Source: an uncultured virus (IMG/VR IMGVR_UViG_3300033996_000365)
Taxonomy: Duplodnaviria > Heunggongvirae > Uroviricota > Caudoviricetes
Direction: 5' to 3' (one strand)
Virus record (IMG/VR): IMGVR_UViG_3300033996_000365
Length of the DNA stretch: 64,000 nucleotides
This document shows, one piece after another, positions 1-64,000 of the stretch (position 1 is the stretch's first letter; each line of letters starts with the position of its first letter). The notes beneath the pieces are model-generated. The model ran no database searches and had not been told where the DNA came from. It worked only from the letters and a program-made list of their open reading frames with translations. The translations under genes were made by a program, and so were the position numbers.

Positions 1-1
1 A

Positions 2-244
2 CACCCTCCGTTGCGACTCAATCAGTTGATCTATCTTGGTCTCAAGACGATTAAACCGCTGGTCAATATGATCTGTGATGCGATCTACTTCTGCCTTGGT
101 AACGTTATCCCGCGCAATCTCCTCACGCGTCTTGTTCAACAAGATCGTGATGCGTGCCAGCTCGGAAAACTTCTCGTGGGCAATGTACGCAAACAAGCCC
201 ACAAACAGCGACAGAGCGCCATTCCAAACGAATGCTAAGTCCAC
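2..244 (-). CDS. small membrane protein with coiled-coil tail (3' end truncated by window)
   Basis: Read manually from GTG at 244: MDLAFVWNGALSLFVGLFAYIAHEKF...RFNRLETKIDQLIE; hydrophobic N-terminus; not in ORF track. Confidence 0.6.
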   Translation of the reverse strand, partial: MDLAFVWNGALSLFVGLFAYIAHEKFSELARITILLNKTREEIARDNVTKAEVDRITDHIDQRFNRLETKIDQLIESQRRV

Positions 245-246
245 GG

Positions 247-501
247 TTAACACTTCCACCTTTTTAAAGAAGCCGCCTTTCTTGTTGGGCGACCCTTCTC
301 GTCTTTCATAGGTCCCGGCATTCCAGACATCCGAGCGCAAAAGGAACGCTTGCGAGCGCCACCCTCTGGCTGCGGAGCCTTAAGATTGCTGCCGGTAGCT
401 TTGTTGTACTTCGCCCTGCCTTTGGCAGTTAGACCCGCGCCCTTGGATGCGGGCAGCTTTTCGCCGCGACCGATAGCAAGGGATGGGGTCTTCTTAGCCA
501 T
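247..501 (-). CDS. small basic late protein
   Basis: Lys/Arg-rich 84 aa ORF overlapping the upstream stop in the late operon. Confidence 0.7.
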   Translation of the reverse strand: MAKKTPSLAIGRGEKLPASKGAGLTAKGRAKYNKATGSNLKAPQPEGGARKRSFCARMSGMPGPMKDEKGRPTRKAASLKRWKC

Positions 502-988
502 AAAAAACTGTTGCCGTTACAGACGCACCACATCCAACAAACATACCGTTAGGGCAGTAAATACCTTGGCCTGGAATCATAATAGGCAAGCCGATGGTGT
601 TGAAGGTATCAACCTCTAACAAAATCTTGCTATACGCTGTAACATCGCCGCTCGTCGTAGAGATTACGCCAGTATCGACACAGGTAAACGTATCATCGCC
701 AGTTTTGGTAATCGTGTATGCACCATCCCGACCAGCGCCAGAGGTAAAATCTAAAAACACTCGTTGCCCAGTAACAAAACCGTGGTTCGTTATGGTGACG
801 GTGATTGTAGCGCTAGGGTTTGTACGAGAATACGTGCCAGATTTCTGAGCCGTTGGGTCACATACGGAAACATTCCTTGCCGATACTGTCGCGCTTGTCA
901 CCGTGATGGATTTCAAGCGTACAGGGATCATGGTTACAAGCAGCCCTGTATTTTTTGCAATCGCAGATTTAACGTCCGTTTGCATCAC
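494..988 (-). CDS. virion accessory protein, paralog of 998-1486
   Basis: Thr/Ser-rich; shares MQTDV N-terminus, NHG motif, IPGxGI and FYG C-terminus with neighbour. Confidence 0.65.
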   Translation of the reverse strand: MMQTDVKSAIAKNTGLLVTMIPVRLKSITVTSATVSARNVSVCDPTAQKSGTYSRTNPSATITVTITNHGFVTGQRVFLDFTSGAGRDGAYTITKTGDDTFTCVDTGVISTTSGDVTAYSKILLEVDTFNTIGLPIMIPGQGIYCPNGMFVGCGASVTATVFYG

Positions 989-997
989 AAGCTATTC

Positions 998-1486
998 CTA
1001 TCCGTAGAAAATAGTCATGGTTACGTTGGCGGATGGCAGCAAACAGAATAACCCTTCTGAAGCAAGAATCCCCTCACCGGGAATTAATGTGTAAAAAGCC
1101 GTTCCTGAAGAGGAATCCAATTCAGTAAGGACTTTCGGGTACATCGTCACATTACCACTGGTCGTTAGATTGGCCGTGGTTATAGTGAGCGTGTTGGTTG
1201 TCGCATTCGACACAACATAAGCATCATCTATTCCCACACCAGTAGTAAAGTCGAAGCCAACTCGTGCGCCATTCGACAGGCCATGATTAGCTATGGTGAC
1301 GGTACATACTGTCGAGCCGGGAATATCGTATGTCCCCGTCAACGCCCCAGCAGTATCAACTACACATGAGTTGAAAGTTACGGACGTAACGGGGGATATA
1401 ACCACACCCTTCAGACGTGAACGTGCGCCATACGCAAGCGATGAGCTTACTGCGTGATACGAAAAAACGTCTGTTTGCATAGCCAT
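998..1486 (-). CDS. virion accessory protein, paralog of 494-988
   Basis: Same shared motifs as 494-988. Confidence 0.65.
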   Translation of the reverse strand: MAMQTDVFSYHAVSSSLAYGARSRLKGVVISPVTSVTFNSCVVDTAGALTGTYDIPGSTVCTVTIANHGLSNGARVGFDFTTGVGIDDAYVVSNATTNTLTITTANLTTSGNVTMYPKVLTELDSSSGTAFYTLIPGEGILASEGLFCLLPSANVTMTIFYG

Positions 1487-1498
1487 AGCGACACCCTA

Positions 1499-1966
1499 TT
1501 AGCTGTTCTGCTGACCAAAGAGGGGATCAGTAACGTAGTAGAGGATGATGCCGCCAACGTTGCCAACAGCCGAACTCTTGCTCTGAGTTGTGATCTTAAC
1601 GTTCTGGGTAGCGTTCATCACAAGACCAAGGCCAGCGCCGTTGCCGGTCGAGCCAGGTGTAATCGTTGCCACAGCAGAAGCGCCATCAGCAAGGTAAGAA
1701 GCATTGTTGGTTGCGCCGTCAACTGTCACATAGCCAACGTTCATGGTGCCCGAAGTCAAAGCATCGGTGATCATGACGTGCGTTACAACAGCGTTAGCAG
1801 GAAGAATGACTTCAGCAGTCTGACCCTGTGCAACGACAACGTTGCCAGAGACTGCCGCGTTAGCAACGAAGAAGGTTGCTGCCATGACGCCGGTGCCACA
1901 ATAGGCTTGGCGAGTGTTATCACCGCCGCCCGAACGCCAAATGGATTGGGTAGTAGATACAGCCAT
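1499..1966 (-). CDS. capsid decoration/accessory protein
   Basis: Directly downstream of major capsid gene; GAGGA SD; Ala/Thr/Val-rich. Confidence 0.55.
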   Translation of the reverse strand: MAVSTTQSIWRSGGGDNTRQAYCGTGVMAATFFVANAAVSGNVVVAQGQTAEVILPANAVVTHVMITDALTSGTMNVGYVTVDGATNNASYLADGASAVATITPGSTGNGAGLGLVMNATQNVKITTQSKSSAVGNVGGIILYYVTDPLFGQQNS

Positions 1967-1974
1967 CGAATTGT

Positions 1975-2050
1975 CCTCTCAAGCGAGTTCGGTATGGCAA
2001 TCTGCTTGACGTCAGCCGGGACTGTTTGCCACACCCGGGATTCCCGGAGT
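1975..2050 (-). ncRNA. candidate pseudoknotted leader RNA
   Basis: Three interleaved pairings: 2042-2047/2016-2021, 2026-2035/1991-2000 (10 bp, one G-U on minus strand), 2004-2009/1979-1984 next to SD. Confidence 0.5.
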
Positions 2051-2074
2051 TACTGCGTTATAGCATAAATCTAT

Positions 2075-2102
2075 AAAAAAAGGGGGGTTTATCACCCCCC
2101 TT
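2075..2102 (-). terminator. rho-independent terminator after major capsid gene
   Basis: Stem AGGGGGGT/ACCCCCCT (2081-2101) followed by a T run on the minus strand. Confidence 0.8.
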
Positions 2103-2105
2103 CTA

Positions 2106-3014
2106 TTACGCGCCCTGCGATGCAAACATGCCGAGCGGATCCGACCAGCCAAACGAATAACGCTCACGAGCTTTATAACGTACGTTACCTGTGTCGAAAT
2201 CGCCGTCCATCGAGTTCTGCAACGGAGTACGAACAAAGTGCTTCATGCCGTTAGGAACATCAGTGGTCAGGAACCATGCGTTCGTATCGGTCAAGAAGTG
2301 GTTGATCGTATAGCCTTCTGGGATGGAACCGTTGTTAACGATCGCGTTCACGTCGTTGTCATTGGTACCAGGACGCAGTTGCGTTTCCAGCAGGCGGGTT
2401 GCCACGAACTGCAGTGCTGGAGGCACAACCAATTTGCGTGGGCGTGCGGCGATCAGCAGACCACGTTCGTCAGTCCAAGCTGCGATCTGGATAACTGCGT
2501 TTTCCAACGCGGTTTCCGAGAGGTCAACTTGAGTCGACGGAGTGTTGCTGTTGGTGCCACCGCTAACCAGCGGGTGTGCTGTGCTGAACAGAGCCACGCC
2601 GTCACCACCGGGGTAGTTAGACGAGAAGCCGTTGTTCAGTACTGCTGCTGCCTTAACCTGCTTGGTGTACGACATCGCACGAGCCAGCGCCTTGGTATAA
2701 CGAGCCGACAGGCTGTCATACAGGTTGTCCTCGATGGCCTCTTCGGTCAGCGAGAAACCCAGTGCGATGGTTTCGTGGTTGTATCGTGCGGTCCAAGCTT
2801 CCTGGCCGTTGTCGTACCGGATCGCAGAACCTTCGTTCTTGACCGGTGCGGCACTAAAGCCAGAGAGCTTGGTCTCTTCTTCGAAGGAACGCTCAGAGGT
2901 CTCAGTTTCGTAGATCTCTTTGTGTTCTTCACCATAACGAGCGTACTCCATGCCGAACAAAGCGTTCAGGCCAGGCAGTAGCTCTTTCAGTAGTTGTGCG
3001 CGTGAAATAGCCAT
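2106..3014 (-). CDS. major capsid protein
   Basis: 302 aa; MAISRAQLLKELLPGLNALFG start, KLVVPPAL and RYKARERYSFGWSDP motifs; follows scaffold, precedes terminator. Confidence 0.85.
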   Translation of the reverse strand: MAISRAQLLKELLPGLNALFGMEYARYGEEHKEIYETETSERSFEEETKLSGFSAAPVKNEGSAIRYDNGQEAWTARYNHETIALGFSLTEEAIEDNLYDSLSARYTKALARAMSYTKQVKAAAVLNNGFSSNYPGGDGVALFSTAHPLVSGGTNSNTPSTQVDLSETALENAVIQIAAWTDERGLLIAARPRKLVVPPALQFVATRLLETQLRPGTNDNDVNAIVNNGSIPEGYTINHFLTDTNAWFLTTDVPNGMKHFVRTPLQNSMDGDFDTGNVRYKARERYSFGWSDPLGMFASQGA

Positions 3015-3024
3015 GTCTTACTCC

Positions 3025-3681
3025 TTAAACACCAGTCGGGTTCAGATACGCATGACCGCCAGTTACCGTCGAGGTAACGAGGTTAGACGTATTGGTGAAC
3101 GTGGAAACAATGTACGGTGCGTTGAATTTGCAAATGAACTCGCAATAGCCGTTAGCGCTATTCGAAGTATCAGGAACAATATCAACAACACGGATTGGCA
3201 ACGATGCAGTCGTGGCAAACGAAGTGCCAAGAATTGCAACTTGCGAATCACCGGTGGTGTTAGAACCGTTGTTCTGCACCAGCGCTGCGTTCAGACCGAT
3301 CTGCTCCGAGCTGTAGAAAGCCACGGTAGTACCGGAAGAAACAGCAGCAACCTTGAACAGAACGTCCGGATCATCCACTACGTACGCCTGGATGTCATCG
3401 GCGTTAGTGCTGGCCGTGTACGACTGATAGTACAGTTTCTGCTTGGTTGATGGGTTGGTATAAGTGCAACCCAAGAAGATGCCAACCGGAGTCGCAGTCG
3501 TTGTGCCCGTATCTTTGACGATAGTACCGTCAGAGGCCAGCTTGACCACATCACCATAGTAAATGCTGGTGTTGTAGTTAGCCGCGATACGGAACAGACG
3601 AGTGGAACCGGCGTACACCTGCCCGCCGATCAAATTGACCGGCTGAAGCCCATAAGGCTTCGATACAGTAGGATATGCCAT
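3025..3681 (-). CDS. capsid cement/minor capsid protein
   Basis: Immediately upstream of MCP; PYGLQPV, IYYGDVV and VVDDPDVLF motifs. Confidence 0.6.
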   Translation of the reverse strand: MAYPTVSKPYGLQPVNLIGGQVYAGSTRLFRIAANYNTSIYYGDVVKLASDGTIVKDTGTTTATPVGIFLGCTYTNPSTKQKLYYQSYTASTNADDIQAYVVDDPDVLFKVAAVSSGTTVAFYSSEQIGLNAALVQNNGSNTTGDSQVAILGTSFATTASLPIRVVDIVPDTSNSANGYCEFICKFNAPYIVSTFTNTSNLVTSTVTGGHAYLNPTGV

Positions 3682-3698
3682 CGTTTACTCCAAAAAGT

Positions 3699-4148
3699 TT
3701 AAGTACCGCCACCTCTCGAAGTCGATGAATTCGACTCCTTGAAGAGCGGCATACGTGGGTCATTTTGCCGCATAAGGTTGTTGTCCACCGCCTTGATTTG
3801 CTGTTCCGACTGTTGCAGGTAATGGTGATTACGCTGCTCGGCCAACTCCTCTGGCGTCTTGCACAACAACACATCGCCAATTTGAACGCAGTCTTTCCAT
3901 CTGCCTTCGCCATTGACTAGCAGTTGATACTGCGGTTGCTCCTCGACCTTGACCGGCTCCCAACCTTCCTTCAACTTCATGGAAATGTTACGAGCATCAG
4001 TTTGCCCCTGAAGCAATACGCGAATCCAACGATACTTGTACCCTGGCTGCTTATCTGGTTCTGGCAGAAGCTCCGGTGGCATCCACTGCTTGGGACGCTC
4101 CGCTTGAGTACGAGTTTCGATATTACGTGGTGTACGGTTCTCAGCCAT
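3699..4148 (-). CDS. head-module protein
   Basis: Abuts scaffold stop; YRWIR and EGWEPV motifs. Confidence 0.6.
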   Translation of the reverse strand: MAENRTPRNIETRTQAERPKQWMPPELLPEPDKQPGYKYRWIRVLLQGQTDARNISMKLKEGWEPVKVEEQPQYQLLVNGEGRWKDCVQIGDVLLCKTPEELAEQRNHHYLQQSEQQIKAVDNNLMRQNDPRMPLFKESNSSTSRGGGT

Positions 4149-5087
4149 TTATTTACCCTCCAGTTTCATCATTTCCTTGACGTACATATCCAGTGGAACG
4201 CCCAATTTTTTGGCCGCGTTTACCGCCGACTGCGAAACTTTGACTTTTTTGGAGCCAGTAGTACGCGTCGCTGGAGCTACGACAGGAGCGGGTTTTTCAC
4301 GCTGGGGTTTTGGTTCCGGCGCTTCGGCTTCTTCCCGTTCTTCAAAATGCTCTGGGAATCGACGACGCATAGTGTCGTCAACCTTCTTCCAGTATTCGTC
4401 CGTGGACGGATATGACGCCCCGTACTGTGAGACTAGCTTCTGATGCAAGCCCAGAGCTAAGCTAGTCATTTCCTCGTCCTTACCGAACCATTCGTTGCGC
4501 TCTTGCCACGCAACTGCCCTGTGGTCAGGACGAGGCACTGGATTTGGTTGCGTTTGTACCTCAGTTTCAGGATCTTGTCTAGACGGAACAAAATCGTTAA
4601 CTCGCTGCAACCTAAACTGCGCGGTGTTCAGCCGTGCTTGGGCTTCGACCAGTTGGTCTCCGTCACCAAGATCGTACGCTTCTTTGTACGCTTTCTTGGC
4701 CGCATCAAACTCTAGCTCCGCAGCATTCTTGGCTGTCTCGACGTAGACCTGTTCGCCTTGGGTCAGTCGACCTTTCAGCGTTTGATTCTCCGCCATCAGC
4801 CGCTTGGCATACTCCAATGCCTCCTGCTGCTCACGTAATGCCGCCTCCTTCTCGCGGCGCTCGTCGTGCCAGACCTTCTTCATCTGCTTCAGACGAAGCT
4901 TGACGTTCTCCGAATAATCCTCAAGCTCGTCGCTCTCTAATTCCTCGACAACCTCCTTGGGCATAGGCTCGCGGCCTCTGTCCTGCGGCGGTGTGTCATC
5001 CTCAATTTCAAACTCAAATTCCTCGGAAGTGGAATCGTTGCCACCCTCATCAGGAAACTTGTATTCATCCTGCTGCATAGTTGCCAT
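4149..5087 (-). CDS. capsid scaffolding protein
   Basis: Acidic coiled-coil; C-terminal AAKKLGVPLDMYVKE; between portal and MCP. Confidence 0.7.
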   Translation of the reverse strand: MATMQQDEYKFPDEGGNDSTSEEFEFEIEDDTPPQDRGREPMPKEVVEELESDELEDYSENVKLRLKQMKKVWHDERREKEAALREQQEALEYAKRLMAENQTLKGRLTQGEQVYVETAKNAAELEFDAAKKAYKEAYDLGDGDQLVEAQARLNTAQFRLQRVNDFVPSRQDPETEVQTQPNPVPRPDHRAVAWQERNEWFGKDEEMTSLALGLHQKLVSQYGASYPSTDEYWKKVDDTMRRRFPEHFEEREEAEAPEPKPQREKPAPVVAPATRTTGSKKVKVSQSAVNAAKKLGVPLDMYVKEMMKLEGK

Positions 5088-5101
5088 GTGTTTCTCCTTT
5101 G

Positions 5102-5503
5102 TTAAGCCCGGCTAATGCCGCGTGGGTCTTGGACCACGGCCTCTACCACGTCATCATTCAGAAGTCTGAACTCTTGACCGTGGATCTTGAGGCGGGTGCC
5201 AGTGTTCGGACGGGCGAGAATGAAATCCCCTTCCTTGCACCATGGGCCGTTGGGAAACCGCTTTTCATCCTTGTAGCAGTCTGGTCCCATCTTCAGAACG
5301 AAAAAGACAGTTGCCAGTACCTTTTCTTCGTACATGGTTTGGTCTGCTTTAACGAGGCCGCTGTCAAACTTTTCCTCGGCAGGCGGAAGCGCTACTAGGA
5401 TGTGATACCCAGTTGGCTCCGGCAGTTGCTTTGCTTTCTCCTCGGCTGTTTCTGGCAGCGTCGAAGTCTCGCCATCTTGACTGGCGATTAAAAGTTCACT
5501 CAT
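5102..5503 (-). CDS. groES: GroES-like co-chaperonin
   Basis: PTGYHILV...MGPDCY...GDFIL...FRLLNDDVVEAVV fits the Cpn10 pattern; probable ATG at 5503. Confidence 0.8.
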   Translation of the reverse strand: MSELLIASQDGETSTLPETAEEKAKQLPEPTGYHILVALPPAEEKFDSGLVKADQTMYEEKVLATVFFVLKMGPDCYKDEKRFPNGPWCKEGDFILARPNTGTRLKIHGQEFRLLNDDVVEAVVQDPRGISRA

Positions 5504-5687
5504 CTGAAAACTCCATTTTCTTTGCGAGGTCAAGGATGTAGCCCTCTGCTAGGGATAAGCCTCGAATCTCCCCGCAAAGTTTTTGATAGTCAGCGAAGTC
5601 TTTGGCCGCGTTGTTAGCCACTGCTTCAACTATCTGATCACGCTTGTCACGTACCTGTTTGATCAGCACCTCAAGCGCTTTATCCAT
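5496..5687 (-). CDS. hypothetical head-module protein
   Basis: 63 aa between portal and GroES, coupled. Confidence 0.65.
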   Translation of the reverse strand: MDKALEVLIKQVRDKRDQIVEAVANNAAKDFADYQKLCGEIRGLSLAEGYILDLAKKMEFSDE

Positions 5688-5690
5688 AAA

Positions 5691-8156
5691 TTACCCTTTC
5701 GGTTTTGATGGTGTAGGGCGGAGCATCTCTGCGCGATCCTTGGCAATTCGTGAGCCAATTTCCACGCCTTTGACTTCCATCTCTGCTTCCAATCTGGCCT
5801 TCTCTGCCGCTGTTTTGACACCGGCTTGAACGCCTGCGATACGCTCTTGCGCCTCGATCCGAGCCTTCTCGATCTCCATCTGATCTGCTTTTGCCGCAGC
5901 ATCCATGAATACCTTCTGCTTCTTAATCTCGACTTCTGCCGCCTTGAGCTGCAACTCCTGTTGCTGCATTTGCACCAGCGGGTCTTGAGCCGCTTGCTGC
6001 GCCTGCTGTTGAGCCATCTCTGCCTGATCTTTCTGCAACAGCTTGGCTGCCGCTGCTGCCATCATGCGAGAAACCTCGACTTCCACTTCTTCCGGCAACT
6101 GCTTGTCCATGTCCGGCAGCGGTACGCCCAACTGCTTTTCAATCTCAATCCGGTACTGGAAGGCCACATGCTCATTGATATGTGCCATCGCAGCCGCCAT
6201 GATCATCTGCGCTCTGGGGTTTTGACCGACAAGCTGCGCAACTTTCGGATCCTGCATGGCCGCCTGATGCACGGCGATATGCGCTTCGTGATCCTGATAG
6301 ATAAACGCCTTGACCGGTTTGCCGTTCAGCACGTTCATGTTCTCCGTCACCGGATCTTTTGGCTTCTGATCCTCTGCGCTCGGCACCAGCTTGCCGACAT
6401 TCTTAATACCCAGAACTTCCAGCATCTGCCGGTTTAGCTCCACCATGTCGTAAATCTGTGGGTTGGCCTGCGCCATCTGCATCACAGCCTGGTACTGCAC
6501 AACCTTCTGTGCCATCGTGGCCGAGTTAGGATCGGACACTGGGATCACATCCACGTCGTCATAGTCCGACTTCTTGGCACGCGGCGTACCTTCCACCGGC
6601 TGATAGTCGTACTCGTCCGGCGTGTAGTCGCGGATGATGTCTTTCAGCAGCTTTAGTTCCTGCTTCATCGCGTAGTGGATACGCGCCTGCACTGCCGACA
6701 TCACCTTGAGCGTGCGCTCCAGAATAGCCAGCGTCGTGCCGACCGGAGAGTTGGCCGACATGTCAGCGATCTTGAGGTCTGCCGCCGCAGCAAATCGGCG
6801 ACCTTCCTCAACGATCTGGTTCATCAAGCCTAGAAGAACTTGGCTCGGCTCTTTGTACGGAAGCGGAAGAATGTTGTCGCGGATCGTTCCGGCGGCAACG
6901 TCCACATCTCGGAACTCGCCGGGTGCAATTGGAGTGTCATCTCCTTTGACCCGCATACCTTTGGTTTTAAGACCTCCCGGCAGATTCGATAAAGTCCCAG
7001 CATCAACAAGCTGACGAATAATAGAAGTACCAGACTTAGCGAAAGCACCGATAAGATGAATAAGACCGAAGGCATAGAATCCAAAGCCGGGGATATATGG
7101 GTAGTGAACAAAATGGTTCCTCTTTTGATACGTGTCGTCGTCTGGTCGCCAGTTGCGCCTAATAGATAAAACCTCTTGAGAAGTTTTTTCGATAGTTACA
7201 ATGTATGGCAGTCCGATCCCTGTCTTCTCGCCGTCCTCGTCCTCATCCTCGTACCCCGGCAGATCCAGATACACCTGCATTTCAAGAATCTTGTACCGAT
7301 CATCCGTGGTAGCGCGGAAGCCCATCTTCTCCGCAATCTCTTTCTCAATATCGTCCAGCGCATTCTCTGGTTCGGGCAGGTCGATATCACGATAGAAGCC
7401 AGCCACCATCAGACGACGCAGATCATTCTTGGTCTTGCGCATGACATGCGTCACACGCGGGGATGACTCCAGATTGCTTGCGCCGTAGGGAACAACCACG
7501 TCTTCAGCCGGTACGAATACCGATACCTGCCGAGCAAGTGACGGGTCGTAGTACACCTTCTTGAACGCATTGCCTGCTAGACCCAAGCCCCACAACATGC
7601 GCTCATGTTCAGGCCGGTATTCGGTCATGACTTCCGTCAACTGGTAGTTCATATCGTCCCGAACGCGCTCCGCAGAGTCCCGCTTCTCCGGCGTTTCTTT
7701 GCCGATGATCTTGGTCTTCACAGGGCCGCTGGCCGGAAACGTTTCCATGATCGTCTCGGCTTGGAACTTCACCAGTGCTTCTGACAGCAGCGGGTGGTAC
7801 ACACCGCAGGCACCTTCCCACGGTTCTGACCGCTCTTCGATCTTCATGCCGAGCAGCTCGAGGCCGTCGACATACGTCTTCATCCAGTCTTTTCTGGCGT
7901 CGATGTCATCCTGAAAGTCGCCTAGCAGATCACCGGCCAGACTTTGCAGTTCCGAATCCGACATCTCTTCAGCCAAGTTAGCGCTGAACTCGTTATCCAT
8001 CTTGCCCGGTTCAATCTCAATCTCCAGACCACCGATCCCGATAGACACGGACTCTGGATCCTCGATCTCAATTTCAATTGGCTCGGCATCCAGCACCTCT
8101 TCGTCCATGCCAGCAGGCAATTGATACAGCGCCTTGTCAATATTTGTCGCCATCAT
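5691..8156 (-). CDS. portal protein
   Basis: 821 aa directly after terminase; GNAFKKVYYD, YAFGLIHLIG; Gln/Ala-rich C-terminal helix as in P22-type portals. Confidence 0.85.
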   Translation of the reverse strand: MMATNIDKALYQLPAGMDEEVLDAEPIEIEIEDPESVSIGIGGLEIEIEPGKMDNEFSANLAEEMSDSELQSLAGDLLGDFQDDIDARKDWMKTYVDGLELLGMKIEERSEPWEGACGVYHPLLSEALVKFQAETIMETFPASGPVKTKIIGKETPEKRDSAERVRDDMNYQLTEVMTEYRPEHERMLWGLGLAGNAFKKVYYDPSLARQVSVFVPAEDVVVPYGASNLESSPRVTHVMRKTKNDLRRLMVAGFYRDIDLPEPENALDDIEKEIAEKMGFRATTDDRYKILEMQVYLDLPGYEDEDEDGEKTGIGLPYIVTIEKTSQEVLSIRRNWRPDDDTYQKRNHFVHYPYIPGFGFYAFGLIHLIGAFAKSGTSIIRQLVDAGTLSNLPGGLKTKGMRVKGDDTPIAPGEFRDVDVAAGTIRDNILPLPYKEPSQVLLGLMNQIVEEGRRFAAAADLKIADMSANSPVGTTLAILERTLKVMSAVQARIHYAMKQELKLLKDIIRDYTPDEYDYQPVEGTPRAKKSDYDDVDVIPVSDPNSATMAQKVVQYQAVMQMAQANPQIYDMVELNRQMLEVLGIKNVGKLVPSAEDQKPKDPVTENMNVLNGKPVKAFIYQDHEAHIAVHQAAMQDPKVAQLVGQNPRAQMIMAAAMAHINEHVAFQYRIEIEKQLGVPLPDMDKQLPEEVEVEVSRMMAAAAAKLLQKDQAEMAQQQAQQAAQDPLVQMQQQELQLKAAEVEIKKQKVFMDAAAKADQMEIEKARIEAQERIAGVQAGVKTAAEKARLEAEMEVKGVEIGSRIAKDRAEMLRPTPSKPKG

Positions 8157-8162
8157 TCATCC

Positions 8163-9638
8163 TTAGTAGTAAACCCGCTTGCGCTGCAAGCCCATAGGCT
8201 CATCTTCCTCGTCTGAACCCAGACGCAGGAAGCCGCCCTGTCGAAATCTCATCAATGCCTGTACCCCGGAATCCACTAAGTCATCGTGTTCGGCGTTCGG
8301 GAACCTCGCAAACTCCTCGATCACCTCCGACGCCCACCGGGTATCTGGTGCCCACACTTTACCGGAAGAAAATAGGTCTGTAACGCTGTTCAAACGCACG
8401 AACTTATCGTTGCCACGGGTCGGTGTGAAGTCAGAAACCATCACACCCATCCTTCGTAGCTCAAATATCAGCGGTGCCCCCGCCGCTTTTGCTTCAATAA
8501 TGCAGGAATCCGGCTGCCATTCGTCATACAGCTCCTTTGCCTTCTGCTTTAGGTCAGGAAACTCCACTTTTCCCTTCCAAGCGTCCAGCAAAATGATGTT
8601 TACATCGTTCTCATCCTCATCCCGGTGAAACACACCCCATGTCGTACACGCAGAATAGTCACTCCGCTGGTTTTTTGTGTACGCAGTGTCCCAACTTTGG
8701 ATGATGAACTCGCATGGTGGCGCTCTATCCCCCTCATACATCTGCCACCAGTCCCTTTTTACTAGCGCACCCTCTTCACCCGTGGGCTTTTGCTGGTACT
8801 GAGCGTTCCATTTGTACGGCGGCAGCTCTTCTTTCAGCGCCAACAGCTCGTCTAGCGACCAAAACTCAGGCCATAGACTCCCGCCAGACGGCAAAATGGC
8901 CGGTAGTTCGATTACTTCCCACTCAGTCGAGTCCGATTTCAGCACGCGGCCAGTCAAATCCTTGTCTGACCAGCGCGTCATCACCACAATAATCGCCCCG
9001 CCCGGCTGTAAACGTTGCCGCGGACCGGACGTATACCATTCATACACAGAATCAAAGACCGTCGGGTCACCCTGCGCGAGTCTCGCTTCCTGTTCCGAGT
9101 GCGGGTCATCTATTATTAGTAGATCCGCACCCTTACCAGTGACGGTACCGCCCACACCAATCGCAAAGTAATCCCCGCCGTGGCTAGTTGCCCACCGGCC
9201 AGCCGCTTTCGAATCCACCCGCAGTCCAACATTCGGGAAGATTTTTCCGTACTGCTCGCTATCCACCAGGTTCCTGACCTTCCGACCAAACCCCACCGCC
9301 AGTTCAGCCGTGTTCGATGTCTGGATTACCTTCTTCTCTGGGTTCTTACCCAAGAACCACGCAGGCAACAGATAACTAGCAAACTCACTTTTCGTATGTC
9401 GCGGCGGCATGTTGATGATCAGCCGCTTCAACTTCCCCTGCGCGATCTCTTCAAACTTCTTAGCCATTAACGCATGATGTCGGCCATGTATAAACCCCGG
9501 CCACATCTCTTTTACAAAGGCCATGAACGACTGCTGTGCCTTCTCCCGCACGAGCGCGTCTCGATACTGCCCCACCTGCTCCAGCAGTTTCTCCTGCTCC
9601 GCCGCAGGCAACTTGCCTATCAACTCACTCAAGTCCAC
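8163..9638 (-). CDS. terL: terminase large subunit
   Basis: Walker A MPPRHTKS, Walker B LLIIDDP, VMTRW motif, nuclease SWDTA and HDDLVDS. Confidence 0.95.
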   Translation of the reverse strand: MDLSELIGKLPAAEQEKLLEQVGQYRDALVREKAQQSFMAFVKEMWPGFIHGRHHALMAKKFEEIAQGKLKRLIINMPPRHTKSEFASYLLPAWFLGKNPEKKVIQTSNTAELAVGFGRKVRNLVDSEQYGKIFPNVGLRVDSKAAGRWATSHGGDYFAIGVGGTVTGKGADLLIIDDPHSEQEARLAQGDPTVFDSVYEWYTSGPRQRLQPGGAIIVVMTRWSDKDLTGRVLKSDSTEWEVIELPAILPSGGSLWPEFWSLDELLALKEELPPYKWNAQYQQKPTGEEGALVKRDWWQMYEGDRAPPCEFIIQSWDTAYTKNQRSDYSACTTWGVFHRDEDENDVNIILLDAWKGKVEFPDLKQKAKELYDEWQPDSCIIEAKAAGAPLIFELRRMGVMVSDFTPTRGNDKFVRLNSVTDLFSSGKVWAPDTRWASEVIEEFARFPNAEHDDLVDSGVQALMRFRQGGFLRLGSDEEDEPMGLQRKRVYY

Positions 9639-9835
9639 GGACAGTTCGCCTTCTCTCGCATCGCCACTATCGACATCGCCTCCTGCCGCACAGGCTTATC
9701 CAACCGCTTCTGTATCTTCGCCAAAATAGGATAAATACTCACCGGCCGAAAATACTTCCGCCCAGCCTTTTGCTCCTTATACACCTGGTAGAGCATCTGG
9801 AACGCCTCCAACAACAACTGCTCGTCTCTATTCAT
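9629..9835 (-). CDS. hypothetical protein
   Basis: Overlaps both neighbours in the same operon. Confidence 0.55.
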   Translation of the reverse strand: MNRDEQLLLEAFQMLYQVYKEQKAGRKYFRPVSIYPILAKIQKRLDKPVRQEAMSIVAMREKANCPWT

Positions 9836-10134
9836 TCCAGATTCCTAAACTGTATATACACCGGCCGAACACTTCTCCCACTTCCCTTCAACCGCTTCAC
9901 CACCCCCAACTTCACCAGCCGCTCAATAATCTCACTTGTATTCCCCATCCCACCTTTTCCCCGTATCCGGCATATATCCCGGATCGACGGCCCAAAACCA
10001 TACCTCCGCCACCACTCATCTATCACCAAAAACACTTCCTTCTGCACCGGCGTCATCCCTACCTCCATACACTCCTCATACGTCCTCTCCCGCCGACGCA
10101 TTACCATTTCTCTATTTATCAAAACATCTGGCAT
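9832..10134 (-). CDS. LexA N-terminal-like winged-HTH protein without peptidase domain
   Basis: MTPVQKEVFLVI...GFGPSIRDIC...RLVKLGVVKR resembles the LexA DNA-binding domain; start uncertain. Confidence 0.7.
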   Translation of the reverse strand: MPDVLINREMVMRRRERTYEECMEVGMTPVQKEVFLVIDEWWRRYGFGPSIRDICRIRGKGGMGNTSEIIERLVKLGVVKRLKGSGRSVRPVYIQFRNLE

Positions 10135-10146
10135 AAAACTTGCTGT

Positions 10147-10162
10147 GTGTAAACGTTTACAC
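10147..10162. promoter_or_regulatory. palindromic operator candidate GTGTAAACGTTTACAC
   Basis: Perfect 16 bp palindrome upstream of HTH gene; 12 bp core repeated at 21947-21958. Confidence 0.55.
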
Positions 10163-10176
10163 TATCAAAATGGCAA

Positions 10177-10932
10177 CTATGGTTTTTCGCCAAAAATATC
10201 CCCCCGGGGGGTAGGCGTTTCTGGAGGCAAGGGGGGTGTTTCGCTGGGATCGGTTTCCATTTGGGAGGGTTCGAGTGGATTAGTATGTACATGCGCGCCG
10301 GAGTCCCGTTCTGCATTTGGGGGTGTACCCGTGGGGTGGGGTTCCGCTGCCGCCGAATCATCACCTGCCAATTCTGCTAGCAGTTCAGTCGCATCTACTT
10401 CTTGCGCGTCATTCGTGCCAAGCATCATGCCTTTCAGCTGGTCGAGTATCTGCGCGCGCAGTTCGCCGCTATCTTTGACGTGTTCGACGCGCTTGGTTTC
10501 CCTGAACGCATCGACGCCGACAAGCTGGCCGATGGAGCGCACCGCTTGCACCCTGGTTGCAGCCTTTTCCTCTGGGTTTGTTGCTATTTCGGCAAGTGTC
10601 GAAATGACTATTGATCTCAAGCCTGTAGCAGAATGCAGCGCAGCCAGCTCGTTAGCCCGTTCTATCCTGGCGATTTCCGCAGCGACTCTGGAATCAGCCT
10701 TAAGCCTACTAGCTGCATCGCCCGCTGTTTTAGGCTTTGCCTTGCTTGAGTATGCGAGCCTGTAAGCACCCGCGCCGGTATCACCCAATGCGATAGCTTC
10801 TGCAAACCGTTTCATTTTTGGAGTGAGTGAGCCTTTTGGCACTCTCATAGCCTGTTCTATTCCACCGCTTGCTTGTATGTGTGCTCTAACTGTTTTGCGA
10901 TTCATATCTTGCCGCTGTTCGCTTTCGCTCAC
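10177..10932 (-). CDS. terS: terminase small subunit
   Basis: LTPKMKRFAEAIALG...AYRLAY...ASRL N-terminal pattern; upstream of terL. Confidence 0.7.
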   Translation of the reverse strand: MSESEQRQDMNRKTVRAHIQASGGIEQAMRVPKGSLTPKMKRFAEAIALGDTGAGAYRLAYSSKAKPKTAGDAASRLKADSRVAAEIARIERANELAALHSATGLRSIVISTLAEIATNPEEKAATRVQAVRSIGQLVGVDAFRETKRVEHVKDSGELRAQILDQLKGMMLGTNDAQEVDATELLAELAGDDSAAAEPHPTGTPPNAERDSGAHVHTNPLEPSQMETDPSETPPLPPETPTPRGDIFGEKP

Positions 10933-11162
10933 TACTCACCGCCGCCCAGGTTGACCCGCAGCCGCGCCCTATTGCCGCGCACAATACAGGAACAAACGCG
11001 GAATAGTCAACGCCTATTGAATCGACTCGACTAATTGCAATGCTATCGATATCGCAAACCCGATAGAAAAATACATCCTCACTTTTCCCGCCTTGAATCG
11101 TCTTAACAGGTGGGAGCAATAATTTCCCGCCATTCACAACCTACGAGGACTGATTACTCATT

Positions 11163-11345
11163 ATGAATAACTACACCCGCCTACTAAGCAAACTCGACGC
11201 AACCAAGCAAGCAACCGACGATCAAGAAGCAATCCGCTTATCTAATTGCTACATCCTGATATGCGAGATTTTTCCCGAACTTGAAAATTCACTTGATGCG
11301 GTGCGCTTAGCCGATGCTGTAGTGAAAGCGATGTTCAAAGACTGA
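11163..11345 (+). CDS. early hypothetical protein
   Basis: First plus-strand ORF, GAGGA upstream. Confidence 0.5.
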   Translation: MNNYTRLLSKLDATKQATDDQEAIRLSNCYILICEIFPELENSLDAVRLADAVVKAMFKD

Positions 11346-11435
11346 CCCCGCCGCGCCGCCGGTACAGGTTATCGGCGGCTATCAATCCTCGCTTACTCAT
11401 TGAAAAATACAATGTAAAAACCTATTGCATTGCCC

Positions 11436-11463
11436 TTGACTTATGTATTGCATCGACTAATAT
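11436..11463 (+). promoter_or_regulatory. sigma70-like early promoter
   Basis: TTGACT-16-TAATAT with an A-rich upstream tract. Confidence 0.45.
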
Positions 11464-11502
11464 CACTCCCATGCGCTGCACCCAGTAGCGCGCTTCTGAG
11501 GG

Positions 11503-11715
11503 ATGACTATGAAAGTTTGCATTCAAGACTTGACCACCGGCAAAGCGTTAAACGTCACCGACCTGGTGATTGATACGTTGGAACTTGGTGAATCAGGTTA
11601 TTCCATGCTCAATGAAGAAAACCCGACTCTGTTAGCGCAAGCAATAGACATCGCCGCCGAAATCGCGCGCAACGAATTCGGACATGATGAAGTAGACGCA
11701 TATACCACCGCCTGA
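11503..11715 (+). CDS. early hypothetical protein
   Basis: GAGG SD; starts the small-gene array. Confidence 0.6.
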   Translation: MTMKVCIQDLTTGKALNVTDLVIDTLELGESGYSMLNEENPTLLAQAIDIAAEIARNEFGHDEVDAYTTA

Positions 11716-11726
11716 AAGGAACCGCC

Positions 11727-11912
11727 ATGCAAAAGCAAAAATTGACAAAAGAACAAAAAGCCGCCGTTGCGCGCTATGAATTTTGTTTGCGCGAAGAGGA
11801 TAGATATCTTGGCAGCGTATTTGCAAACGCTGTAGGACAGAAACGAGTTGAAGAAAATACGCGCCAAGCCTATGAAGCCGCTGCGCGGCTTGGCGTTTCC
11901 CACCTTTGCTAA
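11727..11912 (+). CDS. early hypothetical protein
   Basis: Preceded by leader A. Confidence 0.65.
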   Translation: MQKQKLTKEQKAAVARYEFCLREEDRYLGSVFANAVGQKRVEENTRQAYEAAARLGVSHLC

Positions 11913-11926
11913 TTGGAGCCGACACA

Positions 11927-12097
11927 ATGACATTTTTCCGCAACTACGAACGCGCCGAAGCAATCCGCAACGCCAACGCCGCCGCCGATCCTGATTGGCA
12001 GTACATTTTGAATTCTGTATCAGTCCGCAACGGAACCCGCCAAGCTTGGGTTATCGAAATTCGCGACGAAGATGGAATTCTGATCGGTAACTTATAA
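11927..12097 (+). CDS. early hypothetical protein
   Basis: ATG after GGAGCCGACACA. Confidence 0.6.
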   Translation: MTFFRNYERAEAIRNANAAADPDWQYILNSVSVRNGTRQAWVIEIRDEDGILIGNL

Positions 12098-12109
12098 GGA
12101 ACCGCGACC

Positions 12110-12193
12110 ATGCAAACCATTCTCGAGATGATTGTTGGCGCGCTCGGCGCGCTGATGCTATGGGCTTTTTTCTTTGCACTTTTTCTTTTCTGA
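12110..12193 (+). CDS. 27 aa transmembrane peptide
   Basis: MQTILEMIVGALGALMLWAFFFALFLF, flanked by leader A copies; read manually. Confidence 0.6.
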   Translation: MQTILEMIVGALGALMLWAFFFALFLF

Positions 12194-12205
12194 TCGGAAC
12201 CGACC

Positions 12206-12364
12206 ATGACCCGCGAACAATTGACAAATATTTATCTGACTTGGGTAAATGATTTTCTGACGATCGGCGGATTCGCCGACCATTTCGGACTGACTGACCG
12301 CGAGGCTGAAATGCTGTTAGCTGTTGCGCGCAGCGCATACGAAAACCCGCACCCTGACCAATAA
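12206..12364 (+). CDS. early hypothetical protein (52 aa)
   Basis: MTREQLTNIYLTWVNDFLT...; flanked by leader A copies; read manually. Confidence 0.65.
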   Translation: MTREQLTNIYLTWVNDFLTIGGFADHFGLTDREAEMLLAVARSAYENPHPDQ

Positions 12365-12375
12365 GGAAACCGACC

Positions 12376-12576
12376 ATGACCTACCGCGACACGATGCAAA
12401 CCTACCGCGACTATTCTGACCTGCCGCCAAACGCCGCTTATCTTGGTGGCAGTTATCCCGATGGCAGCATAGACCTATCGACCCTTGACGCGATTGACGA
12501 TGCGCTTGCGCCTGTATGCCTGATCGAATCAGACGGAACGCGCCATTATTTTGAAACCGCCATCGAATTAAATTGA
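12376..12576 (+). CDS. early hypothetical protein
   Basis: Preceded by leader A. Confidence 0.65.
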   Translation: MTYRDTMQTYRDYSDLPPNAAYLGGSYPDGSIDLSTLDAIDDALAPVCLIESDGTRHYFETAIELN

Positions 12577-12586
12577 AAGGCCGACC

Positions 12587-12853
12587 ATGCTAATTAACTA
12601 TCACGCGAAAAACGACCGTCAAGGCTGGCATTTTGTTTGCAGTTATCCGCTTGACTCCGACCAATGGGGCAAAACCGACCGCGCTTTTATCGACGAAATG
12701 CTGAAACACGGCCACCAGGTAATCACTTGCGGCTGGAATATGTGGGAAATCGCACCCGACAATTTACAGCAGCAGGAACCGCAGCAAACCCGACCAGCAG
12801 CACCCGCAACCACCCGCCCGATTAACTTCGGGCAGCAACCCCTCGACCTATAA
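12587..12853 (+). CDS. early hypothetical protein
   Basis: Preceded by leader A. Confidence 0.65.
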   Translation: MLINYHAKNDRQGWHFVCSYPLDSDQWGKTDRAFIDEMLKHGHQVITCGWNMWEIAPDNLQQQEPQQTRPAAPATTRPINFGQQPLDL

Positions 12854-12864
12854 GGAAACCGACC

Positions 12865-13122
12865 ATGCAAGCGATTCATACAAAGTATTTGACCGCAACG
12901 AACACTAAGCCGAGCCGGATTAAAGCCTACACAAACGCCGGACTGTCAGCGGTTATATCGTACCCGCACGAATTCGACGGACACAACGCGCATTATCAGG
13001 CCGTCAAGGAACTTGCCAAAAAACACGCGCTGACTTGGGATATCGACCGCATGACTTGGGGCGATAGTGCCGATGGCAGAGGATACGTTTTCTGTTTTTC
13101 TGATAGCAAGGTGACAACATGA
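12865..13122 (+). CDS. early hypothetical protein
   Basis: Preceded by leader A; MQAIHTKYL...TNTKPSRIKA. Confidence 0.7.
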   Translation: MQAIHTKYLTATNTKPSRIKAYTNAGLSAVISYPHEFDGHNAHYQAVKELAKKHALTWDIDRMTWGDSADGRGYVFCFSDSKVTT

Positions 13123-13361
13123 CCGACTACTGGAACCGACCGGTTTACAAAACCCAAGTACATACCGCGAACATCGCGCGCCAAATACTGAATTTGCCAT
13201 CGGGCAATCTGGCAACGCGCGCCGACCACCCGATACTGTATTTGCGACTATTGCCGGCATATCGCTGCGCGTATTCGCTCAGACTGCGGAAACAAATTGC
13301 GGACATTGTGCGCGACTCTAGGAAAGCCGGAACCTACAAACTCGAAAAGGTGAGCCCATGA
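13119..13361 (+). CDS. early hypothetical protein
   Basis: ATGA coupling at both ends. Confidence 0.55.
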   Translation: MTDYWNRPVYKTQVHTANIARQILNLPSGNLATRADHPILYLRLLPAYRCAYSLRLRKQIADIVRDSRKAGTYKLEKVSP

Positions 13362-13555
13362 AAATTACTATTCGCGTTGATAAAAATTATGGGATTGAAA
13401 CCGCTTACCCAGTTTGCGACCGCGCGCAATTGTTCGCGCGCATAGCAGGAACCAAGACCCTCACCCGCCATGCCTTGCGCGATATCGCCGCGCTCGGCAT
13501 TGAAATTGAAATCCAGCAAACCGCCCCGCGCACGTTCGCCCACTTGACCGCTTAA
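13358..13555 (+). CDS. early hypothetical protein
   Basis: ATGA coupling; YPVC...FARIAGTKTLT. Confidence 0.65.
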   Translation: MKITIRVDKNYGIETAYPVCDRAQLFARIAGTKTLTRHALRDIAALGIEIEIQQTAPRTFAHLTA

Positions 13556-13571
13556 TAGGAGATCCGACGAT

Positions 13572-13718
13572 ATGAAACGCCGCCAATATCTTGACGCGCT
13601 TCTGCGCCTAATGACCGCCGACGAAATCAGACGCAGCGCGCAGCATCCCAGCGCTTACATGAGCCCGACCCATATAGCGCTGCATTATGTCGCGCTCAGA
13701 AGATTGGGCGCTCTATAG
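13572..13718 (+). CDS. early hypothetical protein (48 aa)
   Basis: Preceded by leader B; read manually. Confidence 0.6.
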   Translation: MKRRQYLDALLRLMTADEIRRSAQHPSAYMSPTHIALHYVALRRLGAL

Positions 13719-13730
13719 AAGGTCAGACGC

Positions 13731-13759
13731 TTGACGCTGGCACAGGTCAAGCCTATGAT
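13731..13759 (+). promoter_or_regulatory. sigma70 promoter
   Basis: TTGACG-17-TATGAT in an intergenic gap. Confidence 0.7.
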
Positions 13760-13804
13760 GCAACACATGACAGCAGCACTACCCACCTACTAGGAGATCA
13801 GACG

Positions 13805-13987
13805 ATGAAGATTAAGACTTTCGACAATGGCAGCTACACCGTACTAGAGGGCGATAACGTGCGCCACTTCTGGACTGTCAAGGTCTATCGGCCAGACGGA
13901 AACCTACACGACAAGGTGAGATGCGATGACTACCGCAACGCGCTTGCCTACGCGCGCACCTTCAATCAGATAGCAAAGAACTTTTAA
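13805..13987 (+). CDS. early hypothetical protein
   Basis: Preceded by leader B. Confidence 0.7.
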   Translation: MKIKTFDNGSYTVLEGDNVRHFWTVKVYRPDGNLHDKVRCDDYRNALAYARTFNQIAKNF

Positions 13988-13999
13988 GGAGATCAGACG

Positions 14000-14176
14000 A
14001 TGAACACCGAACAACGATCATGCGCAAGAGCATACGCAAATGGCGCGCTTGACGCATACAACAGCGGTACTGACACCAACCCATACGATGGCGAAACAGA
14101 AGCCCTACGGCATCAAGCCTACGCAGAAGGATATGACTACGGAATTTTTCTGTATTGCCAAGACAACCCACAATAG
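14000..14176 (+). CDS. 58 aa protein, possibly Rmf/CrpP-like fold
   Basis: Between leader B copies; RAYANG...AYNSG...NPY...RHQAYAEGY; read manually. Confidence 0.5.
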   Translation: MNTEQRSCARAYANGALDAYNSGTDTNPYDGETEALRHQAYAEGYDYGIFLYCQDNPQ

Positions 14177-14187
14177 GAGATCAGACG

Positions 14188-14538
14188 ATGAAAACAGCAG
14201 AGTTATCAGGCGCAGCCCTTGATTGGGCGGTGGCAAGTATTGAATTGACCGGACACGACGATTACACGAATGTTTTGATGGTCACGGTAGGCGATGACAA
14301 CGACTGGAAATACACCCCATCAACCGACTGGGCGCAAGGCGGCGCGATCATTGAGCGCGAGTGCATCACGGTGGAGCACGCTGGTGTGTGGATTGGGCGC
14401 TGCTGGAAAGCCAGCGATGGCGATGAACAAATCGAAATCGAAGGAGCGACCCCGCTAATCGCCGCGATGCGCTGCTACGTTGCCAGCAAACTCGGCGACG
14501 AGGTTGAAATACCCGATGAACTATTTAATCACGCTTAA
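14188..14538 (+). CDS. DUF2591/NinX-like protein
   Basis: MKTAELSGAALDWAVA, PSTDWAQGGAIIERE, TPLIAAMRCYVASKLGDEVEIP. Confidence 0.75.
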   Translation: MKTAELSGAALDWAVASIELTGHDDYTNVLMVTVGDDNDWKYTPSTDWAQGGAIIERECITVEHAGVWIGRCWKASDGDEQIEIEGATPLIAAMRCYVASKLGDEVEIPDELFNHA

Positions 14539-14552
14539 TAGGAGATCAGACG

Positions 14553-14729
14553 ATGACAGCAAGCCAATTAATCCAAATGCTGACAAAGCTGCCACCCGAT
14601 ACCGTCATTCTTGGATGGATAGACGGTGGCACAATCCGGCCGCACGAACTTGAAGACCTTGCCTATTGCGCGCATTCAAATACTGCGCTCATAGATTTTC
14701 TAAACTCAGATGAATACGCCGCCAGCTAG
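14553..14729 (+). CDS. early hypothetical protein (58 aa)
   Basis: Between leader B copies; MTASQLIQMLTKLPPD; read manually. Confidence 0.65.
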   Translation: MTASQLIQMLTKLPPDTVILGWIDGGTIRPHELEDLAYCAHSNTALIDFLNSDEYAAS

Positions 14730-14740
14730 GAGAACAGACG

Positions 14741-14986
14741 ATGAACACACTACGCGAAACCGCAGAAACATTTGCCCTGAATCAATGGCTATCCGACTAT
14801 CCGACGAATATGTCATACGACGAAATCATCGCAGAGATTGAATCAGACGACTATCTTGACCATGACATTGTCATTTGGGAGCCAATCGAACATTACTCTG
14901 GCGCAAATATTGCCGACATAATCGACGACAGCCGCCGCGCTTTTGAGCGATACGCCGCCGACCTGTTATCCTGCGCCCATGACTGA
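14741..14986 (+). CDS. early acidic hypothetical protein
   Basis: Preceded by leader B. Confidence 0.65.
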   Translation: MNTLRETAETFALNQWLSDYPTNMSYDEIIAEIESDDYLDHDIVIWEPIEHYSGANIADIIDDSRRAFERYAADLLSCAHD

Positions 14987-15182
14987 CCACCGCAAGATGT
15001 TCACTTTGTACCTGATCGAATCAGACGATGGTTCGGTCAGGGTTGTGACCGACTACTCCGGCGATGGCGACCGCTGCCTAGCCCTGGGCGTTGAGATCAT
15101 GCAAGGCCTGGCAACGATTCAACCCTTCACGCATGGCGATCTGACACTAGCCATGCCAGCGCGCACCGATGTCGAGCATTGA
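14979..15182 (+). CDS. hypothetical protein
   Basis: ATG overlapping previous gene; converges on primase. Confidence 0.5.
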   Translation: MTDHRKMFTLYLIESDDGSVRVVTDYSGDGDRCLALGVEIMQGLATIQPFTHGDLTLAMPARTDVEH

Positions 15183-15992
15183 TTGAGTCAGGCTTTGCGA
15201 GAACGCGAACAGACCCACTCGGCGCATCGTGTCGTTGGCATCTTCACCTTCGAGATCAGACATCCAAACCGGCCAGCCGATATCTGCCGCCGCTTGCTGC
15301 CCTGTGCCGGACTTGTCGTTGTCCGCGATGACTAGGCCAGGCTCCAGCCCCTCGGCCACACGAACCATGTTCCCCGCCGAGAAGCAAACATGAATCGTGT
15401 ACCGCCGCTTCAGTTGCTTCATGGCCGCACGAACAGAGAGTGCAGTCGCATACCCCTCGCAAACAATGTTCAGACCCTTGTTGTCGAACGCAAAAGTGGC
15501 CCCGCTTGTGCGCTGGCCGTAAAGAAACTTCTTCGTGCCATCCTCCCATATCTGCTGCACTCCGCACAGGCTTTTGCCCAGCCGCATCGGGATCAGAAGA
15601 ACGCGCTTGTTCTCGATGTTCAGAACGCTGCCCTGCTCATCTGGAAACCCTTTCGCTTCGAGGTAGGCATGGGTACGGTAGCCGCTATCGTTGAGCATAC
15701 GCACCGCCTTGTTGGTCGCTTCAATCGCCAGCTTCTTACGCTCCTGCTCTGCCTTCGCCTGGCCGATAATGATCGCGCGCATATCTGTTGGTGCGTTGAT
15801 TGAGTCAGGCTTCCACAGCGATACGACGGTGCTGGTCGCATGGTTCTGCACGAATCCGTGGCTGCCCATGTACTTCACCGCGCCGTTGCGCTTCTTCGGG
15901 TGATCCTCTGTTGGGTAACGCTTCCACGATCCGACGGTTGGCAATTCGTTGATGATGATGCCGTGACTACGAGCAAATTGAATGAAGTCCAT
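15147..15992 (-). CDS. Toprim-domain primase-like protein
   Basis: VCEGYATALS and IADND...G...EDAND Toprim motifs; coupled to helicase. Confidence 0.8.
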   Translation of the reverse strand: MDFIQFARSHGIIINELPTVGSWKRYPTEDHPKKRNGAVKYMGSHGFVQNHATSTVVSLWKPDSINAPTDMRAIIIGQAKAEQERKKLAIEATNKAVRMLNDSGYRTHAYLEAKGFPDEQGSVLNIENKRVLLIPMRLGKSLCGVQQIWEDGTKKFLYGQRTSGATFAFDNKGLNIVCEGYATALSVRAAMKQLKRRYTIHVCFSAGNMVRVAEGLEPGLVIADNDKSGTGQQAAADIGWPVWMSDLEGEDANDTMRRVGLFAFSQSLTQSMLDIGARWHG

Positions 15993-17476
15993 TATCTTTT
16001 TCCAATGCTTTTCAAGAACTGACGCATTTTTTTATTGATAAACGCTTTGGTTTCGAGCGACACAATCTCCGGCCTATCGTCGATCAGACCCCTCGGCCAT
16101 ACGCCAAACTTATCTCGGTATGTGTGCGATGCTCTGCCCTTGCTCCACCCTTGATAACGCATCAACCAGACCATCTGATTCCAGAACTGTTGCTTCGATT
16201 CTTTTGGTGCGTTGCCCAACTCCTCTAGCTTGCCGTCAACTTCTTGCACAAGATTCTTGCGCTCACGAACGTAGCCGCAGTTATAACAAGCATCCGATCC
16301 AGACGGCCACAGCGCGCTGCAACGTGGACATTTGCTTTCTTTCTTGACGCGCTCGGTGGGTTCGCGCTTGGCCTTCTCCTTGCCATCTTCCAACCGCTTA
16401 ACCCCATCCTCATAAACCTCATCCCAGTCTTCACGGAAACGTAGATAGTTCCCACTATGATCGAGCCAAACAGCAAAAGGTTTTGATTCGGGATTAGTCT
16501 GATTCGCGCGCATCACGCGACCCATCTGCTGCACATGACTGCTAAACGACTTGGAGAACGGGCGCGCACTCACGCCGATCATAACGTGCTCGTTATCAAA
16601 TCCTTTGGTCAATATGTCGCACGCGATCAGACCTAAAATCTTTGAGTCAGGCTTGGCAAATTCTTCAATGACCTCGCGCTTCCAATCCTCGTCATCCTTG
16701 TAGGACAGACTGACAAAGTTATAACCGAGCGCTTGGAACTTAGCCGATAGGTCTGCACCATGCGCCACACCAGAAGCAAACACGATGGTCTTGCGCGGCT
16801 CACCAAATATCTCGCGGGTTTTCTTTGCCCACTCGGTCACAACGTCGCCCGTAATTTTCATGCCACGTTCAGACGCATCTGCTTGTGTCCACTCACCAGC
16901 AACTTTTTTCGCACCCTCCATGTCCACTTCTTTTGCGATGAACACGCGCAGCGGCACGAGCGAACCCTGCTCGACCAGCTTCTTTGTGGTGATAGGACTG
17001 ACGACGTTTGTGTATGTACCGCTTAGTCCTTTTGTGAACGGACTTGCTGACAATCCGACGACTTTGATGTGCGGATTGTTCTTGATGAACTCTATCGTTT
17101 GTTTGCGCTGGGCATGGCACTCATCCACGACCAGCAAGTCTAGTCCTGGAAAGTCGCCACGCTTTTCCAACGTCTGCGCGCTGCATACTTGGATGGGTTC
17201 ATACGGTTTGTACCGCCAATGACCAGCTTGCATCACGCCATGATCGACGCTGTACTTGTCTAGTCTGCGGCTTGTCTGATCGCACAGAACGATACGATCA
17301 AGAATCATCGCGGCTTTGCTTCCCTTTTTTCTTGCCGCTTCCAACATGGCGATGGCTATCTCTGTCTTGCCTGCGCCCGTCCCCATGTAAAGTAACTGTG
17401 ATCTGTGTCCTTTTGCAAAACCTTCTCGTAGTTTTTGAATAGCTTCTTCTTGATAGTCACGCAAATTGAGCGACAT
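15992..17476 (-). CDS. SF2 DExH helicase with C-terminal Zn ribbon
   Basis: LRDYQ, TGAGKT, VVDECH, GLSASP, QQMGRVMR, CPRC..CYNC; start at MSLNL with AAGGAG SD. Confidence 0.9.
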   Translation of the reverse strand: MSLNLRDYQEEAIQKLREGFAKGHRSQLLYMGTGAGKTEIAIAMLEAARKKGSKAAMILDRIVLCDQTSRRLDKYSVDHGVMQAGHWRYKPYEPIQVCSAQTLEKRGDFPGLDLLVVDECHAQRKQTIEFIKNNPHIKVVGLSASPFTKGLSGTYTNVVSPITTKKLVEQGSLVPLRVFIAKEVDMEGAKKVAGEWTQADASERGMKITGDVVTEWAKKTREIFGEPRKTIVFASGVAHGADLSAKFQALGYNFVSLSYKDDEDWKREVIEEFAKPDSKILGLIACDILTKGFDNEHVMIGVSARPFSKSFSSHVQQMGRVMRANQTNPESKPFAVWLDHSGNYLRFREDWDEVYEDGVKRLEDGKEKAKREPTERVKKESKCPRCSALWPSGSDACYNCGYVRERKNLVQEVDGKLEELGNAPKESKQQFWNQMVWLMRYQGWSKGRASHTYRDKFGVWPRGLIDDRPEIVSLETKAFINKKMRQFLKSIGKR

Positions 17477-17514
17477 AACTCTCCTTAACTGCCAGCACAC
17501 CCGCTGGCTTGGGT

Positions 17515-18111
17515 TCAACCCCACTGGGTTGCCATCGCTTCTGCAATTCCTTCGTAAGTTTTACTTCTTAGTTTCCAACGATCAGCAGATGGGGTAAGTT
17601 TGTTTTGCCCGCTGTCGGTTTGATTTCCCCATCGCTTCTTGCCGTTGATGATGCGCGGTTTAATTATCTCTGTTGCTTTTAGCTGCGGCAAATTTTTTAA
17701 CCACAAACAAGTCTTCTTACTAGCGTCATGCCCGAACTCGTAAGGTGCAATGATCTGATCTGGCTTGCGTATGCGAGAGCTGATTACGCTCACCGGATTT
17801 TCTAAAGCAATCTGTTTGATCGGCGCGTTCAACAACAAGCGAACAAACTCCAGTGCATCCTCAGTTAGTTGCGGGTCGCGCAATCCACGAACAGTCCAGT
17901 GCATACCAGACACAGATAGATAGGTACATGGCGGATGGGCAATCATCAAATCCCACCCATCACCAAGCACATCCTTGACATCGCCTTCGTAGTGATCACC
18001 TGGTGTCTGGCTGGTGCATGGAAGTAGGTCACACGACAGAGCGTAATGACCGCGCTTCAGAAAAGCATCGCGCACCGTGCCAGAGAACTCGCAAGCAACT
18101 AAGACTCTCAT
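17515..18111 (-). CDS. short C5-cytosine DNA methyltransferase-like protein
   Basis: MRVLVACEFSG, AHPPCTY catalytic PC, ALENP motif. Confidence 0.75.
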   Translation of the reverse strand: MRVLVACEFSGTVRDAFLKRGHYALSCDLLPCTSQTPGDHYEGDVKDVLGDGWDLMIAHPPCTYLSVSGMHWTVRGLRDPQLTEDALEFVRLLLNAPIKQIALENPVSVISSRIRKPDQIIAPYEFGHDASKKTCLWLKNLPQLKATEIIKPRIINGKKRWGNQTDSGQNKLTPSADRWKLRSKTYEGIAEAMATQWG

Positions 18112-18896
18112 GCCTCTAGCTTTTTCAACTTCTTCAGCAACGATTGAACCTGCTTCTTGAGTTCACCGTTCTCACGCTGATACATGTCACGACTGGCAGT
18201 GACTTCTTTTAATTCTATCTCGGCAGCCCGTAGTTGTGCGCGCAAATCTTTGATGACTGACTCTGCTTTTTCTTTCTGTATGTCATCCGTACTTGCAGCC
18301 ATTGCAACGGCCAGCTTGTCCTGCAAGTTTTCGTTCTCTTCACGCAACTGATTCACCGCCGCCTGCATGGTCTCGCGCTGTAGCTCCCGCTCGTCAAACT
18401 CGGCCACAGGATCAGCAGGCTTCTGCTGCTTTGGCTGGCGTGGTTCTTGCTTTTTGTAAACGTTGCCACTCTTCAGCTCTTTGCGTAGCTGTCCAACGTA
18501 GGTATGCGACACGCCGCAAATCTGGGCAATCTGTCGGTCAGACATATCCTGCCACTCGATATCCATCAGGATAGTGATCACGCCCTTACGTTTATCCTCG
18601 TTGCTTGGCCGCTTGCCGTGCTTGTTGTTGGCGCTGATGCCAAACAACACTGCGTCGCGCACCGTGCCGTCGCGTTGGTCAGTCTGGATACCCGGCGCTT
18701 TGATCCGCTTGCGTGCTAGGTAACGGTGGAAACCGTCGGAAAGCCAATAGTCAGTACCGTCGTAAAACACTACAACTGGCGGAAATTCGACACCCGCCTG
18801 CATCATCTCCGCATACTCGGCAACTAGGTTGTCGTCGATCTTGACCCGTGATTGTGTGCCACCATCAAGCCGGATCTTTTCTAAACTTAGATTCAT
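18108..18896 (-). CDS. ParB/Srx-like N-terminal domain, HTH and coiled-coil protein
   Basis: FPPVVVF...LSDGFHRYLA; MSDRQIAQICGVSHTYV. Confidence 0.75.
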   Translation of the reverse strand: MNLSLEKIRLDGGTQSRVKIDDNLVAEYAEMMQAGVEFPPVVVFYDGTDYWLSDGFHRYLARKRIKAPGIQTDQRDGTVRDAVLFGISANNKHGKRPSNEDKRKGVITILMDIEWQDMSDRQIAQICGVSHTYVGQLRKELKSGNVYKKQEPRQPKQQKPADPVAEFDERELQRETMQAAVNQLREENENLQDKLAVAMAASTDDIQKEKAESVIKDLRAQLRAAEIELKEVTASRDMYQRENGELKKQVQSLLKKLKKLEA

Positions 18897-19012
18897 TCTT
18901 CATCTCCCCAAAATAAAGCACAAAATGCAACCAATGCAATCAGCAACATCAAGCCCATGCCGATCAACGCACCGCCAATCAGCGGTATGTGCATAGCAAA
19001 CTCGTAGCTCAT
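18893..19012 (-). CDS. 39 aa membrane peptide
   Basis: MSYEFAMHIPLIGGALIGMGLMLLIALVAFCALFWGDEE; ATGA-coupled at both ends; read manually. Confidence 0.6.
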   Translation of the reverse strand: MSYEFAMHIPLIGGALIGMGLMLLIALVAFCALFWGDEE

Positions 19013-20172
19013 ATCAACAGGTACCTATAGACAGGGTTGGCAAGGCTCCAGTTCTCTGTATCGTTCCGACTCCACTGCGCCGCGTTAACCAGGTTGGCCG
19101 ACGGACAAGAGAAGTTAACCTTGCTTTCGGTCATCGCCACATAGTTCTGGAGGATGGGGATGCAGGACAACTTGCGGTTGGGCAGGTGATGATACCCGCC
19201 CTCGAGTTGGTTTGACCGATCTATTACAGTCGGGTCGCCACTTGCAATCATGTTGCCGATGGTCGGATCATCTGACAACAGGTGCCTGCGCCGCACGAAC
19301 CGGCTCATCCAGTTCAGTTCCCGCCATATCAGGCCAGCAGGCGGCATGATGGTTTCCGTTTGCAGCTTGTCCCCACCACGCATGAAGATCGTGCCGACAT
19401 CTGGCTCGGCAGAATAGCCCGTGTCAACGTACTCGTTGATGGCAAAGTTTATTTCCCGATACCAACCTTCTTTCAGGCAGGCAATCTCGCTTGCCACTTC
19501 CGATGTTGGGTGCAGCATCCGATCCCGCATATCCTGAAACCGCACCATCGGCAGGTCGCCCGTGGTGAACTCAAACACATCGGCAAAGATTTCCTCGAAC
19601 GGCTCGTCATACGACCACCAGTTGCCGGACAAGTCCACCCGTAGTTGATAGCCCTGTAGCTCGGCACAAATGGCCGCAGCGACGATGTTCTCGATGATGG
19701 AGAACAGACCGCTGTTGCGTGGTCGATAGCTGATATGGCCGTGAAATGCTCTGCCACCGGGTGTTATGCATTCACGAGCAAAGCCGGTGTACAGGTAATA
19801 CTCATCCTCATCAACGCCGTACCGCCGGTTAGCACGCTCGAACCCCATGCACCCGACAAGCTCTTGCTTGAAAGTAAAGTTTGCTGGCAAGTTTTCCGGC
19901 AGCATGAAGTCGATCTCGTCCCACTCGAAACAGTTCCAGAACGCCATGCGTGCGGCGATAGCAGCCAGCCTACCCCGTGGACCATACTTCTTGCCCATCT
20001 CCAGCACCTGATCTGTGCCTGCCCACGGCTGCGTAGCAAGGCCGCGCGTCATCGACTGGACTAACGAACTGACATCCATGCCGAAGTCTGTCGGCTCATG
20101 CGGCAGCCGGTATCTGTGGAACTGAATCACTTTGCCCTCCCTGTGCGTGTCTTGCCTTTGGTAACGTGCCAC
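19009..20172 (-). CDS. fucosyltransferase-like glycosyltransferase (GT23/NodZ-like)
   Basis: SGLFSIIENIV, IFMRGGDK (cf. VHxRxxDK motif I), LLSDD (cf. motif II), SANL. Confidence 0.55.
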   Translation of the reverse strand: MARYQRQDTHREGKVIQFHRYRLPHEPTDFGMDVSSLVQSMTRGLATQPWAGTDQVLEMGKKYGPRGRLAAIAARMAFWNCFEWDEIDFMLPENLPANFTFKQELVGCMGFERANRRYGVDEDEYYLYTGFARECITPGGRAFHGHISYRPRNSGLFSIIENIVAAAICAELQGYQLRVDLSGNWWSYDEPFEEIFADVFEFTTGDLPMVRFQDMRDRMLHPTSEVASEIACLKEGWYREINFAINEYVDTGYSAEPDVGTIFMRGGDKLQTETIMPPAGLIWRELNWMSRFVRRRHLLSDDPTIGNMIASGDPTVIDRSNQLEGGYHHLPNRKLSCIPILQNYVAMTESKVNFSCPSANLVNAAQWSRNDTENWSLANPVYRYLLI

Positions 20173-20540
20173 TGGTTGCTCTGTTTTTTTCGCTCAACGT
20201 TTTGATGTGTCAAGCCAACGCGTATACGATCTATCCTAGACTTGCGCATCAAACTGTCCCGCTCCCTGCTGCCCGTTCGCTTGCATTCCAAGTTAGCCAT
20301 CCAGTCCAGCGTCTTGATGTCCTGGTCGCGGTCGGTATCCCACAGTCGGTCTGCCAGCGGTTTTAGATAATGACCAACGAACGACTGAACGCGCATCGTG
20401 TTCGTCGGCGGCTGCCGTTTCAGCGTTGGATCTGGTATCTCAATACCCAACGGCTTTAGCCAGTGATACAGATACCCAATCTTAATGTCCTGCCGGAACG
20501 CCTTGATCAGCATCGCATCGTAGAGTCGCTGTCTATCCAT
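20127..20540 (-). CDS. hypothetical protein
   Basis: Coupled ORF in the replication operon. Confidence 0.55.
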   Translation of the reverse strand: MDRQRLYDAMLIKAFRQDIKIGYLYHWLKPLGIEIPDPTLKRQPPTNTMRVQSFVGHYLKPLADRLWDTDRDQDIKTLDWMANLECKRTGSRERDSLMRKSRIDRIRVGLTHQNVERKKQSNQWHVTKGKTRTGRAK

Positions 20541-20775
20541 GCAGGATCCTTTCTGCTATTTCGTCCGGCCGTAGATCGCGGCAAGCATGACAGATCATCG
20601 CCGCCCGCTCCCGCTCCTGCTCTACGGCTAGCTGGTAAAACTGCATCAAGCAAGCCAGATCACCTTCCATACCTGCATCAGTGTGAACAAACTCCTTGCC
20701 CGTCCATTCGTGCTTTACCCACGGCAGAATCCCAGCCTGCTCCGCCAACCGCAACACTTGTTCTCGCATCTCCAC
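20533..20775 (-). CDS. hypothetical protein (AG...ERE.C module family)
   Basis: GGAGG SD; similar to 26444-26680. Confidence 0.6.
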   Translation of the reverse strand: MEMREQVLRLAEQAGILPWVKHEWTGKEFVHTDAGMEGDLACLMQFYQLAVEQERERAAMICHACRDLRPDEIAERILHG

Positions 20776-20779
20776 CTCC

Positions 20780-20805
20780 CTATATCTAGGATACTACATC
20801 TAGTA
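20780..20805. promoter_or_regulatory. tandem CTA(C/T)ATCTAG boxes, NrdR-box-like
   Basis: CTATATCTAG 20780-20789 and CTACATCTAG 20794-20803; third copy 22014-22023. Confidence 0.5.
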
Positions 20806-20857
20806 ATGCAATAGTTGCGACTGTACAGGAACTATCTGTTGTGTGGTATTGGAAATT

Positions 20858-21061
20858 TTAATTGACATCGTTGATACGATAGCCGCTGTATTCTTCGAAA
20901 ACATCGTTGCACATCTTGCAGATACGTCTTTCGCCGCGTTCATCATAAACACGGTACCTGCGAGGATTCAATCCGCCCGTAGAGTATTGTCGGCAGTAAG
21001 TGTCACCGTCATCCCAGAGATGAGCGGCTCCGTCCGGATGATTCTTGTACAGGTATTTCAT
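20858..21061 (-). CDS. small Cys/His protein
   Basis: AHLW..DTYC...CKMC; weak SD. Confidence 0.45.
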   Translation of the reverse strand: MKYLYKNHPDGAAHLWDDGDTYCRQYSTGGLNPRRYRVYDERGERRICKMCNDVFEEYSGYRINDVN

Positions 21062-21103
21062 GCAGGGGTAAGAAACGGTAGATCTGAGGGCAAAACCCAA
21101 CCC

Positions 21104-21440
21104 AACCCAGCGGGTGCTGAGTCGGGGATGGGGGCTATGCGTGGGTGAAGTTCCCGGTGAGTCTTCGCATCGTTCGACCGCTGTCCTGGCAGTGCCGAAT
21201 CAGAGACTTTACCCCTTGCAGGAGGGCCACACCCAGCTCTCTGTCGCCTTCAGTCTACACCGCAATCCCTGCGGATTCCTCTAGCGCCCAACCACTGTTG
21301 CCGGTCTGGTGACTTTCTACCGGCGATTTCAGCTACGCCCGAAACGGGAGCCGTGCCTCGCTTGTGGGGACTACACCTTGCGGCTTCCTACCCAGCTATT
21401 TGTACTGGCACCAACTGACGACTAAAACGTAGCCTAGTCC
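21104..21440 (-). ncRNA. candidate large structured RNA
   Basis: No credible ORF; several hairpins, two GCAA tetraloops, G-U pairs valid only on the minus strand. Confidence 0.4.
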
Positions 21441-21451
21441 GAGCGCCAAAC

Positions 21452-21555
21452 AAAAAACCCTTGAGGCTTGGCTCTCCGTGTATAGGGCACGTCCCCGTCT
21501 GGGGTAAGAACCAAACCTCAAGGGTTCGGGGTCGTCGCTGCCCTATACAGTGACA
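21452..21555 (-). ncRNA. leader RNA: pseudoknotted terminator/attenuator
   Basis: 20 bp stem 21507-21526/21456-21475 plus U tract; 11 nt leader-loop pairing 21539-21549/21479-21489. Confidence 0.65.
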
Positions 21556-21560
21556 AGCAC

Positions 21561-21589
21561 AGTGTAGGACAGGTTGAGACTTGATGCAA
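21561..21589 (-). promoter_or_regulatory. sigma70 promoter for replication operon leader
   Basis: TTGCAT-17-TACACT on the minus strand. Confidence 0.7.
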
Positions 21590-21595
21590 GTGGGT

Positions 21596-21812
21596 TGTTG
21601 GTGTGACTGCCACGCCCAATCACAAGGATCCGGCAGGGGTACGCCACTAGGCGGTTAGGAAAGGTAACCCGTGTGCAGTTAGCACTGCCACACCAACACG
21701 ACTGAGGACTGCGCTCGGTCAATGAGCCGCCTAGTCACTAAGGACACTCCGCTGATCTCGCCGTTTCGATCCGGACTCTACCTCGGCAAGTCAATCCTCA
21801 TGCGTGTTGATG
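21596..21812 (-). ncRNA. candidate structured RNA with alternative pairings
   Basis: 21792-21809/21694-21711, 21689-21698/21596-21605 and 21727-21735/21646-21654. Confidence 0.55.
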
Positions 21813-21823
21813 CCAACTACTAG

Positions 21824-21894
21824 AAAAAAAACCCCGGCAAGGGGAGTGGGCCGGGGTCAACAACAGCTTGCCAATCACTTCCGCGAAGAAAGTG
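21824..21894 (-). ncRNA. candidate 70 nt sRNA ending in a terminator
   Basis: 5' hairpin 21876-21894, then ACCCCGGC/GCCGGGGT stem and T run; loop CCACTCCCCTT. Confidence 0.55.
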
Positions 21895-21899
21895 GTAGA

Positions 21900-21928
21900 A
21901 CAATACCACCTCCCAGCCTACCCTGCAA
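21900..21928 (-). promoter_or_regulatory. sigma70 promoter with extended -10
   Basis: TTGCAG-17-TATTGT with TG upstream of the -10. Confidence 0.55.
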
Positions 21929-22003
21929 TGTTGTCAATTTGAGTGCGTAAACGTTTACACGCGACCATCTTGGCAACACATGGTTCCTGTCTGCATAAAC
22001 CTA

Positions 22004-22032
22004 TTGACATAGCCTACATCTAGGACTACAGT
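22004..22032 (+). promoter_or_regulatory. sigma70 promoter for recombination/glycosylation operon
   Basis: TTGACA-17-TACAGT, followed by AGGAGG SD. Confidence 0.75.
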
Positions 22033-22052
22033 CTAGGGCAGGAGGACAAAAA

Positions 22053-22931
22053 ATGAAATTAACTAACAAGCACAACTTGCCACAGACCTTCGTCAACGTT
22101 ATTACGCGGCCTACGTATAGCCGTGGTGACAGCGAGATTAGCGTGACAGAGATCCTATCTCCACCGCAGCTAGTGCAACTGCGCCGCCGTCATGCCGACG
22201 AGATCGAAGTAGACGCAGCAGATCAAGTGTGGTCGCTGTTCGGATCCGCCTGCCACAACATTCTCCAGCACGGCAAAGACGACAATCATATCGTCGAAGA
22301 GCGGCTGTTCACACAGTTCAATAGCTGGCGCATCTCTGGTGCTATCGACCTGCAAGAATTCCAAGCTGATGGCAGCGTCATCATCAGCGATTACAAAGTC
22401 ACCAGCGCCTGGGTAGTGCAGCAGGAAAAGACAGAGTGGGTAGATCAACTGAATCTGTACGCATGGCTAGTCGAGCGCGTGAAGAGTACGCCTGTCACCG
22501 GCCTGCGGATCATCGGCATCGTGCGTGATTGGAGTCGTAGAGAAGCGGCCATCAAAGACAGCTACCCGCAAGCACCTATTGTCACCATCGACATCCCGCT
22601 GTGGGACTTCGAGACACGCGAGCAGTTCGTGCGCGACAGACTGGCTATGCACAACGAGGCTAACTTCTCGGCAGTTAGCGGCACTATGCCAGCGTGTACG
22701 CCAGAAGAGATGTGGGAGAAGCCGACAACTTACGCCATCATGAAAGACGGCGGCGTCCGTGCGAAGAAGGTATGCGCCACGGCAGAAGAGGCAGAGCATT
22801 TGATAGTAACCAAGTTTCCCGACCACAAGGTCGAGGTAAGGCAGGGCGGCAGGACAAGATGCGAGAGTTTCTGTCAGGTCGCACCATTTTGTGAGCAGTA
22901 CAAACACTACCGCAAGGAGAATGACCTATGA
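22053..22931 (+). CDS. PD-(D/E)XK Cas4-like exonuclease
   Basis: FGSACH, ISGAIDL, ISDYK, QLNLY, C-terminal RC..FC....C. Confidence 0.85.
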   Translation: MKLTNKHNLPQTFVNVITRPTYSRGDSEISVTEILSPPQLVQLRRRHADEIEVDAADQVWSLFGSACHNILQHGKDDNHIVEERLFTQFNSWRISGAIDLQEFQADGSVIISDYKVTSAWVVQQEKTEWVDQLNLYAWLVERVKSTPVTGLRIIGIVRDWSRREAAIKDSYPQAPIVTIDIPLWDFETREQFVRDRLAMHNEANFSAVSGTMPACTPEEMWEKPTTYAIMKDGGVRAKKVCATAEEAEHLIVTKFPDHKVEVRQGGRTRCESFCQVAPFCEQYKHYRKENDL

Positions 22932-23077
22932 AATACCTGATCGCTATCTGGGCGCTGACCACCGCTGGCATGGTTTGGGCAAGCTGCACCACACACACCT
23001 ACTGCAATGCCTCCGGACGTTGCACTTTTTGTACTACCTGCTGTTATTCAGGGTCGTGCACAACCACTTGCAGCTAA
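22928..23077 (+). CDS. secreted Cys-rich mini-protein (49 aa)
   Basis: MKYLIAIWALTTAGMVWA-SCTTHTYCNASGRCTFCTTCCYSGSCTTTCS; ATGA-coupled; read manually. Confidence 0.7.
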   Translation: MKYLIAIWALTTAGMVWASCTTHTYCNASGRCTFCTTCCYSGSCTTTCS

Positions 23078-23089
23078 TAAGGAGAACAA

Positions 23090-23779
23090 ATGAAAGCCAT
23101 CGCTTCCGCACTCGTCAAAGCGCAAAAAGAATTTGGACCTGCGCTGAAGACCAGTACCAATCCACACTTCCGTTCGCGCTACGCTGATCTGTCGGCCTGC
23201 GTGGAGGCAGTGATTGATGCCTTGAACAACAACAACATCTACCTCATGCAGCTCACAGAAGAGCATGAGGCTGGTGTAAAAGTTTCCACCACGTTCATCC
23301 ACGAATCTGGTGAACAACTGTCAGGCGGCACGCTGTTTATGCCAGCTAGCAAGCACGATGCCCAGGGTTTTGGCTCGGCTTTGTCTTATGCCCGCAGATA
23401 TAGCCTGATGGCTGCGTGCGGCATTGCCCCGGAGGATGATGATGGTAACGCAGCAACAAAGACTGCGCCGCCGCAAGCGGCTCCTAAAGCTGCGCCGAAG
23501 CCTCCGGTTGCGGTGCCAAAAAAGGTATCGGGCAAGGATAGCGAGTGGCAGCTCAAAGTCTCGGCACAGCCTGACACGAACTTTGAAGACTGGCTTGCCG
23601 TCGTGGTCGAGGCTACTGTTACAGCGCTTGACACGGCAGAGTCGCGTCAGCAGGTGATGGACATCTGGCGCACGAACGCCAACATCTACAAGATCATCGA
23701 GCAGCAGGACGCGGCAGCCTACAAGGAACTGACGCAGACATTCGGCACCTACAAGGAGGCATTCAACGATGGAGAATAA
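23090..23779 (+). CDS. erf: ERF-family ssDNA annealing protein
   Basis: NPHFRSRYADL, HESGE, GSALSYARRYSL...EDDDGN. Confidence 0.9.
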   Translation: MKAIASALVKAQKEFGPALKTSTNPHFRSRYADLSACVEAVIDALNNNNIYLMQLTEEHEAGVKVSTTFIHESGEQLSGGTLFMPASKHDAQGFGSALSYARRYSLMAACGIAPEDDDGNAATKTAPPQAAPKAAPKPPVAVPKKVSGKDSEWQLKVSAQPDTNFEDWLAVVVEATVTALDTAESRQQVMDIWRTNANIYKIIEQQDAAAYKELTQTFGTYKEAFNDGE

Positions 23780-24059
23780 GTATCCCAACAGTGGGCGGCT
23801 GAACTACAGCCAGAAGAAACTTCACCCCAAGTCGCCGGATCTGTACGGCAGTCTGACGCTAGAACGGCAGTATGTGAAGGAACTACTGGAGGCAACAGAC
23901 TCCGACGACATTCTAGTGAAGCTGGATGCTTGGCAGAACGACGGTCAGTACGGCACTTACTTCTCTCTCAAGGTAAACACTTGGAAGAAGCCTGACGCTG
24001 CACCACCACCGAAGCCCATGCCAGAGCCACCGGCTGACGATAGTGACGTGCCATTTTAG
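23769..24059 (+). CDS. SSB-like protein
   Basis: Follows ERF; PDLYG motif; acidic C-terminal DDSDVPF. Confidence 0.65.
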   Translation: MENKYPNSGRLNYSQKKLHPKSPDLYGSLTLERQYVKELLEATDSDDILVKLDAWQNDGQYGTYFSLKVNTWKKPDAAPPPKPMPEPPADDSDVPF

Positions 24060-24079
24060 AAACAATTTTTGAGGTAGCC

Positions 24080-24283
24080 ATGAGCCATCTGATTGATTAC
24101 CTGTTGAGTGAGTACAACATCCGCACTGACGCAGAGCTTGCGCGTTTGTTGCAGGTTCATCCACCAACAATCTCGAAGCTGCGGCACGGTCACATGCCGT
24201 TACACGCCACCATGATTTTGCGCATTCACGATACGTTTGGTATGTCGATAGCGAATATCAAACGGATTGCGTATGGCATCTAA
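24080..24283 (+). CDS. XRE-type HTH protein
   Basis: TDAELARLLQVHPPTISKLRHG. Confidence 0.75.
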   Translation: MSHLIDYLLSEYNIRTDAELARLLQVHPPTISKLRHGHMPLHATMILRIHDTFGMSIANIKRIAYGI

Positions 24284-24590
24284 GTCACCGACACAGCGCA
24301 GCCTTGAGTACTTGCGGGAGCAGGGATATCACTGCGAGGTGGTGGAGAAGTGGAACCCGTGGAGCCGCGTACGTCAGGACCTGTGGGGCTGGTGCGACAT
24401 CTTGGCGATCCGTCGGGATGAAGTGCTGGCCGTACAGGTAACAGCATCTGGCGTTGCGGCAAGGATCAAGAAGATACAAGAGTCGGACACCGTCCTGCGA
24501 GTGCGCGAGGCTGGCATTCGTGTGGAAGTCCACGGCTGGACTAAGCGGGCTAACGGCAAGTACGCATTGAGAGTGGAGGACATATCTTGA
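24273..24590 (+). CDS. PD-(D/E)XK nuclease, possible Holliday junction resolvase
   Basis: LREQGY, DLWGWCDILAI, AVQVT. Confidence 0.65.
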   Translation: MASKSPTQRSLEYLREQGYHCEVVEKWNPWSRVRQDLWGWCDILAIRRDEVLAVQVTASGVAARIKKIQESDTVLRVREAGIRVEVHGWTKRANGKYALRVEDIS

Positions 24591-24603
24591 AGGAGAAGAA
24601 CGG

Positions 24604-24747
24604 ATGATCACACTAACCCGCGAGGAAGGCTACTACTGCGTGGTTTGCGGCAGATATTTGCCTGCTGACGAGCATGGCGTGATCGTGCATGACGATGTGC
24701 CGCATCCTGCTGATATGGATTTTGGAGATGAGGAGAAACCACAATGA
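24604..24747 (+). CDS. 47 aa protein with MITLTREE module
   Basis: AAGGAG SD; CVVC; read manually. Confidence 0.55.
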   Translation: MITLTREEGYYCVVCGRYLPADEHGVIVHDDVPHPADMDFGDEEKPQ

Positions 24748-24944
24748 CACCAAAAGAAATTAACGAGTTAAAGAAATTGCACAACCAATACCAAGAAGAA
24801 GGCCAAAAAGTCTACGCCTTAGTGATGGATTTGCATGAGAAATGCATGAACTTGCAAAAAGAGATTCAAGAGGCAGAAGGTGACGAATACGATCCAATAC
24901 CCCTGATTTTTGGGGCTGGATTCTGGATTGACCCTAATCTGTGA
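24744..24944 (+). CDS. hypothetical protein
   Basis: AGGAG SD, ATGA-coupled. Confidence 0.6.
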   Translation: MTPKEINELKKLHNQYQEEGQKVYALVMDLHEKCMNLQKEIQEAEGDEYDPIPLIFGAGFWIDPNL

Positions 24945-24951
24945 GGCAAGA

Positions 24952-25167
24952 ATGACCATCACACTAACACGCGAGGAAGCGCAGCAGGTACTGGATGCGT
25001 TGAATAAATATGTCGGCGTTGTCGTGTCTGTGAACGATCCTGATAGCTGGACTCCGAAAGTTGCAGATGGGGGTGACCCAGCAAGGAAAGCAATCGAAAC
25101 CCTCCGCGCTCGACTCGCACTACACGACATGAACAAAGCAGCAGAACAGAACGGGGAGGAACTGTGA
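24952..25167 (+). CDS. mosaic small protein (MTITLTREEAQQ family)
   Basis: Shares DNA blocks with 25164 and 26913. Confidence 0.65.
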   Translation: MTITLTREEAQQVLDALNKYVGVVVSVNDPDSWTPKVADGGDPARKAIETLRARLALHDMNKAAEQNGEEL

Positions 25168-25547
25168 TTACATTGACTAAAGAGGAAGCGCAGCAGGTGC
25201 TGGATGCTTTGGAATGGAACCTTCCAGTGATTGAAGATTTTGGCGATAAGGAACAATTACATAAACAGCACAAATCAATTGAAACCCTACGCGCCCGACT
25301 CGCGCAGCCTGAACCGGAGCCGGTGGCGTGGCGTAAGTTGTGGGAGGGCGAGACTGAATATACATATTATTGGATGAACAGGTATCAAGGTTCAGAACCT
25401 CTTTACACCGCCCCACCACAGCGCGAATGGCAGGGGCTGACGGATGAGGAGATTATGTCGCTGTTGCCCGGTGCAGTCAGGCTGCCGCCGGGATGGTCTG
25501 AAACTGTTCGCGCCATCGAAGCTAAGCTGAAGGAAAAAAATGCCTGA
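25164..25547 (+). CDS. mosaic small protein (EPVAW/PLYTAP/WQGLTDEE modules)
   Basis: Shares DNA blocks with 24952 and 26913. Confidence 0.7.
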   Translation: MITLTKEEAQQVLDALEWNLPVIEDFGDKEQLHKQHKSIETLRARLAQPEPEPVAWRKLWEGETEYTYYWMNRYQGSEPLYTAPPQREWQGLTDEEIMSLLPGAVRLPPGWSETVRAIEAKLKEKNA

Positions 25548-25776
25548 CATAAAGCTATACGACTACCAGCGCAACCCGCACCCAAGCTACGTTTCCGCGA
25601 TGAGCTACTTTGTACCAGAGCAAAAGACTAGCTTGAGCTTGCACCCGAAAGCACCGTGGGGCGACGGCAATATGTTCACCTGTTACTACGACAAGGATGA
25701 CAAGCTAGTTGGCGTTAGGTTTGTCTACGCAGACGGCACATACAAGGATTTGATTGAGGTGACAGATGGAGACTAG
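25540..25776 (+). CDS. hypothetical protein
   Basis: Coupled ORF. Confidence 0.55.
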   Translation: MPDIKLYDYQRNPHPSYVSAMSYFVPEQKTSLSLHPKAPWGDGNMFTCYYDKDDKLVGVRFVYADGTYKDLIEVTDGD

Positions 25777-26188
25777 TCAGTTTGAAGCAGTCAAGGTTGG
25801 AATAAAGCAGGACAACTCCGGCTACATCCTGACCTTGCGCATACACCCGGACGAGCTGCCGGAAGAGATCATGCGCGACTTCGTTGGCAGCCGGTACATG
25901 ACGGTGATGGTGCGGCTGAACGAGGAAGAGCGGCCTATGAACCGCGAGCAGGAGTTGGCAAGGGACATGGTGCGCATTTCTGGAATGCTGTGCCGGGATC
26001 CAGGGTTCTGGCAGTTCTTGCAGGAGTCCAACCAGATTATTGAGAGATCAGAGAAGGAGGCAACAACATGGTTGAAAACGTATCTGAAGGTAGAAAGCCG
26101 CGCCGACATTTCAAAAAGTCAGCAGGCGGTGGAAAAGATGCTGGGGATCAAACAGGAGTTCGTGTCGTGGAAAAATCGAGCAGACTGA
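25766..26188 (+). CDS. hypothetical protein
   Basis: GAGG SD; GMLCRDPGFWQFL motif. Confidence 0.65.
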   Translation: METSQFEAVKVGIKQDNSGYILTLRIHPDELPEEIMRDFVGSRYMTVMVRLNEEERPMNREQELARDMVRISGMLCRDPGFWQFLQESNQIIERSEKEATTWLKTYLKVESRADISKSQQAVEKMLGIKQEFVSWKNRAD

Positions 26189-26457
26189 TTCCGTACTCCG
26201 TCTATCTGTCGGAGGAGGTTCACACCGCGCTGAAGGAGAAGGCTCGTAACAGACAGGCCAGCAAGGTCGTGCGCGATGCCATCACCATGATCCTCGAAGG
26301 CAGCGATCAGTTCTCGTCTGGCTACAAGCAGGGACTACGTGATGCTATGGACATCATTCACAAGGATGACCTAGCTAGTACCGTGGCTGTTCATGACCGC
26401 AAGATCGCAGATCATTTGATCGACCAGATCGAGGGACTGATTGATGAACAGAGATGA
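26167..26457 (+). CDS. ribbon-helix-helix-like protein
   Basis: PYSVYLSEEVHTALKEKA...SKVVRDAI; probable GTG start. Confidence 0.55.
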   Translation: MEKSSRLIPYSVYLSEEVHTALKEKARNRQASKVVRDAITMILEGSDQFSSGYKQGLRDAMDIIHKDDLASTVAVHDRKIADHLIDQIEGLIDEQR

Positions 26458-26680
26458 CATCATCCGCATGGCGCGGGAGGCTGGCGGCGATGACTGGGGA
26501 ATATTCCGTGACTTCATGCCAGAGATCGAACGCTTCGCCGCCCTAGTCGCAGCAGCAGAGCGAGAGGCGTGTGCGCAGATTGCTCACGACACCTACGAAG
26601 GGTTTGGCCCTCACGCCAAGGGCGTTGACTTTGTTAAGCAACATATCGCCATACGAATCCGCGAGAGAGGTGCGCCGTGA
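26444..26680 (+). CDS. hypothetical protein (MNRDDIIRMAREAG family)
   Basis: ERFAALVAAAEREACA motif. Confidence 0.65.
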   Translation: MNRDDIIRMAREAGGDDWGIFRDFMPEIERFAALVAAAEREACAQIAHDTYEGFGPHAKGVDFVKQHIAIRIRERGAP

Positions 26681-26916
26681 GCAAATGGGTTGTCCATACA
26701 AAAGGCGGCTACACGACAGATGCGTTTGAGATTTGCGTTTTGCTTTCAGATAACAAACACGGCAAAGACTCTTACGGATGGTATGGCAAAGACAAAATAT
26801 ATATCAGCGGTTCTGGTGGCCCATGTCGTAACAAAATCGTCAGCAAAATAGTATGGGATGGGTTGGTTGAGCTGGCGCACAAAGTTGCAGCAAAAATGAA
26901 TGAGGAAACTAAATGA
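26677..26916 (+). CDS. hypothetical protein
   Basis: Coupled at both ends. Confidence 0.6.
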   Translation: MSKWVVHTKGGYTTDAFEICVLLSDNKHGKDSYGWYGKDKIYISGSGGPCRNKIVSKIVWDGLVELAHKVAAKMNEETK

Positions 26917-27167
26917 CCATCACACTAACCCGCGAGGAAGCACAGCAGTTATTAGAAGTGTTTGAATTGTTTTTAGAGGAAGCTGAAGACGTTACCACCC
27001 TTGAAAACAACTTAGTCAAAATGCTCCGCACCCGAATAGCGCAGCCTGAACGCGAATGGCAGGGACTAACGGATGAGGAAATAGATCAAGTCGCCGCAAG
27101 TTTTGGTTATGGGTACATAGACGTTGCACGAGCCATCGAAGCCAAGCTGAAGGAGAAGAACACATGA
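26913..27167 (+). CDS. mosaic small protein (MTITLTREEAQQ...AIEAKLKEKN)
   Basis: Shares DNA blocks with 24952 and 25164. Confidence 0.7.
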   Translation: MTITLTREEAQQLLEVFELFLEEAEDVTTLENNLVKMLRTRIAQPEREWQGLTDEEIDQVAASFGYGYIDVARAIEAKLKEKNT

Positions 27168-27934
27168 TCGACGGCAAGCCCACCATCATGATTGGCACGC
27201 CCGCTTACGGCGGTGCCATGTTCATGGAATACGTAGACAGTATGCTGCGCAACGTCAGCTTCCTTGAGAGCAAGGGCATCAAGACACGCTGGCAGTTCAT
27301 GAACAAAGAGGCGCTGATCACTCGCGCCCGCAACGAGATCGCTCGGTATTTCTTGGATGAAACCCAAGACGATTACCTGATGTTTGTTGACGCCGATATC
27401 TGGTTCCCGACAGACGGAATCTACAAGCTACTCCAGCACAACAAGGAGATGGTGTGCGGTATCTATCCCAAGAAGTTTATGTTCTGGGATCGCATCCGGC
27501 AGGCAGCGTTGCGGGGAGAGCAGGACATCGACAAGTTCGGCTGCTCGTATGTGTTGAACGCAGTGAACGATCAGGGTGATCCAGACAAAGTACCGCTGGG
27601 ACCAGACGGCCTGGTAGAAGTTATGCACGGCGGCACAGGGTTCATGATGATCCACAGAAGCGTGTTCAAGGCGCTGCGATTCAAGGTGCCTACCTACCGC
27701 ACCAGCCTGATCACCAACCCAGCGAACGGCCAGTTCCTTGCACCGCTCACCCGCGAGTTCTTCGGCACCAGCATCACAGAGCTAGGACTGCTGTTGTCAG
27801 AGGACTATCACTTCTGTGAGCTGTGGAAAAAAGAGAGTGGCAGAATATACGCCGATCCCACTATTGAGTTACGCCACGTAGGACAGCATGTCTTCGCGGG
27901 TGACTTGATGCGGGCTGGAAGAAACAACACTTAG
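27164..27934 (+). CDS. GT-A fold glycosyltransferase, paralog of 30070
   Basis: TPAYGG, LITRARN, MFVDAD, GTGFMMI, LSEDYHFC, HVG. Confidence 0.75.
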   Translation: MIDGKPTIMIGTPAYGGAMFMEYVDSMLRNVSFLESKGIKTRWQFMNKEALITRARNEIARYFLDETQDDYLMFVDADIWFPTDGIYKLLQHNKEMVCGIYPKKFMFWDRIRQAALRGEQDIDKFGCSYVLNAVNDQGDPDKVPLGPDGLVEVMHGGTGFMMIHRSVFKALRFKVPTYRTSLITNPANGQFLAPLTREFFGTSITELGLLLSEDYHFCELWKKESGRIYADPTIELRHVGQHVFAGDLMRAGRNNT

Positions 27935-27942
27935 GAGGAAAC

Positions 27943-28185
27943 ATGTTACGAGATGGACAGTTCATCAAAGAACCACCGCCGAAGATCGGCAGCCACTATG
28001 TGCCGCAGTTCTATCAGACGGTGCAGGAAAGAAGCGGCGCGATAGAAAGCGAGAACAGATGGGAAGCGTTCTACCGCAAGAACATCTCTTCGTTTGACGT
28101 TGGCGCAATCATGATTCTGATGTACGTGGTACTCGCTTTTGTCATCACCGTTCTGCGCGAGTTATTTCACCTGTTGTTTGGATGA
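27943..28185 (+). CDS. small membrane protein
   Basis: AGGAGG SD; C-terminal hydrophobic helix. Confidence 0.6.
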   Translation: MLRDGQFIKEPPPKIGSHYVPQFYQTVQERSGAIESENRWEAFYRKNISSFDVGAIMILMYVVLAFVITVLRELFHLLFG

Positions 28186-28397
28186 GCCGGAGGTTATTTC
28201 AGATGGCAAACGAAGCCGCAGAGGGTGAAGACCTGATCTACGCGCCGGACGCTGCCGCTATGGCGTGGATGCGGAAGTTCTCGAAGATGGTAACGCTGAC
28301 AGAACGAGAACGCTGCGCCGCGCTGGTAGAGAAGCTGGGCATAGAAGGCTACGGCACGCTTGCCATAGCCGCCATCATTAGGAAGGGGGAGGAATGA
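28182..28397 (+). CDS. hypothetical protein
   Basis: ATGA-coupled; ERERCA motif. Confidence 0.6.
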   Translation: MSRRLFQMANEAAEGEDLIYAPDAAAMAWMRKFSKMVTLTERERCAALVEKLGIEGYGTLAIAAIIRKGEE

Positions 28398-29350
28398 AGG
28401 TAGGCATCCATAACCATTATGAGTTCATCACCCGCGACGGATACCTATTCAAGAACGAGAACAGTGACGTAGGCCACAACCTGCTGCGTCCGTGGATGGA
28501 GCTGCACAATATGTGCAAGCTGACCGGTATTGACCTGTACACACTTGACCAGGTGGATCCACGAGAACTGGACTTCGTAATCTACATGGACCGCCCGCGT
28601 GTGGAGCCGGACATCGGCAACGCCCGAAAAGCACTGGTGCTGTACGAGCCGCCAGCCATCCTGCCGGACAACTGGGATCCCGCCTATCATGACCAGTTCA
28701 CCAAAGTGCTGACATGGAACGACGAGCTTGTGGGTAAGGGCGGCTGGGTTTATGAGAAGCACAACTTCACCGTGGACTGGGAAGCCCGGCAACGTTGCCA
28801 CATGACGGAGGAAGAGTTCCGCGCCCGCAAGCTGCTGACCATCATCCAGTCAGCCAAGAACATGCAGTTCCCCGGCAGCCTGTACACCAAGCGGATCGAA
28901 GCCATCCTCTGGTTCCAACAGAACGACATGTTCCAGTTCGACCTGCACGGCTACGGGTGGAATATCAAAAACTTCCACTGCTACAAGGGCAAGACAGAGA
29001 ACAAGCTGAAGACGTACAGCAACTACCGGTTCGCCCTGACATTCGAGAACTGCGACAACGCCGTCGGCTATATCAGCGAGAAGATTCTAGACGCCTTCAT
29101 GGCAGGGATTGTGCCGGTGTACTGGGGTGCGCCCAACGTCACCGACCACATCCCGCCCGAGTGTTTTATTGACATGCGGGAGTTTGGTGGCTGGCAAGAT
29201 TTACACGGCTACCTCACCAACATGGACTACGCCCGCTACGCCGAATACCTCGAGGCCATCGACGGATTCATCCTGTCAGACAAGGCCAATCAATTTAGCA
29301 ACGAGCATGAAGTCAAACAACTGTACCGACTGATAGAGAGGAACAGATGA
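28394..29350 (+). CDS. GT10 (alpha-1,3-fucosyltransferase-like) glycosyltransferase
   Basis: YRFALTFEN...GYISEKILDAFMAGIVPVYWG signature. Confidence 0.85.
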   Translation: MKVGIHNHYEFITRDGYLFKNENSDVGHNLLRPWMELHNMCKLTGIDLYTLDQVDPRELDFVIYMDRPRVEPDIGNARKALVLYEPPAILPDNWDPAYHDQFTKVLTWNDELVGKGGWVYEKHNFTVDWEARQRCHMTEEEFRARKLLTIIQSAKNMQFPGSLYTKRIEAILWFQQNDMFQFDLHGYGWNIKNFHCYKGKTENKLKTYSNYRFALTFENCDNAVGYISEKILDAFMAGIVPVYWGAPNVTDHIPPECFIDMREFGGWQDLHGYLTNMDYARYAEYLEAIDGFILSDKANQFSNEHEVKQLYRLIERNR

Positions 29351-30060
29351 ACATCGCGGTGATTACCAGCACACGAGGCCGCGAGACGATCCGGCAGGCT
29401 ATAGACAGCGTGAAGGCGCAAACCATAAAGGCTAGACACTATGTCTTCGCACACGGTAAAGATTGTTGGGACGCTACGGCGGCAGCTACAGCGGGCAGTA
29501 ACGTTGATGTTGTTTATCTTCCAGTTGCCAACGGGGGTGGGGGTTATGCTATGGCTCCTGTTTACGCTGCTGCTCCTTACTTGGTCGGTGAAGACCTGAT
29601 CTTCTACCTCGACGACGACAACTTCTACGACCCTGACCATATCGAATCCATCGTTAACCTGATGGAGCAGCATGAACTTGGCTGGGCGTACAGCCTGCGC
29701 AAGATCGTGGACAACGACGGCAACCCCGTCTGCGAGGACAACTGCGAATCGCTGGGCTGCCACCGGAACTCACACGGGCATTACTTGGTGGACAACTCAT
29801 GTTACGCCGTGCGTACAGAACACGCCCGTCAGCACAGCCATGCGTGGTACGTACCCATCGTATCTGACCGCTCGTTCCAAGCTGCGCTGATGCAGGCCAA
29901 GATCAAGTGCGGCACTACCGGCAAACACAGTGTCAGCTACCGCCTGTCTAGCGACGGCAGCGGTGGCATGACCAAAGAGAAATTCCTCGGCAACAACGAG
30001 TGGATGGCACAGCATCGTCCAGGCTTTGAATGGACAAAAAAGCAGATCTTTAACTTCTAG
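29347..30060 (+). CDS. GT2 glycosyltransferase
   Basis: AIDSVKAQT, IFYLDDDN DxD motif. Confidence 0.8.
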   Translation: MNIAVITSTRGRETIRQAIDSVKAQTIKARHYVFAHGKDCWDATAAATAGSNVDVVYLPVANGGGGYAMAPVYAAAPYLVGEDLIFYLDDDNFYDPDHIESIVNLMEQHELGWAYSLRKIVDNDGNPVCEDNCESLGCHRNSHGHYLVDNSCYAVRTEHARQHSHAWYVPIVSDRSFQAALMQAKIKCGTTGKHSVSYRLSSDGSGGMTKEKFLGNNEWMAQHRPGFEWTKKQIFNF

Positions 30061-30069
30061 GAGAATGGA

Positions 30070-30834
30070 ATGGCAAAACTTTTCGTAGCGACCCCGATGT
30101 ACGGCGGTCAATGCTTTGGCTACTTTACCCAGTCAATCATGACCTTGCAGAACAACCTGCGTGAGAACCGTGTAGACATGGCGTGCAGCTTTCTGTTCAA
30201 CGAGTCGCTCATCCAACGCGCCCGCAACGCGCTAGTCCATGGCTTCCTGAAGACAGACTTCACGCACATGATGTTCATCGACGCGGACATTCACTTCGAT
30301 CCCAAAGACGTGCTGCCCATGCTGCTAGCAGACAAGCCAATCATCTGCGGCATCTACCCTAAGAAGGAAATCAACTGGGCGAACGTCCATGCAGCCGCGC
30401 TGGCAGGCGTACCACCGCAAGACCTGCGCAAGTACAGCGGTTCGTTCGTGGTCAATCTGGTCAACTACCAGAACGAGCAGCGCGTAGAACTGGACAAGCC
30501 GGTAGAGATTTGGAACGGTGGCACGGGCTTCATGATGATCAAGCGCGAGGTCTTCGAGCAGCTCAAGGAACACGTGCCTACCTATGTCAACGACACCAAC
30601 GATCTTGGCGGCAACATGGGTAATGACCGTATCCATGAGTTCTTTGCTACCAGCATTGAGCCGATGGGCGAGCGCCTGCTATCCGAGGACTACCACTTCT
30701 GCAAGATCTGGCGCGACCATTGTGGCGGCACAGTCTGGGCAGCACCGTGGGTACAGCTTGCACACATCGGCACCCACAAGTTCGACGGCATCCTGACAGA
30801 GAAGCCACAGGCTCCTAAACCACAAGAGGTGTAA
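30070..30834 (+). CDS. GT-A fold glycosyltransferase, paralog of 27164
   Basis: TPMYGG, ESLIQRARN, MFIDAD, LSEDYHFC, HIG. Confidence 0.75.
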   Translation: MAKLFVATPMYGGQCFGYFTQSIMTLQNNLRENRVDMACSFLFNESLIQRARNALVHGFLKTDFTHMMFIDADIHFDPKDVLPMLLADKPIICGIYPKKEINWANVHAAALAGVPPQDLRKYSGSFVVNLVNYQNEQRVELDKPVEIWNGGTGFMMIKREVFEQLKEHVPTYVNDTNDLGGNMGNDRIHEFFATSIEPMGERLLSEDYHFCKIWRDHCGGTVWAAPWVQLAHIGTHKFDGILTEKPQAPKPQEV

Positions 30835-32067
30835 ATGTTTACAGCCGGACAGACTTATATCCCTGCCTCCGGGCAGGTGGTAGGCGACCGCGAGAAGGAG
30901 CTGATGCACGAAGCTGTCGACCGTGGCTGGTTGACGGCAGGCGCATTTAACCGGCAACTGGAAGAAGGGCTGACCAAGTTCTTAGGCTGCAAGGCCGTCA
31001 GGACTACCAGCTCTGGCAGCTCTGCCAACCTGCTGGCCTTCTCTGCCCTGACCAGCCCGTCGCTAGGCAAGCGGGCAATCCAGAGGGGCGATGAGGTTAT
31101 CAGCGTTGCCTGCGGCTTTCCCACCACCATCGCGCCGATCATCCAGTTCGGTGCGGTGCCGGTGTTCTTGGATGTCAACAGCACCCTGAACATCGACACC
31201 CGTACGCTGGAGCAAGCCATCACCAGCAAGACCAAAGCCATCATGATCGCGCACACGCTGGGCAATCCGTTCAACGTGGATGCCATCATGGAGGTGGCAG
31301 ACAGGTATGGTCTGTGGGTTATCGAGGACTGCTGCGATGCGCTGGGTTCCCGCTGGCGCAACCAGAACGTCGGCACGTTTGGTGATCTTGCCACCCTGTC
31401 TTTCTTCCCGGCGCACCACATCACCACGGGCGAAGGCGGGGCGGTCATCATCAACAACACCAAGCTGTCTCGGCTGGTGGAGTCCTTCCGCGACTGGGGC
31501 AGGGACTGCTGGTGCGAGCCAGGTAAGAACAACACCTGCAAGCGCCGGTTCGATCAACAGTTTGGCGAACTGCCCTACGGCTACGATCACAAGTACGTCT
31601 ACACCCATCTGGGCTACAACCTGCGGATCACCGAGATGCAGGCTGCCTGCGGCGTGGCACAGCTTGAGAAGCTGCACCAGTTCATCTCTACCCGCAAGAG
31701 CAACTACGGGTACTTGCGCCAGCGTCTGGATGCCTATGATCATTTCTGGTTTCCAACCGTCTACGCAGATGCGTCGCCTAGCTGGTTCGGCTTTCCCATC
31801 ACGGTATCGCCGACTGCCAAGTTCTCGCGAGATGCGCTGACCCAGTTCCTTGAGAGCCGTCAGATCGGATGCCGCCTGCTGTTTGCTGGCAACGCGACCA
31901 AGCAGCCGTTCTTGCAGGGACAGAACTACCGCGTCCACGGCACGCTGGAGAACACGGACTACGTGATGAACAACACGTTCTGGCTGGGCGTACAGCCTGC
32001 GCTGACAGAGGAGATGCTGGCCTATGTCTGCGACACCATCGACGAGTTTATAAAGGAAAACGGATGA
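30835..32067 (+). CDS. rfbH: CDP-4-keto-6-deoxy-D-glucose 3-dehydrase (E1/DdhC)
   Basis: DegT-family fold with SFFPAHHITTGEGG (His in place of the Schiff-base Lys), EDCCD, RDCWC...TC, YDHKY. Confidence 0.9.
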   Translation: MFTAGQTYIPASGQVVGDREKELMHEAVDRGWLTAGAFNRQLEEGLTKFLGCKAVRTTSSGSSANLLAFSALTSPSLGKRAIQRGDEVISVACGFPTTIAPIIQFGAVPVFLDVNSTLNIDTRTLEQAITSKTKAIMIAHTLGNPFNVDAIMEVADRYGLWVIEDCCDALGSRWRNQNVGTFGDLATLSFFPAHHITTGEGGAVIINNTKLSRLVESFRDWGRDCWCEPGKNNTCKRRFDQQFGELPYGYDHKYVYTHLGYNLRITEMQAACGVAQLEKLHQFISTRKSNYGYLRQRLDAYDHFWFPTVYADASPSWFGFPITVSPTAKFSRDALTQFLESRQIGCRLLFAGNATKQPFLQGQNYRVHGTLENTDYVMNNTFWLGVQPALTEEMLAYVCDTIDEFIKENG

Positions 32068-33845
32068 AGGCTTCTGACTACATCTGCTCGAGGATCAAGG
32101 AGCTAACAGGGACGGACACCGTATTCCTGCTGTCCGGCGGAGGCATGATGCACCTGCTGGACAGCGTGGGCAAAACGGATGGCCTGAAGTACATGCACTT
32201 GCACCACGAGCAGTCCTGTGGATTCGCAGCCTACGCTTACGGCAGGACGGTCAACTCGACGGGCGTCCTGTTTGTAACCTCTGGCCCCGGCGGTACGAAT
32301 GCCATCACCGCCGTGGCGTCAGCGTTTGCAGACAGCGTACCCATGCTGATCATCTCCGGCAACATCACCCAGACCTTCTCGGCACACGGGCTGAACCTGC
32401 GGATGAGGGGCTTTCAAGAACTGGATATCGTCGAGGTGGTCAAGCCCATCACCAAGTACGCCAAGTTCATCAGCTCCCCGCAGGACGTCAGGCGAGAACT
32501 GGAGAAGGCCGTCTTCATTGCTAACGACGGACGCCCCGGACCTGTCTGGCTGGACATCCCGCTGGACGTACAGTGCGCTGACATCAGCCATGATTTGCAG
32601 GAAGGCTTCACCGGCTTTAGTTCCAACGCCGCGCCGACACCGGAGCTGGTGCAGTCCATCATGCACAAGCTGCACACAGCCGCTCGTCCGCTGATCCTCT
32701 TTGGTAACGGCACCTACACCAGCGGTGGCAAGGATGCCGCTAGACAGTTAGCCAAGACGTTCAACGTCCCGGTGCAGACAACCTGGGGTGCAGTAGACCT
32801 GATCCCAGACAGCTATCCCAACTACTTCGGGCGATCCAATTCGTTCGGACCACGCTACCCCAACATCATCATCCAGAACGCCGACTACATCCTGTCTATC
32901 GGTGCTCGACTGGGTGTACAGCACACCAGCCACAACATCGAAACCTTTGCCCGGCAGGCATTCGTTGACATGATTGACCTTGACCCAGCAGAAGCAAACA
33001 AGCCGGGGCTGAATGTCGGCAGGCACTCACGAGTCTGCGCCAAGAAGCTGATAGACGAGCTGCTGAAGCAAGGGCTGGTACGAGCCAACAAGGATTGGCT
33101 GGACTATTGCCAGAAGGTCAAGGACAGGTTCCCTGTTGCGCCTACCATGCAGGCGGTGAGAGACGATCACTACGTGGATCCGTACTACTTCTACTCCGAG
33201 CTTGGCAACCAGTTGCCGGATGACGCTGTGCTGACACCGACAGGATCAGGACAGGCATTCATCATCGGCCATCAGGTGCTGAAGATAAAAGAGTCCACCC
33301 GGATGTTCGGTGCCAAGAACCTAGCCATGATGGGATCCTGCCTGCCGTCAGCTATCGGGGCGCACATGGCAACAGGCAAGCAGATCATCTGCGTGACAGG
33401 CGACGGCGGCATACAGCTCAACTTGCAAGAGCTTGCCATCATCAAGCACCACAACCTGCCTATCAAGATATTCGTGTTCAACAACGCTGGGTATCACGCC
33501 ATCAGGATCACGCAGGAGAAGTACTTCGACAGTAGATACGTTGGATCTACCGAGCATACCGGCGTCCACATCCCGTCGTTCTCCAACGTTGCCAACTGCT
33601 ACGGCCTGCGGTATCGCAAGCTACACAGCAACGTGCAGATTAAAACCCTGATCGCCAACGTGCTGACCACGAACGAGCCAGAGATCATCGAGGTCATCCT
33701 TGACCCGCATAAGCCGACGGAACCAACCATCGGTTCGTACATGCGCTCGGACGGCACGATGTCATCACGGCCATTGGAGGATATGGTGCCGCTGGTGGAC
33801 AGGGAAGAGTTGCGCAGCCTGATGTTTATCGACTTAATGGACTAG
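32064..33845 (+). CDS. ThDP-dependent carboligase, acetolactate-synthase fold (YerE-like)
   Basis: HHEQ, TSGPGGTN, GRPGPVWLDIP, GDGG...NN; ATG at 32064 overlaps rfbH stop. Confidence 0.85.
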   Translation: MKASDYICSRIKELTGTDTVFLLSGGGMMHLLDSVGKTDGLKYMHLHHEQSCGFAAYAYGRTVNSTGVLFVTSGPGGTNAITAVASAFADSVPMLIISGNITQTFSAHGLNLRMRGFQELDIVEVVKPITKYAKFISSPQDVRRELEKAVFIANDGRPGPVWLDIPLDVQCADISHDLQEGFTGFSSNAAPTPELVQSIMHKLHTAARPLILFGNGTYTSGGKDAARQLAKTFNVPVQTTWGAVDLIPDSYPNYFGRSNSFGPRYPNIIIQNADYILSIGARLGVQHTSHNIETFARQAFVDMIDLDPAEANKPGLNVGRHSRVCAKKLIDELLKQGLVRANKDWLDYCQKVKDRFPVAPTMQAVRDDHYVDPYYFYSELGNQLPDDAVLTPTGSGQAFIIGHQVLKIKESTRMFGAKNLAMMGSCLPSAIGAHMATGKQIICVTGDGGIQLNLQELAIIKHHNLPIKIFVFNNAGYHAIRITQEKYFDSRYVGSTEHTGVHIPSFSNVANCYGLRYRKLHSNVQIKTLIANVLTTNEPEIIEVILDPHKPTEPTIGSYMRSDGTMSSRPLEDMVPLVDREELRSLMFIDLMD

Positions 33846-33853
33846 GAGGCGAC

Positions 33854-34765
33854 GTGAAGATCATCATCATGGGGGCAAGTAGCCACCTTGCCCGTGACCT
33901 AATTACGTCCTTCAGCGACGAGCATTTCCTAGAACTATTTTCCCGCGACGCCGGTGTCATGAGCCGGTGGATGGTTGAGCACAACCTGAAGAACTTTTTC
34001 TCCCGGACGTACTCCAACTTCGCGTCCATGGCTAAGAACGCAGACGTCATCATCAACTTCGTCGGTGCTGGCAACCCAGAGCGCATCAGGAATATGGGCA
34101 GCAATATCTTCCAGATCACGGAGACGTTCGACAAGATGGCACTGGACTATCTGGTCGAGAACCGTGACTGCAAGTACATCTTTATCAGCAGCGGTGCTGT
34201 GTTCGGCGACAACTTCAACACGCCTGCCGACGCACACAAGTGTGCTACCTACCCTGTCAACAACATCCAGCCGCATCACTATTACGGGTTGGCAAAGCTG
34301 GCCGCAGAGACGCGCCACCGCGTGACACCGGGCTGCATCATGGATCTGCGGATGTACAACTACTTCAGCCACACCGCTGACCTGAACAGTCGGTTCATGA
34401 TCAACGACATGATCCGGGCAGTAAAGGAAGGCATCGTGTTCCGCGCAGACAGAACGCCAATCGTACGGGATTACGTCGGCTCACTAGACTTCTTCCAGAT
34501 GATCAACGTCCTGCTAGGCCAGAATATCAATACCGCTATCGACTGCTACAGCCGCCAGCCCGTGACAAAAGAAATGCTGCTCGACTGTATGAGCAAACGG
34601 TACGGTATGAAGTATGAGATTGTTAATACCCCAGCAGGTCTTCCTGCAACGGGCATCAAACAGAACTATTATTCTACGAACACAGACGCGTATGCGCTGG
34701 GATATAGACCGACGCTGAGTTCTTTGGAGACGATCTATCTTGCAGCAGACAAACTCCTCAAGTGA
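33854..34765 (+). CDS. NAD-dependent epimerase/reductase (extended SDR, possibly YerF-like)
   Basis: IIIMGASSHLA Rossmann start, FISSGAVFG, YGLAK. Confidence 0.8.
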   Translation: MKIIIMGASSHLARDLITSFSDEHFLELFSRDAGVMSRWMVEHNLKNFFSRTYSNFASMAKNADVIINFVGAGNPERIRNMGSNIFQITETFDKMALDYLVENRDCKYIFISSGAVFGDNFNTPADAHKCATYPVNNIQPHHYYGLAKLAAETRHRVTPGCIMDLRMYNYFSHTADLNSRFMINDMIRAVKEGIVFRADRTPIVRDYVGSLDFFQMINVLLGQNINTAIDCYSRQPVTKEMLLDCMSKRYGMKYEIVNTPAGLPATGIKQNYYSTNTDAYALGYRPTLSSLETIYLAADKLLK

Positions 34766-34901
34766 TCGTTGGTGCGCGTACTGTTATAGCTTCAGGCGTA
34801 CGCCAGGCGGCTACTTCAGAACAGTAGGTAAGCGTCGGCAGTGGATGTGTAAAGAATGCTACTCAAAAATAAGGCCAAAAAATGTGGTGCCCGACATGTG
34901 A
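34740..34901 (+). CDS. 53 aa CxxC-CxxC zinc finger protein
   Basis: TTG start; WCAYC...WMCKEC; fills the gap; read manually. Confidence 0.5.
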   Translation: MQQTNSSSDRWCAYCYSFRRTPGGYFRTVGKRRQWMCKECYSKIRPKNVVPDM

Positions 34902-35085
34902 CAAACCTACCCAAGTAATCGACACCCGTAAGTATCAAGACGTTTCTCGTACCTTCGACTTTGTGCAGCGCCAGCGGATTTGCCGCGAGTGCAACCAGCG
35001 GTTTCAGTCAATTGAAATACCGCAGGAAGTATGGGAGCGGCACTATGACCCGAACCTAGAGGCAGAGCAGATTGAAAACGATTAA
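34882..35085 (+). CDS. NrdR-like zinc ribbon protein without ATP cone
   Basis: MWCPTC...TQVIDTR...RQRICREC..RFQSIE parallels the NrdR N-terminus. Confidence 0.7.
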   Translation: MWCPTCDKPTQVIDTRKYQDVSRTFDFVQRQRICRECNQRFQSIEIPQEVWERHYDPNLEAEQIEND

Positions 35086-35356
35086 GGAGTACATGAACGA
35101 AGTAGCCAACATTGGCTGCGTTCTCTGCCATCACCTTGGCTACGGTCATACCCCTGCTCACCTGCACCACCCGCGTGATGCGGTGGGCGGGGCGCAGCGG
35201 GCTTCTGACTGGCTTGTGATTCCGCTTTGCCCAGAACACCATCAGGGGCAGTCTGGCTACCACGGGTTAGGAAGCAGAGGCTTTTATACACGGTACAAGC
35301 TTACCGAGTGGGATCTGATGGCGATGACTATCGAGCGCCTGCAAACTGCTTCTTGA
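35072..35356 (+). CDS. Ref/DUF968-like HNH nuclease
   Basis: GCVLC...HH...VIPLCPEHH. Confidence 0.75.
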   Translation: MKTIKEYMNEVANIGCVLCHHLGYGHTPAHLHHPRDAVGGAQRASDWLVIPLCPEHHQGQSGYHGLGSRGFYTRYKLTEWDLMAMTIERLQTAS

Positions 35357-38300
35357 CCTCTAGCCGCGCCTCTTCCATCTGGCGGGCAATCTCGCCGATG
35401 ATGACCTTCATACGGTCGATCTCTTCTTTCTTCTGAGCGCCTGACATATTCTCGTCGTTGCGGATAGCCAGGATAGCCTTGCGCATTTCTGCCATGTCCT
35501 TCGCCGCGTTGTCGTAGAACTTCGCCATGGCAATCTTGTCACCCTTGTCCTTCAGGATATCTTGCACCTTGTCTGCCTCGCCTAGCTGCGCAAAGTGGCG
35601 CATGTCGGCATAGGCTTGGGCGATCTCTTTGTTGTTCTCGTAGAACGCAGTGACATACCTGGACTGCGTGGCGGGCAGGCTCTTGATGAACCCAGCAGAC
35701 AGCGTCTCCGTCCAGTTGTTGTCAGGGTATGCAGACTTGGAGAACGGCTGCACAGCATAGTGAGATGCCCACGAAGCAGTACCACCCAACCAACCCAGAT
35801 AACCTTTGATGGCGTAGTCTGCCTGCACGGGCGATATCTCCGTGCTCTCTGGCAGGAAAACGTTGGTAACTTTGGATAGCGCGATAGCAAGCGGGCTAGT
35901 CTTCTCGGCAATACGCTCGGCTTTCGACAGACGTTCCATGCCAGCAGTTTCAATCGGTGCACCCGTGAAGCTGTCCTTGTTAGCGTACAAGTCCACCAGT
36001 GGCTTGATCACCTGCGGGATTGGATTGATGGCGAACGTGTCTGTGAGCATACGCTTCAAGCTCTGCTCGAACACTTTGCCTTCTGCGCCCTTGTCAACGA
36101 TCTGCTCTGCCACGCGCTCGACCATCGTGCCAAATGCACCAATCTCAAATGGCTTTGGTATGCGCAAGGCGTTGTCCATACCCGGCAGCTTGAACCACCA
36201 GAAGTTATCTCGATCCCACTGCTCACGTTTCTGGAACTCTTCGTCGTCCTTGAACGCCATGTATAGCATCAAAGACGCTAGTGCCACGGCAGACATAACG
36301 ATGCTGAACTGTTCAGCCTTTTGTTTGTCCGTCGCCTCAATAGGTTTGCCGGTAGCCTTGTTGTAGATCACCCGGCTGGTCGGCACAATACCGTCGCGGC
36401 CAAGCTTGTACAAACCCTGCACGCGCGCATTTAAGAACGGGATGGTTTGTGTTAGCAGGCGGAAGGCAGGCCACGAACCCTGCATGGAAAAATCCAGCAA
36501 GTCACGGGCATAAAACGATGCCTCTAGGTGCGTAAAATTTTGTTCCGTCTTTGGATTAACCGTATTCCGAAGCTGCTGATACAACGCCATGCGGTTGGCC
36601 GCTTCTGACTTGTTGCCCAAGTCCTGATATGCGCGCCATGCAGCACGCAGCCCAGACTCAATCTTCTTCTCATTATCAAGGATTGTGTCACCCTTTACGC
36701 CCTGGTTTAGCAGGCGGCGGATCAGTTTGGCCTGATCGCCTTCGTACGCAGAACCAAAGTTGAAAATGGCACCGCCTGCTAGCGCAGAGATATGCGCCGG
36801 GTTGTTGCGGTCGGATGCAGCCCAGCCCTGTGCCACGTTGGCAAACGGATTGCGCTTTAAGTCTGACACCGCGATAGCCGAGATGGAATCACGGAACAGG
36901 TTACGAATCTTGAACGCTGGGGATAGAGTGACACCGAATTGCAACATGTTCTTGAAGTCACGGGCGATGTCGAGGAACTTGGACTTCGGACCCATGTATC
37001 CGATAGACATGATGGACTCAAGCAAGAGCGGCTCGATTACCTCGAAGTACGCAGGCTTGCCGCCGATCATGGTCTTGATCAACCCCTTGCCATCGCTGCT
37101 GGTGTACTCTGGCTTCAAGCTGCCATCACCTACCATCGCGCCAGTTTTGTCGCTGTAAACCTTGCCATCTTCCCAGCGCAGACCTACCTTTAGGTTAGGG
37201 AACGCACCGTTTAATTTTATCGCCGCACGAATGGTAGCGTTAGCAGCTTCGTTCTTCATAGACGCAGACAGGATGTGGCTCCAGTTGCGCAGCGTGTTCT
37301 CCATCAAGTCGCCGAACGGTTTCTCGCCACCCTTCAGCGCCTTTGAGAAGTACTGGTTCACCAGCCCTGACTTAGTAGCCGCAGCCTGCACGTCACCGCC
37401 CTCTTCCATCACCTTGTAGAACGGGATGTAGTTGATGTCACGACGGAAAGTTTTATAGGCTTCCTTGTCAATAATTCCCTGGCGCAAAGCAATTGTCAGC
37501 ACAGAACCGTTCAACTTTTTCATGTCGCGTTGAACTTTTTTGTATACCTCAAGTCTAGATTGGTTGCCTATTTTCCCATCCGATAGCTCATCTCTTCGAG
37601 CAACAATCTCTTTGTTAACAGATGGGGCTTTGCCTTTGGCAACCAATTCTGCATCGCGGTTTAGGGCAGCCCAAATTTGATACCTATCAACTTCATTTCC
37701 AACCGGCTCCAAAACCTTCAGCAGACCCTTGCTGTTTGGTTTAATATCCAGCGCGCCGTTATTCAGCTTGACCTCACCATCAAACAGAATGCCTTCCAGC
37801 GCTCCGTCGATGGTCTTCGCCATCCGGGCTTTCATGTAGGCTTCTTCGCTGTAGTCCTTGATCGTGCGGTACTGATCAGCAATACCCTGCGCCAGCCGCT
37901 GCCAGAAGCGGTCACGCATACCGTCTATCTTCTGAACAATATTCTTATTCTGCGGGAAGAAGGTAGGACTAATCTTATTCCACAGATCGTCAGGCACACC
38001 CTCAAAGCTAGACGGCTTCTCTTTCGGAGCGCCCGTCCGCATCTTGTCCCACTTCTCTTCCAACTTGTCCTGCATCCGTTTGGGTTCTTCCGAGGCGTCG
38101 GCAGGCGCATCTTCAAATGGTTCTTGTTTTTTGTCCTCTATTCCAACAACTTCATCTTTGGCGAAGCTAGCCTGCTGACTTGGCCTAGATACCAACTCAT
38201 CAGTCAATGCGATAATTTCTGTAAGGGCGTTGTTATTTTTGAACCCAAGCAGTTCAGCCACGTACTTGGTAAACGCACTCCATGCGGTTTGCTTTTGATA

Positions 38301-40781
38301 TGGAATTTTGGCTAGTTCATATTGAAAGTTAACGTTGGAGTTCGACTCTGCCACAAACTCTTCAACATTTTTCAACGCGTAAAGCTTTCCCTTGCCTCGA
38401 CTAGATAGATAAGACTTAACATGTTTGTACAAATCATTGATTTTTTTAACTGCTGGCTTCTGCGCTTCAGTTGGATTACGCAAGCCATCCATGGTCAAAT
38501 GGTGAGTAAGCTCGTGAGCTACCACATGTTCTACCGCAGCGGTGGCTTTGCTGCGCATGTAGATATTGCGTTGGCTAGGTATGTATATGCCAGAGTATTT
38601 TCTATCTGACCTAGTAGCTTCAGGTGGGAATAGCCCGACGCCAAACGGCCTGGCTTCTTTAGCTAAGTCAGCAATACGCTGAATAAACGGATTTTTGCTT
38701 TCCTCAAGTTGAGTAATTACGCCAACAGGATCATTGTTTGCAACAGCATCTGCTAACGCCTTGTTTGGTTCAAAACTAAGCTCGGCAGATACACCGCCAG
38801 GAACTCTAGTAAAACTAGGTTTCCCGCCAACTGCTTTGCCAAACATGTGCAAGGCTACCAACTCGGCCAAGGCATCGGGAGCTTTGGCAGACTCGGCCTG
38901 TTTCTTGTCACGCTCGTCGTCGCGCACTTCTTCCACTGTCTGTGGCGGTGGGCGAACAACCTCTGATTGATCTGGGTAGTATTCGTCTATTGGCTGTTCT
39001 GGGATTTGTTCGAGAACTCGCGCAGGTGGCTCAACAGCTCCAGCCTCTGTTTCGGTGGGAGCGCCCGCAACGCTTTCATAAAGTCCTCTTTGCTCATCAA
39101 CCGCTTCTTGGACGAGGGTGTTGAATGTTTCTGCATCTGCATACTCCTTGTAGGCATCCTCTATATTTGATAACTCAACACCAATCTGCTGCAACCGCAT
39201 GTTGGTTGCGTAGGTAAGGTAGTTTCCTTGGCGTAGCTGATCCTTGATGTATTCTTCAGCGTCTTTTGCCTTGGCTAGTTCGTCGCCTTCTAGACGGCCA
39301 AACTCAAGTTGATCCGGCGAACCGTGATATTGCTCTGGCAGCCAGTCGTTTAACTGCCCGCTTGCAGTCAGGTCAGCAATTGATGTGCCTCGTGCGCCCT
39401 TGGGTGCAAGTAGCATCCTAAACTTTTTGTCATCTAGTTCGCTGAAGTCAGACGGTATTAGGTTGCCCTTGATGGCCGACCACAGACTCTTGCCAGGCTC
39501 TCCACGTTCCAAGCGCTTTACCTCTTTGCCCAGCGCTTCCATGTCTTGCTCCATCTCTGCAAGCTCTGGCGGACGTGGCGACGGTTCGCCTTGGGCAAAC
39601 TCGGCTTCTGTTATTGGCGGCGCTTCTGCACGAGCGCGTAACTCATCTTCTGAAACGACAGCTTCCGGCGGTGCGCCCGCAGGTGCAGGTGCAGCTCTTT
39701 CTGTTGGTGGCAACGTTGCCGCGCCACCAGGTTCTACAGGAGGGGCAACTCCCGCTGCTGGTTCAGCAGCAGGCTCTGGCTTGGCTTCTGGTGCTTCACG
39801 ACGGCTGACCACACCTGCCGCAGTACCCAGCCCTAGACCGCCAACAGCAGCCATACCCATCGTTTCGCCCAGACCTTCTGTCAGGCTACGGCTAGGATCG
39901 ACTTGTTGGATGGCAAGGTTCTGGGCTACCTTTCCGCCACCTTCTTCAATCATCTCGCTGACGGTTTCGCCCAAGCCGCCTTTAACAATAGCTTTACCTC
40001 TAGCCGCAATACCGCCTTTAATAGGAACATTAGCCAGCGCGCGCTCGATAGCACGGCCGCCCGGCAGTATCTGTGCACCCACCGATATAGCGGCAGCCCC
40101 CAAGCCAGCATAACGAGCGTAGCCAAGCACGCTGCCAGTAGCCTCTTCCGGCGACATGCCTTGGTCTACAAGTTTCTTGTGCAACTCCTTGAACGTCTCT
40201 GCACCGACGTCTGCGCCTTGTTGTGTAGCGCCTGTGCCGACAGCACCAGCCACCGCCGTGCGTGCGCCAGCACCGGCAAGACTCAAGCCGCGCGCGACTG
40301 CAAGACCGGGAATAAGGTTGGGCACCTGCTCTGCGATGAAGTTAGTCAGCAGCGCAGGATTGCGGAGTGTTTCTTTGGCAGCAGTAAGACCAGCAGACAG
40401 TTCGCCTTCTTTTGTAGCCTCTTTTATCTTGGCCGCGCGCTCAGCCTCCAAGCGTTTCAGCTCTTCCGACTTCATGCCTTCACCGGTCTCGCGCAGCTCG
40501 CGTCCAACCTTGGTTAAGCCAGTGTCGGAGAAGTCGCCTGTGGCTAGACCGTATAACTGACCTGGCAACTGTGCCAGCGCGCCCACGCCAGATACCGCAC
40601 CAGCACCAATATCTTTGAAGAACTCACCAGTTGTGCGTTCTTTGGGAGCAGCAGGAGCTTGTGGCGCAGGCTGTGAAACCATCGCCTGACGCAAAGCATC
40701 AGCCAGAGCCTGTGCGGCCTGCTTATCTCCCGCGTTGTGTGCGTTTAGAAAGGCTCGCTCAAGCTCTTGTACTGTTGCCAT
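35328..40781 (-). CDS. large internal/ejected virion protein with zincin-like and LPD38-like regions
   Basis: 1817 aa, last late gene; VAHELTH...EEFVAE; C-terminal IPFLNA, RIPKPFEIG, NKDSFTGAPI. Confidence 0.7.
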   Translation of the reverse strand: MATVQELERAFLNAHNAGDKQAAQALADALRQAMVSQPAPQAPAAPKERTTGEFFKDIGAGAVSGVGALAQLPGQLYGLATGDFSDTGLTKVGRELRETGEGMKSEELKRLEAERAAKIKEATKEGELSAGLTAAKETLRNPALLTNFIAEQVPNLIPGLAVARGLSLAGAGARTAVAGAVGTGATQQGADVGAETFKELHKKLVDQGMSPEEATGSVLGYARYAGLGAAAISVGAQILPGGRAIERALANVPIKGGIAARGKAIVKGGLGETVSEMIEEGGGKVAQNLAIQQVDPSRSLTEGLGETMGMAAVGGLGLGTAAGVVSRREAPEAKPEPAAEPAAGVAPPVEPGGAATLPPTERAAPAPAGAPPEAVVSEDELRARAEAPPITEAEFAQGEPSPRPPELAEMEQDMEALGKEVKRLERGEPGKSLWSAIKGNLIPSDFSELDDKKFRMLLAPKGARGTSIADLTASGQLNDWLPEQYHGSPDQLEFGRLEGDELAKAKDAEEYIKDQLRQGNYLTYATNMRLQQIGVELSNIEDAYKEYADAETFNTLVQEAVDEQRGLYESVAGAPTETEAGAVEPPARVLEQIPEQPIDEYYPDQSEVVRPPPQTVEEVRDDERDKKQAESAKAPDALAELVALHMFGKAVGGKPSFTRVPGGVSAELSFEPNKALADAVANNDPVGVITQLEESKNPFIQRIADLAKEARPFGVGLFPPEATRSDRKYSGIYIPSQRNIYMRSKATAAVEHVVAHELTHHLTMDGLRNPTEAQKPAVKKINDLYKHVKSYLSSRGKGKLYALKNVEEFVAESNSNVNFQYELAKIPYQKQTAWSAFTKYVAELLGFKNNNALTEIIALTDELVSRPSQQASFAKDEVVGIEDKKQEPFEDAPADASEEPKRMQDKLEEKWDKMRTGAPKEKPSSFEGVPDDLWNKISPTFFPQNKNIVQKIDGMRDRFWQRLAQGIADQYRTIKDYSEEAYMKARMAKTIDGALEGILFDGEVKLNNGALDIKPNSKGLLKVLEPVGNEVDRYQIWAALNRDAELVAKGKAPSVNKEIVARRDELSDGKIGNQSRLEVYKKVQRDMKKLNGSVLTIALRQGIIDKEAYKTFRRDINYIPFYKVMEEGGDVQAAATKSGLVNQYFSKALKGGEKPFGDLMENTLRNWSHILSASMKNEAANATIRAAIKLNGAFPNLKVGLRWEDGKVYSDKTGAMVGDGSLKPEYTSSDGKGLIKTMIGGKPAYFEVIEPLLLESIMSIGYMGPKSKFLDIARDFKNMLQFGVTLSPAFKIRNLFRDSISAIAVSDLKRNPFANVAQGWAASDRNNPAHISALAGGAIFNFGSAYEGDQAKLIRRLLNQGVKGDTILDNEKKIESGLRAAWRAYQDLGNKSEAANRMALYQQLRNTVNPKTEQNFTHLEASFYARDLLDFSMQGSWPAFRLLTQTIPFLNARVQGLYKLGRDGIVPTSRVIYNKATGKPIEATDKQKAEQFSIVMSAVALASLMLYMAFKDDEEFQKREQWDRDNFWWFKLPGMDNALRIPKPFEIGAFGTMVERVAEQIVDKGAEGKVFEQSLKRMLTDTFAINPIPQVIKPLVDLYANKDSFTGAPIETAGMERLSKAERIAEKTSPLAIALSKVTNVFLPESTEISPVQADYAIKGYLGWLGGTASWASHYAVQPFSKSAYPDNNWTETLSAGFIKSLPATQSRYVTAFYENNKEIAQAYADMRHFAQLGEADKVQDILKDKGDKIAMAKFYDNAAKDMAEMRKAILAIRNDENMSGAQKKEEIDRMKVIIGEIARQMEEARLEVKKQFAGAR

Positions 40782-42218
40782 TTATTTTCCGCCGTATTGT
40801 GATAATGCTTTCTGTGCTTCTGGGCTTAGTTTGAATGGGTTTGTAACTGTCGAAGGCTGACCACCGCCGGCCTGCAATCTTTTGGTTTCCTCTTCAACCG
40901 CCTTTGCATAAGCGTTCGGATCTCGCAAGCTCATCGCAAAATTTATATCAACCTGTGCTCGCTTGGCTACATTATCAGCAGCCTTGTCAGCTAAAGACGC
41001 AGGACTAGCTCCAGCGCCGCCTTTAACAATAGCAAGAGCGTCGGCAAGCGTAGCATTTGGATTAGTCTTGCGCATATCTGCCAAAACTTGATTTGCCAGC
41101 GTAGATGTTTCGCCCATACCTGCTCTTGCAAACGCACCGCTCTGCTGCATTTTTTCGACGGCAATTCTGTTTTCGCCCTCGTAAACCGCAAGAGCTTTGC
41201 GCGTAGCGGTTTCAATATCCAATTTCTCTTTGTCAGCAATAAATCTAGCAAGTGTTTTAACGCCATCGTTGTACTGATCAACAGCTTTAAGCTGCTGATC
41301 GTCGTACTTGCTCTGCTTTCTTTCAAGTCTTTCAGCATTCTTGGCTGACTGATCGCGCTTAAATCGATCTTCTGCTAACAGCAACTCGCGTTCACTCTTC
41401 TTGATATCGCGTTCTGTTTCACGGATGTCTCGAACGGAAGCGCTGTACTGCTGCGCTGCCTGCCTACCAACGTCTGCAAGTACCTGAAATTCTTGTCCCT
41501 GACGAGCGCCCATCAAGCCAAGACCAGCCATTAACAGCGCTTCGCCCTTTGCTTCTTCTCTACGCTTCTTCAGTTCCTCGCGGCGGCCAGACTCCTCTTC
41601 GCGTAACTTGCGGAATAACTCCGGCGTATCCACGCCTGCCAGCCGCTCTGATTCTTTGCTGATATCAAATTCGCCTTGCAATGTTGGCGCTGCTGTCTTT
41701 CCGTACTCGCGGAACCTAAAGCCGCCCGGCAACGCCGGCAAACTGTCTCCAGCGGGCGCAGCAGGCACCTCAGGCATTTCACCGCCCGGCTGTGTAGCCA
41801 GCCCCCTGCGGAACGTATCGCTACCAGACACAAGATCGCCGTCGGCATATCCGGGTATGTCACCACCGTCGGCAAATGCCACGATGCCACCGCCTGCCAT
41901 CTCTCGCATCCCGCTTGGCAACGCTGCCACGCCCGCGCTAGGAGCAGGAGCGCCTGCCGCCGCCATAATTCCCTCTGGCATCTGACCCTGTGCAGTCGTA
42001 GGCATTTGCGGAGAAAGCACATCCTCTGCAACCGTAGTCTGCGGAGGCTGCATAGCAGACTTGGCAATCCGGTCAATCATCATGCCAGCCATCAGCGCAC
42101 GCTGCGGATCCAACATGCCCATCTGCACCATGCGTGCTAAATCAGGCTTGCTGTACTTGGTAGCAAGTTCACGGATCTCGTCTATCCGCATTCCAAAATC
42201 ATCTCGCTTCATCATCAA
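40782..42218 (-). CDS. internal virion/ejection protein
   Basis: Helical, Ala/Gln-rich; position before the largest gene. Confidence 0.6.
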   Translation of the reverse strand: MMMKRDDFGMRIDEIRELATKYSKPDLARMVQMGMLDPQRALMAGMMIDRIAKSAMQPPQTTVAEDVLSPQMPTTAQGQMPEGIMAAAGAPAPSAGVAALPSGMREMAGGGIVAFADGGDIPGYADGDLVSGSDTFRRGLATQPGGEMPEVPAAPAGDSLPALPGGFRFREYGKTAAPTLQGEFDISKESERLAGVDTPELFRKLREEESGRREELKKRREEAKGEALLMAGLGLMGARQGQEFQVLADVGRQAAQQYSASVRDIRETERDIKKSERELLLAEDRFKRDQSAKNAERLERKQSKYDDQQLKAVDQYNDGVKTLARFIADKEKLDIETATRKALAVYEGENRIAVEKMQQSGAFARAGMGETSTLANQVLADMRKTNPNATLADALAIVKGGAGASPASLADKAADNVAKRAQVDINFAMSLRDPNAYAKAVEEETKRLQAGGGQPSTVTNPFKLSPEAQKALSQYGGK

Positions 42219-43318
42219 CCTCTCGACAGATGATCAACTGCTAGATCGGCTAGACCGCCACCAGCAAAAAACTTGCTTGCCCCGTACGCCGCTGTGCCAA
42301 GACCAGCCAACTGTGCTGTCAACGATGGTGGCGCTTGGTAGATAGCTTGCGTGGTCTGCTGCGGCATACCCTTTAGCATCTCTGTCATGAATGCAATCTG
42401 CTGATACGGGTACTGTTTCTGCGCCAAGAAGTCTTCGTACTCACGAGTTAGCATCTGCTGCTGCAACGCCTGCCGCTGCTGCCCCACACCCTGCAACGCG
42501 TTGATAAGACCTTGCTGCTGCTTCATTTGTTCTGCACCAAGACCACCCAACTGCTGGGCTGCTTGCAACTGCGTCTGCAATCCCTGCATGGTCAAGCCAG
42601 CGCCGTACTGACGAGACTGTTCTAACGCTTGTTGCGCCTGTAACGCTCTTGCCGCCTCGGTGCCATACAGGTTCTGCGCTTGCTCGAACGCAGCTTGCTG
42701 CCCGCGCTGCTGAATGTCTGCCTTCTGCTGCGCTAGATTCCTAGCCGCCTCGGCCTCCATAATTGCCTGACGACTACCGCCGTACGCACCGCGACTTACT
42801 GCCTGCGCCTTCAACTGTTGGTTGGCAATGTCTGCCTGTCTCTGCGCTTCACGCTGCTGAATGTCGATAACATTCTGCGTGTACGGCGACATGTACAAAC
42901 CAGCCAGTCCAGGCGTGGTAAAGCTGGCTGTCCCGAACTGCTGCGGTGCGTACTGTACATCGCCCGCCTTCAAACCAGCCGCTGTTGCAAACTGTGATGC
43001 TGGGCCAAGCTGCTGCGCAGGGCCAAGGTTGGCTACCGCCTGCTGTGCCGTTAGCTGGAATGGATCAAAGCCAGCAATCCGCTCACCCATGTACCGGGTA
43101 TATGGCCGTGATGCTTCCGCCAGAGCGCGACCGGCAGTCTCGGTGACCATCGGCTTAAACTCTTCCGGGTAACTAAGCTGAGTAACCGATTGTTGGGTCG
43201 GCTGCTGCTGACTTGGCCCACTGTCATACAAACGAATCTTGCCGCCCTCCGCTTTGAAAGCGCCAAGATCGCCGGGGATAAACCCAGCTTCCATCATTGC
43301 AAAAGATATACGGCTCAT
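42215..43318 (-). CDS. DNA pilot/ejection protein
   Basis: Gln/Ala-rich; YMSPY..NV and GAYGGSR motifs. Confidence 0.65.
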   Translation of the reverse strand: MSRISFAMMEAGFIPGDLGAFKAEGGKIRLYDSGPSQQQPTQQSVTQLSYPEEFKPMVTETAGRALAEASRPYTRYMGERIAGFDPFQLTAQQAVANLGPAQQLGPASQFATAAGLKAGDVQYAPQQFGTASFTTPGLAGLYMSPYTQNVIDIQQREAQRQADIANQQLKAQAVSRGAYGGSRQAIMEAEAARNLAQQKADIQQRGQQAAFEQAQNLYGTEAARALQAQQALEQSRQYGAGLTMQGLQTQLQAAQQLGGLGAEQMKQQQGLINALQGVGQQRQALQQQMLTREYEDFLAQKQYPYQQIAFMTEMLKGMPQQTTQAIYQAPPSLTAQLAGLGTAAYGASKFFAGGGLADLAVDHLSRG

Positions 43319-43326
43319 AGTAGCCT

Positions 43327-43758
43327 CTACTCAAAAAATCTTTGGTACGTCACGCTTTGTGCTGTGTAGCCATACTTTTCAGCGTGCTTCTTCCAACCCG
43401 GTCTGCCAACAAACTCGATGCCCTTGCACCCAGCATCTACTGCGTAAGTCTTTGCGTACTCTTGCATCAGCGGTTCTATCTGCGCCATCTTGTTTGGCAA
43501 CATTGCCGCATACTGAATGACCAACATTTTAAACTGTGGATACTGCTTGACCTGCGTGATGAACTGACCGTGCGCCTCTTTGGTCTCATCATCAAACACC
43601 ACCCACAACTGCATCTCGCCTGTAAACAGGAAGCGCAGAATATCGTCCACGCTTGACCGACCTCTACTGCGCTTTGCCGACTCCACCAGATACGGCATGA
43701 TGGCCGGAATTGTTCCGGCTACCGCGCCGTAAGGTATTAACGCTATGTCTAACTTCAT
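43327..43758 (-). CDS. GNAT-like virion morphogenesis protein
   Basis: QLWVV...YP...GCKGIEFVGRPGW; position like P22 gp14 or T7 gp13. Confidence 0.5.
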   Translation of the reverse strand: MKLDIALIPYGAVAGTIPAIMPYLVESAKRSRGRSSVDDILRFLFTGEMQLWVVFDDETKEAHGQFITQVKQYPQFKMLVIQYAAMLPNKMAQIEPLMQEYAKTYAVDAGCKGIEFVGRPGWKKHAEKYGYTAQSVTYQRFFE

Positions 43759-46700
43759 GCAGGCAGCAACTTCTCTGCCCTGCTATTTACTGCTACCTGA
43801 TTTTTTCCTATCGACTTGCGTCGAGCACGCTGGACACGATCCATCATCGCGTACAGTTTGCGTGCGCCAGCATCAGTGGAACCGTTGCCAAGTTCGGACA
43901 CAATCCGCGCTGGGATTACAAACTCACCATCAGCAAGACGAGCAGGCTGCCTGCCACCAATAGAAGCAGGGATTGAATCACTAACTCCATCGCCGGGTCC
44001 TTTCAATAAACGACCACCGTCAGAGTAATCACCCAAGTGATACCCGCCACGCGCATAACCACCCATCGCCATCATCGTGACCGGTGCCGTATTTGCAGAA
44101 GCATCCACGGGGATTACCACTCCCGGCTGGGCTACTGCGTTAGATTGCGCTACCGCAGGTTGAATTTGCTTCTCACCGATATTTGCCAACTGCTGCTCGT
44201 AGTTCTGCTGTTGTGGCAATTGTGACGGCTGCGGCAATCCAGTTAAGCCTGGCATCAACTGACCCTGCGCTGGTGCTGCTGCAGGTGCGTCAAACCGCAG
44301 GCCGCGCTGCAACGCAGGCGCAGTCTCTGCCGCTTGGGCCGCCAACGTCTGCAAGCCAAGCTGCTCTTGGAACGTCGGGTTCAACGGCATAGCACCTTGA
44401 ATCGTCACAGGCCCACGAGTCTGTGGTGTCTGCATACCTGATGGCGTCGGCGTTAAGCCGCTAATAGTTCCAAGTCCAGTCTGCACCTGCTGGGTAGGCT
44501 TGTACTCAAGCACAGTGCCCGGCGCATACTTTTCAAAATCTAACCGAGGTATCAAGCCCTGCGTAAACTTCTGCTTGTAGTCTGGCGTTTGCTTCAGTGC
44601 CTCTACCAACGACTGTTGTGTTTGGCCTTTGGAATACTTGTTAATTTCATCCAAGGTTGGCTGCCTGCCAAGAACATCCTTGAACGCCGTCGCAATAGTT
44701 TCTATTGGCAGTTTATTAGCAGCAGTAATTGACTCCAGCCCTAGCTTGTTGACGTTTTCTAGGAACGCAGCTTGACCCTTAATATAAGTACGCAACTGAT
44801 TGAAGTTAGTTGGCTTGGCTTTCTTCATAGCCGCAAGCTCACCACCAGTAGGCTCACGCCCGGTGTAGTATTGCCAGTTCTCACGCAGGTCGTCGTCGGT
44901 GTACGACATCTTTGCCGTCACATCAGGCAATCTGGTAGCAAACGTAGCGATAGCTGCGTCGCTCGTTCTGGTTCCCAAGAACCTGTCCATCTCCGCTGCT
45001 GTCGGGCGGCGGCCAGCGACATCTTCAAAGATAGCTTGGATGTCTTTCTCTTCCATCAACCGAGTGGTTGGATCGTACGCAAACTTTGTAAGTGGCTTGT
45101 ACTGTCCTGCGGTCTTTAGCTGTGCATTGAGCGCGTTTATCTGTTGATCAATATTGGCGGTAGACGCTGTCGGTGACGTTGTTATGGCATTAACCTTTTG
45201 TTCCTGCAACGCTCTTATCTTGTTCTGTATTGCCTCCGCAGTTTCAAAAGTTGCGGGGCGTAGCGCCTGCACATTAGTAGCCTTGCGACCGGTCTCATCT
45301 TGCCAAGCCTGCTTCTCTGCCGCTAACGCATCTTGATATGCGTTGTACTTTTCCATCGCTGCGTCATACGTAGCTTGTGCTTTGTTTGTAGCTGCTTCGT
45401 TTGCAGCCACCATCTTGTCACGCGCCGCAATACTTGATTGATAAGCCTTAGCTTGATTCAGGTTTGCGTTCGCAACGTTGATGCGATTCACCATATCCGC
45501 AATAGGCTTGGCGTTTGCTCTTGTGTTTTTTCTTAGTTCGGTAAGTTGCGCCCTTAAATCATTAACCTGACTTTGATAGGCATCAAGATCGTTAAACTTT
45601 TCCAACGATGCAATTCGCTTATCCAGCGCCGCTGTGCTTTGGAGCGAGGGCTTTGGTTCCGGTGGCTTTGCTACAGCTTTTAACTTGGAAATAAATCCGC
45701 CTGTTGCTAGAGACGCGATGCCGCCGCCTGCAAGCTTCTGCTCGCCGGTGTACGGATCTGTCCGCTGGTAATCCATAGGCTTGAAGACGTTCTCCGATAT
45801 CGGCACGTTGCGCGGCACCATGTATCCATACGGGCGCATGTTTGCCATCGGGTAGTTCGTGTTTGCACCAGTAGATGCCTCTTGCGACATCTTCTCTACT
45901 GGCAAGTCTGCCAGACCGCCTTCTGCTAAAAAGGTGTAATCACGCTCACCTGAAAGCCCTGGCGTTGGACCGGCGATGTATTCGCCCGTGTACGTGCGGG
46001 TAGGACGAATTGGCTGACCCGGCGCTTGCTGCGGCATCATCGGCTGATCTTGCGACAGGGCAAGTGCAGAAACACCAGAGGCAAGAAGCGGCATCTTGTA
46101 TTCGCTCAAGAAATTCTTCCGAGCGTCTTCGCCTTCTTGACCACCGCTAAACAGCTTGCCGCCAAACTGCTGGAACCGTTCGCCTAGCGTTGGTGCTTTT
46201 ACTGCTTGTTCTACGGCAGTAACACCCTGCGTTGTTGGTACGTTTGCCGCAGTTGGTCTAACGATTGGATTAACTGGCGCGCCTACTGTAGGAGTTGGAA
46301 CAAACTGACCGCCAACCATCGTGCCGCCTGCTGGAGCCTTGGCAATAATGCTTGCAGGCGTAGGCGGAGGCAATACACCAGCAGGGTTTGCGCTAATAGC
46401 AGCCAGCTTATCGGCATTTGATGCTGCTGTTGCTGCTGCACTAGGAGCAGCCGCTGCGGCTTGAGACGCGGCAGCTTGCGTTGCTGCACTTGGCCCCAAC
46501 AAACCGGCACCCAGTCCTGCGCCACCATAAGCGCCCATACCCATCATCAAGCCCTTGCCTAGACTGCCGGTGGCAAGTGTGCCAATACCTGCGGTCAACA
46601 GGCCAGCCGACATGGCGCTAGAAAGGCCGCCAAATTTGACAGCCATACCAGCCGGACCCAAGAATGCGCCCGCTACCATAGGCAACAGAGCAGACAAGAA

Positions 46701-46865
46701 GCCTGCTTCCGGCAAGCCAGTCTCTGGGTTGACCGTAAGGCTGCCACCATGAGCCATCGCCAACGTTTGCAAGCTTTGGACTTCACGCGGGGTCATGTGA
46801 ACAAGGACCTTGTCCTCGCCCCTACCGGCGCTTTGAAGATGTTGGGCTAGGGTATGGAGGCTCAT
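43755..46865 (-). CDS. internal virion protein with multiple xAxGG motifs
   Basis: GRGED..LVH, NPETGLPEA N-terminus; GPGDGVSDSIPA...LADGEFVIPA C-terminus. Confidence 0.65.
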   Translation of the reverse strand: MSLHTLAQHLQSAGRGEDKVLVHMTPREVQSLQTLAMAHGGSLTVNPETGLPEAGFLSALLPMVAGAFLGPAGMAVKFGGLSSAMSAGLLTAGIGTLATGSLGKGLMMGMGAYGGAGLGAGLLGPSAATQAAASQAAAAAPSAAATAASNADKLAAISANPAGVLPPPTPASIIAKAPAGGTMVGGQFVPTPTVGAPVNPIVRPTAANVPTTQGVTAVEQAVKAPTLGERFQQFGGKLFSGGQEGEDARKNFLSEYKMPLLASGVSALALSQDQPMMPQQAPGQPIRPTRTYTGEYIAGPTPGLSGERDYTFLAEGGLADLPVEKMSQEASTGANTNYPMANMRPYGYMVPRNVPISENVFKPMDYQRTDPYTGEQKLAGGGIASLATGGFISKLKAVAKPPEPKPSLQSTAALDKRIASLEKFNDLDAYQSQVNDLRAQLTELRKNTRANAKPIADMVNRINVANANLNQAKAYQSSIAARDKMVAANEAATNKAQATYDAAMEKYNAYQDALAAEKQAWQDETGRKATNVQALRPATFETAEAIQNKIRALQEQKVNAITTSPTASTANIDQQINALNAQLKTAGQYKPLTKFAYDPTTRLMEEKDIQAIFEDVAGRRPTAAEMDRFLGTRTSDAAIATFATRLPDVTAKMSYTDDDLRENWQYYTGREPTGGELAAMKKAKPTNFNQLRTYIKGQAAFLENVNKLGLESITAANKLPIETIATAFKDVLGRQPTLDEINKYSKGQTQQSLVEALKQTPDYKQKFTQGLIPRLDFEKYAPGTVLEYKPTQQVQTGLGTISGLTPTPSGMQTPQTRGPVTIQGAMPLNPTFQEQLGLQTLAAQAAETAPALQRGLRFDAPAAAPAQGQLMPGLTGLPQPSQLPQQQNYEQQLANIGEKQIQPAVAQSNAVAQPGVVIPVDASANTAPVTMMAMGGYARGGYHLGDYSDGGRLLKGPGDGVSDSIPASIGGRQPARLADGEFVIPARIVSELGNGSTDAGARKLYAMMDRVQRARRKSIGKNQVAVNSRAEKLLPA

Positions 46866-46866
46866 A

Positions 46867-47181
46867 TTAAGACACCTTTATTTTTAATACGTTTGTGGCA
46901 ACGTCATAGTACACATCGCCGATTCGCAACTTGCCTGCCGACTCATCCATGCTGGTAGCAAAACTAACAACGGAGTTACCGCTAGTTGGATCAATGGCAC
47001 TAAAATTTAACGCAGCAACAACAGTATTTCCCGTTCTCTGTACAGATCCTGCGCTCGGACCGGGATTGTCCAATTGCGAAAAATACAACCGCAAAACGTT
47101 GTTTAACTGATCCTGATAAGTACGACTGTATTCTACCGGAGCGACTGGTAATGCTGGGGATTTTGTGGTACCGGTTGACAT
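46867..47181 (-). CDS. tail-associated protein
   Basis: LPVAPVEY...LRLYF; follows nozzle gene. Confidence 0.55.
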   Translation of the reverse strand: MSTGTTKSPALPVAPVEYSRTYQDQLNNVLRLYFSQLDNPGPSAGSVQRTGNTVVAALNFSAIDPTSGNSVVSFATSMDESAGKLRIGDVYYDVATNVLKIKVS

Positions 47182-47183
47182 GT

Positions 47184-49319
47184 TTACCTCCGGCCATCAG
47201 GTCTGATGTCAATTCTAGGAGCGCCTAACTGCCATGCACAGCCAATCTGGTTAGAGCTGACCTTGAATGCCATCTGACGCCCGCGCAGGCGCGTGTACAC
47301 AATCTCCGTGAACTCCTGAACCGTGTAATACCGCACGCCGTTATACGACTGTGTCGACGCAACGGTTGGCGTATCAGACGTGCCGTACGGCGCACCAGGG
47401 TTCTGGCGGGGACGAACGGTGAAGGTGACTTCCGGCTTGCCGGGCGACGGCGTACTCGAGCCATCGAACGTGATGTCGGGAATCATCCGCCAGACAAAGC
47501 CAAAGTTGTGACCGTCGCCGATGTCAAAGTCAGAAGACTGGATGTAGGCGTTGATCGGGACAACCTGACCACTCACCTCTACGTCATCGTTGCCATTCTC
47601 ATGGAACACGATTGTGTGGCTGTAGGTCGCACCCATAGGGTACTGGCGCAGCGGGCTGTCTAGCCATGCCGTGCGGCCAAGCGTGCCGTAGTACCAAACC
47701 TGATCCAGATAGTTGTACACGACGTACCGGTCAATCACCGTCGAGTTGGCCGAGCAGTAGTACCACCAGATTTCGCTGTAGCCCTCATTCGTGCCAGCAA
47801 AGAACTGGTACGACTGCTCAAGGTTGATGTCGTTGAACACAAACTGACGCAGCGCACACGGCAACGTTTCCACTCGACCGGTGTAGGCGTAAAACTTGTC
47901 CGTGCCCATCCAGTAGGTAATGTTGTTGGCCGTCGCCACCGCGTTCGGACCAGCGATGGAAATATTGTCAGACAGGATGTTGAAACCCCAGACAAATGGT
48001 GGCCCCAAGTACTGCATCGAAAACACTGCAGCGTCGGTAAAGACCAAGATTTCCTGACGAGTCTGCTGCGCCGTGATGATGGTTGAGCCTGACGACAGCC
48101 GGAAGCTGCCCGCCTGATTGGTGGCTGCCGGTGCCCAGACCTGATAGTCCTCTTGATCGGACCAACGAATCAGCAGCGGATCCTGTTCTGCCGAGCCATA
48201 GTCGTTGCACCCGAAGGCAATGACAAAACGGGACGAGTCCGAAACCATTACGTAATTGGCTATCGTCGGGCAGCTTGTGTCTGTCTGGTAAATCCCAGAG
48301 CTGGTGCTAGACAGTAGCTGCGCCCGTGTGCCGAACAACAGGTTGCCTGCGCCGCTGTACACCGGCACCCACATATACAGCGCACCGCCGCGTGGATTAA
48401 TGATCAGGTAATCGCCGAAGTTGGTTTCCGACCACAAGCGCAACTGCTGCGGGATACCGAACGCCGCAGACTGACCCCAGCCGGTAAAAGAGGCAGCGTT
48501 GTACACCACAGTGTTAGCGGTGTGGCTAGTTGCCACCGTGCCGTTAGCACCACGCAGCGTGCCGGTAAAGATGGTGGCAGTGTTGCCAGAGTATTGCGCC
48601 AACTCCTGATCCATCAGGATCGTGCCAGTTGCGTTGGAAAATCCAAGAGTAGATGTAACGGTAATGTTGGTGTTGGCAGCGTTTACACTAGCCGTCAATA
48701 TGGTCTGCGTTGCGCCCGTACTAAATCCGCCCCACAAGCCTGCGCCCCAGCCTGCAAGGAAGCCATAAGTAGGTAAGCCGACGTTTAGCTGATATGCAGC
48801 AGTTACCGTGCCGCCGCCTGTGGCAGACGAGCTTGCGTTCGTCAGCGCAGAAATGGTGTACGTGTTGGTCGTCGCAGTTAAGATTTCAAACTCACCGTTC
48901 AGATCCAAGCCGCCTACCGTCGACGCACCCGAGAACGTCACGTAGTCACCAGCAATTGCGCCGTGATCCGCATCTGTCACAGTCACGATTCTGGAGCCGC
49001 TGGTGGTAGTAAACGGATTTGTCAGAACATCCGTCGCACGAATCGGCGTGATGTCGTTATAGGTGCCACCGTTCTCAACGTAGTACTTAAGATTGGTTCC
49101 GACGCCCAGCAGGTTATACCCGCGCAGCGTGACCCAGTTCCACAGACTACGAGCAAAACCTAGATAAGTGTCGCTGGAAATCGGCTGCCAGCCGCCTAGC
49201 TTCTGCGGATAGCCCGACCGGAAACGAACCTTGTCACACTCAAACCAACCACCTTCGTTGGCAAGCGTCGTTCCCTCTCTGTTGACGCCTGGGCGCAGTT
49301 GCAGTTTCTGGAGCGGCAT
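47184..49319 (-). CDS. tail hub/nozzle protein (P22 gp10 or tail tubular B-like)
   Basis: 711 aa beta-rich; IRWSDQED, EIWWYY, VVYNY, C-terminal PDGRR. Confidence 0.7.
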   Translation of the reverse strand: MPLQKLQLRPGVNREGTTLANEGGWFECDKVRFRSGYPQKLGGWQPISSDTYLGFARSLWNWVTLRGYNLLGVGTNLKYYVENGGTYNDITPIRATDVLTNPFTTTSGSRIVTVTDADHGAIAGDYVTFSGASTVGGLDLNGEFEILTATTNTYTISALTNASSSATGGGTVTAAYQLNVGLPTYGFLAGWGAGLWGGFSTGATQTILTASVNAANTNITVTSTLGFSNATGTILMDQELAQYSGNTATIFTGTLRGANGTVATSHTANTVVYNAASFTGWGQSAAFGIPQQLRLWSETNFGDYLIINPRGGALYMWVPVYSGAGNLLFGTRAQLLSSTSSGIYQTDTSCPTIANYVMVSDSSRFVIAFGCNDYGSAEQDPLLIRWSDQEDYQVWAPAATNQAGSFRLSSGSTIITAQQTRQEILVFTDAAVFSMQYLGPPFVWGFNILSDNISIAGPNAVATANNITYWMGTDKFYAYTGRVETLPCALRQFVFNDINLEQSYQFFAGTNEGYSEIWWYYCSANSTVIDRYVVYNYLDQVWYYGTLGRTAWLDSPLRQYPMGATYSHTIVFHENGNDDVEVSGQVVPINAYIQSSDFDIGDGHNFGFVWRMIPDITFDGSSTPSPGKPEVTFTVRPRQNPGAPYGTSDTPTVASTQSYNGVRYYTVQEFTEIVYTRLRGRQMAFKVSSNQIGCAWQLGAPRIDIRPDGRR

Positions 49320-49320
49320 T

Positions 49321-49791
49321 TTATTTCACCGTTTTTCTGACTGATTCGTACTGGGCGTAGCATTGCTTGAGGGCAATGGCAAGCTCGTCGGCTTCTCTAC
49401 CGAGCCGGACAAGAAACTCGCTATCCTGTCTGTAAAGGTCTTTTCCGGTACAGCCGCCTGATCCAGCACCGGAGGCATCGGACACGGAACTACCTTCGGC
49501 GGGGCGGGCCTTCCGGTCGCGCAGGCTGTTAGCAAGAGCGGTATTCCTAGCAGCAATATCCCGTATCTCACGATCTTTCTCCTGTCTTAACCTATCTGCG
49601 CCCATCTGAAGTTGCTGCTGTATTTCAACAGATTCTTCCATAGCCTTGGCATACTGGGCATACTGCTCTGTCTTTTCTTTGTCCCAAGCCTGCTGCACTT
49701 CAGCCTTGCCTGCGTCGTTGCCTTTATAGTACCCGCCAACGGCTGCCGCGCCAATGGCAACAACACCAGCGAGGATCAGCCACGGATTCAT
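49321..49791 (-). CDS. i-spanin (Rz-like)
   Basis: N-terminal TM helix, coiled-coil, C-terminal Cys; follows endolysin. Confidence 0.75.
   Translation of the reverse strand: MNPWLILAGVVAIGAAAVGGYYKGNDAGKAEVQQAWDKEKTEQYAQYAKAMEESVEIQQQLQMGADRLRQEKDREIRDIAARNTALANSLRDRKARPAEGSSVSDASGAGSGGCTGKDLYRQDSEFLVRLGREADELAIALKQCYAQYESVRKTVK
49326..49571 (-). CDS. embedded o-spanin lipoprotein (Rz1-like)
   Basis: Alternative frame inside Rz; signal peptide, LTAC lipobox, Pro-rich mature part. Confidence 0.75.
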   Translation of the reverse strand: MRYGILLLGIPLLLTACATGRPAPPKVVPCPMPPVLDQAAVPEKTFTDRIASFLSGSVEKPTSLPLPSSNATPSTNQSEKR

Positions 49792-50273
49792 TTTGGCTCC
49801 GTAAAGTACAAGGCAATCTCATCATTCCGACGCTTTATTAGCCCCGGCAAAACCTTGCCGCCGCCCTTGGTGAACTTCAGGAACTCCTGCTTCACACCTT
49901 CAAAGTCACCACGGTTGTGCTTCTGCCGCAAGGTCGATCTCTGTAGCGTTCCTAGCCCAACATTGAATGCAAAGCTGACCAACGCTCCCAAGCGATTTTG
50001 GTTAAGATTGTTAGGGCAGTAACGAAGAACACCAGCGATAAAACGCTGTAGGTCTTTCTCAAGGATCGAATCAACTTCGTCTTTGCTGAATACACGGAAG
50101 TCCTCTATCTTTAGTGCGAACTTGTCACGCTGATCTACCGGCATCTTGCCCTGCTCGGGGTAAAGCACATGCCCTACCCCGATAGTCCACAGCTTTGCCG
50201 GACACTTGTACGGCTTGTATCTCACACCCTCATGGTGCTTGATCATTGCAATTGTGGCGACCGGTATCTTCAT
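49788..50273 (-). CDS. GH24 lysozyme (endolysin)
   Basis: HEG...Y.C....WTIGVGH, ALVSFAFNVG, LPGLIKRR..E. Confidence 0.9.
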   Translation of the reverse strand: MKIPVATIAMIKHHEGVRYKPYKCPAKLWTIGVGHVLYPEQGKMPVDQRDKFALKIEDFRVFSKDEVDSILEKDLQRFIAGVLRYCPNNLNQNRLGALVSFAFNVGLGTLQRSTLRQKHNRGDFEGVKQEFLKFTKGGGKVLPGLIKRRNDEIALYFTEPK

Positions 50274-50344
50274 GGCAAATTACTTATTAAATAAGCACAC
50301 AGAAATACAGTTGTAGCAATCCGAGCGTAGATTAAATAGATCAC
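50270..50344 (-). CDS. 24 aa hydrophobic peptide in lysis cassette
   Basis: MIYLIYARIATTVFLCAYLISNLP; GTGA and ATGA overlaps with holin and endolysin; read manually. Confidence 0.45.
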   Translation of the reverse strand: MIYLIYARIATTVFLCAYLISNLP

Positions 50345-50853
50345 TTGCCAGCTTTGCTGTTGCCACGGCTACCAAACCACATAGCGATGATGGTGCCCAG
50401 TAGCGCCATCTCGTCAGCATCAAACACAATCTCCATGATCTGGATCAGCTCACCAATCGAGGTGACCTTGTCGCCGTGCATGAATATCCACAGCATGGTC
50501 AGCAGGTTAATCAGCACCAACTCGAAGACGAAGATGAAGGTGACGAACGGACGAGTAGCCGCAGTCATATCCTTGACCCACTGGGAAGACGACTCAAGCA
50601 GCTTCTCTTGATTGTTGTAGATCATGCCCATCTGCGCCATGTACTGCTGATGGTCTTGCTCGTCGTTCTCGCGCACTTCTTCCGTCTTATCGGTAGGCGA
50701 GTAACCCTTCTCCGTCAGTGCTAACTGCTGACGCATCTGCATGTGCAGGATGTCTAGTTCGTGCTTCTTGTCCGCACGGTCTTGCAGCATATCGAACAGG
50801 CGGGGAAACAAGGCTACGATGTAACCGCCAATAGTAGAGATCAGAGTTAGCAT
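50341..50853 (-). CDS. holin (3TM gene-transfer-release-like)
   Basis: SQWV...RPFVT, two C-terminal TM segments, WFGSR. Confidence 0.7.
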   Translation of the reverse strand: MLTLISTIGGYIVALFPRLFDMLQDRADKKHELDILHMQMRQQLALTEKGYSPTDKTEEVRENDEQDHQQYMAQMGMIYNNQEKLLESSSQWVKDMTAATRPFVTFIFVFELVLINLLTMLWIFMHGDKVTSIGELIQIMEIVFDADEMALLGTIIAMWFGSRGNSKAGK

Positions 50854-50856
50854 GAT

Positions 50857-51162
50857 TCACCTTCCGTAAAGTCGTTCTTCCAAAATCTCGCGCCGCAGTT
50901 CTTTCATCTTCTTGACTTCAGTCACCGCTGCCTGGGTCGCAAAGTACATGTCGTAGTACATAAACGCTAAGACCGGCATGACGATGAAAAACATCAGCAG
51001 TACAGCTAACACCACGACAATCAATGACCAAGGGACATTCTCGTCATCGCGCTTCTTGTCGTTAGCCACATCAACCCCACTGCCCACGCCACCACGAAAA
51101 TTACTCCGGAAACCCACGCCAGCTTTGACTTGACTTCCGCTATTCTTTTTCTGCGTCGCCAT
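50857..51162 (-). CDS. membrane protein
   Basis: Single TM segment; start uncertain (GTG at 51069 possible). Confidence 0.55.
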   Translation of the reverse strand: MATQKKNSGSQVKAGVGFRSNFRGGVGSGVDVANDKKRDDENVPWSLIVVVLAVLLMFFIVMPVLAFMYYDMYFATQAAVTEVKKMKELRREILEERLYGR

Positions 51163-51707
51163 GATGCTATCTGTGCCAGCCTAATTTCCTCTGCGTGAGC
51201 TTCCTCCTGCTCGGCAACAATTCGCTGCCACATCTCTTCAAACTTGCCCCACAGTCCAGATAATTCTGGCGGGCTACGAAACACCATGGTTTCTCTTATT
51301 TCAGCCAACATCGCGTCTAGCCTTGACGTAATCAGTATCCGCTTTAAAGCGCGTCTGCCGATACTCTCGTCACCCTTGTAAACCTGCTTGGCTTCCAACT
51401 GCTCTTTCAGAAACAACTTGCTAATCGCGTCGTACGCATCCATCAGTGCGCCCAACTGATTGCCGATGTCCGTGAAAACATCATTTGGGTCAGCCTTGGC
51501 TATCTCCTGCACACGCTGGACTTCTGCGTGGTACTGCTGTTTTTGCGTTGGCGTGGGATCGACGATCTTGTTGTACTGATCCTTCAGATCATCTAGTACT
51601 TCCTTGACTTCCCCTGCCGCGCCTTTGATTTCCTTGTACAGCTCACATCCCTTCTTAACCGCTGCAACAGCAGCATTCGCCGCAGCAAGAAGGGTCAGCG
51701 GGTCAAT
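51021..51707 (-). CDS. coiled-coil protein with C-terminal TM; probable ATT start
   Basis: Frame open to 51707 (IDPLTLLAAANAAV...); GGAGG 5 nt upstream of ATT. Confidence 0.6.
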   Translation of the reverse strand: MDPLTLLAAANAAVAAVKKGCELYKEIKGAAGEVKEVLDDLKDQYNKIVDPTPTQKQQYHAEVQRVQEIAKADPNDVFTDIGNQLGALMDAYDAISKLFLKEQLEAKQVYKGDESIGRRALKRILITSRLDAMLAEIRETMVFRSPPELSGLWGKFEEMWQRIVAEQEEAHAEEIRLAQIASWRRRKRIAEVKSKLAWVSGVIFVVAWAVGLMWLTTRSAMTRMSLGH

Positions 51708-52073
51708 TTACGCCTCCGATGCTTTCCACGAAGTCGTGGCTTCATCCCATGAATACATCTGGCCGTCGGTAGGCATATCCACAGGTGCTTTCCACTGGCA
51801 GGTTTCTTCGTTCAACACCCAGCTTGCAAACGGCTTGGGCGGGATGAACGCATCACGCTGCTCGTCAAATATGTAACCCTGACCGGCGTAGTTCTTGCGC
51901 TTGTTCCCGTTGTAGCTGGTCTGTACCCAGCGGCCACCCAGCAGGCGCTCGCAGAAAGCAGCACCGATATGTTCTTTCTCAATGCCGCTTGCATCAGAGG
52001 TGTCGCGGTTGTCAACGACGATGACGCGCAGAACCTCGTTGTTTGGGCCAAGTTCACAGAAGTGAGCCATCAT
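51708..52073 (-). CDS. tail-fibre-associated protein
   Basis: MAHF.EL, WVQTSYN, NYAG.GY, DAFIPPKP. Confidence 0.65.
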   Translation of the reverse strand: MMAHFCELGPNNEVLRVIVVDNRDTSDASGIEKEHIGAAFCERLLGGRWVQTSYNGNKRKNYAGQGYIFDEQRDAFIPPKPFASWVLNEETCQWKAPVDMPTDGQMYSWDEATTSWKASEA

Positions 52074-52678
52074 TCTTCTCCTAATTGCAGTCCAGTTAAG
52101 CTCTCATCGACACCGATGTGTCCCTTGAGAAAGGTATTAAATGCGATGCTGACACGGGTTTCGTCGCCCACCTTCGTTTGCACCATGTGCTCGAGATGAG
52201 ATGGGAACAGAATCAAATCACCTGCGCCAACTTCATACCACCAGCTTTCAGAGTTCCAGTGGTTCCATGTGTCTGGCTGTAGCTTGATACGCTCGTAGCC
52301 GCTTTTGTAAAAGTAAATCTTGTCTACCAGCCTGTCAGCCTGCGGGTAAAACACACCGCTGATAAAGCTGTTCGGATGCGCGTGCTTGTGATGCCACTGC
52401 CCAGGCTCTGTGTAGTTCGACCACGACTGCGTGATGTACAGGGATACGTCACCTTTAGGATCGTGCACCGTCTTAAAGTATTCCAGAACCGCGTCTTCGA
52501 TGAAGTCACGAATGTCTGTCAACTCTTTACCAACCAGTATCTTGCGGTCGGCGCTGGTGGTGTTGCCTTCGTTGGCATAGCGCTCTTGACCGAGGATAAA
52601 GTCCAGCTCTGTCTTGGTCAGATCACGACCGAGTCGGGCGAACCCAACAGGCAGGGGAAAAAGGTTCTGGATATTCAT
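52070..52678 (-). CDS. putative 2OG-Fe(II) oxygenase (TIGR02466-like)
   Basis: HKHAHPNSFISGVFY, LFPSHLEH, RVSIAFN. Confidence 0.85.
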   Translation of the reverse strand: MNIQNLFPLPVGFARLGRDLTKTELDFILGQERYANEGNTTSADRKILVGKELTDIRDFIEDAVLEYFKTVHDPKGDVSLYITQSWSNYTEPGQWHHKHAHPNSFISGVFYPQADRLVDKIYFYKSGYERIKLQPDTWNHWNSESWWYEVGAGDLILFPSHLEHMVQTKVGDETRVSIAFNTFLKGHIGVDESLTGLQLGEE

Positions 52679-52932
52679 CCGTTCACCGCCTTGTCGTACT
52701 CGCGCTGCTGCCCTGTGATCTGGGCAATCTGCTCGTCAGTCCAGATGGTGTTGATGCTGTCTTCGAAAGCTTTAATCTTTTCCATGGTGTCATTCACTTC
52801 TTCCATCGTTGGGCAAGGGCGTGGATCATCCCATACGCTGAAGAAGTTGTTGGTGATCTCCCAACGAGCGCCCGGACGTAGCAGGTGCATCGCTGTATCA
52901 ATCCCTACCATCATGTAGATTTTGCTGTCCAT
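52675..52932 (-). CDS. tail fibre assembly/XkdW-like protein
   Basis: LRPGARW...W.DPRPCPT; directly after fibre genes. Confidence 0.5.
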   Translation of the reverse strand: MDSKIYMMVGIDTAMHLLRPGARWEITNNFFSVWDDPRPCPTMEEVNDTMEKIKAFEDSINTIWTDEQIAQITGQQREYDKAVNG

Positions 52933-52940
52933 AAGTCCTT

Positions 52941-54554
52941 TTATGAGTTTAGTTTAAGGATGACTACGCCAGATCCGCCACTTCCGCCTGTTGACGCTCC
53001 GACATTTTCACGTTGACCACCACCGCCACCATTTCCTGTGTTTGTTAATCCGTTTGCGCCATTGATTGCGGGGGATGCATAAAGCCCACCGCCAGCGCCA
53101 GCAGCATAAGTGACAGAACTCCCGCTAATTGATGAAGAGCTTCCATTGCCGCCAATGCCGGGAGCGTTACTAAATCCACCGCCTCCAGCCCCGCCTGCGC
53201 CGCCGCCACCGCCAGCGCCATAGAAAGGCCCATTAGGATTACCGCTGCCCCCGTTATTACCTTGACTTGGATTTGTGGACGGTGTGTTGCCAGCAGCACC
53301 AGCACCACCGAATCCAGCTCCGCCACCGCCAGATCCGCCAGTGCTGCCTGCATTAGTTTGTCCTGCCGCTGATGATCCACCTCTACCGCCACCATTTGAT
53401 GTAATGGTTGAAAAAGAAGAGTTGGAACCGTTTGATCCGTTGGCCTGAGAAACACCAGCACCACCGGCTCCAACAGTTACAGTATATGAAGTTCCAGAAG
53501 TAACGGAAAATGCCGTTCCAGTTCTAAACCCACCAGCGCCGCCTCCGCCGCCAACTTCTCCACCGCCAGCACCACCACCCGCTACTACTAGGTAGTCCAC
53601 ACTGACCACGCCCGGCGGACAAGTCCACGAGCCTGTATTGGTAAACGTCAGCACGCCTGTCTGTGGGGCTAGGTATCTAATAATGACAATGCCGCTGCCG
53701 CCGGTGCCGCCTTGCCCGTTGCCACCGGCACCACCGCCGCCACCTCCACCCGTGTTTACTGTTCCATTAGAACCTGTTGCAGCATTCGTGTAGCCCCCGT
53801 TAGCGCCGCCTCCAGATCCACCAATACCATTTAGAATGGTATTAGGTTGAAAGCCACCGCCACCACCGCCACCACCATAAGTGGTTGAGCTGCCCGTGAT
53901 AGAAGAAATTTGACCGTTGCCGCCGTTTCCAGACTGTCCGGTTACACCATTTGCTCCAACCGCACCAGCACCTCCACCACCACCTGTGGGGAAATTACTA
54001 GAACCAACAAATATTCCAGTTCCGCCGTTGTTGCCTTGCGATGGCGTTACTGCTGGAGTGTTGCCATTTCCACCAAGCCTAGTTCCAGAAGGAAAAGCAC
54101 CACCACCACCACCGCCGGAACCGCCATCAGTGCCAACAGTACCAAGATTTCCACCACGACCCCCGCCGTTTGAAGTGATGGACGAGAATATGGAATTTGC
54201 GCCAGAGGTTGCAGAAACTCCGCCTGCACCAACGGTAATTGAATATGTTGTTCCCGGAATTACTGCAAGCCCAGTACCCGTTCTAAATCCGCCTGCTCCA
54301 CCACCACCAGCAAAGTCAACACCACCACCGCCGCCACCTGCCACTACCAGATAATCTACCTGCGACACGCCGTCAGGGCATGTCCACGAGCCGGAAGCCG
54401 TGAATGACAGCACCACCGTGTTGGTAGGTATGCCCGGCCACACGCCTGCTTTTATAGCCTGTAATGCCTGCTGTAGCGTCCAGATGCCAGATGCCTGCGT
54501 CGTGCTCGGTATGACCGGCGCACGCGTCATTATTCTGCCGGGATAATCACTCAT
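52941..54554 (-). CDS. Gly-rich tail fibre/receptor-binding protein with two repeated domains
   Basis: Two copies of VDYLVVAGGG...GGSG(I/V)VI. Confidence 0.75.
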   Translation of the reverse strand: MSDYPGRIMTRAPVIPSTTQASGIWTLQQALQAIKAGVWPGIPTNTVVLSFTASGSWTCPDGVSQVDYLVVAGGGGGGVDFAGGGGAGGFRTGTGLAVIPGTTYSITVGAGGVSATSGANSIFSSITSNGGGRGGNLGTVGTDGGSGGGGGGAFPSGTRLGGNGNTPAVTPSQGNNGGTGIFVGSSNFPTGGGGGAGAVGANGVTGQSGNGGNGQISSITGSSTTYGGGGGGGGFQPNTILNGIGGSGGGANGGYTNAATGSNGTVNTGGGGGGGAGGNGQGGTGGSGIVIIRYLAPQTGVLTFTNTGSWTCPPGVVSVDYLVVAGGGAGGGEVGGGGGAGGFRTGTAFSVTSGTSYTVTVGAGGAGVSQANGSNGSNSSFSTITSNGGGRGGSSAAGQTNAGSTGGSGGGGAGFGGAGAAGNTPSTNPSQGNNGGSGNPNGPFYGAGGGGGAGGAGGGGFSNAPGIGGNGSSSSISGSSVTYAAGAGGGLYASPAINGANGLTNTGNGGGGGQRENVGASTGGSGGSGVVILKLNS

Positions 54555-54562
54555 GTCTTACC

Positions 54563-56275
54563 TTATTGATTGCACTTGATGATGACAATACCAGAGCCGC
54601 CGTTACCTGCGGTAAAGCTGCCATAGCCTAGAGCGCCGCCACCACCACCACCACCGAGATTGTCAGTGCCATTCGTAGCATTTTGCCCAGTTCCACCGCC
54701 TGACGTTCCTCTCGCTCCGGTTCCGCCGCCGCCAGAACCTCCAATTCCAATTATTTTCTTTGGAGATTGAGATGTATCTGTATCCACTCCGCCACCGCCA
54801 CCACCAGCGTATGTGACGGACGAACCAGAAATAGAGGATGCTGTTCCTGCTCCACCGTTCCCACCGCCTGAACTTGTTGCCGCAGCACCAGCAGCAGAAG
54901 CACCGCCACCACCACCGCCATTTGTAAAACTAATGTTGTCAGTGTTTCCTACGCCGCCATTATTTCCTTGAGATGGAGATGTAACCGGAGTATTTCCTGC
55001 GCCGCCAGCTCCAGTTGCAGCACCGCCACCACCACCAGAACCACCGGCTCGACCAGTATTATTTGTAGTTGCTCCGCCACCACCGCCGCCGTTAGAGGTT
55101 ATGGTGCTAAATACGGAATTTGCGCCATTCGATCCTTGACTGGTATCAGCCGCTGCGCGAGCGCCACCAGCGCCAACTGTTACGGTGTAGGTAGTGCCAG
55201 CGGTTATAGCAAGCGCAGATCCTGTTCTATAACCACCTGCTCCACCACCGCCATAGTTGCCACCACCACCACCGCCACCAGCCACAACCAGATAGTCCAC
55301 GCTCGTCACGCCGACAGGAGCAGTCCACTGGGCAGTAGAGTTGAACACAAAGATAGACTGATTAGGTGCTGTGTAGCGTAGGATGACAATACCAGAGCCG
55401 CCAGCGCCTCCAGTAATCCCAGTAGCATCTGAGGCATTTCTTGCTCCACCGCCACCACCTCCAGTGTTAGCTGTTCCATTAACAGCATCGTTGCTAGTTC
55501 CGGTTCCTCCTGCTCCACCACCGCCAGAGCCGCCAGCGCCACCGGGCGCTGATGACGCGCAGCCTCCGCCGCCGCCAGCATAAGTTACGCTACTTCCAGT
55601 TATGGAAGACGCAGTACCATTCCCACCTGCTGCTACTCCGGGTGATGAACCAGTTCCCCCAACAGCAGAAGCACCACCCCCACCACCACCAAACCCACTG
55701 TTTAAAGCCCCTCCTGTGCCACCGTTATTTCCTTGAGACGGAGAAGTAGATGGAGTGTTTCCTACTCCTCCAGCGCCAGAAGCACTGCCGGGAGAAAAAA
55801 CATTACCGCCACCACCGCCGGAGCCTCCATTTGAACCAACAGTTCCATTGTTTGGGCCTCCGGGCCAATAGCCGCCGCCACCGCCACCATTAGACGTAAT
55901 AGTGGAGAAAATTGAATTGCCGCCGTTCGACCCTTGATTTCCGGTTGTGGCGCTTAAAGCACCCGCACCACCAGCGCCTACAGTAATTTGATATGTTGCG
56001 CCCGGAGTTACGGGTAACGCAGAGCCGGTTCTAAACCCACCAGCTCCTCCACCGCCACCACCACGCTGTCCGCCGCCGCCACCACCCGCCACCACCAGAT
56101 AATCTACAGCCGTCACACCCGCAGGAACAGTAAAGAAGCCAGATGCAGTAAATGTCTGGACAACAGTTACCCCTCTAGGCCAACTACCTAGATTCCAAAT
56201 GCCGGACGCAAAGCCGGGCGTGTACAGCGGCGAAGTCGCGCTGATAATGTTGCCGGGATACCCGTGAATCGCCAT
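54563..56275 (-). CDS. Gly-rich tail fibre/receptor-binding protein with two repeated domains
   Basis: Paralog of 52941-54554. Confidence 0.75.
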   Translation of the reverse strand: MAIHGYPGNIISATSPLYTPGFASGIWNLGSWPRGVTVVQTFTASGFFTVPAGVTAVDYLVVAGGGGGGQRGGGGGGAGGFRTGSALPVTPGATYQITVGAGGAGALSATTGNQGSNGGNSIFSTITSNGGGGGGYWPGGPNNGTVGSNGGSGGGGGNVFSPGSASGAGGVGNTPSTSPSQGNNGGTGGALNSGFGGGGGGASAVGGTGSSPGVAAGGNGTASSITGSSVTYAGGGGGCASSAPGGAGGSGGGGAGGTGTSNDAVNGTANTGGGGGGARNASDATGITGGAGGSGIVILRYTAPNQSIFVFNSTAQWTAPVGVTSVDYLVVAGGGGGGGNYGGGGAGGYRTGSALAITAGTTYTVTVGAGGARAAADTSQGSNGANSVFSTITSNGGGGGGATTNNTGRAGGSGGGGGAATGAGGAGNTPVTSPSQGNNGGVGNTDNISFTNGGGGGGASAAGAAATSSGGGNGGAGTASSISGSSVTYAGGGGGGVDTDTSQSPKKIIGIGGSGGGGTGARGTSGGGTGQNATNGTDNLGGGGGGGALGYGSFTAGNGGSGIVIIKCNQ

Positions 56276-56284
56276 CGCCGCTCC

Positions 56285-56686
56285 TTACGAGCTGATCTGT
56301 TCGTAGCTTACCGAGAAGGATATTGCGTTGTTCGTGCCGCTGGCAACGATGACAGCCTTATCCTCCAGCAGATAAGTGGCCGTCGTCTTGTCCATCACAA
56401 TCAGCGACGCAAACGCAGGAACAGAAATGTTTGATGCAATCGGGAATGCGTTAGCCGATGTCACCACCACAGCGTTACCTGCCGCAACGTTGCCGCTGGT
56501 GAAAATCATCACCGTGCAGTTGGCCGCAGTATTGGTCTGGTTCGCAGCCACAATCTGGTCTAGCTTGAAAACGTTGCCAGAGTTGACCGCGTTGGTAACG
56601 AGTACAAAGTTAGACGTGTTTGCAGGCGTCAGATATGTGGTCTGACCGTAAATTTGTGTCACATTGACAATGTTAGGATTTGGCAC
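56285..56686 (-). CDS. virion structural protein
   Basis: AAGGAG SD; Asn/Thr-rich; ends SYEQIS. Confidence 0.65.
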   Translation of the reverse strand: MPNPNIVNVTQIYGQTTYLTPANTSNFVLVTNAVNSGNVFKLDQIVAANQTNTAANCTVMIFTSGNVAAGNAVVVTSANAFPIASNISVPAFASLIVMDKTTATYLLEDKAVIVASGTNNAISFSVSYEQISS

Positions 56687-56697
56687 AGCGTTCTCCT

Positions 56698-57213
56698 TTA
56701 TGAGTGGTTAGCGTAAGCGCCGTGATACGTTTCACGAGCCTCTACCGCAACAAGTTCAGCAATTTCAAAATCGTCAAAGTAGCCAATGTTCTTACGCTTT
56801 TTGTTTATGTCCACGTAGACAAACCACTTTCCTGTTGCCTTGTGCCAAGAAACTCCCTTGGCTTTAGAAGTGTTGTTTGAAAACAGCCGCCGATTGCTTG
56901 CGTTTTGCGCAACCGTGGCAGACCGTAGATTCTCTATCCGATTATCTAGCGTGTCACGATTAATGTGATCTAGCTGCTCCGGCACGTATCCATGATGCCA
57001 TAGGAAAATTAGCTTATGAACACACCAATGCTCTCCACAAATTTTTGTGGATACATATCTGGCATTTCTTTGCCCTAAGTTTTTTGCAGCATAGTTACCA
57101 ACCTTGGATCCAGCTTTATTTGCCGGACCCGCGCCCGATACCTTGCGTATCAAGTACCCATCTTCGTGATACTCGAACAACTCTCTTGCCCTGTCTTGAG
57201 TAATTGTTGTCAT
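56698..57213 (-). mobile_element. free-standing HNH-AP2 homing endonuclease gene
   Basis: DHINRDTLDNRIENLR HNH motif; KGVSW...W...IGYF AP2-like C-terminus; AT-richer than flanks. Confidence 0.85.
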
Positions 57214-57214
57214 T

Positions 57215-57883
57215 TTAGAAACCGAAGATCATAGCCATAGCGATGGCTTTGCCCGTGGTGATGCCAGACGCAGTAGGAGTCTGGCTGACCCAATGCGTTC
57301 CGTTACTTGTTAGTACATTGTTTGCCGTACCAGGCGCAACCAGCGTCACCGTGCCGGTGTTGTTGCCAACCACCACGCTGCCCAGTGTCAGGTTTGCCCT
57401 GCCCGTGCCGCCGTTAGAAACAGTCAGCGGGTTGGCAATCGTAACGTTGGAAGCTGCAAACTCTGTGATGTAAGTTGTGGTCTCGGCGACATTGATGCTG
57501 TCGTTGAAGATCACCATCGATCTGCCATTCGGAACCGTTACCGTGGTGCCCGTCGGCGACGCATTCGACCCGTTGGAAATAACCACCGAGTTCGACAGAT
57601 TGTTGACGATGATGTACTGCTTCTCTATCGGCGGGATAAACAGCGTCTGACGGTTGGTAATCGTGCCAACCAGATTTAACTCTAGGTTACGCGCCACCTG
57701 CGTCGCGTTCGTGTCGGTCAGCGCAATAGCAACGTTAGAGCTGGCAAACGTAACGTTGGCTGACCCAGTAATCGCTTCTTCTAGCGCAGTGCCCAAGTTG
57801 GTATTCGTGGTAACGCCCCACGTACCGGCCTGATCGCCCGTGCCAATTAACTCAATCTTCAGGCTGCTATATGTGCTTGCCAT
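57215..57883 (-). CDS. virion structural protein (fibre base)
   Basis: MASTYS.LKIELIGTG...WG.TTN.NL; Thr/Asn-rich. Confidence 0.65.
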   Translation of the reverse strand: MASTYSSLKIELIGTGDQAGTWGVTTNTNLGTALEEAITGSANVTFASSNVAIALTDTNATQVARNLELNLVGTITNRQTLFIPPIEKQYIIVNNLSNSVVISNGSNASPTGTTVTVPNGRSMVIFNDSINVAETTTYITEFAASNVTIANPLTVSNGGTGRANLTLGSVVVGNNTGTVTLVAPGTANNVLTSNGTHWVSQTPTASGITTGKAIAMAMIFGF

Positions 57884-57895
57884 GATGTTTCCTTA

Positions 57896-58867
57896 CTAAA
57901 TTGTGTTTATGAGCTGCCAACTCGTGTTGTCTGTCGTGCTCAAAGTTCCCCAGCCCGGCGACTGCGGATTGTTTATCTCCACCCAATCAGCCGTCTGACT
58001 ATCATTTATCAACTCCCACAAATACCTGCAACTGACAACATCTGATGCTCTAGCACTTTCTGTAGAAAATACGTCATTGTCGGATTCTGCTCCATCTACA
58101 TCTAAAGCGGTCGTGTTCTCCGTAATCGTGACCATGAACTGCGCCAAGGCGCTAATCATGTCTTCCGTCGATACAGATTCCGCGATGTTTGCAACAGTGA
58201 TTCTGGTTACGTTCGCCGTGTCTGATATCGCCGCAGACTCGCTGACCGCACCTGCAATACCAAATCCGCTCTTAACCTCTACCGATGCGTTCGCAGTTTC
58301 ACTTGCTACGCTCGTAAATACAAGTCCGCCCGCTACCGTGTCTGACGCATTCGCACTCTCGCTGACGCTTCTCTCTACTGTTACAAACGTCCTGACCGTA
58401 TCACTCGCATTTGCCGTCTCGCGTACCGCTGCGCCAAACGTTGCCTGCGCTGCTACCGTTTCCGACGCCGTCACAGATTCCGACACCGCGCTGGTAAAGA
58501 TCACCAGACTGCTGACCACATCTGTGATCGATGCCGACTCGGATACAGCACCGGATAAAACAAACGTGCTTGATACCTGATCCGCCGCCGTTACCGCTTC
58601 TGCTATCGTCGCCGTCGCATTCAGCGCAGCAGCTACGATGTCTACAACCTGTACTGATTCCGATACTGTCGCTGCTATCGGCGGTGTTGCCGCTACGTTG
58701 ACGCTATCTGATGCGGTAATTAAACCGCCGTTACCAAGTCCCCAACCGTCTGATCCCCACGGGCCGTTACCCCAGCCAGCATTCGAAATAAGCGGATAGT
58801 AGACCGAGCAGCCCCAACCGGCCTCGCCCCATGTGCCACTACCAAATCCGCCATCGACTTGCGCCAC
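57896..58867 (-). CDS. repeat-containing fibre protein
   Basis: About 20 aa repeats with E(S/T)xxxSDxV core; Trp/Gly-rich N-terminus. Confidence 0.65.
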   Translation of the reverse strand: MAQVDGGFGSGTWGEAGWGCSVYYPLISNAGWGNGPWGSDGWGLGNGGLITASDSVNVAATPPIAATVSESVQVVDIVAAALNATATIAEAVTAADQVSSTFVLSGAVSESASITDVVSSLVIFTSAVSESVTASETVAAQATFGAAVRETANASDTVRTFVTVERSVSESANASDTVAGGLVFTSVASETANASVEVKSGFGIAGAVSESAAISDTANVTRITVANIAESVSTEDMISALAQFMVTITENTTALDVDGAESDNDVFSTESARASDVVSCRYLWELINDSQTADWVEINNPQSPGWGTLSTTDNTSWQLINTI

Positions 58868-58870
58868 ATA

Positions 58871-59044
58871 TTACTCCGCAGACTCCAACTCATCTTGCTT
58901 AAACCAGCGCGAATGAACCTGACCATCATCGCCAGTCCAATCAAGCAAACACCATACGGTGCCATCCTCATCCATACGCATGGAGGAAATCGGACCCTGC
59001 GGTACAACTGCCTTGAGCTTTACAACGTCACCCTTCTTGTACAT
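58871..59044 (-). CDS. 57 aa YodC/DUF2158-like protein
   Basis: MYKKGDVVKLK...GP...W...WF..DEL; AGGAG SD; read manually. Confidence 0.55.
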   Translation of the reverse strand: MYKKGDVVKLKAVVPQGPISSMRMDEDGTVWCLLDWTGDDGQVHSRWFKQDELESAE

Positions 59045-59056
59045 GTTCAGCTCCTA

Positions 59057-59632
59057 TCAGGTCGCATCAAGGTTGAAAGAGTAGGTAACGTTCAGAACGT
59101 CACCGCTCACCACCGTACGGTCGCCAGGCGCTTGGAAGTCGGACACCGAGAACAGCAGGCCAGATGTGCCAGTTGCCACGTTCGCCAAGAAAGCACCTGC
59201 AATGGTCGCATTCGCGTTCATCGTAAACGACGCAGTAGAAGATGCGTTGTTGATGTTCGATGGATCCGCCAACGTTGCCGCACCAAATGTTGCAGCTTTG
59301 CGGTTACCAACATAGCTGGAGTTCTCGTCCCAGCCAGGATGGGTTGGCAAAGTATCGCCACCAGAGAACGTGGTGCTGGCAGACGTGCCATTCACCAAAC
59401 CGATATACCAAGCAGCCGTGTAAGTACTGCCAGTGAAGTACTTGTTATTCATGTCTTGCAAGCCGACATTCACAACGAGGTTCGGGCAAATATCTACCCA
59501 CTTTTCGTTGCCTGTGCTGTCATAGCAGGTGACGGTAAACACACCGCCTGCCGACAGCTTCTCATCAAAGCCTGTTTTACGAGCGACAGCGCCGTTGACG
59601 GTTTCGCTTGACTTAGAAGTTTCAATGCTCAT
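59057..59632 (-). CDS. virion structural protein
   Basis: NLVVNVG, WYIGL, GDVLNVTY. Confidence 0.65.
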   Translation of the reverse strand: MSIETSKSSETVNGAVARKTGFDEKLSAGGVFTVTCYDSTGNEKWVDICPNLVVNVGLQDMNNKYFTGSTYTAAWYIGLVNGTSASTTFSGGDTLPTHPGWDENSSYVGNRKAATFGAATLADPSNINNASSTASFTMNANATIAGAFLANVATGTSGLLFSVSDFQAPGDRTVVSGDVLNVTYSFNLDAT

Positions 59633-59641
59633 AGCTACTCC

Positions 59642-60067
59642 TCAATTAATACGTATCAGCGCACTCGACGCCGTGTCAGGTGGCAACACTACGGAAAACG
59701 TGCCGTTGCCAGCCTGCGTCTTGTCACTACCAAAATCCAAAGTGGCTACCGACGCATTTGCTCGAGTGAAGTTGTATATCAACGCCCCTCTAGTTACAAA
59801 CTGTGCCGGGTTCCACACCACATTATCAAAGCTCACATACACAATTCCGTTACTGGTCGAGTTGACGGTAACGTTTGCCAACGTCTGACCACCAGCCACG
59901 TACCCAGCGCCAGTAATCTCGTTGGTTGAAGTGTACTCATTTGTGTTCTGATCTAGCTCTACGTACCCGTCGTACAAAGCCATCTTCAAAGTGTCCGACG
60001 CAATGTTCTGGCGGCCATTCAGAATGTCCACCTTGAACTTAGTAGTCAGACCTTGGTAAATCGTCAT
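59642..60067 (-). CDS. virion structural protein
   Basis: LKMALY, GYVAGG..L, GALIYN, LDFGSDKT. Confidence 0.65.
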   Translation of the reverse strand: MTIYQGLTTKFKVDILNGRQNIASDTLKMALYDGYVELDQNTNEYTSTNEITGAGYVAGGQTLANVTVNSTSNGIVYVSFDNVVWNPAQFVTRGALIYNFTRANASVATLDFGSDKTQAGNGTFSVVLPPDTASSALIRIN

Positions 60068-60747
60068 GTGACCCTCACCCTAACCTGACCACTACGGTAT
60101 GCGTCCTGACGCTCCATACCATCGCCCAGACGTTTCAGTTGACCCATAGCCTCGTTGTACTTGGCCTCGACGTTGGCAATCAAATCCTGCTCACCCTTCA
60201 TGTACAAGTACGCCTCGCGCAAGCTGCCATACAACAGCACCGGATCGTAATTGTCGCCGAGCCATGTCCGACCATCAGGCGCAGTCGTGATTGACTCTGG
60301 GTAGTAGTAGTAATGCAGCTCTACCGTGTACGCCGCATTTGGCGTCGGACCCAAGATAAATGACAGCTCGTCCGTCACAACATTGCTAGTAGTCGTTGGC
60401 CCAAAGATCGCGTAGTACTGCGGCAATCCTGTATCCGCTGGCGTAGGGTAAGCAGCCCGAATGTAGTTCACATCCTTGTTCAGAAGGTAGTGATACTCCT
60501 CGGTTGCCGTGCCGTAGTTCTCAATCACAGCCAGCGAGTACACCGCTAGGAAATCACCCGGCGCAGACAGGTACTTGTTGTTGGTCGACAGGATGCCGGT
60601 CTTGTTTGCACGCAGCGCAGGTATCTGCACCGTGTTGTAGACGCGAGTTTCCGTCTGACGAATAAACGTCGGAATGTAGGAGATAAACTCCTGTTCGTAG
60701 TTTTCCGTGTACGACTGAATAGCCGCGACCAACTCCGTGTACGTCAT
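60064..60747 (-). CDS. head-tail adaptor-like protein
   Basis: MTYTELVAAIQSY, GPTP, LLYGSL.EAY.YMK. Confidence 0.65.
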   Translation of the reverse strand: MTYTELVAAIQSYTENYEQEFISYIPTFIRQTETRVYNTVQIPALRANKTGILSTNNKYLSAPGDFLAVYSLAVIENYGTATEEYHYLLNKDVNYIRAAYPTPADTGLPQYYAIFGPTTTSNVVTDELSFILGPTPNAAYTVELHYYYYPESITTAPDGRTWLGDNYDPVLLYGSLREAYLYMKGEQDLIANVEAKYNEAMGQLKRLGDGMERQDAYRSGQVRVRVT

Positions 60748-61019
60748 GCCATCGGACCCCTAGCCATCACACCCTTGGTAGCCGCGCCCGTGCCACGAAT
60801 CTTGATGCCGGTAGTCTTGGTGTCTTCCCGACCAGGATCGCCCGCAGACACGCGCTGCACAGCCGTGCGTGGACCCAGCTTGTCAACAGCGATGTTGTTG
60901 GGATCTTCCATCTTCTTCAGCTTGGCAGACACAGCCTTGCCAGTCATCGTGTGAGGAGGCGCATAAACCGAAGCGGGACCAACTTCCTTCCCACCCTTCT
61001 TCATCGAGTACTTTGCCAT
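60744..61019 (-). CDS. small basic late protein
   Basis: MAKYSMKKGG...RGTGAATKG; GAGG SD. Confidence 0.65.
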   Translation of the reverse strand: MAKYSMKKGGKEVGPASVYAPPHTMTGKAVSAKLKKMEDPNNIAVDKLGPRTAVQRVSAGDPGREDTKTTGIKIRGTGAATKGVMARGPMA

Positions 61020-61026
61020 ATCAGCC

Positions 61027-61179
61027 TCACTTGGTTTTCTGGTTCTGAATACGTGCCTCATTCCGCCCGTATTTTTTCAGATCAGCAGTGGTCACGCCAC
61101 CTTTTTTCATGCCTTTGTGCATACGCTTCTCATGCGCTTTCACCTCGGCTTTGGCTACCTGCTTCATCTTGTCCATCAT
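61027..61179 (-). CDS. 50 aa basic late protein
   Basis: MMDKMKQVAKAEVKAHEKRMHKGMKKGG...; AGGAG SD; read manually. Confidence 0.65.
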   Translation of the reverse strand: MMDKMKQVAKAEVKAHEKRMHKGMKKGGVTTADLKKYGRNEARIQNQKTK

Positions 61180-61185
61180 TCACTC

Positions 61186-61608
61186 CTAGTTGATAGTCAC
61201 GTTTGCTACCGTCGTTTGCGCCACCAAGTTGTTCGGTGTCAACCCTGCATCATTCGCCCTAGAGCCGCCTATCGGTGCCCAACCCCACTGGAAGATCCGG
61301 CTACCACCGCCGGGGAATCCATCCTGCAAGATGTTTGTGCCAGAGTTGTAGTCTGCCTGCAACCCCGTCATACCAGACTGCCAGTACGACTTGTCCGGCC
61401 TTGGATCCCGTACCGCCTGCGGATCATTGACCGGATATAGGCCAAGACTCAACTGCGGCTGGTCAGGTTCCCAGCAAGTCGGACACACCTTGATCTTGAC
61501 GTTCTTCGTCTTGATCGTCAGCGTCTTCAACACTTTGAGCTGATACCGGAAACCACACCGGTCACACTCTGAAATACTCTTTTTACCACTAGCGTACTTG
61601 CTAGGCAT
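61186..61608 (-). CDS. Zn-finger late protein
   Basis: CDRCGF...CPTCW..DQPQL...DPRPD. Confidence 0.7.
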   Translation of the reverse strand: MPSKYASGKKSISECDRCGFRYQLKVLKTLTIKTKNVKIKVCPTCWEPDQPQLSLGLYPVNDPQAVRDPRPDKSYWQSGMTGLQADYNSGTNILQDGFPGGGSRIFQWGWAPIGGSRANDAGLTPNNLVAQTTVANVTIN

Positions 61609-61611
61609 ACA

Positions 61612-62352
61612 TCACCTATATGTGATCATGCGTGGCACCAGTCTATCCGGTGCCTTTTCCCGATCCTCGCCAGCCGCCATCTCCCACGCCTCGTCATACT
61701 GCGCCTTCAGAAACTGAATGCGCTCCAAACCACCAGGAACCTTCATCGCCAACCGGTATGCCAACCCGCAGATGATGGCCTCCTGAAAGCGGAATGGGAT
61801 GTCCTCAACGTTTACACCGTTGCCTGCGTCAAACATCCTGCGCAGCCGCCAGTACACGAAGTAGTAGTACGGAGTCTGTGCCGTTCCCTGATCTGGTGAC
61901 GGCCAAACGTTGATCTGCGGATTCTGCGGTGTTGCGCCCGGCACGTCCGTTGTCTGGCCGCTACGACGGTTTATCCAGACTTGGATCGGACGCCCTTGCG
62001 TGATCTTGTTCGGGATCGTCGCGTAGGTCGAGACAGAGATTCGGTTGATGTTGATGTCTGACTGGGTGCCAATCTGACCGGGATTAGTTCGAATAACATG
62101 TTCCAGAAGATCCACGGTGTCAATAGGTAGATCATAGGTAACCTGCCCCTGAACAAGCGGTATCGTCCCTTGTTCAATAGTCCATAAATTGATGCCACGG
62201 TTTGCCCACTCCGTCAGCAACAAGTTCAAGCTGCGCCGAGCGGTACGAAAATCGTAGCCCGTACGCATCTCAAGACCGCAACGCTCGAAAGCTTCTTCGA
62301 AGATTTCGTTGACGGTTGGATTGAACGTCGTTGTAGAAGTGGTGTATGCCAT
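61612..62352 (-). CDS. head-tail connector/tail tubular A-like protein
   Basis: EEAFERCG, ARRSLNLL..EWANRG.NLW, GLAY.LA. Confidence 0.7.
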   Translation of the reverse strand: MAYTTSTTTFNPTVNEIFEEAFERCGLEMRTGYDFRTARRSLNLLLTEWANRGINLWTIEQGTIPLVQGQVTYDLPIDTVDLLEHVIRTNPGQIGTQSDININRISVSTYATIPNKITQGRPIQVWINRRSGQTTDVPGATPQNPQINVWPSPDQGTAQTPYYYFVYWRLRRMFDAGNGVNVEDIPFRFQEAIICGLAYRLAMKVPGGLERIQFLKAQYDEAWEMAAGEDREKAPDRLVPRMITYR

Positions 62353-62585
62353 TACCTAAATCTCGCAGTCTTCTGTGCTATACCCTTGGGCTGTTTAACA
62401 AACTGCTTTCCTGCTTTCTTCCCTGCCCGCTTTGCCTTCGTCGTGGCGGCATACTCGGCTGGGCTTAGAGCCTTGATCGCCTTTTCCGGGAGATAACGCT
62501 CTCCGGTCTTTGACGATGGCTTGCCGCTTTTCGTTCGCCATTTCTGCTCACCCCATGACTTCAGGCTTTGCTGCGGAGCCTTCAT
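62352..62585 (-). CDS. small basic late protein
   Basis: Lys-rich; QKWRTKSGKPS..TGERYLP. Confidence 0.7.
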   Translation of the reverse strand: MKAPQQSLKSWGEQKWRTKSGKPSSKTGERYLPEKAIKALSPAEYAATTKAKRAGKKAGKQFVKQPKGIAQKTARFR

Positions 62586-62861
62586 TTATTTCTTGCCCAT
62601 CTTCTTCAACGTCTGCGCCAGTCTCGCCCGTTGACCTAATTTGCCAGTCTTCTTTGCTGCTGCCGCGAGCTTCTTGGCCGGGATGGGCTTGTCGCCTTTT
62701 ACGCCAAGCTGACTGCGTAGTGCGCCGGGCTTCTTGATCGCTGACTGGATCCATTTCTTGGTCTCGCCACCTTTCTTCATGCCCTCAACGCCACGGCCTT
62801 TCAAGACATCGGCCTGCGTCACTTTGCCGTCACCGGTTAGATCAGGAAACTTACTAGCCAC
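62586..62861 (-). CDS. small basic protein with DxxxDG loop
   Basis: GTG start, GGAGG SD; FPDLTGDGKVTQAD, MKKGG. Confidence 0.65.
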   Translation of the reverse strand: MASKFPDLTGDGKVTQADVLKGRGVEGMKKGGETKKWIQSAIKKPGALRSQLGVKGDKPIPAKKLAAAAKKTGKLGQRARLAQTLKKMGKK

Positions 62862-63189
62862 GATAACCTCCGCCCTTTGCTTTGTAGCGCTTTGCAAGTA
62901 GCTGTGCCTTGCGGGCTGACCACTGTCCTGCTCCCGTGCCTTGTATCGCCTGCGCCTTGATGCTTTCAAACAGCGACTTGCGCATACTTGGCTTGGTGTA
63001 GTTGCCAGCCGCATTGACCTTAGACTTACCCGCAGCTCGCCTGACCGCATCTTCAACGGAAGGCTTGCCAAGACGTACTGACCCGCCCTTCTTGTACTCG
63101 GTGAAGTCAGTATTGTCCCGACGAGGTTTTACCCTCGCCTTTGGCATCTTGCTGGGGTTGATATCCCCCATGCCGCGAGATGGTCTCAT
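62854..63189 (-). CDS. small basic late protein
   Basis: SRGMGDINPSK; GQWSARKAQ. Confidence 0.7.
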   Translation of the reverse strand: MRPSRGMGDINPSKMPKARVKPRRDNTDFTEYKKGGSVRLGKPSVEDAVRRAAGKSKVNAAGNYTKPSMRKSLFESIKAQAIQGTGAGQWSARKAQLLAKRYKAKGGGYRG

Positions 63190-63190
63190 C

Positions 63191-63805
63191 TCAGCAGTAC
63201 CCGCCTTTTTTCATACCCTTGTTGCCTGCCATCTTGACCATAGTGCCCTTGGTCTTGCCTTTAACAGCAACGCCATCACGACTAGGAGCAGCAGTCTTGA
63301 CTGGACCCATCTTGGATGCACCCATGCCACCCATTGCCATTTTCTTGACTTTGCCGCCTTTTTTCATGCCTTTCATTTCAGCCTCCTCGTGCTTAATCAT
63401 TGATTTGGGTGCGCCCTTCTTTTTCATGAACGCAATTTCTTCACCGACCTTCTTCTTTGACTCTGCCATACCGCCTCCTTTGGCTTTCTTGGAAAGGCCA
63501 GCTTCGGATAGACCGATGGCGATGGCCTGCTTGGGGTTGGTTACCTTCTGACCTGACGATGACTTCAGCTTGCCAGCCTTGAACTCAGTCATGACCTTGC
63601 CAACTTTAGCCTGTCCGCCTTTGGCAAAGCGCTGCGTCATCTGATCGTTCGGACCAGACATAGCTTGCGGCTGCATGTTGAACGTCTGATTCATCCCGCC
63701 GCTCTGACCGCCAGCCTGCGGTTGGTTGCCGTAGAACGGATAGGTGGGCTGCTGCACTTGGCCGCCGGTAACACCACCGTCAGCGAACTTTTTGCGCTTT
63801 CTCAT
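63191..63805 (-). CDS. Lys/Met/Gly-rich protein with six x[AK]xGG motifs
   Basis: 204 aa, low complexity, ATGA-coupled. Confidence 0.7.
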   Translation of the reverse strand: MRKRKKFADGGVTGGQVQQPTYPFYGNQPQAGGQSGGMNQTFNMQPQAMSGPNDQMTQRFAKGGQAKVGKVMTEFKAGKLKSSSGQKVTNPKQAIAIGLSEAGLSKKAKGGGMAESKKKVGEEIAFMKKKGAPKSMIKHEEAEMKGMKKGGKVKKMAMGGMGASKMGPVKTAAPSRDGVAVKGKTKGTMVKMAGNKGMKKGGYC

Positions 63806-63999
63806 ACCATTTTCCCTCTGGTTTTACCGCGTTGAGCGCAACCATCAGCGCGAGCAGAAGCTGACCCAGCCATTCCGCCGCGAGCCTTTTTTTCTACTTT
63901 TGGCTTACCTTCGCCAGTCGCAGTGCGATAACCTTGGTTGGTCATTGCGTCCATCCTTTTGTACAGAACATCTAGCTCTGGTACAGACTCGCCACGCGC
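63802..63999 (-). CDS. basic late protein (5' end outside window)
   Basis: ...KKARGGMAGSASARADGCAQRGKTRGKMV; read manually. Confidence 0.6.
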   Translation of the reverse strand, partial: ARGESVPELDVLYKRMDAMTNQGYRTATGEGKPKVEKKARGGMAGSASARADGCAQRGKTRGKMV

Positions 64000-64000
64000 C

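Follow-up and report, generated by a model that had tools for sequence, protein, structure and literature searches.

The window analysed here, 64,000 bases long, is part of a 64,789-base virus record with direct terminal repeats and represents a complete lake phage (64.8 kb), whose genome also encodes terminase, portal, capsid and lysis genes. The terminase is 52-58% identical to HTVC023P/027P-type records and 48% identical to MinM2/Pag-Yong1; the host was not found. The genome carries a plus-strand island of sugar-modifying and transferase genes, which are listed here with the genes elsewhere in the window that bear on the island's predicted function:

19009..20130, minus strand: transferase with a FUT8/NodZ/POFUT-like GT-B fold (RGGDK, LSDD and CPSANLVNAA motifs)
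27164..27934, plus strand: GT-A paralogue 1 (PHROG 1574), optional within the island
27943..28185, plus strand: 80-aa protein whose single hydrophobic segment is C-terminal, a core gene of the phage family
28394..29350, plus strand: GT10 fucosyltransferase-like protein (PF00852, 59 bits, cut-off 23.9)
29347..30060, plus strand: soluble GT2 from a mostly viral cluster (PF00535)
30070..30834, plus strand: GT-A paralogue 2 (PHROG 1574), a very common phage family
30835..32067, plus strand: RfbH/E1-type PMP and [2Fe-2S] NDP-4-keto-6-deoxyhexose 3-dehydratase, assigned by equivalog model and alignment
32064..33845, plus strand: ThDP-dependent decarboxylase-family carboligase, JanthE/YerE-like, in a swappable slot
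33854..34765, plus strand: extended SDR (PF01370) with YxxxK at 144-148 and a degenerate glycine motif, travelling with the ThDP module
52070..52678, minus strand: 2OG-Fe(II) oxygenase (PF13759), adjoining two Gly-rich fibre genes
52941..56275, minus strand: two Gly-rich fibre-like proteins, ~21% Ser+Thr

The run of GT10, GT2, GT-A, RfbH, ThDP enzyme and SDR genes described in an earlier note, together with a second GT-A, was found again on the plus strand with all coordinates and families unchanged, the two GT-As, at 39-41% identity, being paralogues. Intergenic gaps are no larger than 9 bp throughout 28394-34765, where two junctions overlap, and a single DNA contig bridges 27162-28407. Since other contigs show the same gene order, each of the seven genes has a dN far below its dS against all three relatives tested (indicating purifying selection), and contigs from all four further DNA runs span most of the stretch, the island is not a product of chance or assembly noise. 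It is an optional, accessory and variable gene set, absent in 11 of 35 informative relatives; GT-A paralogue 1 is missing from several relatives that retain the rest. The 80-aa protein occurs also where the island is absent and is therefore probably outside the pathway. The island lies at the end of the early/recombination transcript, with the structural genes on the opposite strand. A promoter scan gave a chance-level result (6 versus 8.8), no tRNA genes were found in the phage, and the RNA-library contigs are short pieces on the GT-A, rfbH, ThDP and SDR genes that are uninformative on transcription.

The earlier assignment of the 30835..32067 product to the E1 3-dehydrases, and not to the DegT aminotransferases, holds. 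The protein scores 639 bits against the NCBIfam RfbH equivalog NF011936 (cut-off 423); the solved E1 dehydrase matches it with 527 bits, ColD with 199. Residues C225, C227, C235 and H252 are invariant in 29 homologues and align with E1 residues 251, 253, 261 and 278; we take them to be the [2Fe-2S] ligand motif, which is absent in ColD. His194, also invariant in 29 aligned sequences, aligns with E1 His220 (chain position 220, 3BCX), and in E1/RfbH (DdhC) dehydratases a His replaces the aminotransferase Lys (PMC8987622). Compared with bacterial E1, the phage protein is about 26 residues shorter at the N-terminus. Membership of the E1-type 3-dehydratase family is thus supported, with C3 deoxygenation as the predicted reaction.

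The next gene encodes an enzyme with the three-domain fold of the decarboxylase superfamily (PF02776, PF00205 and PF02775), a GDG motif at 446 and Glu49 as the catalytic Glu; a longer ORF call from 31869 was rejected as its start because it overlaps rfbH and the homologues are 593 aa long. Among solved structures the best match is 8RPH (370 bits), followed by 5AHK (250 bits), presumably PpYerE, and AHAS (at most 200 bits), and a profile search against solved structures gave 542/370/296. The CDG motif, a described feature of JanthE, is seen in the 8RPH alignment and backs the probable identity of 8RPH as JanthE. The enzyme falls under the cut-off of every NCBIfam model among the 25 listed and scores 328 bits against the AHAS model TIGR00118, below the cut-off of 538; with pieces of IlvN and IlvM as queries, no match to an AHAS small subunit better than E 0.18 was found in the genome. 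In a FastTree phylogeny of N-terminal regions it sits among glycan-locus enzymes, and a 0.92 branch separates it from the four AHAS included. The phylogeny proposed as a check therefore bears out a YerE-like enzyme: the protein appears nearer to characterised YerE-like enzymes (JanthE) than to AHAS, likeness to YerE being judged by the solved enzymes 8RPH and 5AHK and by the tree. We consider it likely that the enzyme adds an acyl group to the ketone of an NDP-keto-sugar. RfbF-, RfbG- or RfbH-like neighbours are present at 27 of 38 non-phage metagenome ThDP loci of at least 10 kb. At the closest bacterial ThDP locus seen (L265) a galactarate-dehydratase-like gene, not rfbH, precedes the ThDP gene, and since an aldolase is also present in 17 of 80 loci, the acyl donor may exceed pyruvate in length. 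No close homologue was found in cultured phages (56 records match; the 40 listed stay below 29%, most of them being host AHAS or related genes) or among the 25 plasmid matches listed.

The proposed pairing of the SDR with the ThDP enzyme is matched by their co-travel in other loci, from which we infer that the SDR is the branch reductase. A sequence search of the PDB gave the SDR no match below E 0.07, and its homologues carry generic names only among the 120 listed. The ThDP-SDR pair, without rfbH, has been transferred into Cyanobium, where the ThDP copy was found in one of 251 family genomes searched and no close rfbH or rfbG was found in the MAG that carries it.

A ThDP module lies directly 3' of rfbH in 24 of 26 related loci, and its type differs between them: single-chain in six, split decarboxylase type in 14 and split transketolase in four. 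The split decarboxylase type is only 32% identical to the single-chain enzyme and joins the YerE-like clade only loosely (support 0.795); an apparent frameshift in the ThDP gene of L008 was rejected, the locus being of the genuine two-gene type. One relative (L111) is 95% identical across 27151-32057 and matches again from 33855; the intervening ThDP gene is unmatched, its slot being held by a split transketolase. In L122, an unrelated phage, that position is taken by E1alpha/E1beta genes, and split transketolase or E1alpha/beta classes adjoin rfbH in relatives L099, L103, L111 and L112 or phages L122 and L127. In its accessible part, a 2025 review (PMC12247030) names the decarboxylase, transketolase and E1alpha/beta superfamilies as the three that accept ketones, places split transketolase or alphaKADH2 (E1alpha/beta) branching enzymes in miharamycin, amipurimycin and paulomycin-type pathways, and counts 13 putative split transketolases, every one of them an uncharacterised enzyme from Streptomycetes. 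Unlike these, the genes found here are phage-borne and take the place of a YerE-like gene within a single syntenic slot. Judged by sequence, the slot modules belong to superfamilies known or proposed to branch keto-sugars, and on this ground a C4-branched 3,6-dideoxyhexose is the probable pathway product.

In Y. pseudotuberculosis the yersiniose A pathway employs E1/E3, YerE and YerF, and the family of acyl-branched sugars further includes ErwE/erwiniose, MMAR_2332/caryophyllose, MygE, JanthE and PpYerE (PMC9306805, PMC12247030, PMC12188165). Like this family, the phage run combines an E1-type 3-dehydratase, a decarboxylase-superfamily ThDP enzyme and an NAD(P)-dependent SDR. Unlike it, the island is viral, lacks RfbF, RfbG, E3, flippase and polymerase, has a short RfbH, and in close phage relatives has the ThDP gene swapped for the split decarboxylase type or a split transketolase. 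Of the yersiniose-like pathway in the earlier note, the dehydratase, ThDP and SDR families stand, whereas CDP, the use of an E3 and yersiniose itself are not established, the last because donor and branch length could differ and JanthE, the closest solved enzyme, accepts several donors.

The ddhA, ddhB and ddhD (E3) genes of the yersiniose A pathway are not in the locus, and no match to RfbF, RfbG or a 2Fe-2S ferredoxin (Fer2) was found in any of five complete genomes, which implies host supply of the precursor, as had been suggested. One candidate E3 stand-in, L111:5686-6354 (PHROG 3704 'ferredoxin'), was rejected, as Pfam recognises nothing in it and its three Cys are scattered. SpnQ-type use of host ferredoxin or flavodoxin is as plausible as a dedicated E3. 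In the pathway we propose, the host would provide an NDP-4-keto-6-deoxyhexose, its nucleotide being CDP by descent, or dTDP (RmlAB) or GDP (Gmd) by availability; RfbH would strip the C3 hydroxyl, drawing electrons from host ferredoxin or flavodoxin; the ThDP enzyme would put an acyl unit from a 2-oxo acid onto the C4 ketone, pyruvate being the simplest donor because the phage encodes no aldolase; and the SDR, going by its co-travel, would reduce the branch. The soluble transferases would then build a glycan in the cytoplasm, likely combining the branched sugar with fucose, and attach it to capsid or fibre proteins at Ser/Thr or hydroxylated residues.

Where four glycosyltransferases had been counted, we find five transferase-like genes, the fifth at 19009-20130. 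Neither this 373-aa protein nor the GT-A at 30070 found a PDB match by sequence. The model of the former (pLDDT 86) matches FUT8 (Foldseek E 3.2e-6), then FUT1, NodZ and POFUT, at a low TM of 0.44, and R251, G252 and D254 (RxxD-type GDP-sugar motif) are invariant; its homologues lie inside or adjoining the island in five other loci. The GT-A model is best matched by STIV A197 (Foldseek E 7.9e-10; VIA Z 18.8, rmsd 2.3, 164 aligned), then by LH3 (LH3/ColGalT), mimivirus R699 and Mnn9 (Z 15.7-16.4), above TarP (12.6) and GtrB (11.0), so that the modelled fold is closest to protein-glycan transferases. The acceptor of STIV A197 is itself unproven. Immediately behind the GT10 gene, relatives carry gmd and fcl (GDP-fucose synthesis). 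The island of one relative (L106) contains a homologue of the oxygenase at 52070..52678, which may, speculatively, be a source of hydroxylated acceptor residues, and the Gly-rich fibre-like proteins are candidate glycan acceptors.

The best explanation, to which we give a probability of roughly 45%, is that the island makes a C4-branched 3,6-dideoxy sugar and builds it with fucose into a virion-protein glycan. A virion acceptor is favoured by the GT-A fold, by the lack of a TET/JBP gene and by portal-head modules elsewhere: of 52 unrelated phage loci with an RfbH-type gene, 19 place it with a portal gene on one side and a head gene on the other (13 of 30 clusters when grouped at 70% identity), and these modules are only analogous (RfbH 36-57% identical, different transferases). 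Virion glycans are known from few tailed phages, and the fibril glycans of giant viruses are a further case of virion glycosylation. Virion glycosylation is described for mycobacteriophage Che8 (Freeman et al. 2023, as cited in the accessible parts of PMC11256854 and PMC12619734, which also place GT genes of Che8-like phages away from the structural genes) and for STIV A197/B345 (accessible part of PMC10551542). The phage resembles these viruses in its virus-coded soluble GT-As, in the distance of its GT genes from the structural genes, as in Che8-like phages, and in its GT-A fold, which is nearest to STIV A197; unlike here, no branched dideoxy sugar or sugar-branching enzyme was found reported in those parts of the sources. 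Against the virion speak the island strand, which is opposite to the structural genes, the ParB-like and DNA-methyltransferase genes that adjoin the fifth transferase, and the replisome-block homologues and DNA-modifying motif of the GT-As described below.

The branched sugar could instead go onto the host cell surface, in O-antigen or another glycan, blocking superinfection or changing the receptor. Gtr serotype conversion, a property of temperate phages, combines a flippase, a polyprenyl-phosphate GT and a multi-pass membrane transferase; among the 71 ORFs scanned we found none of these, no polymerase and no integrase, and none of the five transferases has a membrane segment. The GT-A and GT2 families are also mostly viral, and a lytic cycle would be short for LPS remodelling. 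We therefore hold this unlikely, even though bacterial relatives lie in surface-glycan loci (L271 has gmd, fcl, rfbF/G/H, ThDP, SDR, GT10 and GT2), the island is on the early strand, Cyanobium acquired the ThDP-SDR pair, and such cyanophage genes are customarily read this way, to go by the accessible part of PMC12801897 on the S-SCSM2R sugar-gene island. Rather unlikely, too, is hypermodification of phage DNA, on base or backbone, against restriction or CRISPR. DNA glycosylation clusters consist of a C5-MT, a 5mYOX and a GT (Pyle et al., bioRxiv 2023.12.21.572611; PMC13229309), and the phage shares with them the R..DxD..EDY motif common to DNA-modifying GT-As, sugar-modifying partners (epimerases in Pyle et al.) and the ParB-like and methyltransferase neighbours of the fifth transferase; the island lies among replication/recombination genes, and the GT-A homologues of T4-like phiM12 and vB_OspM_OC both lie in the replisome block, beside the sliding clamp. 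Unlike those clusters, the phage gives no hit, even at E 10, to Tet_JBP, a model that divergent phage dioxygenases can escape; its 71 ORFs scanned include neither a thymidylate-synthase-like nor any other base-priming family, and GTs without priming neighbours are judged less likely to act on DNA (Pyle et al.). The GT-As are not basic and their fold is nearer to protein-glycan enzymes, and of all 256 four-mers GGCC shows the strongest depletion (0.50 of expected), weakly resembling a restriction-exposed genome. A literature search on phiM12 base modification gave no usable result, and a GT-A homologue in MW202753, named 'dpG-synthase-like protein', was dropped as a DNA-base lead after a search without relevant result; we take its name to be a generic dolichol-phosphate-glucose synthase GT2 label.

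Two further readings dispense with the branch or with the acceptor. RfbH and the SDR might yield an unbranched 3,6-dideoxyhexose of the abequose or paratose type, with the ThDP genes serving acetolactate or carbon-flux supply: the SDR, which is of the extended type, as 4-ketoreductases are, has not been matched to YerF, the ThDP protein is auto-labelled acetolactate synthase, and transketolases are commonly taken as metabolic genes. That three different ThDP modules fill precisely this one position, flanked by rfbH and the SDR, that AHAS cut-offs are missed with no small subunit found, and that the SDR moved with the ThDP gene and not with rfbH make this improbable. A branched NDP-sugar or small glycoside as the end product, acting against host glycan synthesis or defence as a decoy or inhibitor, would suit an accessory, variable island with no acceptor identified, but three to five co-kept transferases under purifying selection fit an assembled oligosaccharide, and we regard it as very improbable.

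If the sugar does decorate the virion, a swapped ThDP module would change the branch and with it the surface chemistry. We tentatively suggest, as a generalisation that is possible but doubtful, that tailed phages widely make C-branched dideoxy sugars for their virions and diversify their coats by swapping three unrelated ThDP classes (YerE-like, split transketolase and E1alpha/beta) in one slot. If true, this would be a phage counterpart of O-antigen variation and the first natural evidence for keto-sugar branching by split transketolases outside Streptomycetes antibiotics; a recurrent, swappable pathway in lake and other phages would show heavy investment in surface chemistry and lead one to expect particular masses in viral concentrates. 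Transketolase addition to ketones is called unproven in the accessible part of PMC12247030, and the slot, with its YerE-like, split decarboxylase-type and split transketolase genes, offers matched soluble enzyme sets for testing it. Viral rfbH is a listed AMG (PMC10653327, PMC11295528), and cyanophage islands (S-H68, S-SCSM2R) resemble this one in NDP-sugar enzymes, GT10/GT11 and a 3-dehydratase-like gene (33% identical), unlike it in that the 17-kb stretch of S-H68 has no ThDP branching enzyme; such papers list the genes without pathway or product. For AMG surveys, viral genes labelled 'acetolactate synthase' or 'transketolase' may hide sugar-branching functions and not central metabolism.

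The earlier note's sugar island was recovered with every open reading frame at its assigned position. The window covers nearly all of the virus record, which is 64,789 bases long and has direct terminal repeats of 127 bases:

27164-27934, plus strand: GT-A glycosyltransferase
28394-29350, plus strand: GT10 glycosyltransferase
29347-30060, plus strand: GT2 glycosyltransferase
30070-30834, plus strand: second GT-A glycosyltransferase
30835-32067, plus strand: RfbH
32064-33845, plus strand: single-chain ThDP enzyme
33854-34765, plus strand: SDR
Plus strand: recombination block (exonuclease, ERF, HTH)
Minus strand: terminase, portal, capsid (2106-3014), adaptor, DNA-ejection, LPD38 and lysis genes, and fibre genes (52941-56275)

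RfbH passes the NCBIfam RfbH model (639 bits, cut-off 423), scores 527 bits against E1 and 199 against ColD among solved structures, and retains His194 and C225/C227/C235/H252, which are invariant across 29 homologues; together these confirm its assignment as an E1-type enzyme. According to PMC8987622, a His replacing Lys marks 3-dehydratases, and [2Fe-2S] is bound by E1 and SpnQ, not by ColD. The phage protein and ~90 of the 120 homologues listed are ~410 residues long, whereas the bacterial form has 437 residues, with ~26 more at its start; the ~410-residue form is a large environmental group. When compared with three relatives, all seven island genes show a purifying pattern, with dN well below dS (for example 0.083 versus 0.68 for the ThDP gene and 0.39 versus 1.65 for the SDR).

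The ThDP enzyme scores below cut-off with each of the 25 NCBIfam models among the matches listed. Its best solved structure is 8RPH (370 bits), followed by 5AHK (250 bits), which we take to be PpYerE, with acetolactate synthases (AHAS) at or below 200 bits. The aligned 8RPH sequence carries a CDG motif, a feature of the branched-sugar enzyme JanthE in PMC12188165. Homologues form ~21 clusters at 78-99% identity, followed by a gap down to Burkholderiales proteins at ~55%. The earlier note had proposed a phylogenetic comparison with AHAS; in a FastTree analysis of 58 N-terminal regions, the phage clade (support 1.0) is placed with bacterial enzymes, and four AHAS lie 0.92 substitutions per site away from it. 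In 80 metagenome loci the neighbours of this family include RfbH-like (25), RfbF-like (26) and RfbG-like (22) genes; the non-phage loci of at least 10 kb number 38, and 27 of them have one or more such neighbours. Representatives pass curated cut-offs. PHROG 11199, of unknown function, matches the protein, so phage ThDP genes of this kind are already catalogued but unexplained.

A viral scan with RfbH, from which 80 of 88 loci were kept, returned 26 loci that share the transferase set or the LPD38 context of the window (several being contigs already met in an earlier homologue search), 52 unrelated loci and 2 without an ORF call. A ThDP module directly follows rfbH in 24 of the 26 related loci, and it is single-chain in 6, of a two-gene decarboxylase type, only 30-41% identical, in 14 (L105 among them; one of the 14 fragmented) and a split transketolase in 4. 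Of the other two, one has GT10 in that position and the other is a contig that stops after rfbH. Most related loci have an SDR behind the module; none was seen in L114 or L119. Over 27151-32057 contig L111 is 95% identical to the window; the match breaks off over the ThDP gene, L111 having a split transketolase instead, and resumes from 33855. In the unrelated loci, rfbH is followed by E1alpha/E1beta genes in L122 and preceded by a split transketolase in L127. According to PMC12247030, ketone acceptance is known only for these three ThDP superfamilies (decarboxylase, transketolase and E1alpha/beta), and split transketolases are proposed, uncharacterised branching enzymes. The strongest argument for C-C branching is that unrelated ThDP enzymes trade places in a single slot flanked by the genes for a 3-dehydratase and a reductase. 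A 2OG-Fe(II) oxygenase gene (PF13759) is inserted between rfbH and split ThDP genes at L106:11191-11745. E1alpha- and/or E1beta-like and radical SAM genes also lie just upstream of GT-A in 10 of 80 loci found with GT-A; in L031 (7170-10735) and nine similar loci from small RecT/YqaJ-type phages they directly precede it, with no rfbH in view.

We consider an acyl-branched sugar to be the well-supported product, with a probability of roughly 0.8. An HpcH aldolase, an ErwE-type sign of a longer branch (PMC9306805), lies near the ThDP gene in 17 of the 80 metagenome loci; none was found in the phage, which makes pyruvate the simplest donor. As a counterpoint, L265, the nearest bacterial locus seen, has a galactarate-dehydratase-like gene where rfbH is expected. 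Of the yersiniose-like pathway put forward previously, the acyl-branching part is well supported, the ThDP enzyme being nearest the JanthE type and not AHAS, while yersiniose itself is one rather tentative candidate. The proposed lack of supply genes and E3 also holds: RfbF, RfbG and Fer2 had no match in any of five complete genomes, save RfbG-model matches below cut-off in only the two that carry gmd. The GDP-fucose genes gmd and fcl are inserted behind GT10 in three of five relatives and in L103. Hosts with rfbFG often have their own rfbH, so a dTDP- or GDP-keto sugar is a candidate substrate. SpnQ acts on a dTDP sugar and relies on ferredoxin or flavodoxin in place of E3 (PMC8987622).

The four transferases counted in the earlier note are present, and a fifth is predicted:

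19009-20130, minus strand: FUT8-like gene

Its product has no Pfam or PHROG match, and its predicted structure (pLDDT 86) matches FUT8, FUT1, NodZ and POFUT; homologues in L114-L117 and L125 adjoin the island or lie within it. Between this gene and a helicase, 17515-18896 (minus strand) holds two genes, one ParB-like and the other short and cytosine-methyltransferase-like (PHROG 757), the latter missing from several close relatives.

The evidence is not decisive for any glycan acceptor, whether virion protein, phage DNA or host surface. A virion protein is suggested by the GT-A fold, the portal-head position of analogous loci and Che8-like precedent. With two aligners the fold ranks STIV A197 first, then collagen, mimivirus and yeast protein-glycan transferases; the STIV capsid protein is glycosylated, with the A197 acceptor unproven (PMC10551542). 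A ThDP module is found within 7 kb in 34 of the 52 unrelated RfbH-type loci; 19 of the 52 are placed between portal and head genes, and a portal or head gene is in view in 33. Che8-like phages have glycosylated capsids and transferase genes apart from the structural block (PMC11256854, PMC12619734). Modification of phage DNA would fit the island's early strand, the GT-A homologues at the replisome in phiM12 and vB_OspM_OC, a motif shared with DNA-modifying GT-As and the ParB-like and methyltransferase genes adjoining the fifth transferase, but no TET/JBP match was found, no priming enzyme was found among 71 ORFs, and GGCC is depleted to 0.50 of expectation. For the host surface there are bacterial loci with comparable gene content, L271 among them, although no membrane, flippase or integrase genes were found.

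Several related arrangements were seen elsewhere. Unrelated phages (L132, L133, L138, L142, L144, L146, L148, L149, L153, L155, L156, L166-L168, L173-L177) have, between their portal and head genes, a set of RfbH-type, epimerase, methyltransferase, radical SAM and split ThDP genes that is likely a capsid-glycosylation module of its own; in some of them GT4 or GT34 genes follow the capsid gene. Larger viral sugar clusters (L120, L124, L135, L137, L139, L145, L151) add an RfbF-like nucleotidyltransferase, aldolase, NeuB-like or several transferase genes. The family of the GT-A at 30070-30834, estimated at ~2,300 viral stretches, adjoins the sliding clamp gene in T4-like phages of Alphaproteobacteria (NC_027204, MT028491), where its acceptor may differ.

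The window's sequence occurs in at least 24 lake or freshwater metagenome runs (6 possibly its own source), and the terminase shares 52-58% identity with HTVC023P/027P-type records. The host is probably Gram-negative, to judge from an Rz-like spanin. A GroES-like co-chaperonin gene (5102-5533, minus strand; PHROG 3188) lies between portal and head genes, and the LPD38 polyvalent protein (35328-40781, minus strand), probably ejected, is very variable or replaced in close relatives and has no match in L001.

Among 45 loci retrieved with the gene at 35072-35356, 17 have rfbH, ThDP and SDR genes, 4 the 3' part of this set and 3 a smaller methyltransferase, GT-A and DUF5672 set; in 11 no sugar gene was recognised between core genes, and 10 were uninformative. 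Sugar genes being absent or replaced in part of these loci, the island is optional, and its presence in L115-L117 and L125, phages that have a PolA gene, indicates that it moves between phage families. A Cyanobium MAG (L006:10001-12704) has a ThDP-SDR pair in a low-GC patch, with the ThDP gene frameshifted; in a search of 251 genomes from that family only 1 had such a copy, and intact copies are on record from several other Cyanobacteriota MAGs. Since Cyanobacteriota copies nest within the phage clade (support 0.993, FastTree), the tree suggests transfer of the ThDP gene from phage to cell.

No account of a branched-sugar pathway in phages was found in the literature searched, most subscription papers lying outside its reach, and titles and abstract openings on YerE or yersiniose included none on phages; PMC10653327 and PMC11295528 only name rfbH among viral genes. 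The branching chemistry is already known from bacteria, and glycans coded by viruses are known too; the exchange of enzymes at the position after rfbH is the most surprising and most testable feature of these phages.
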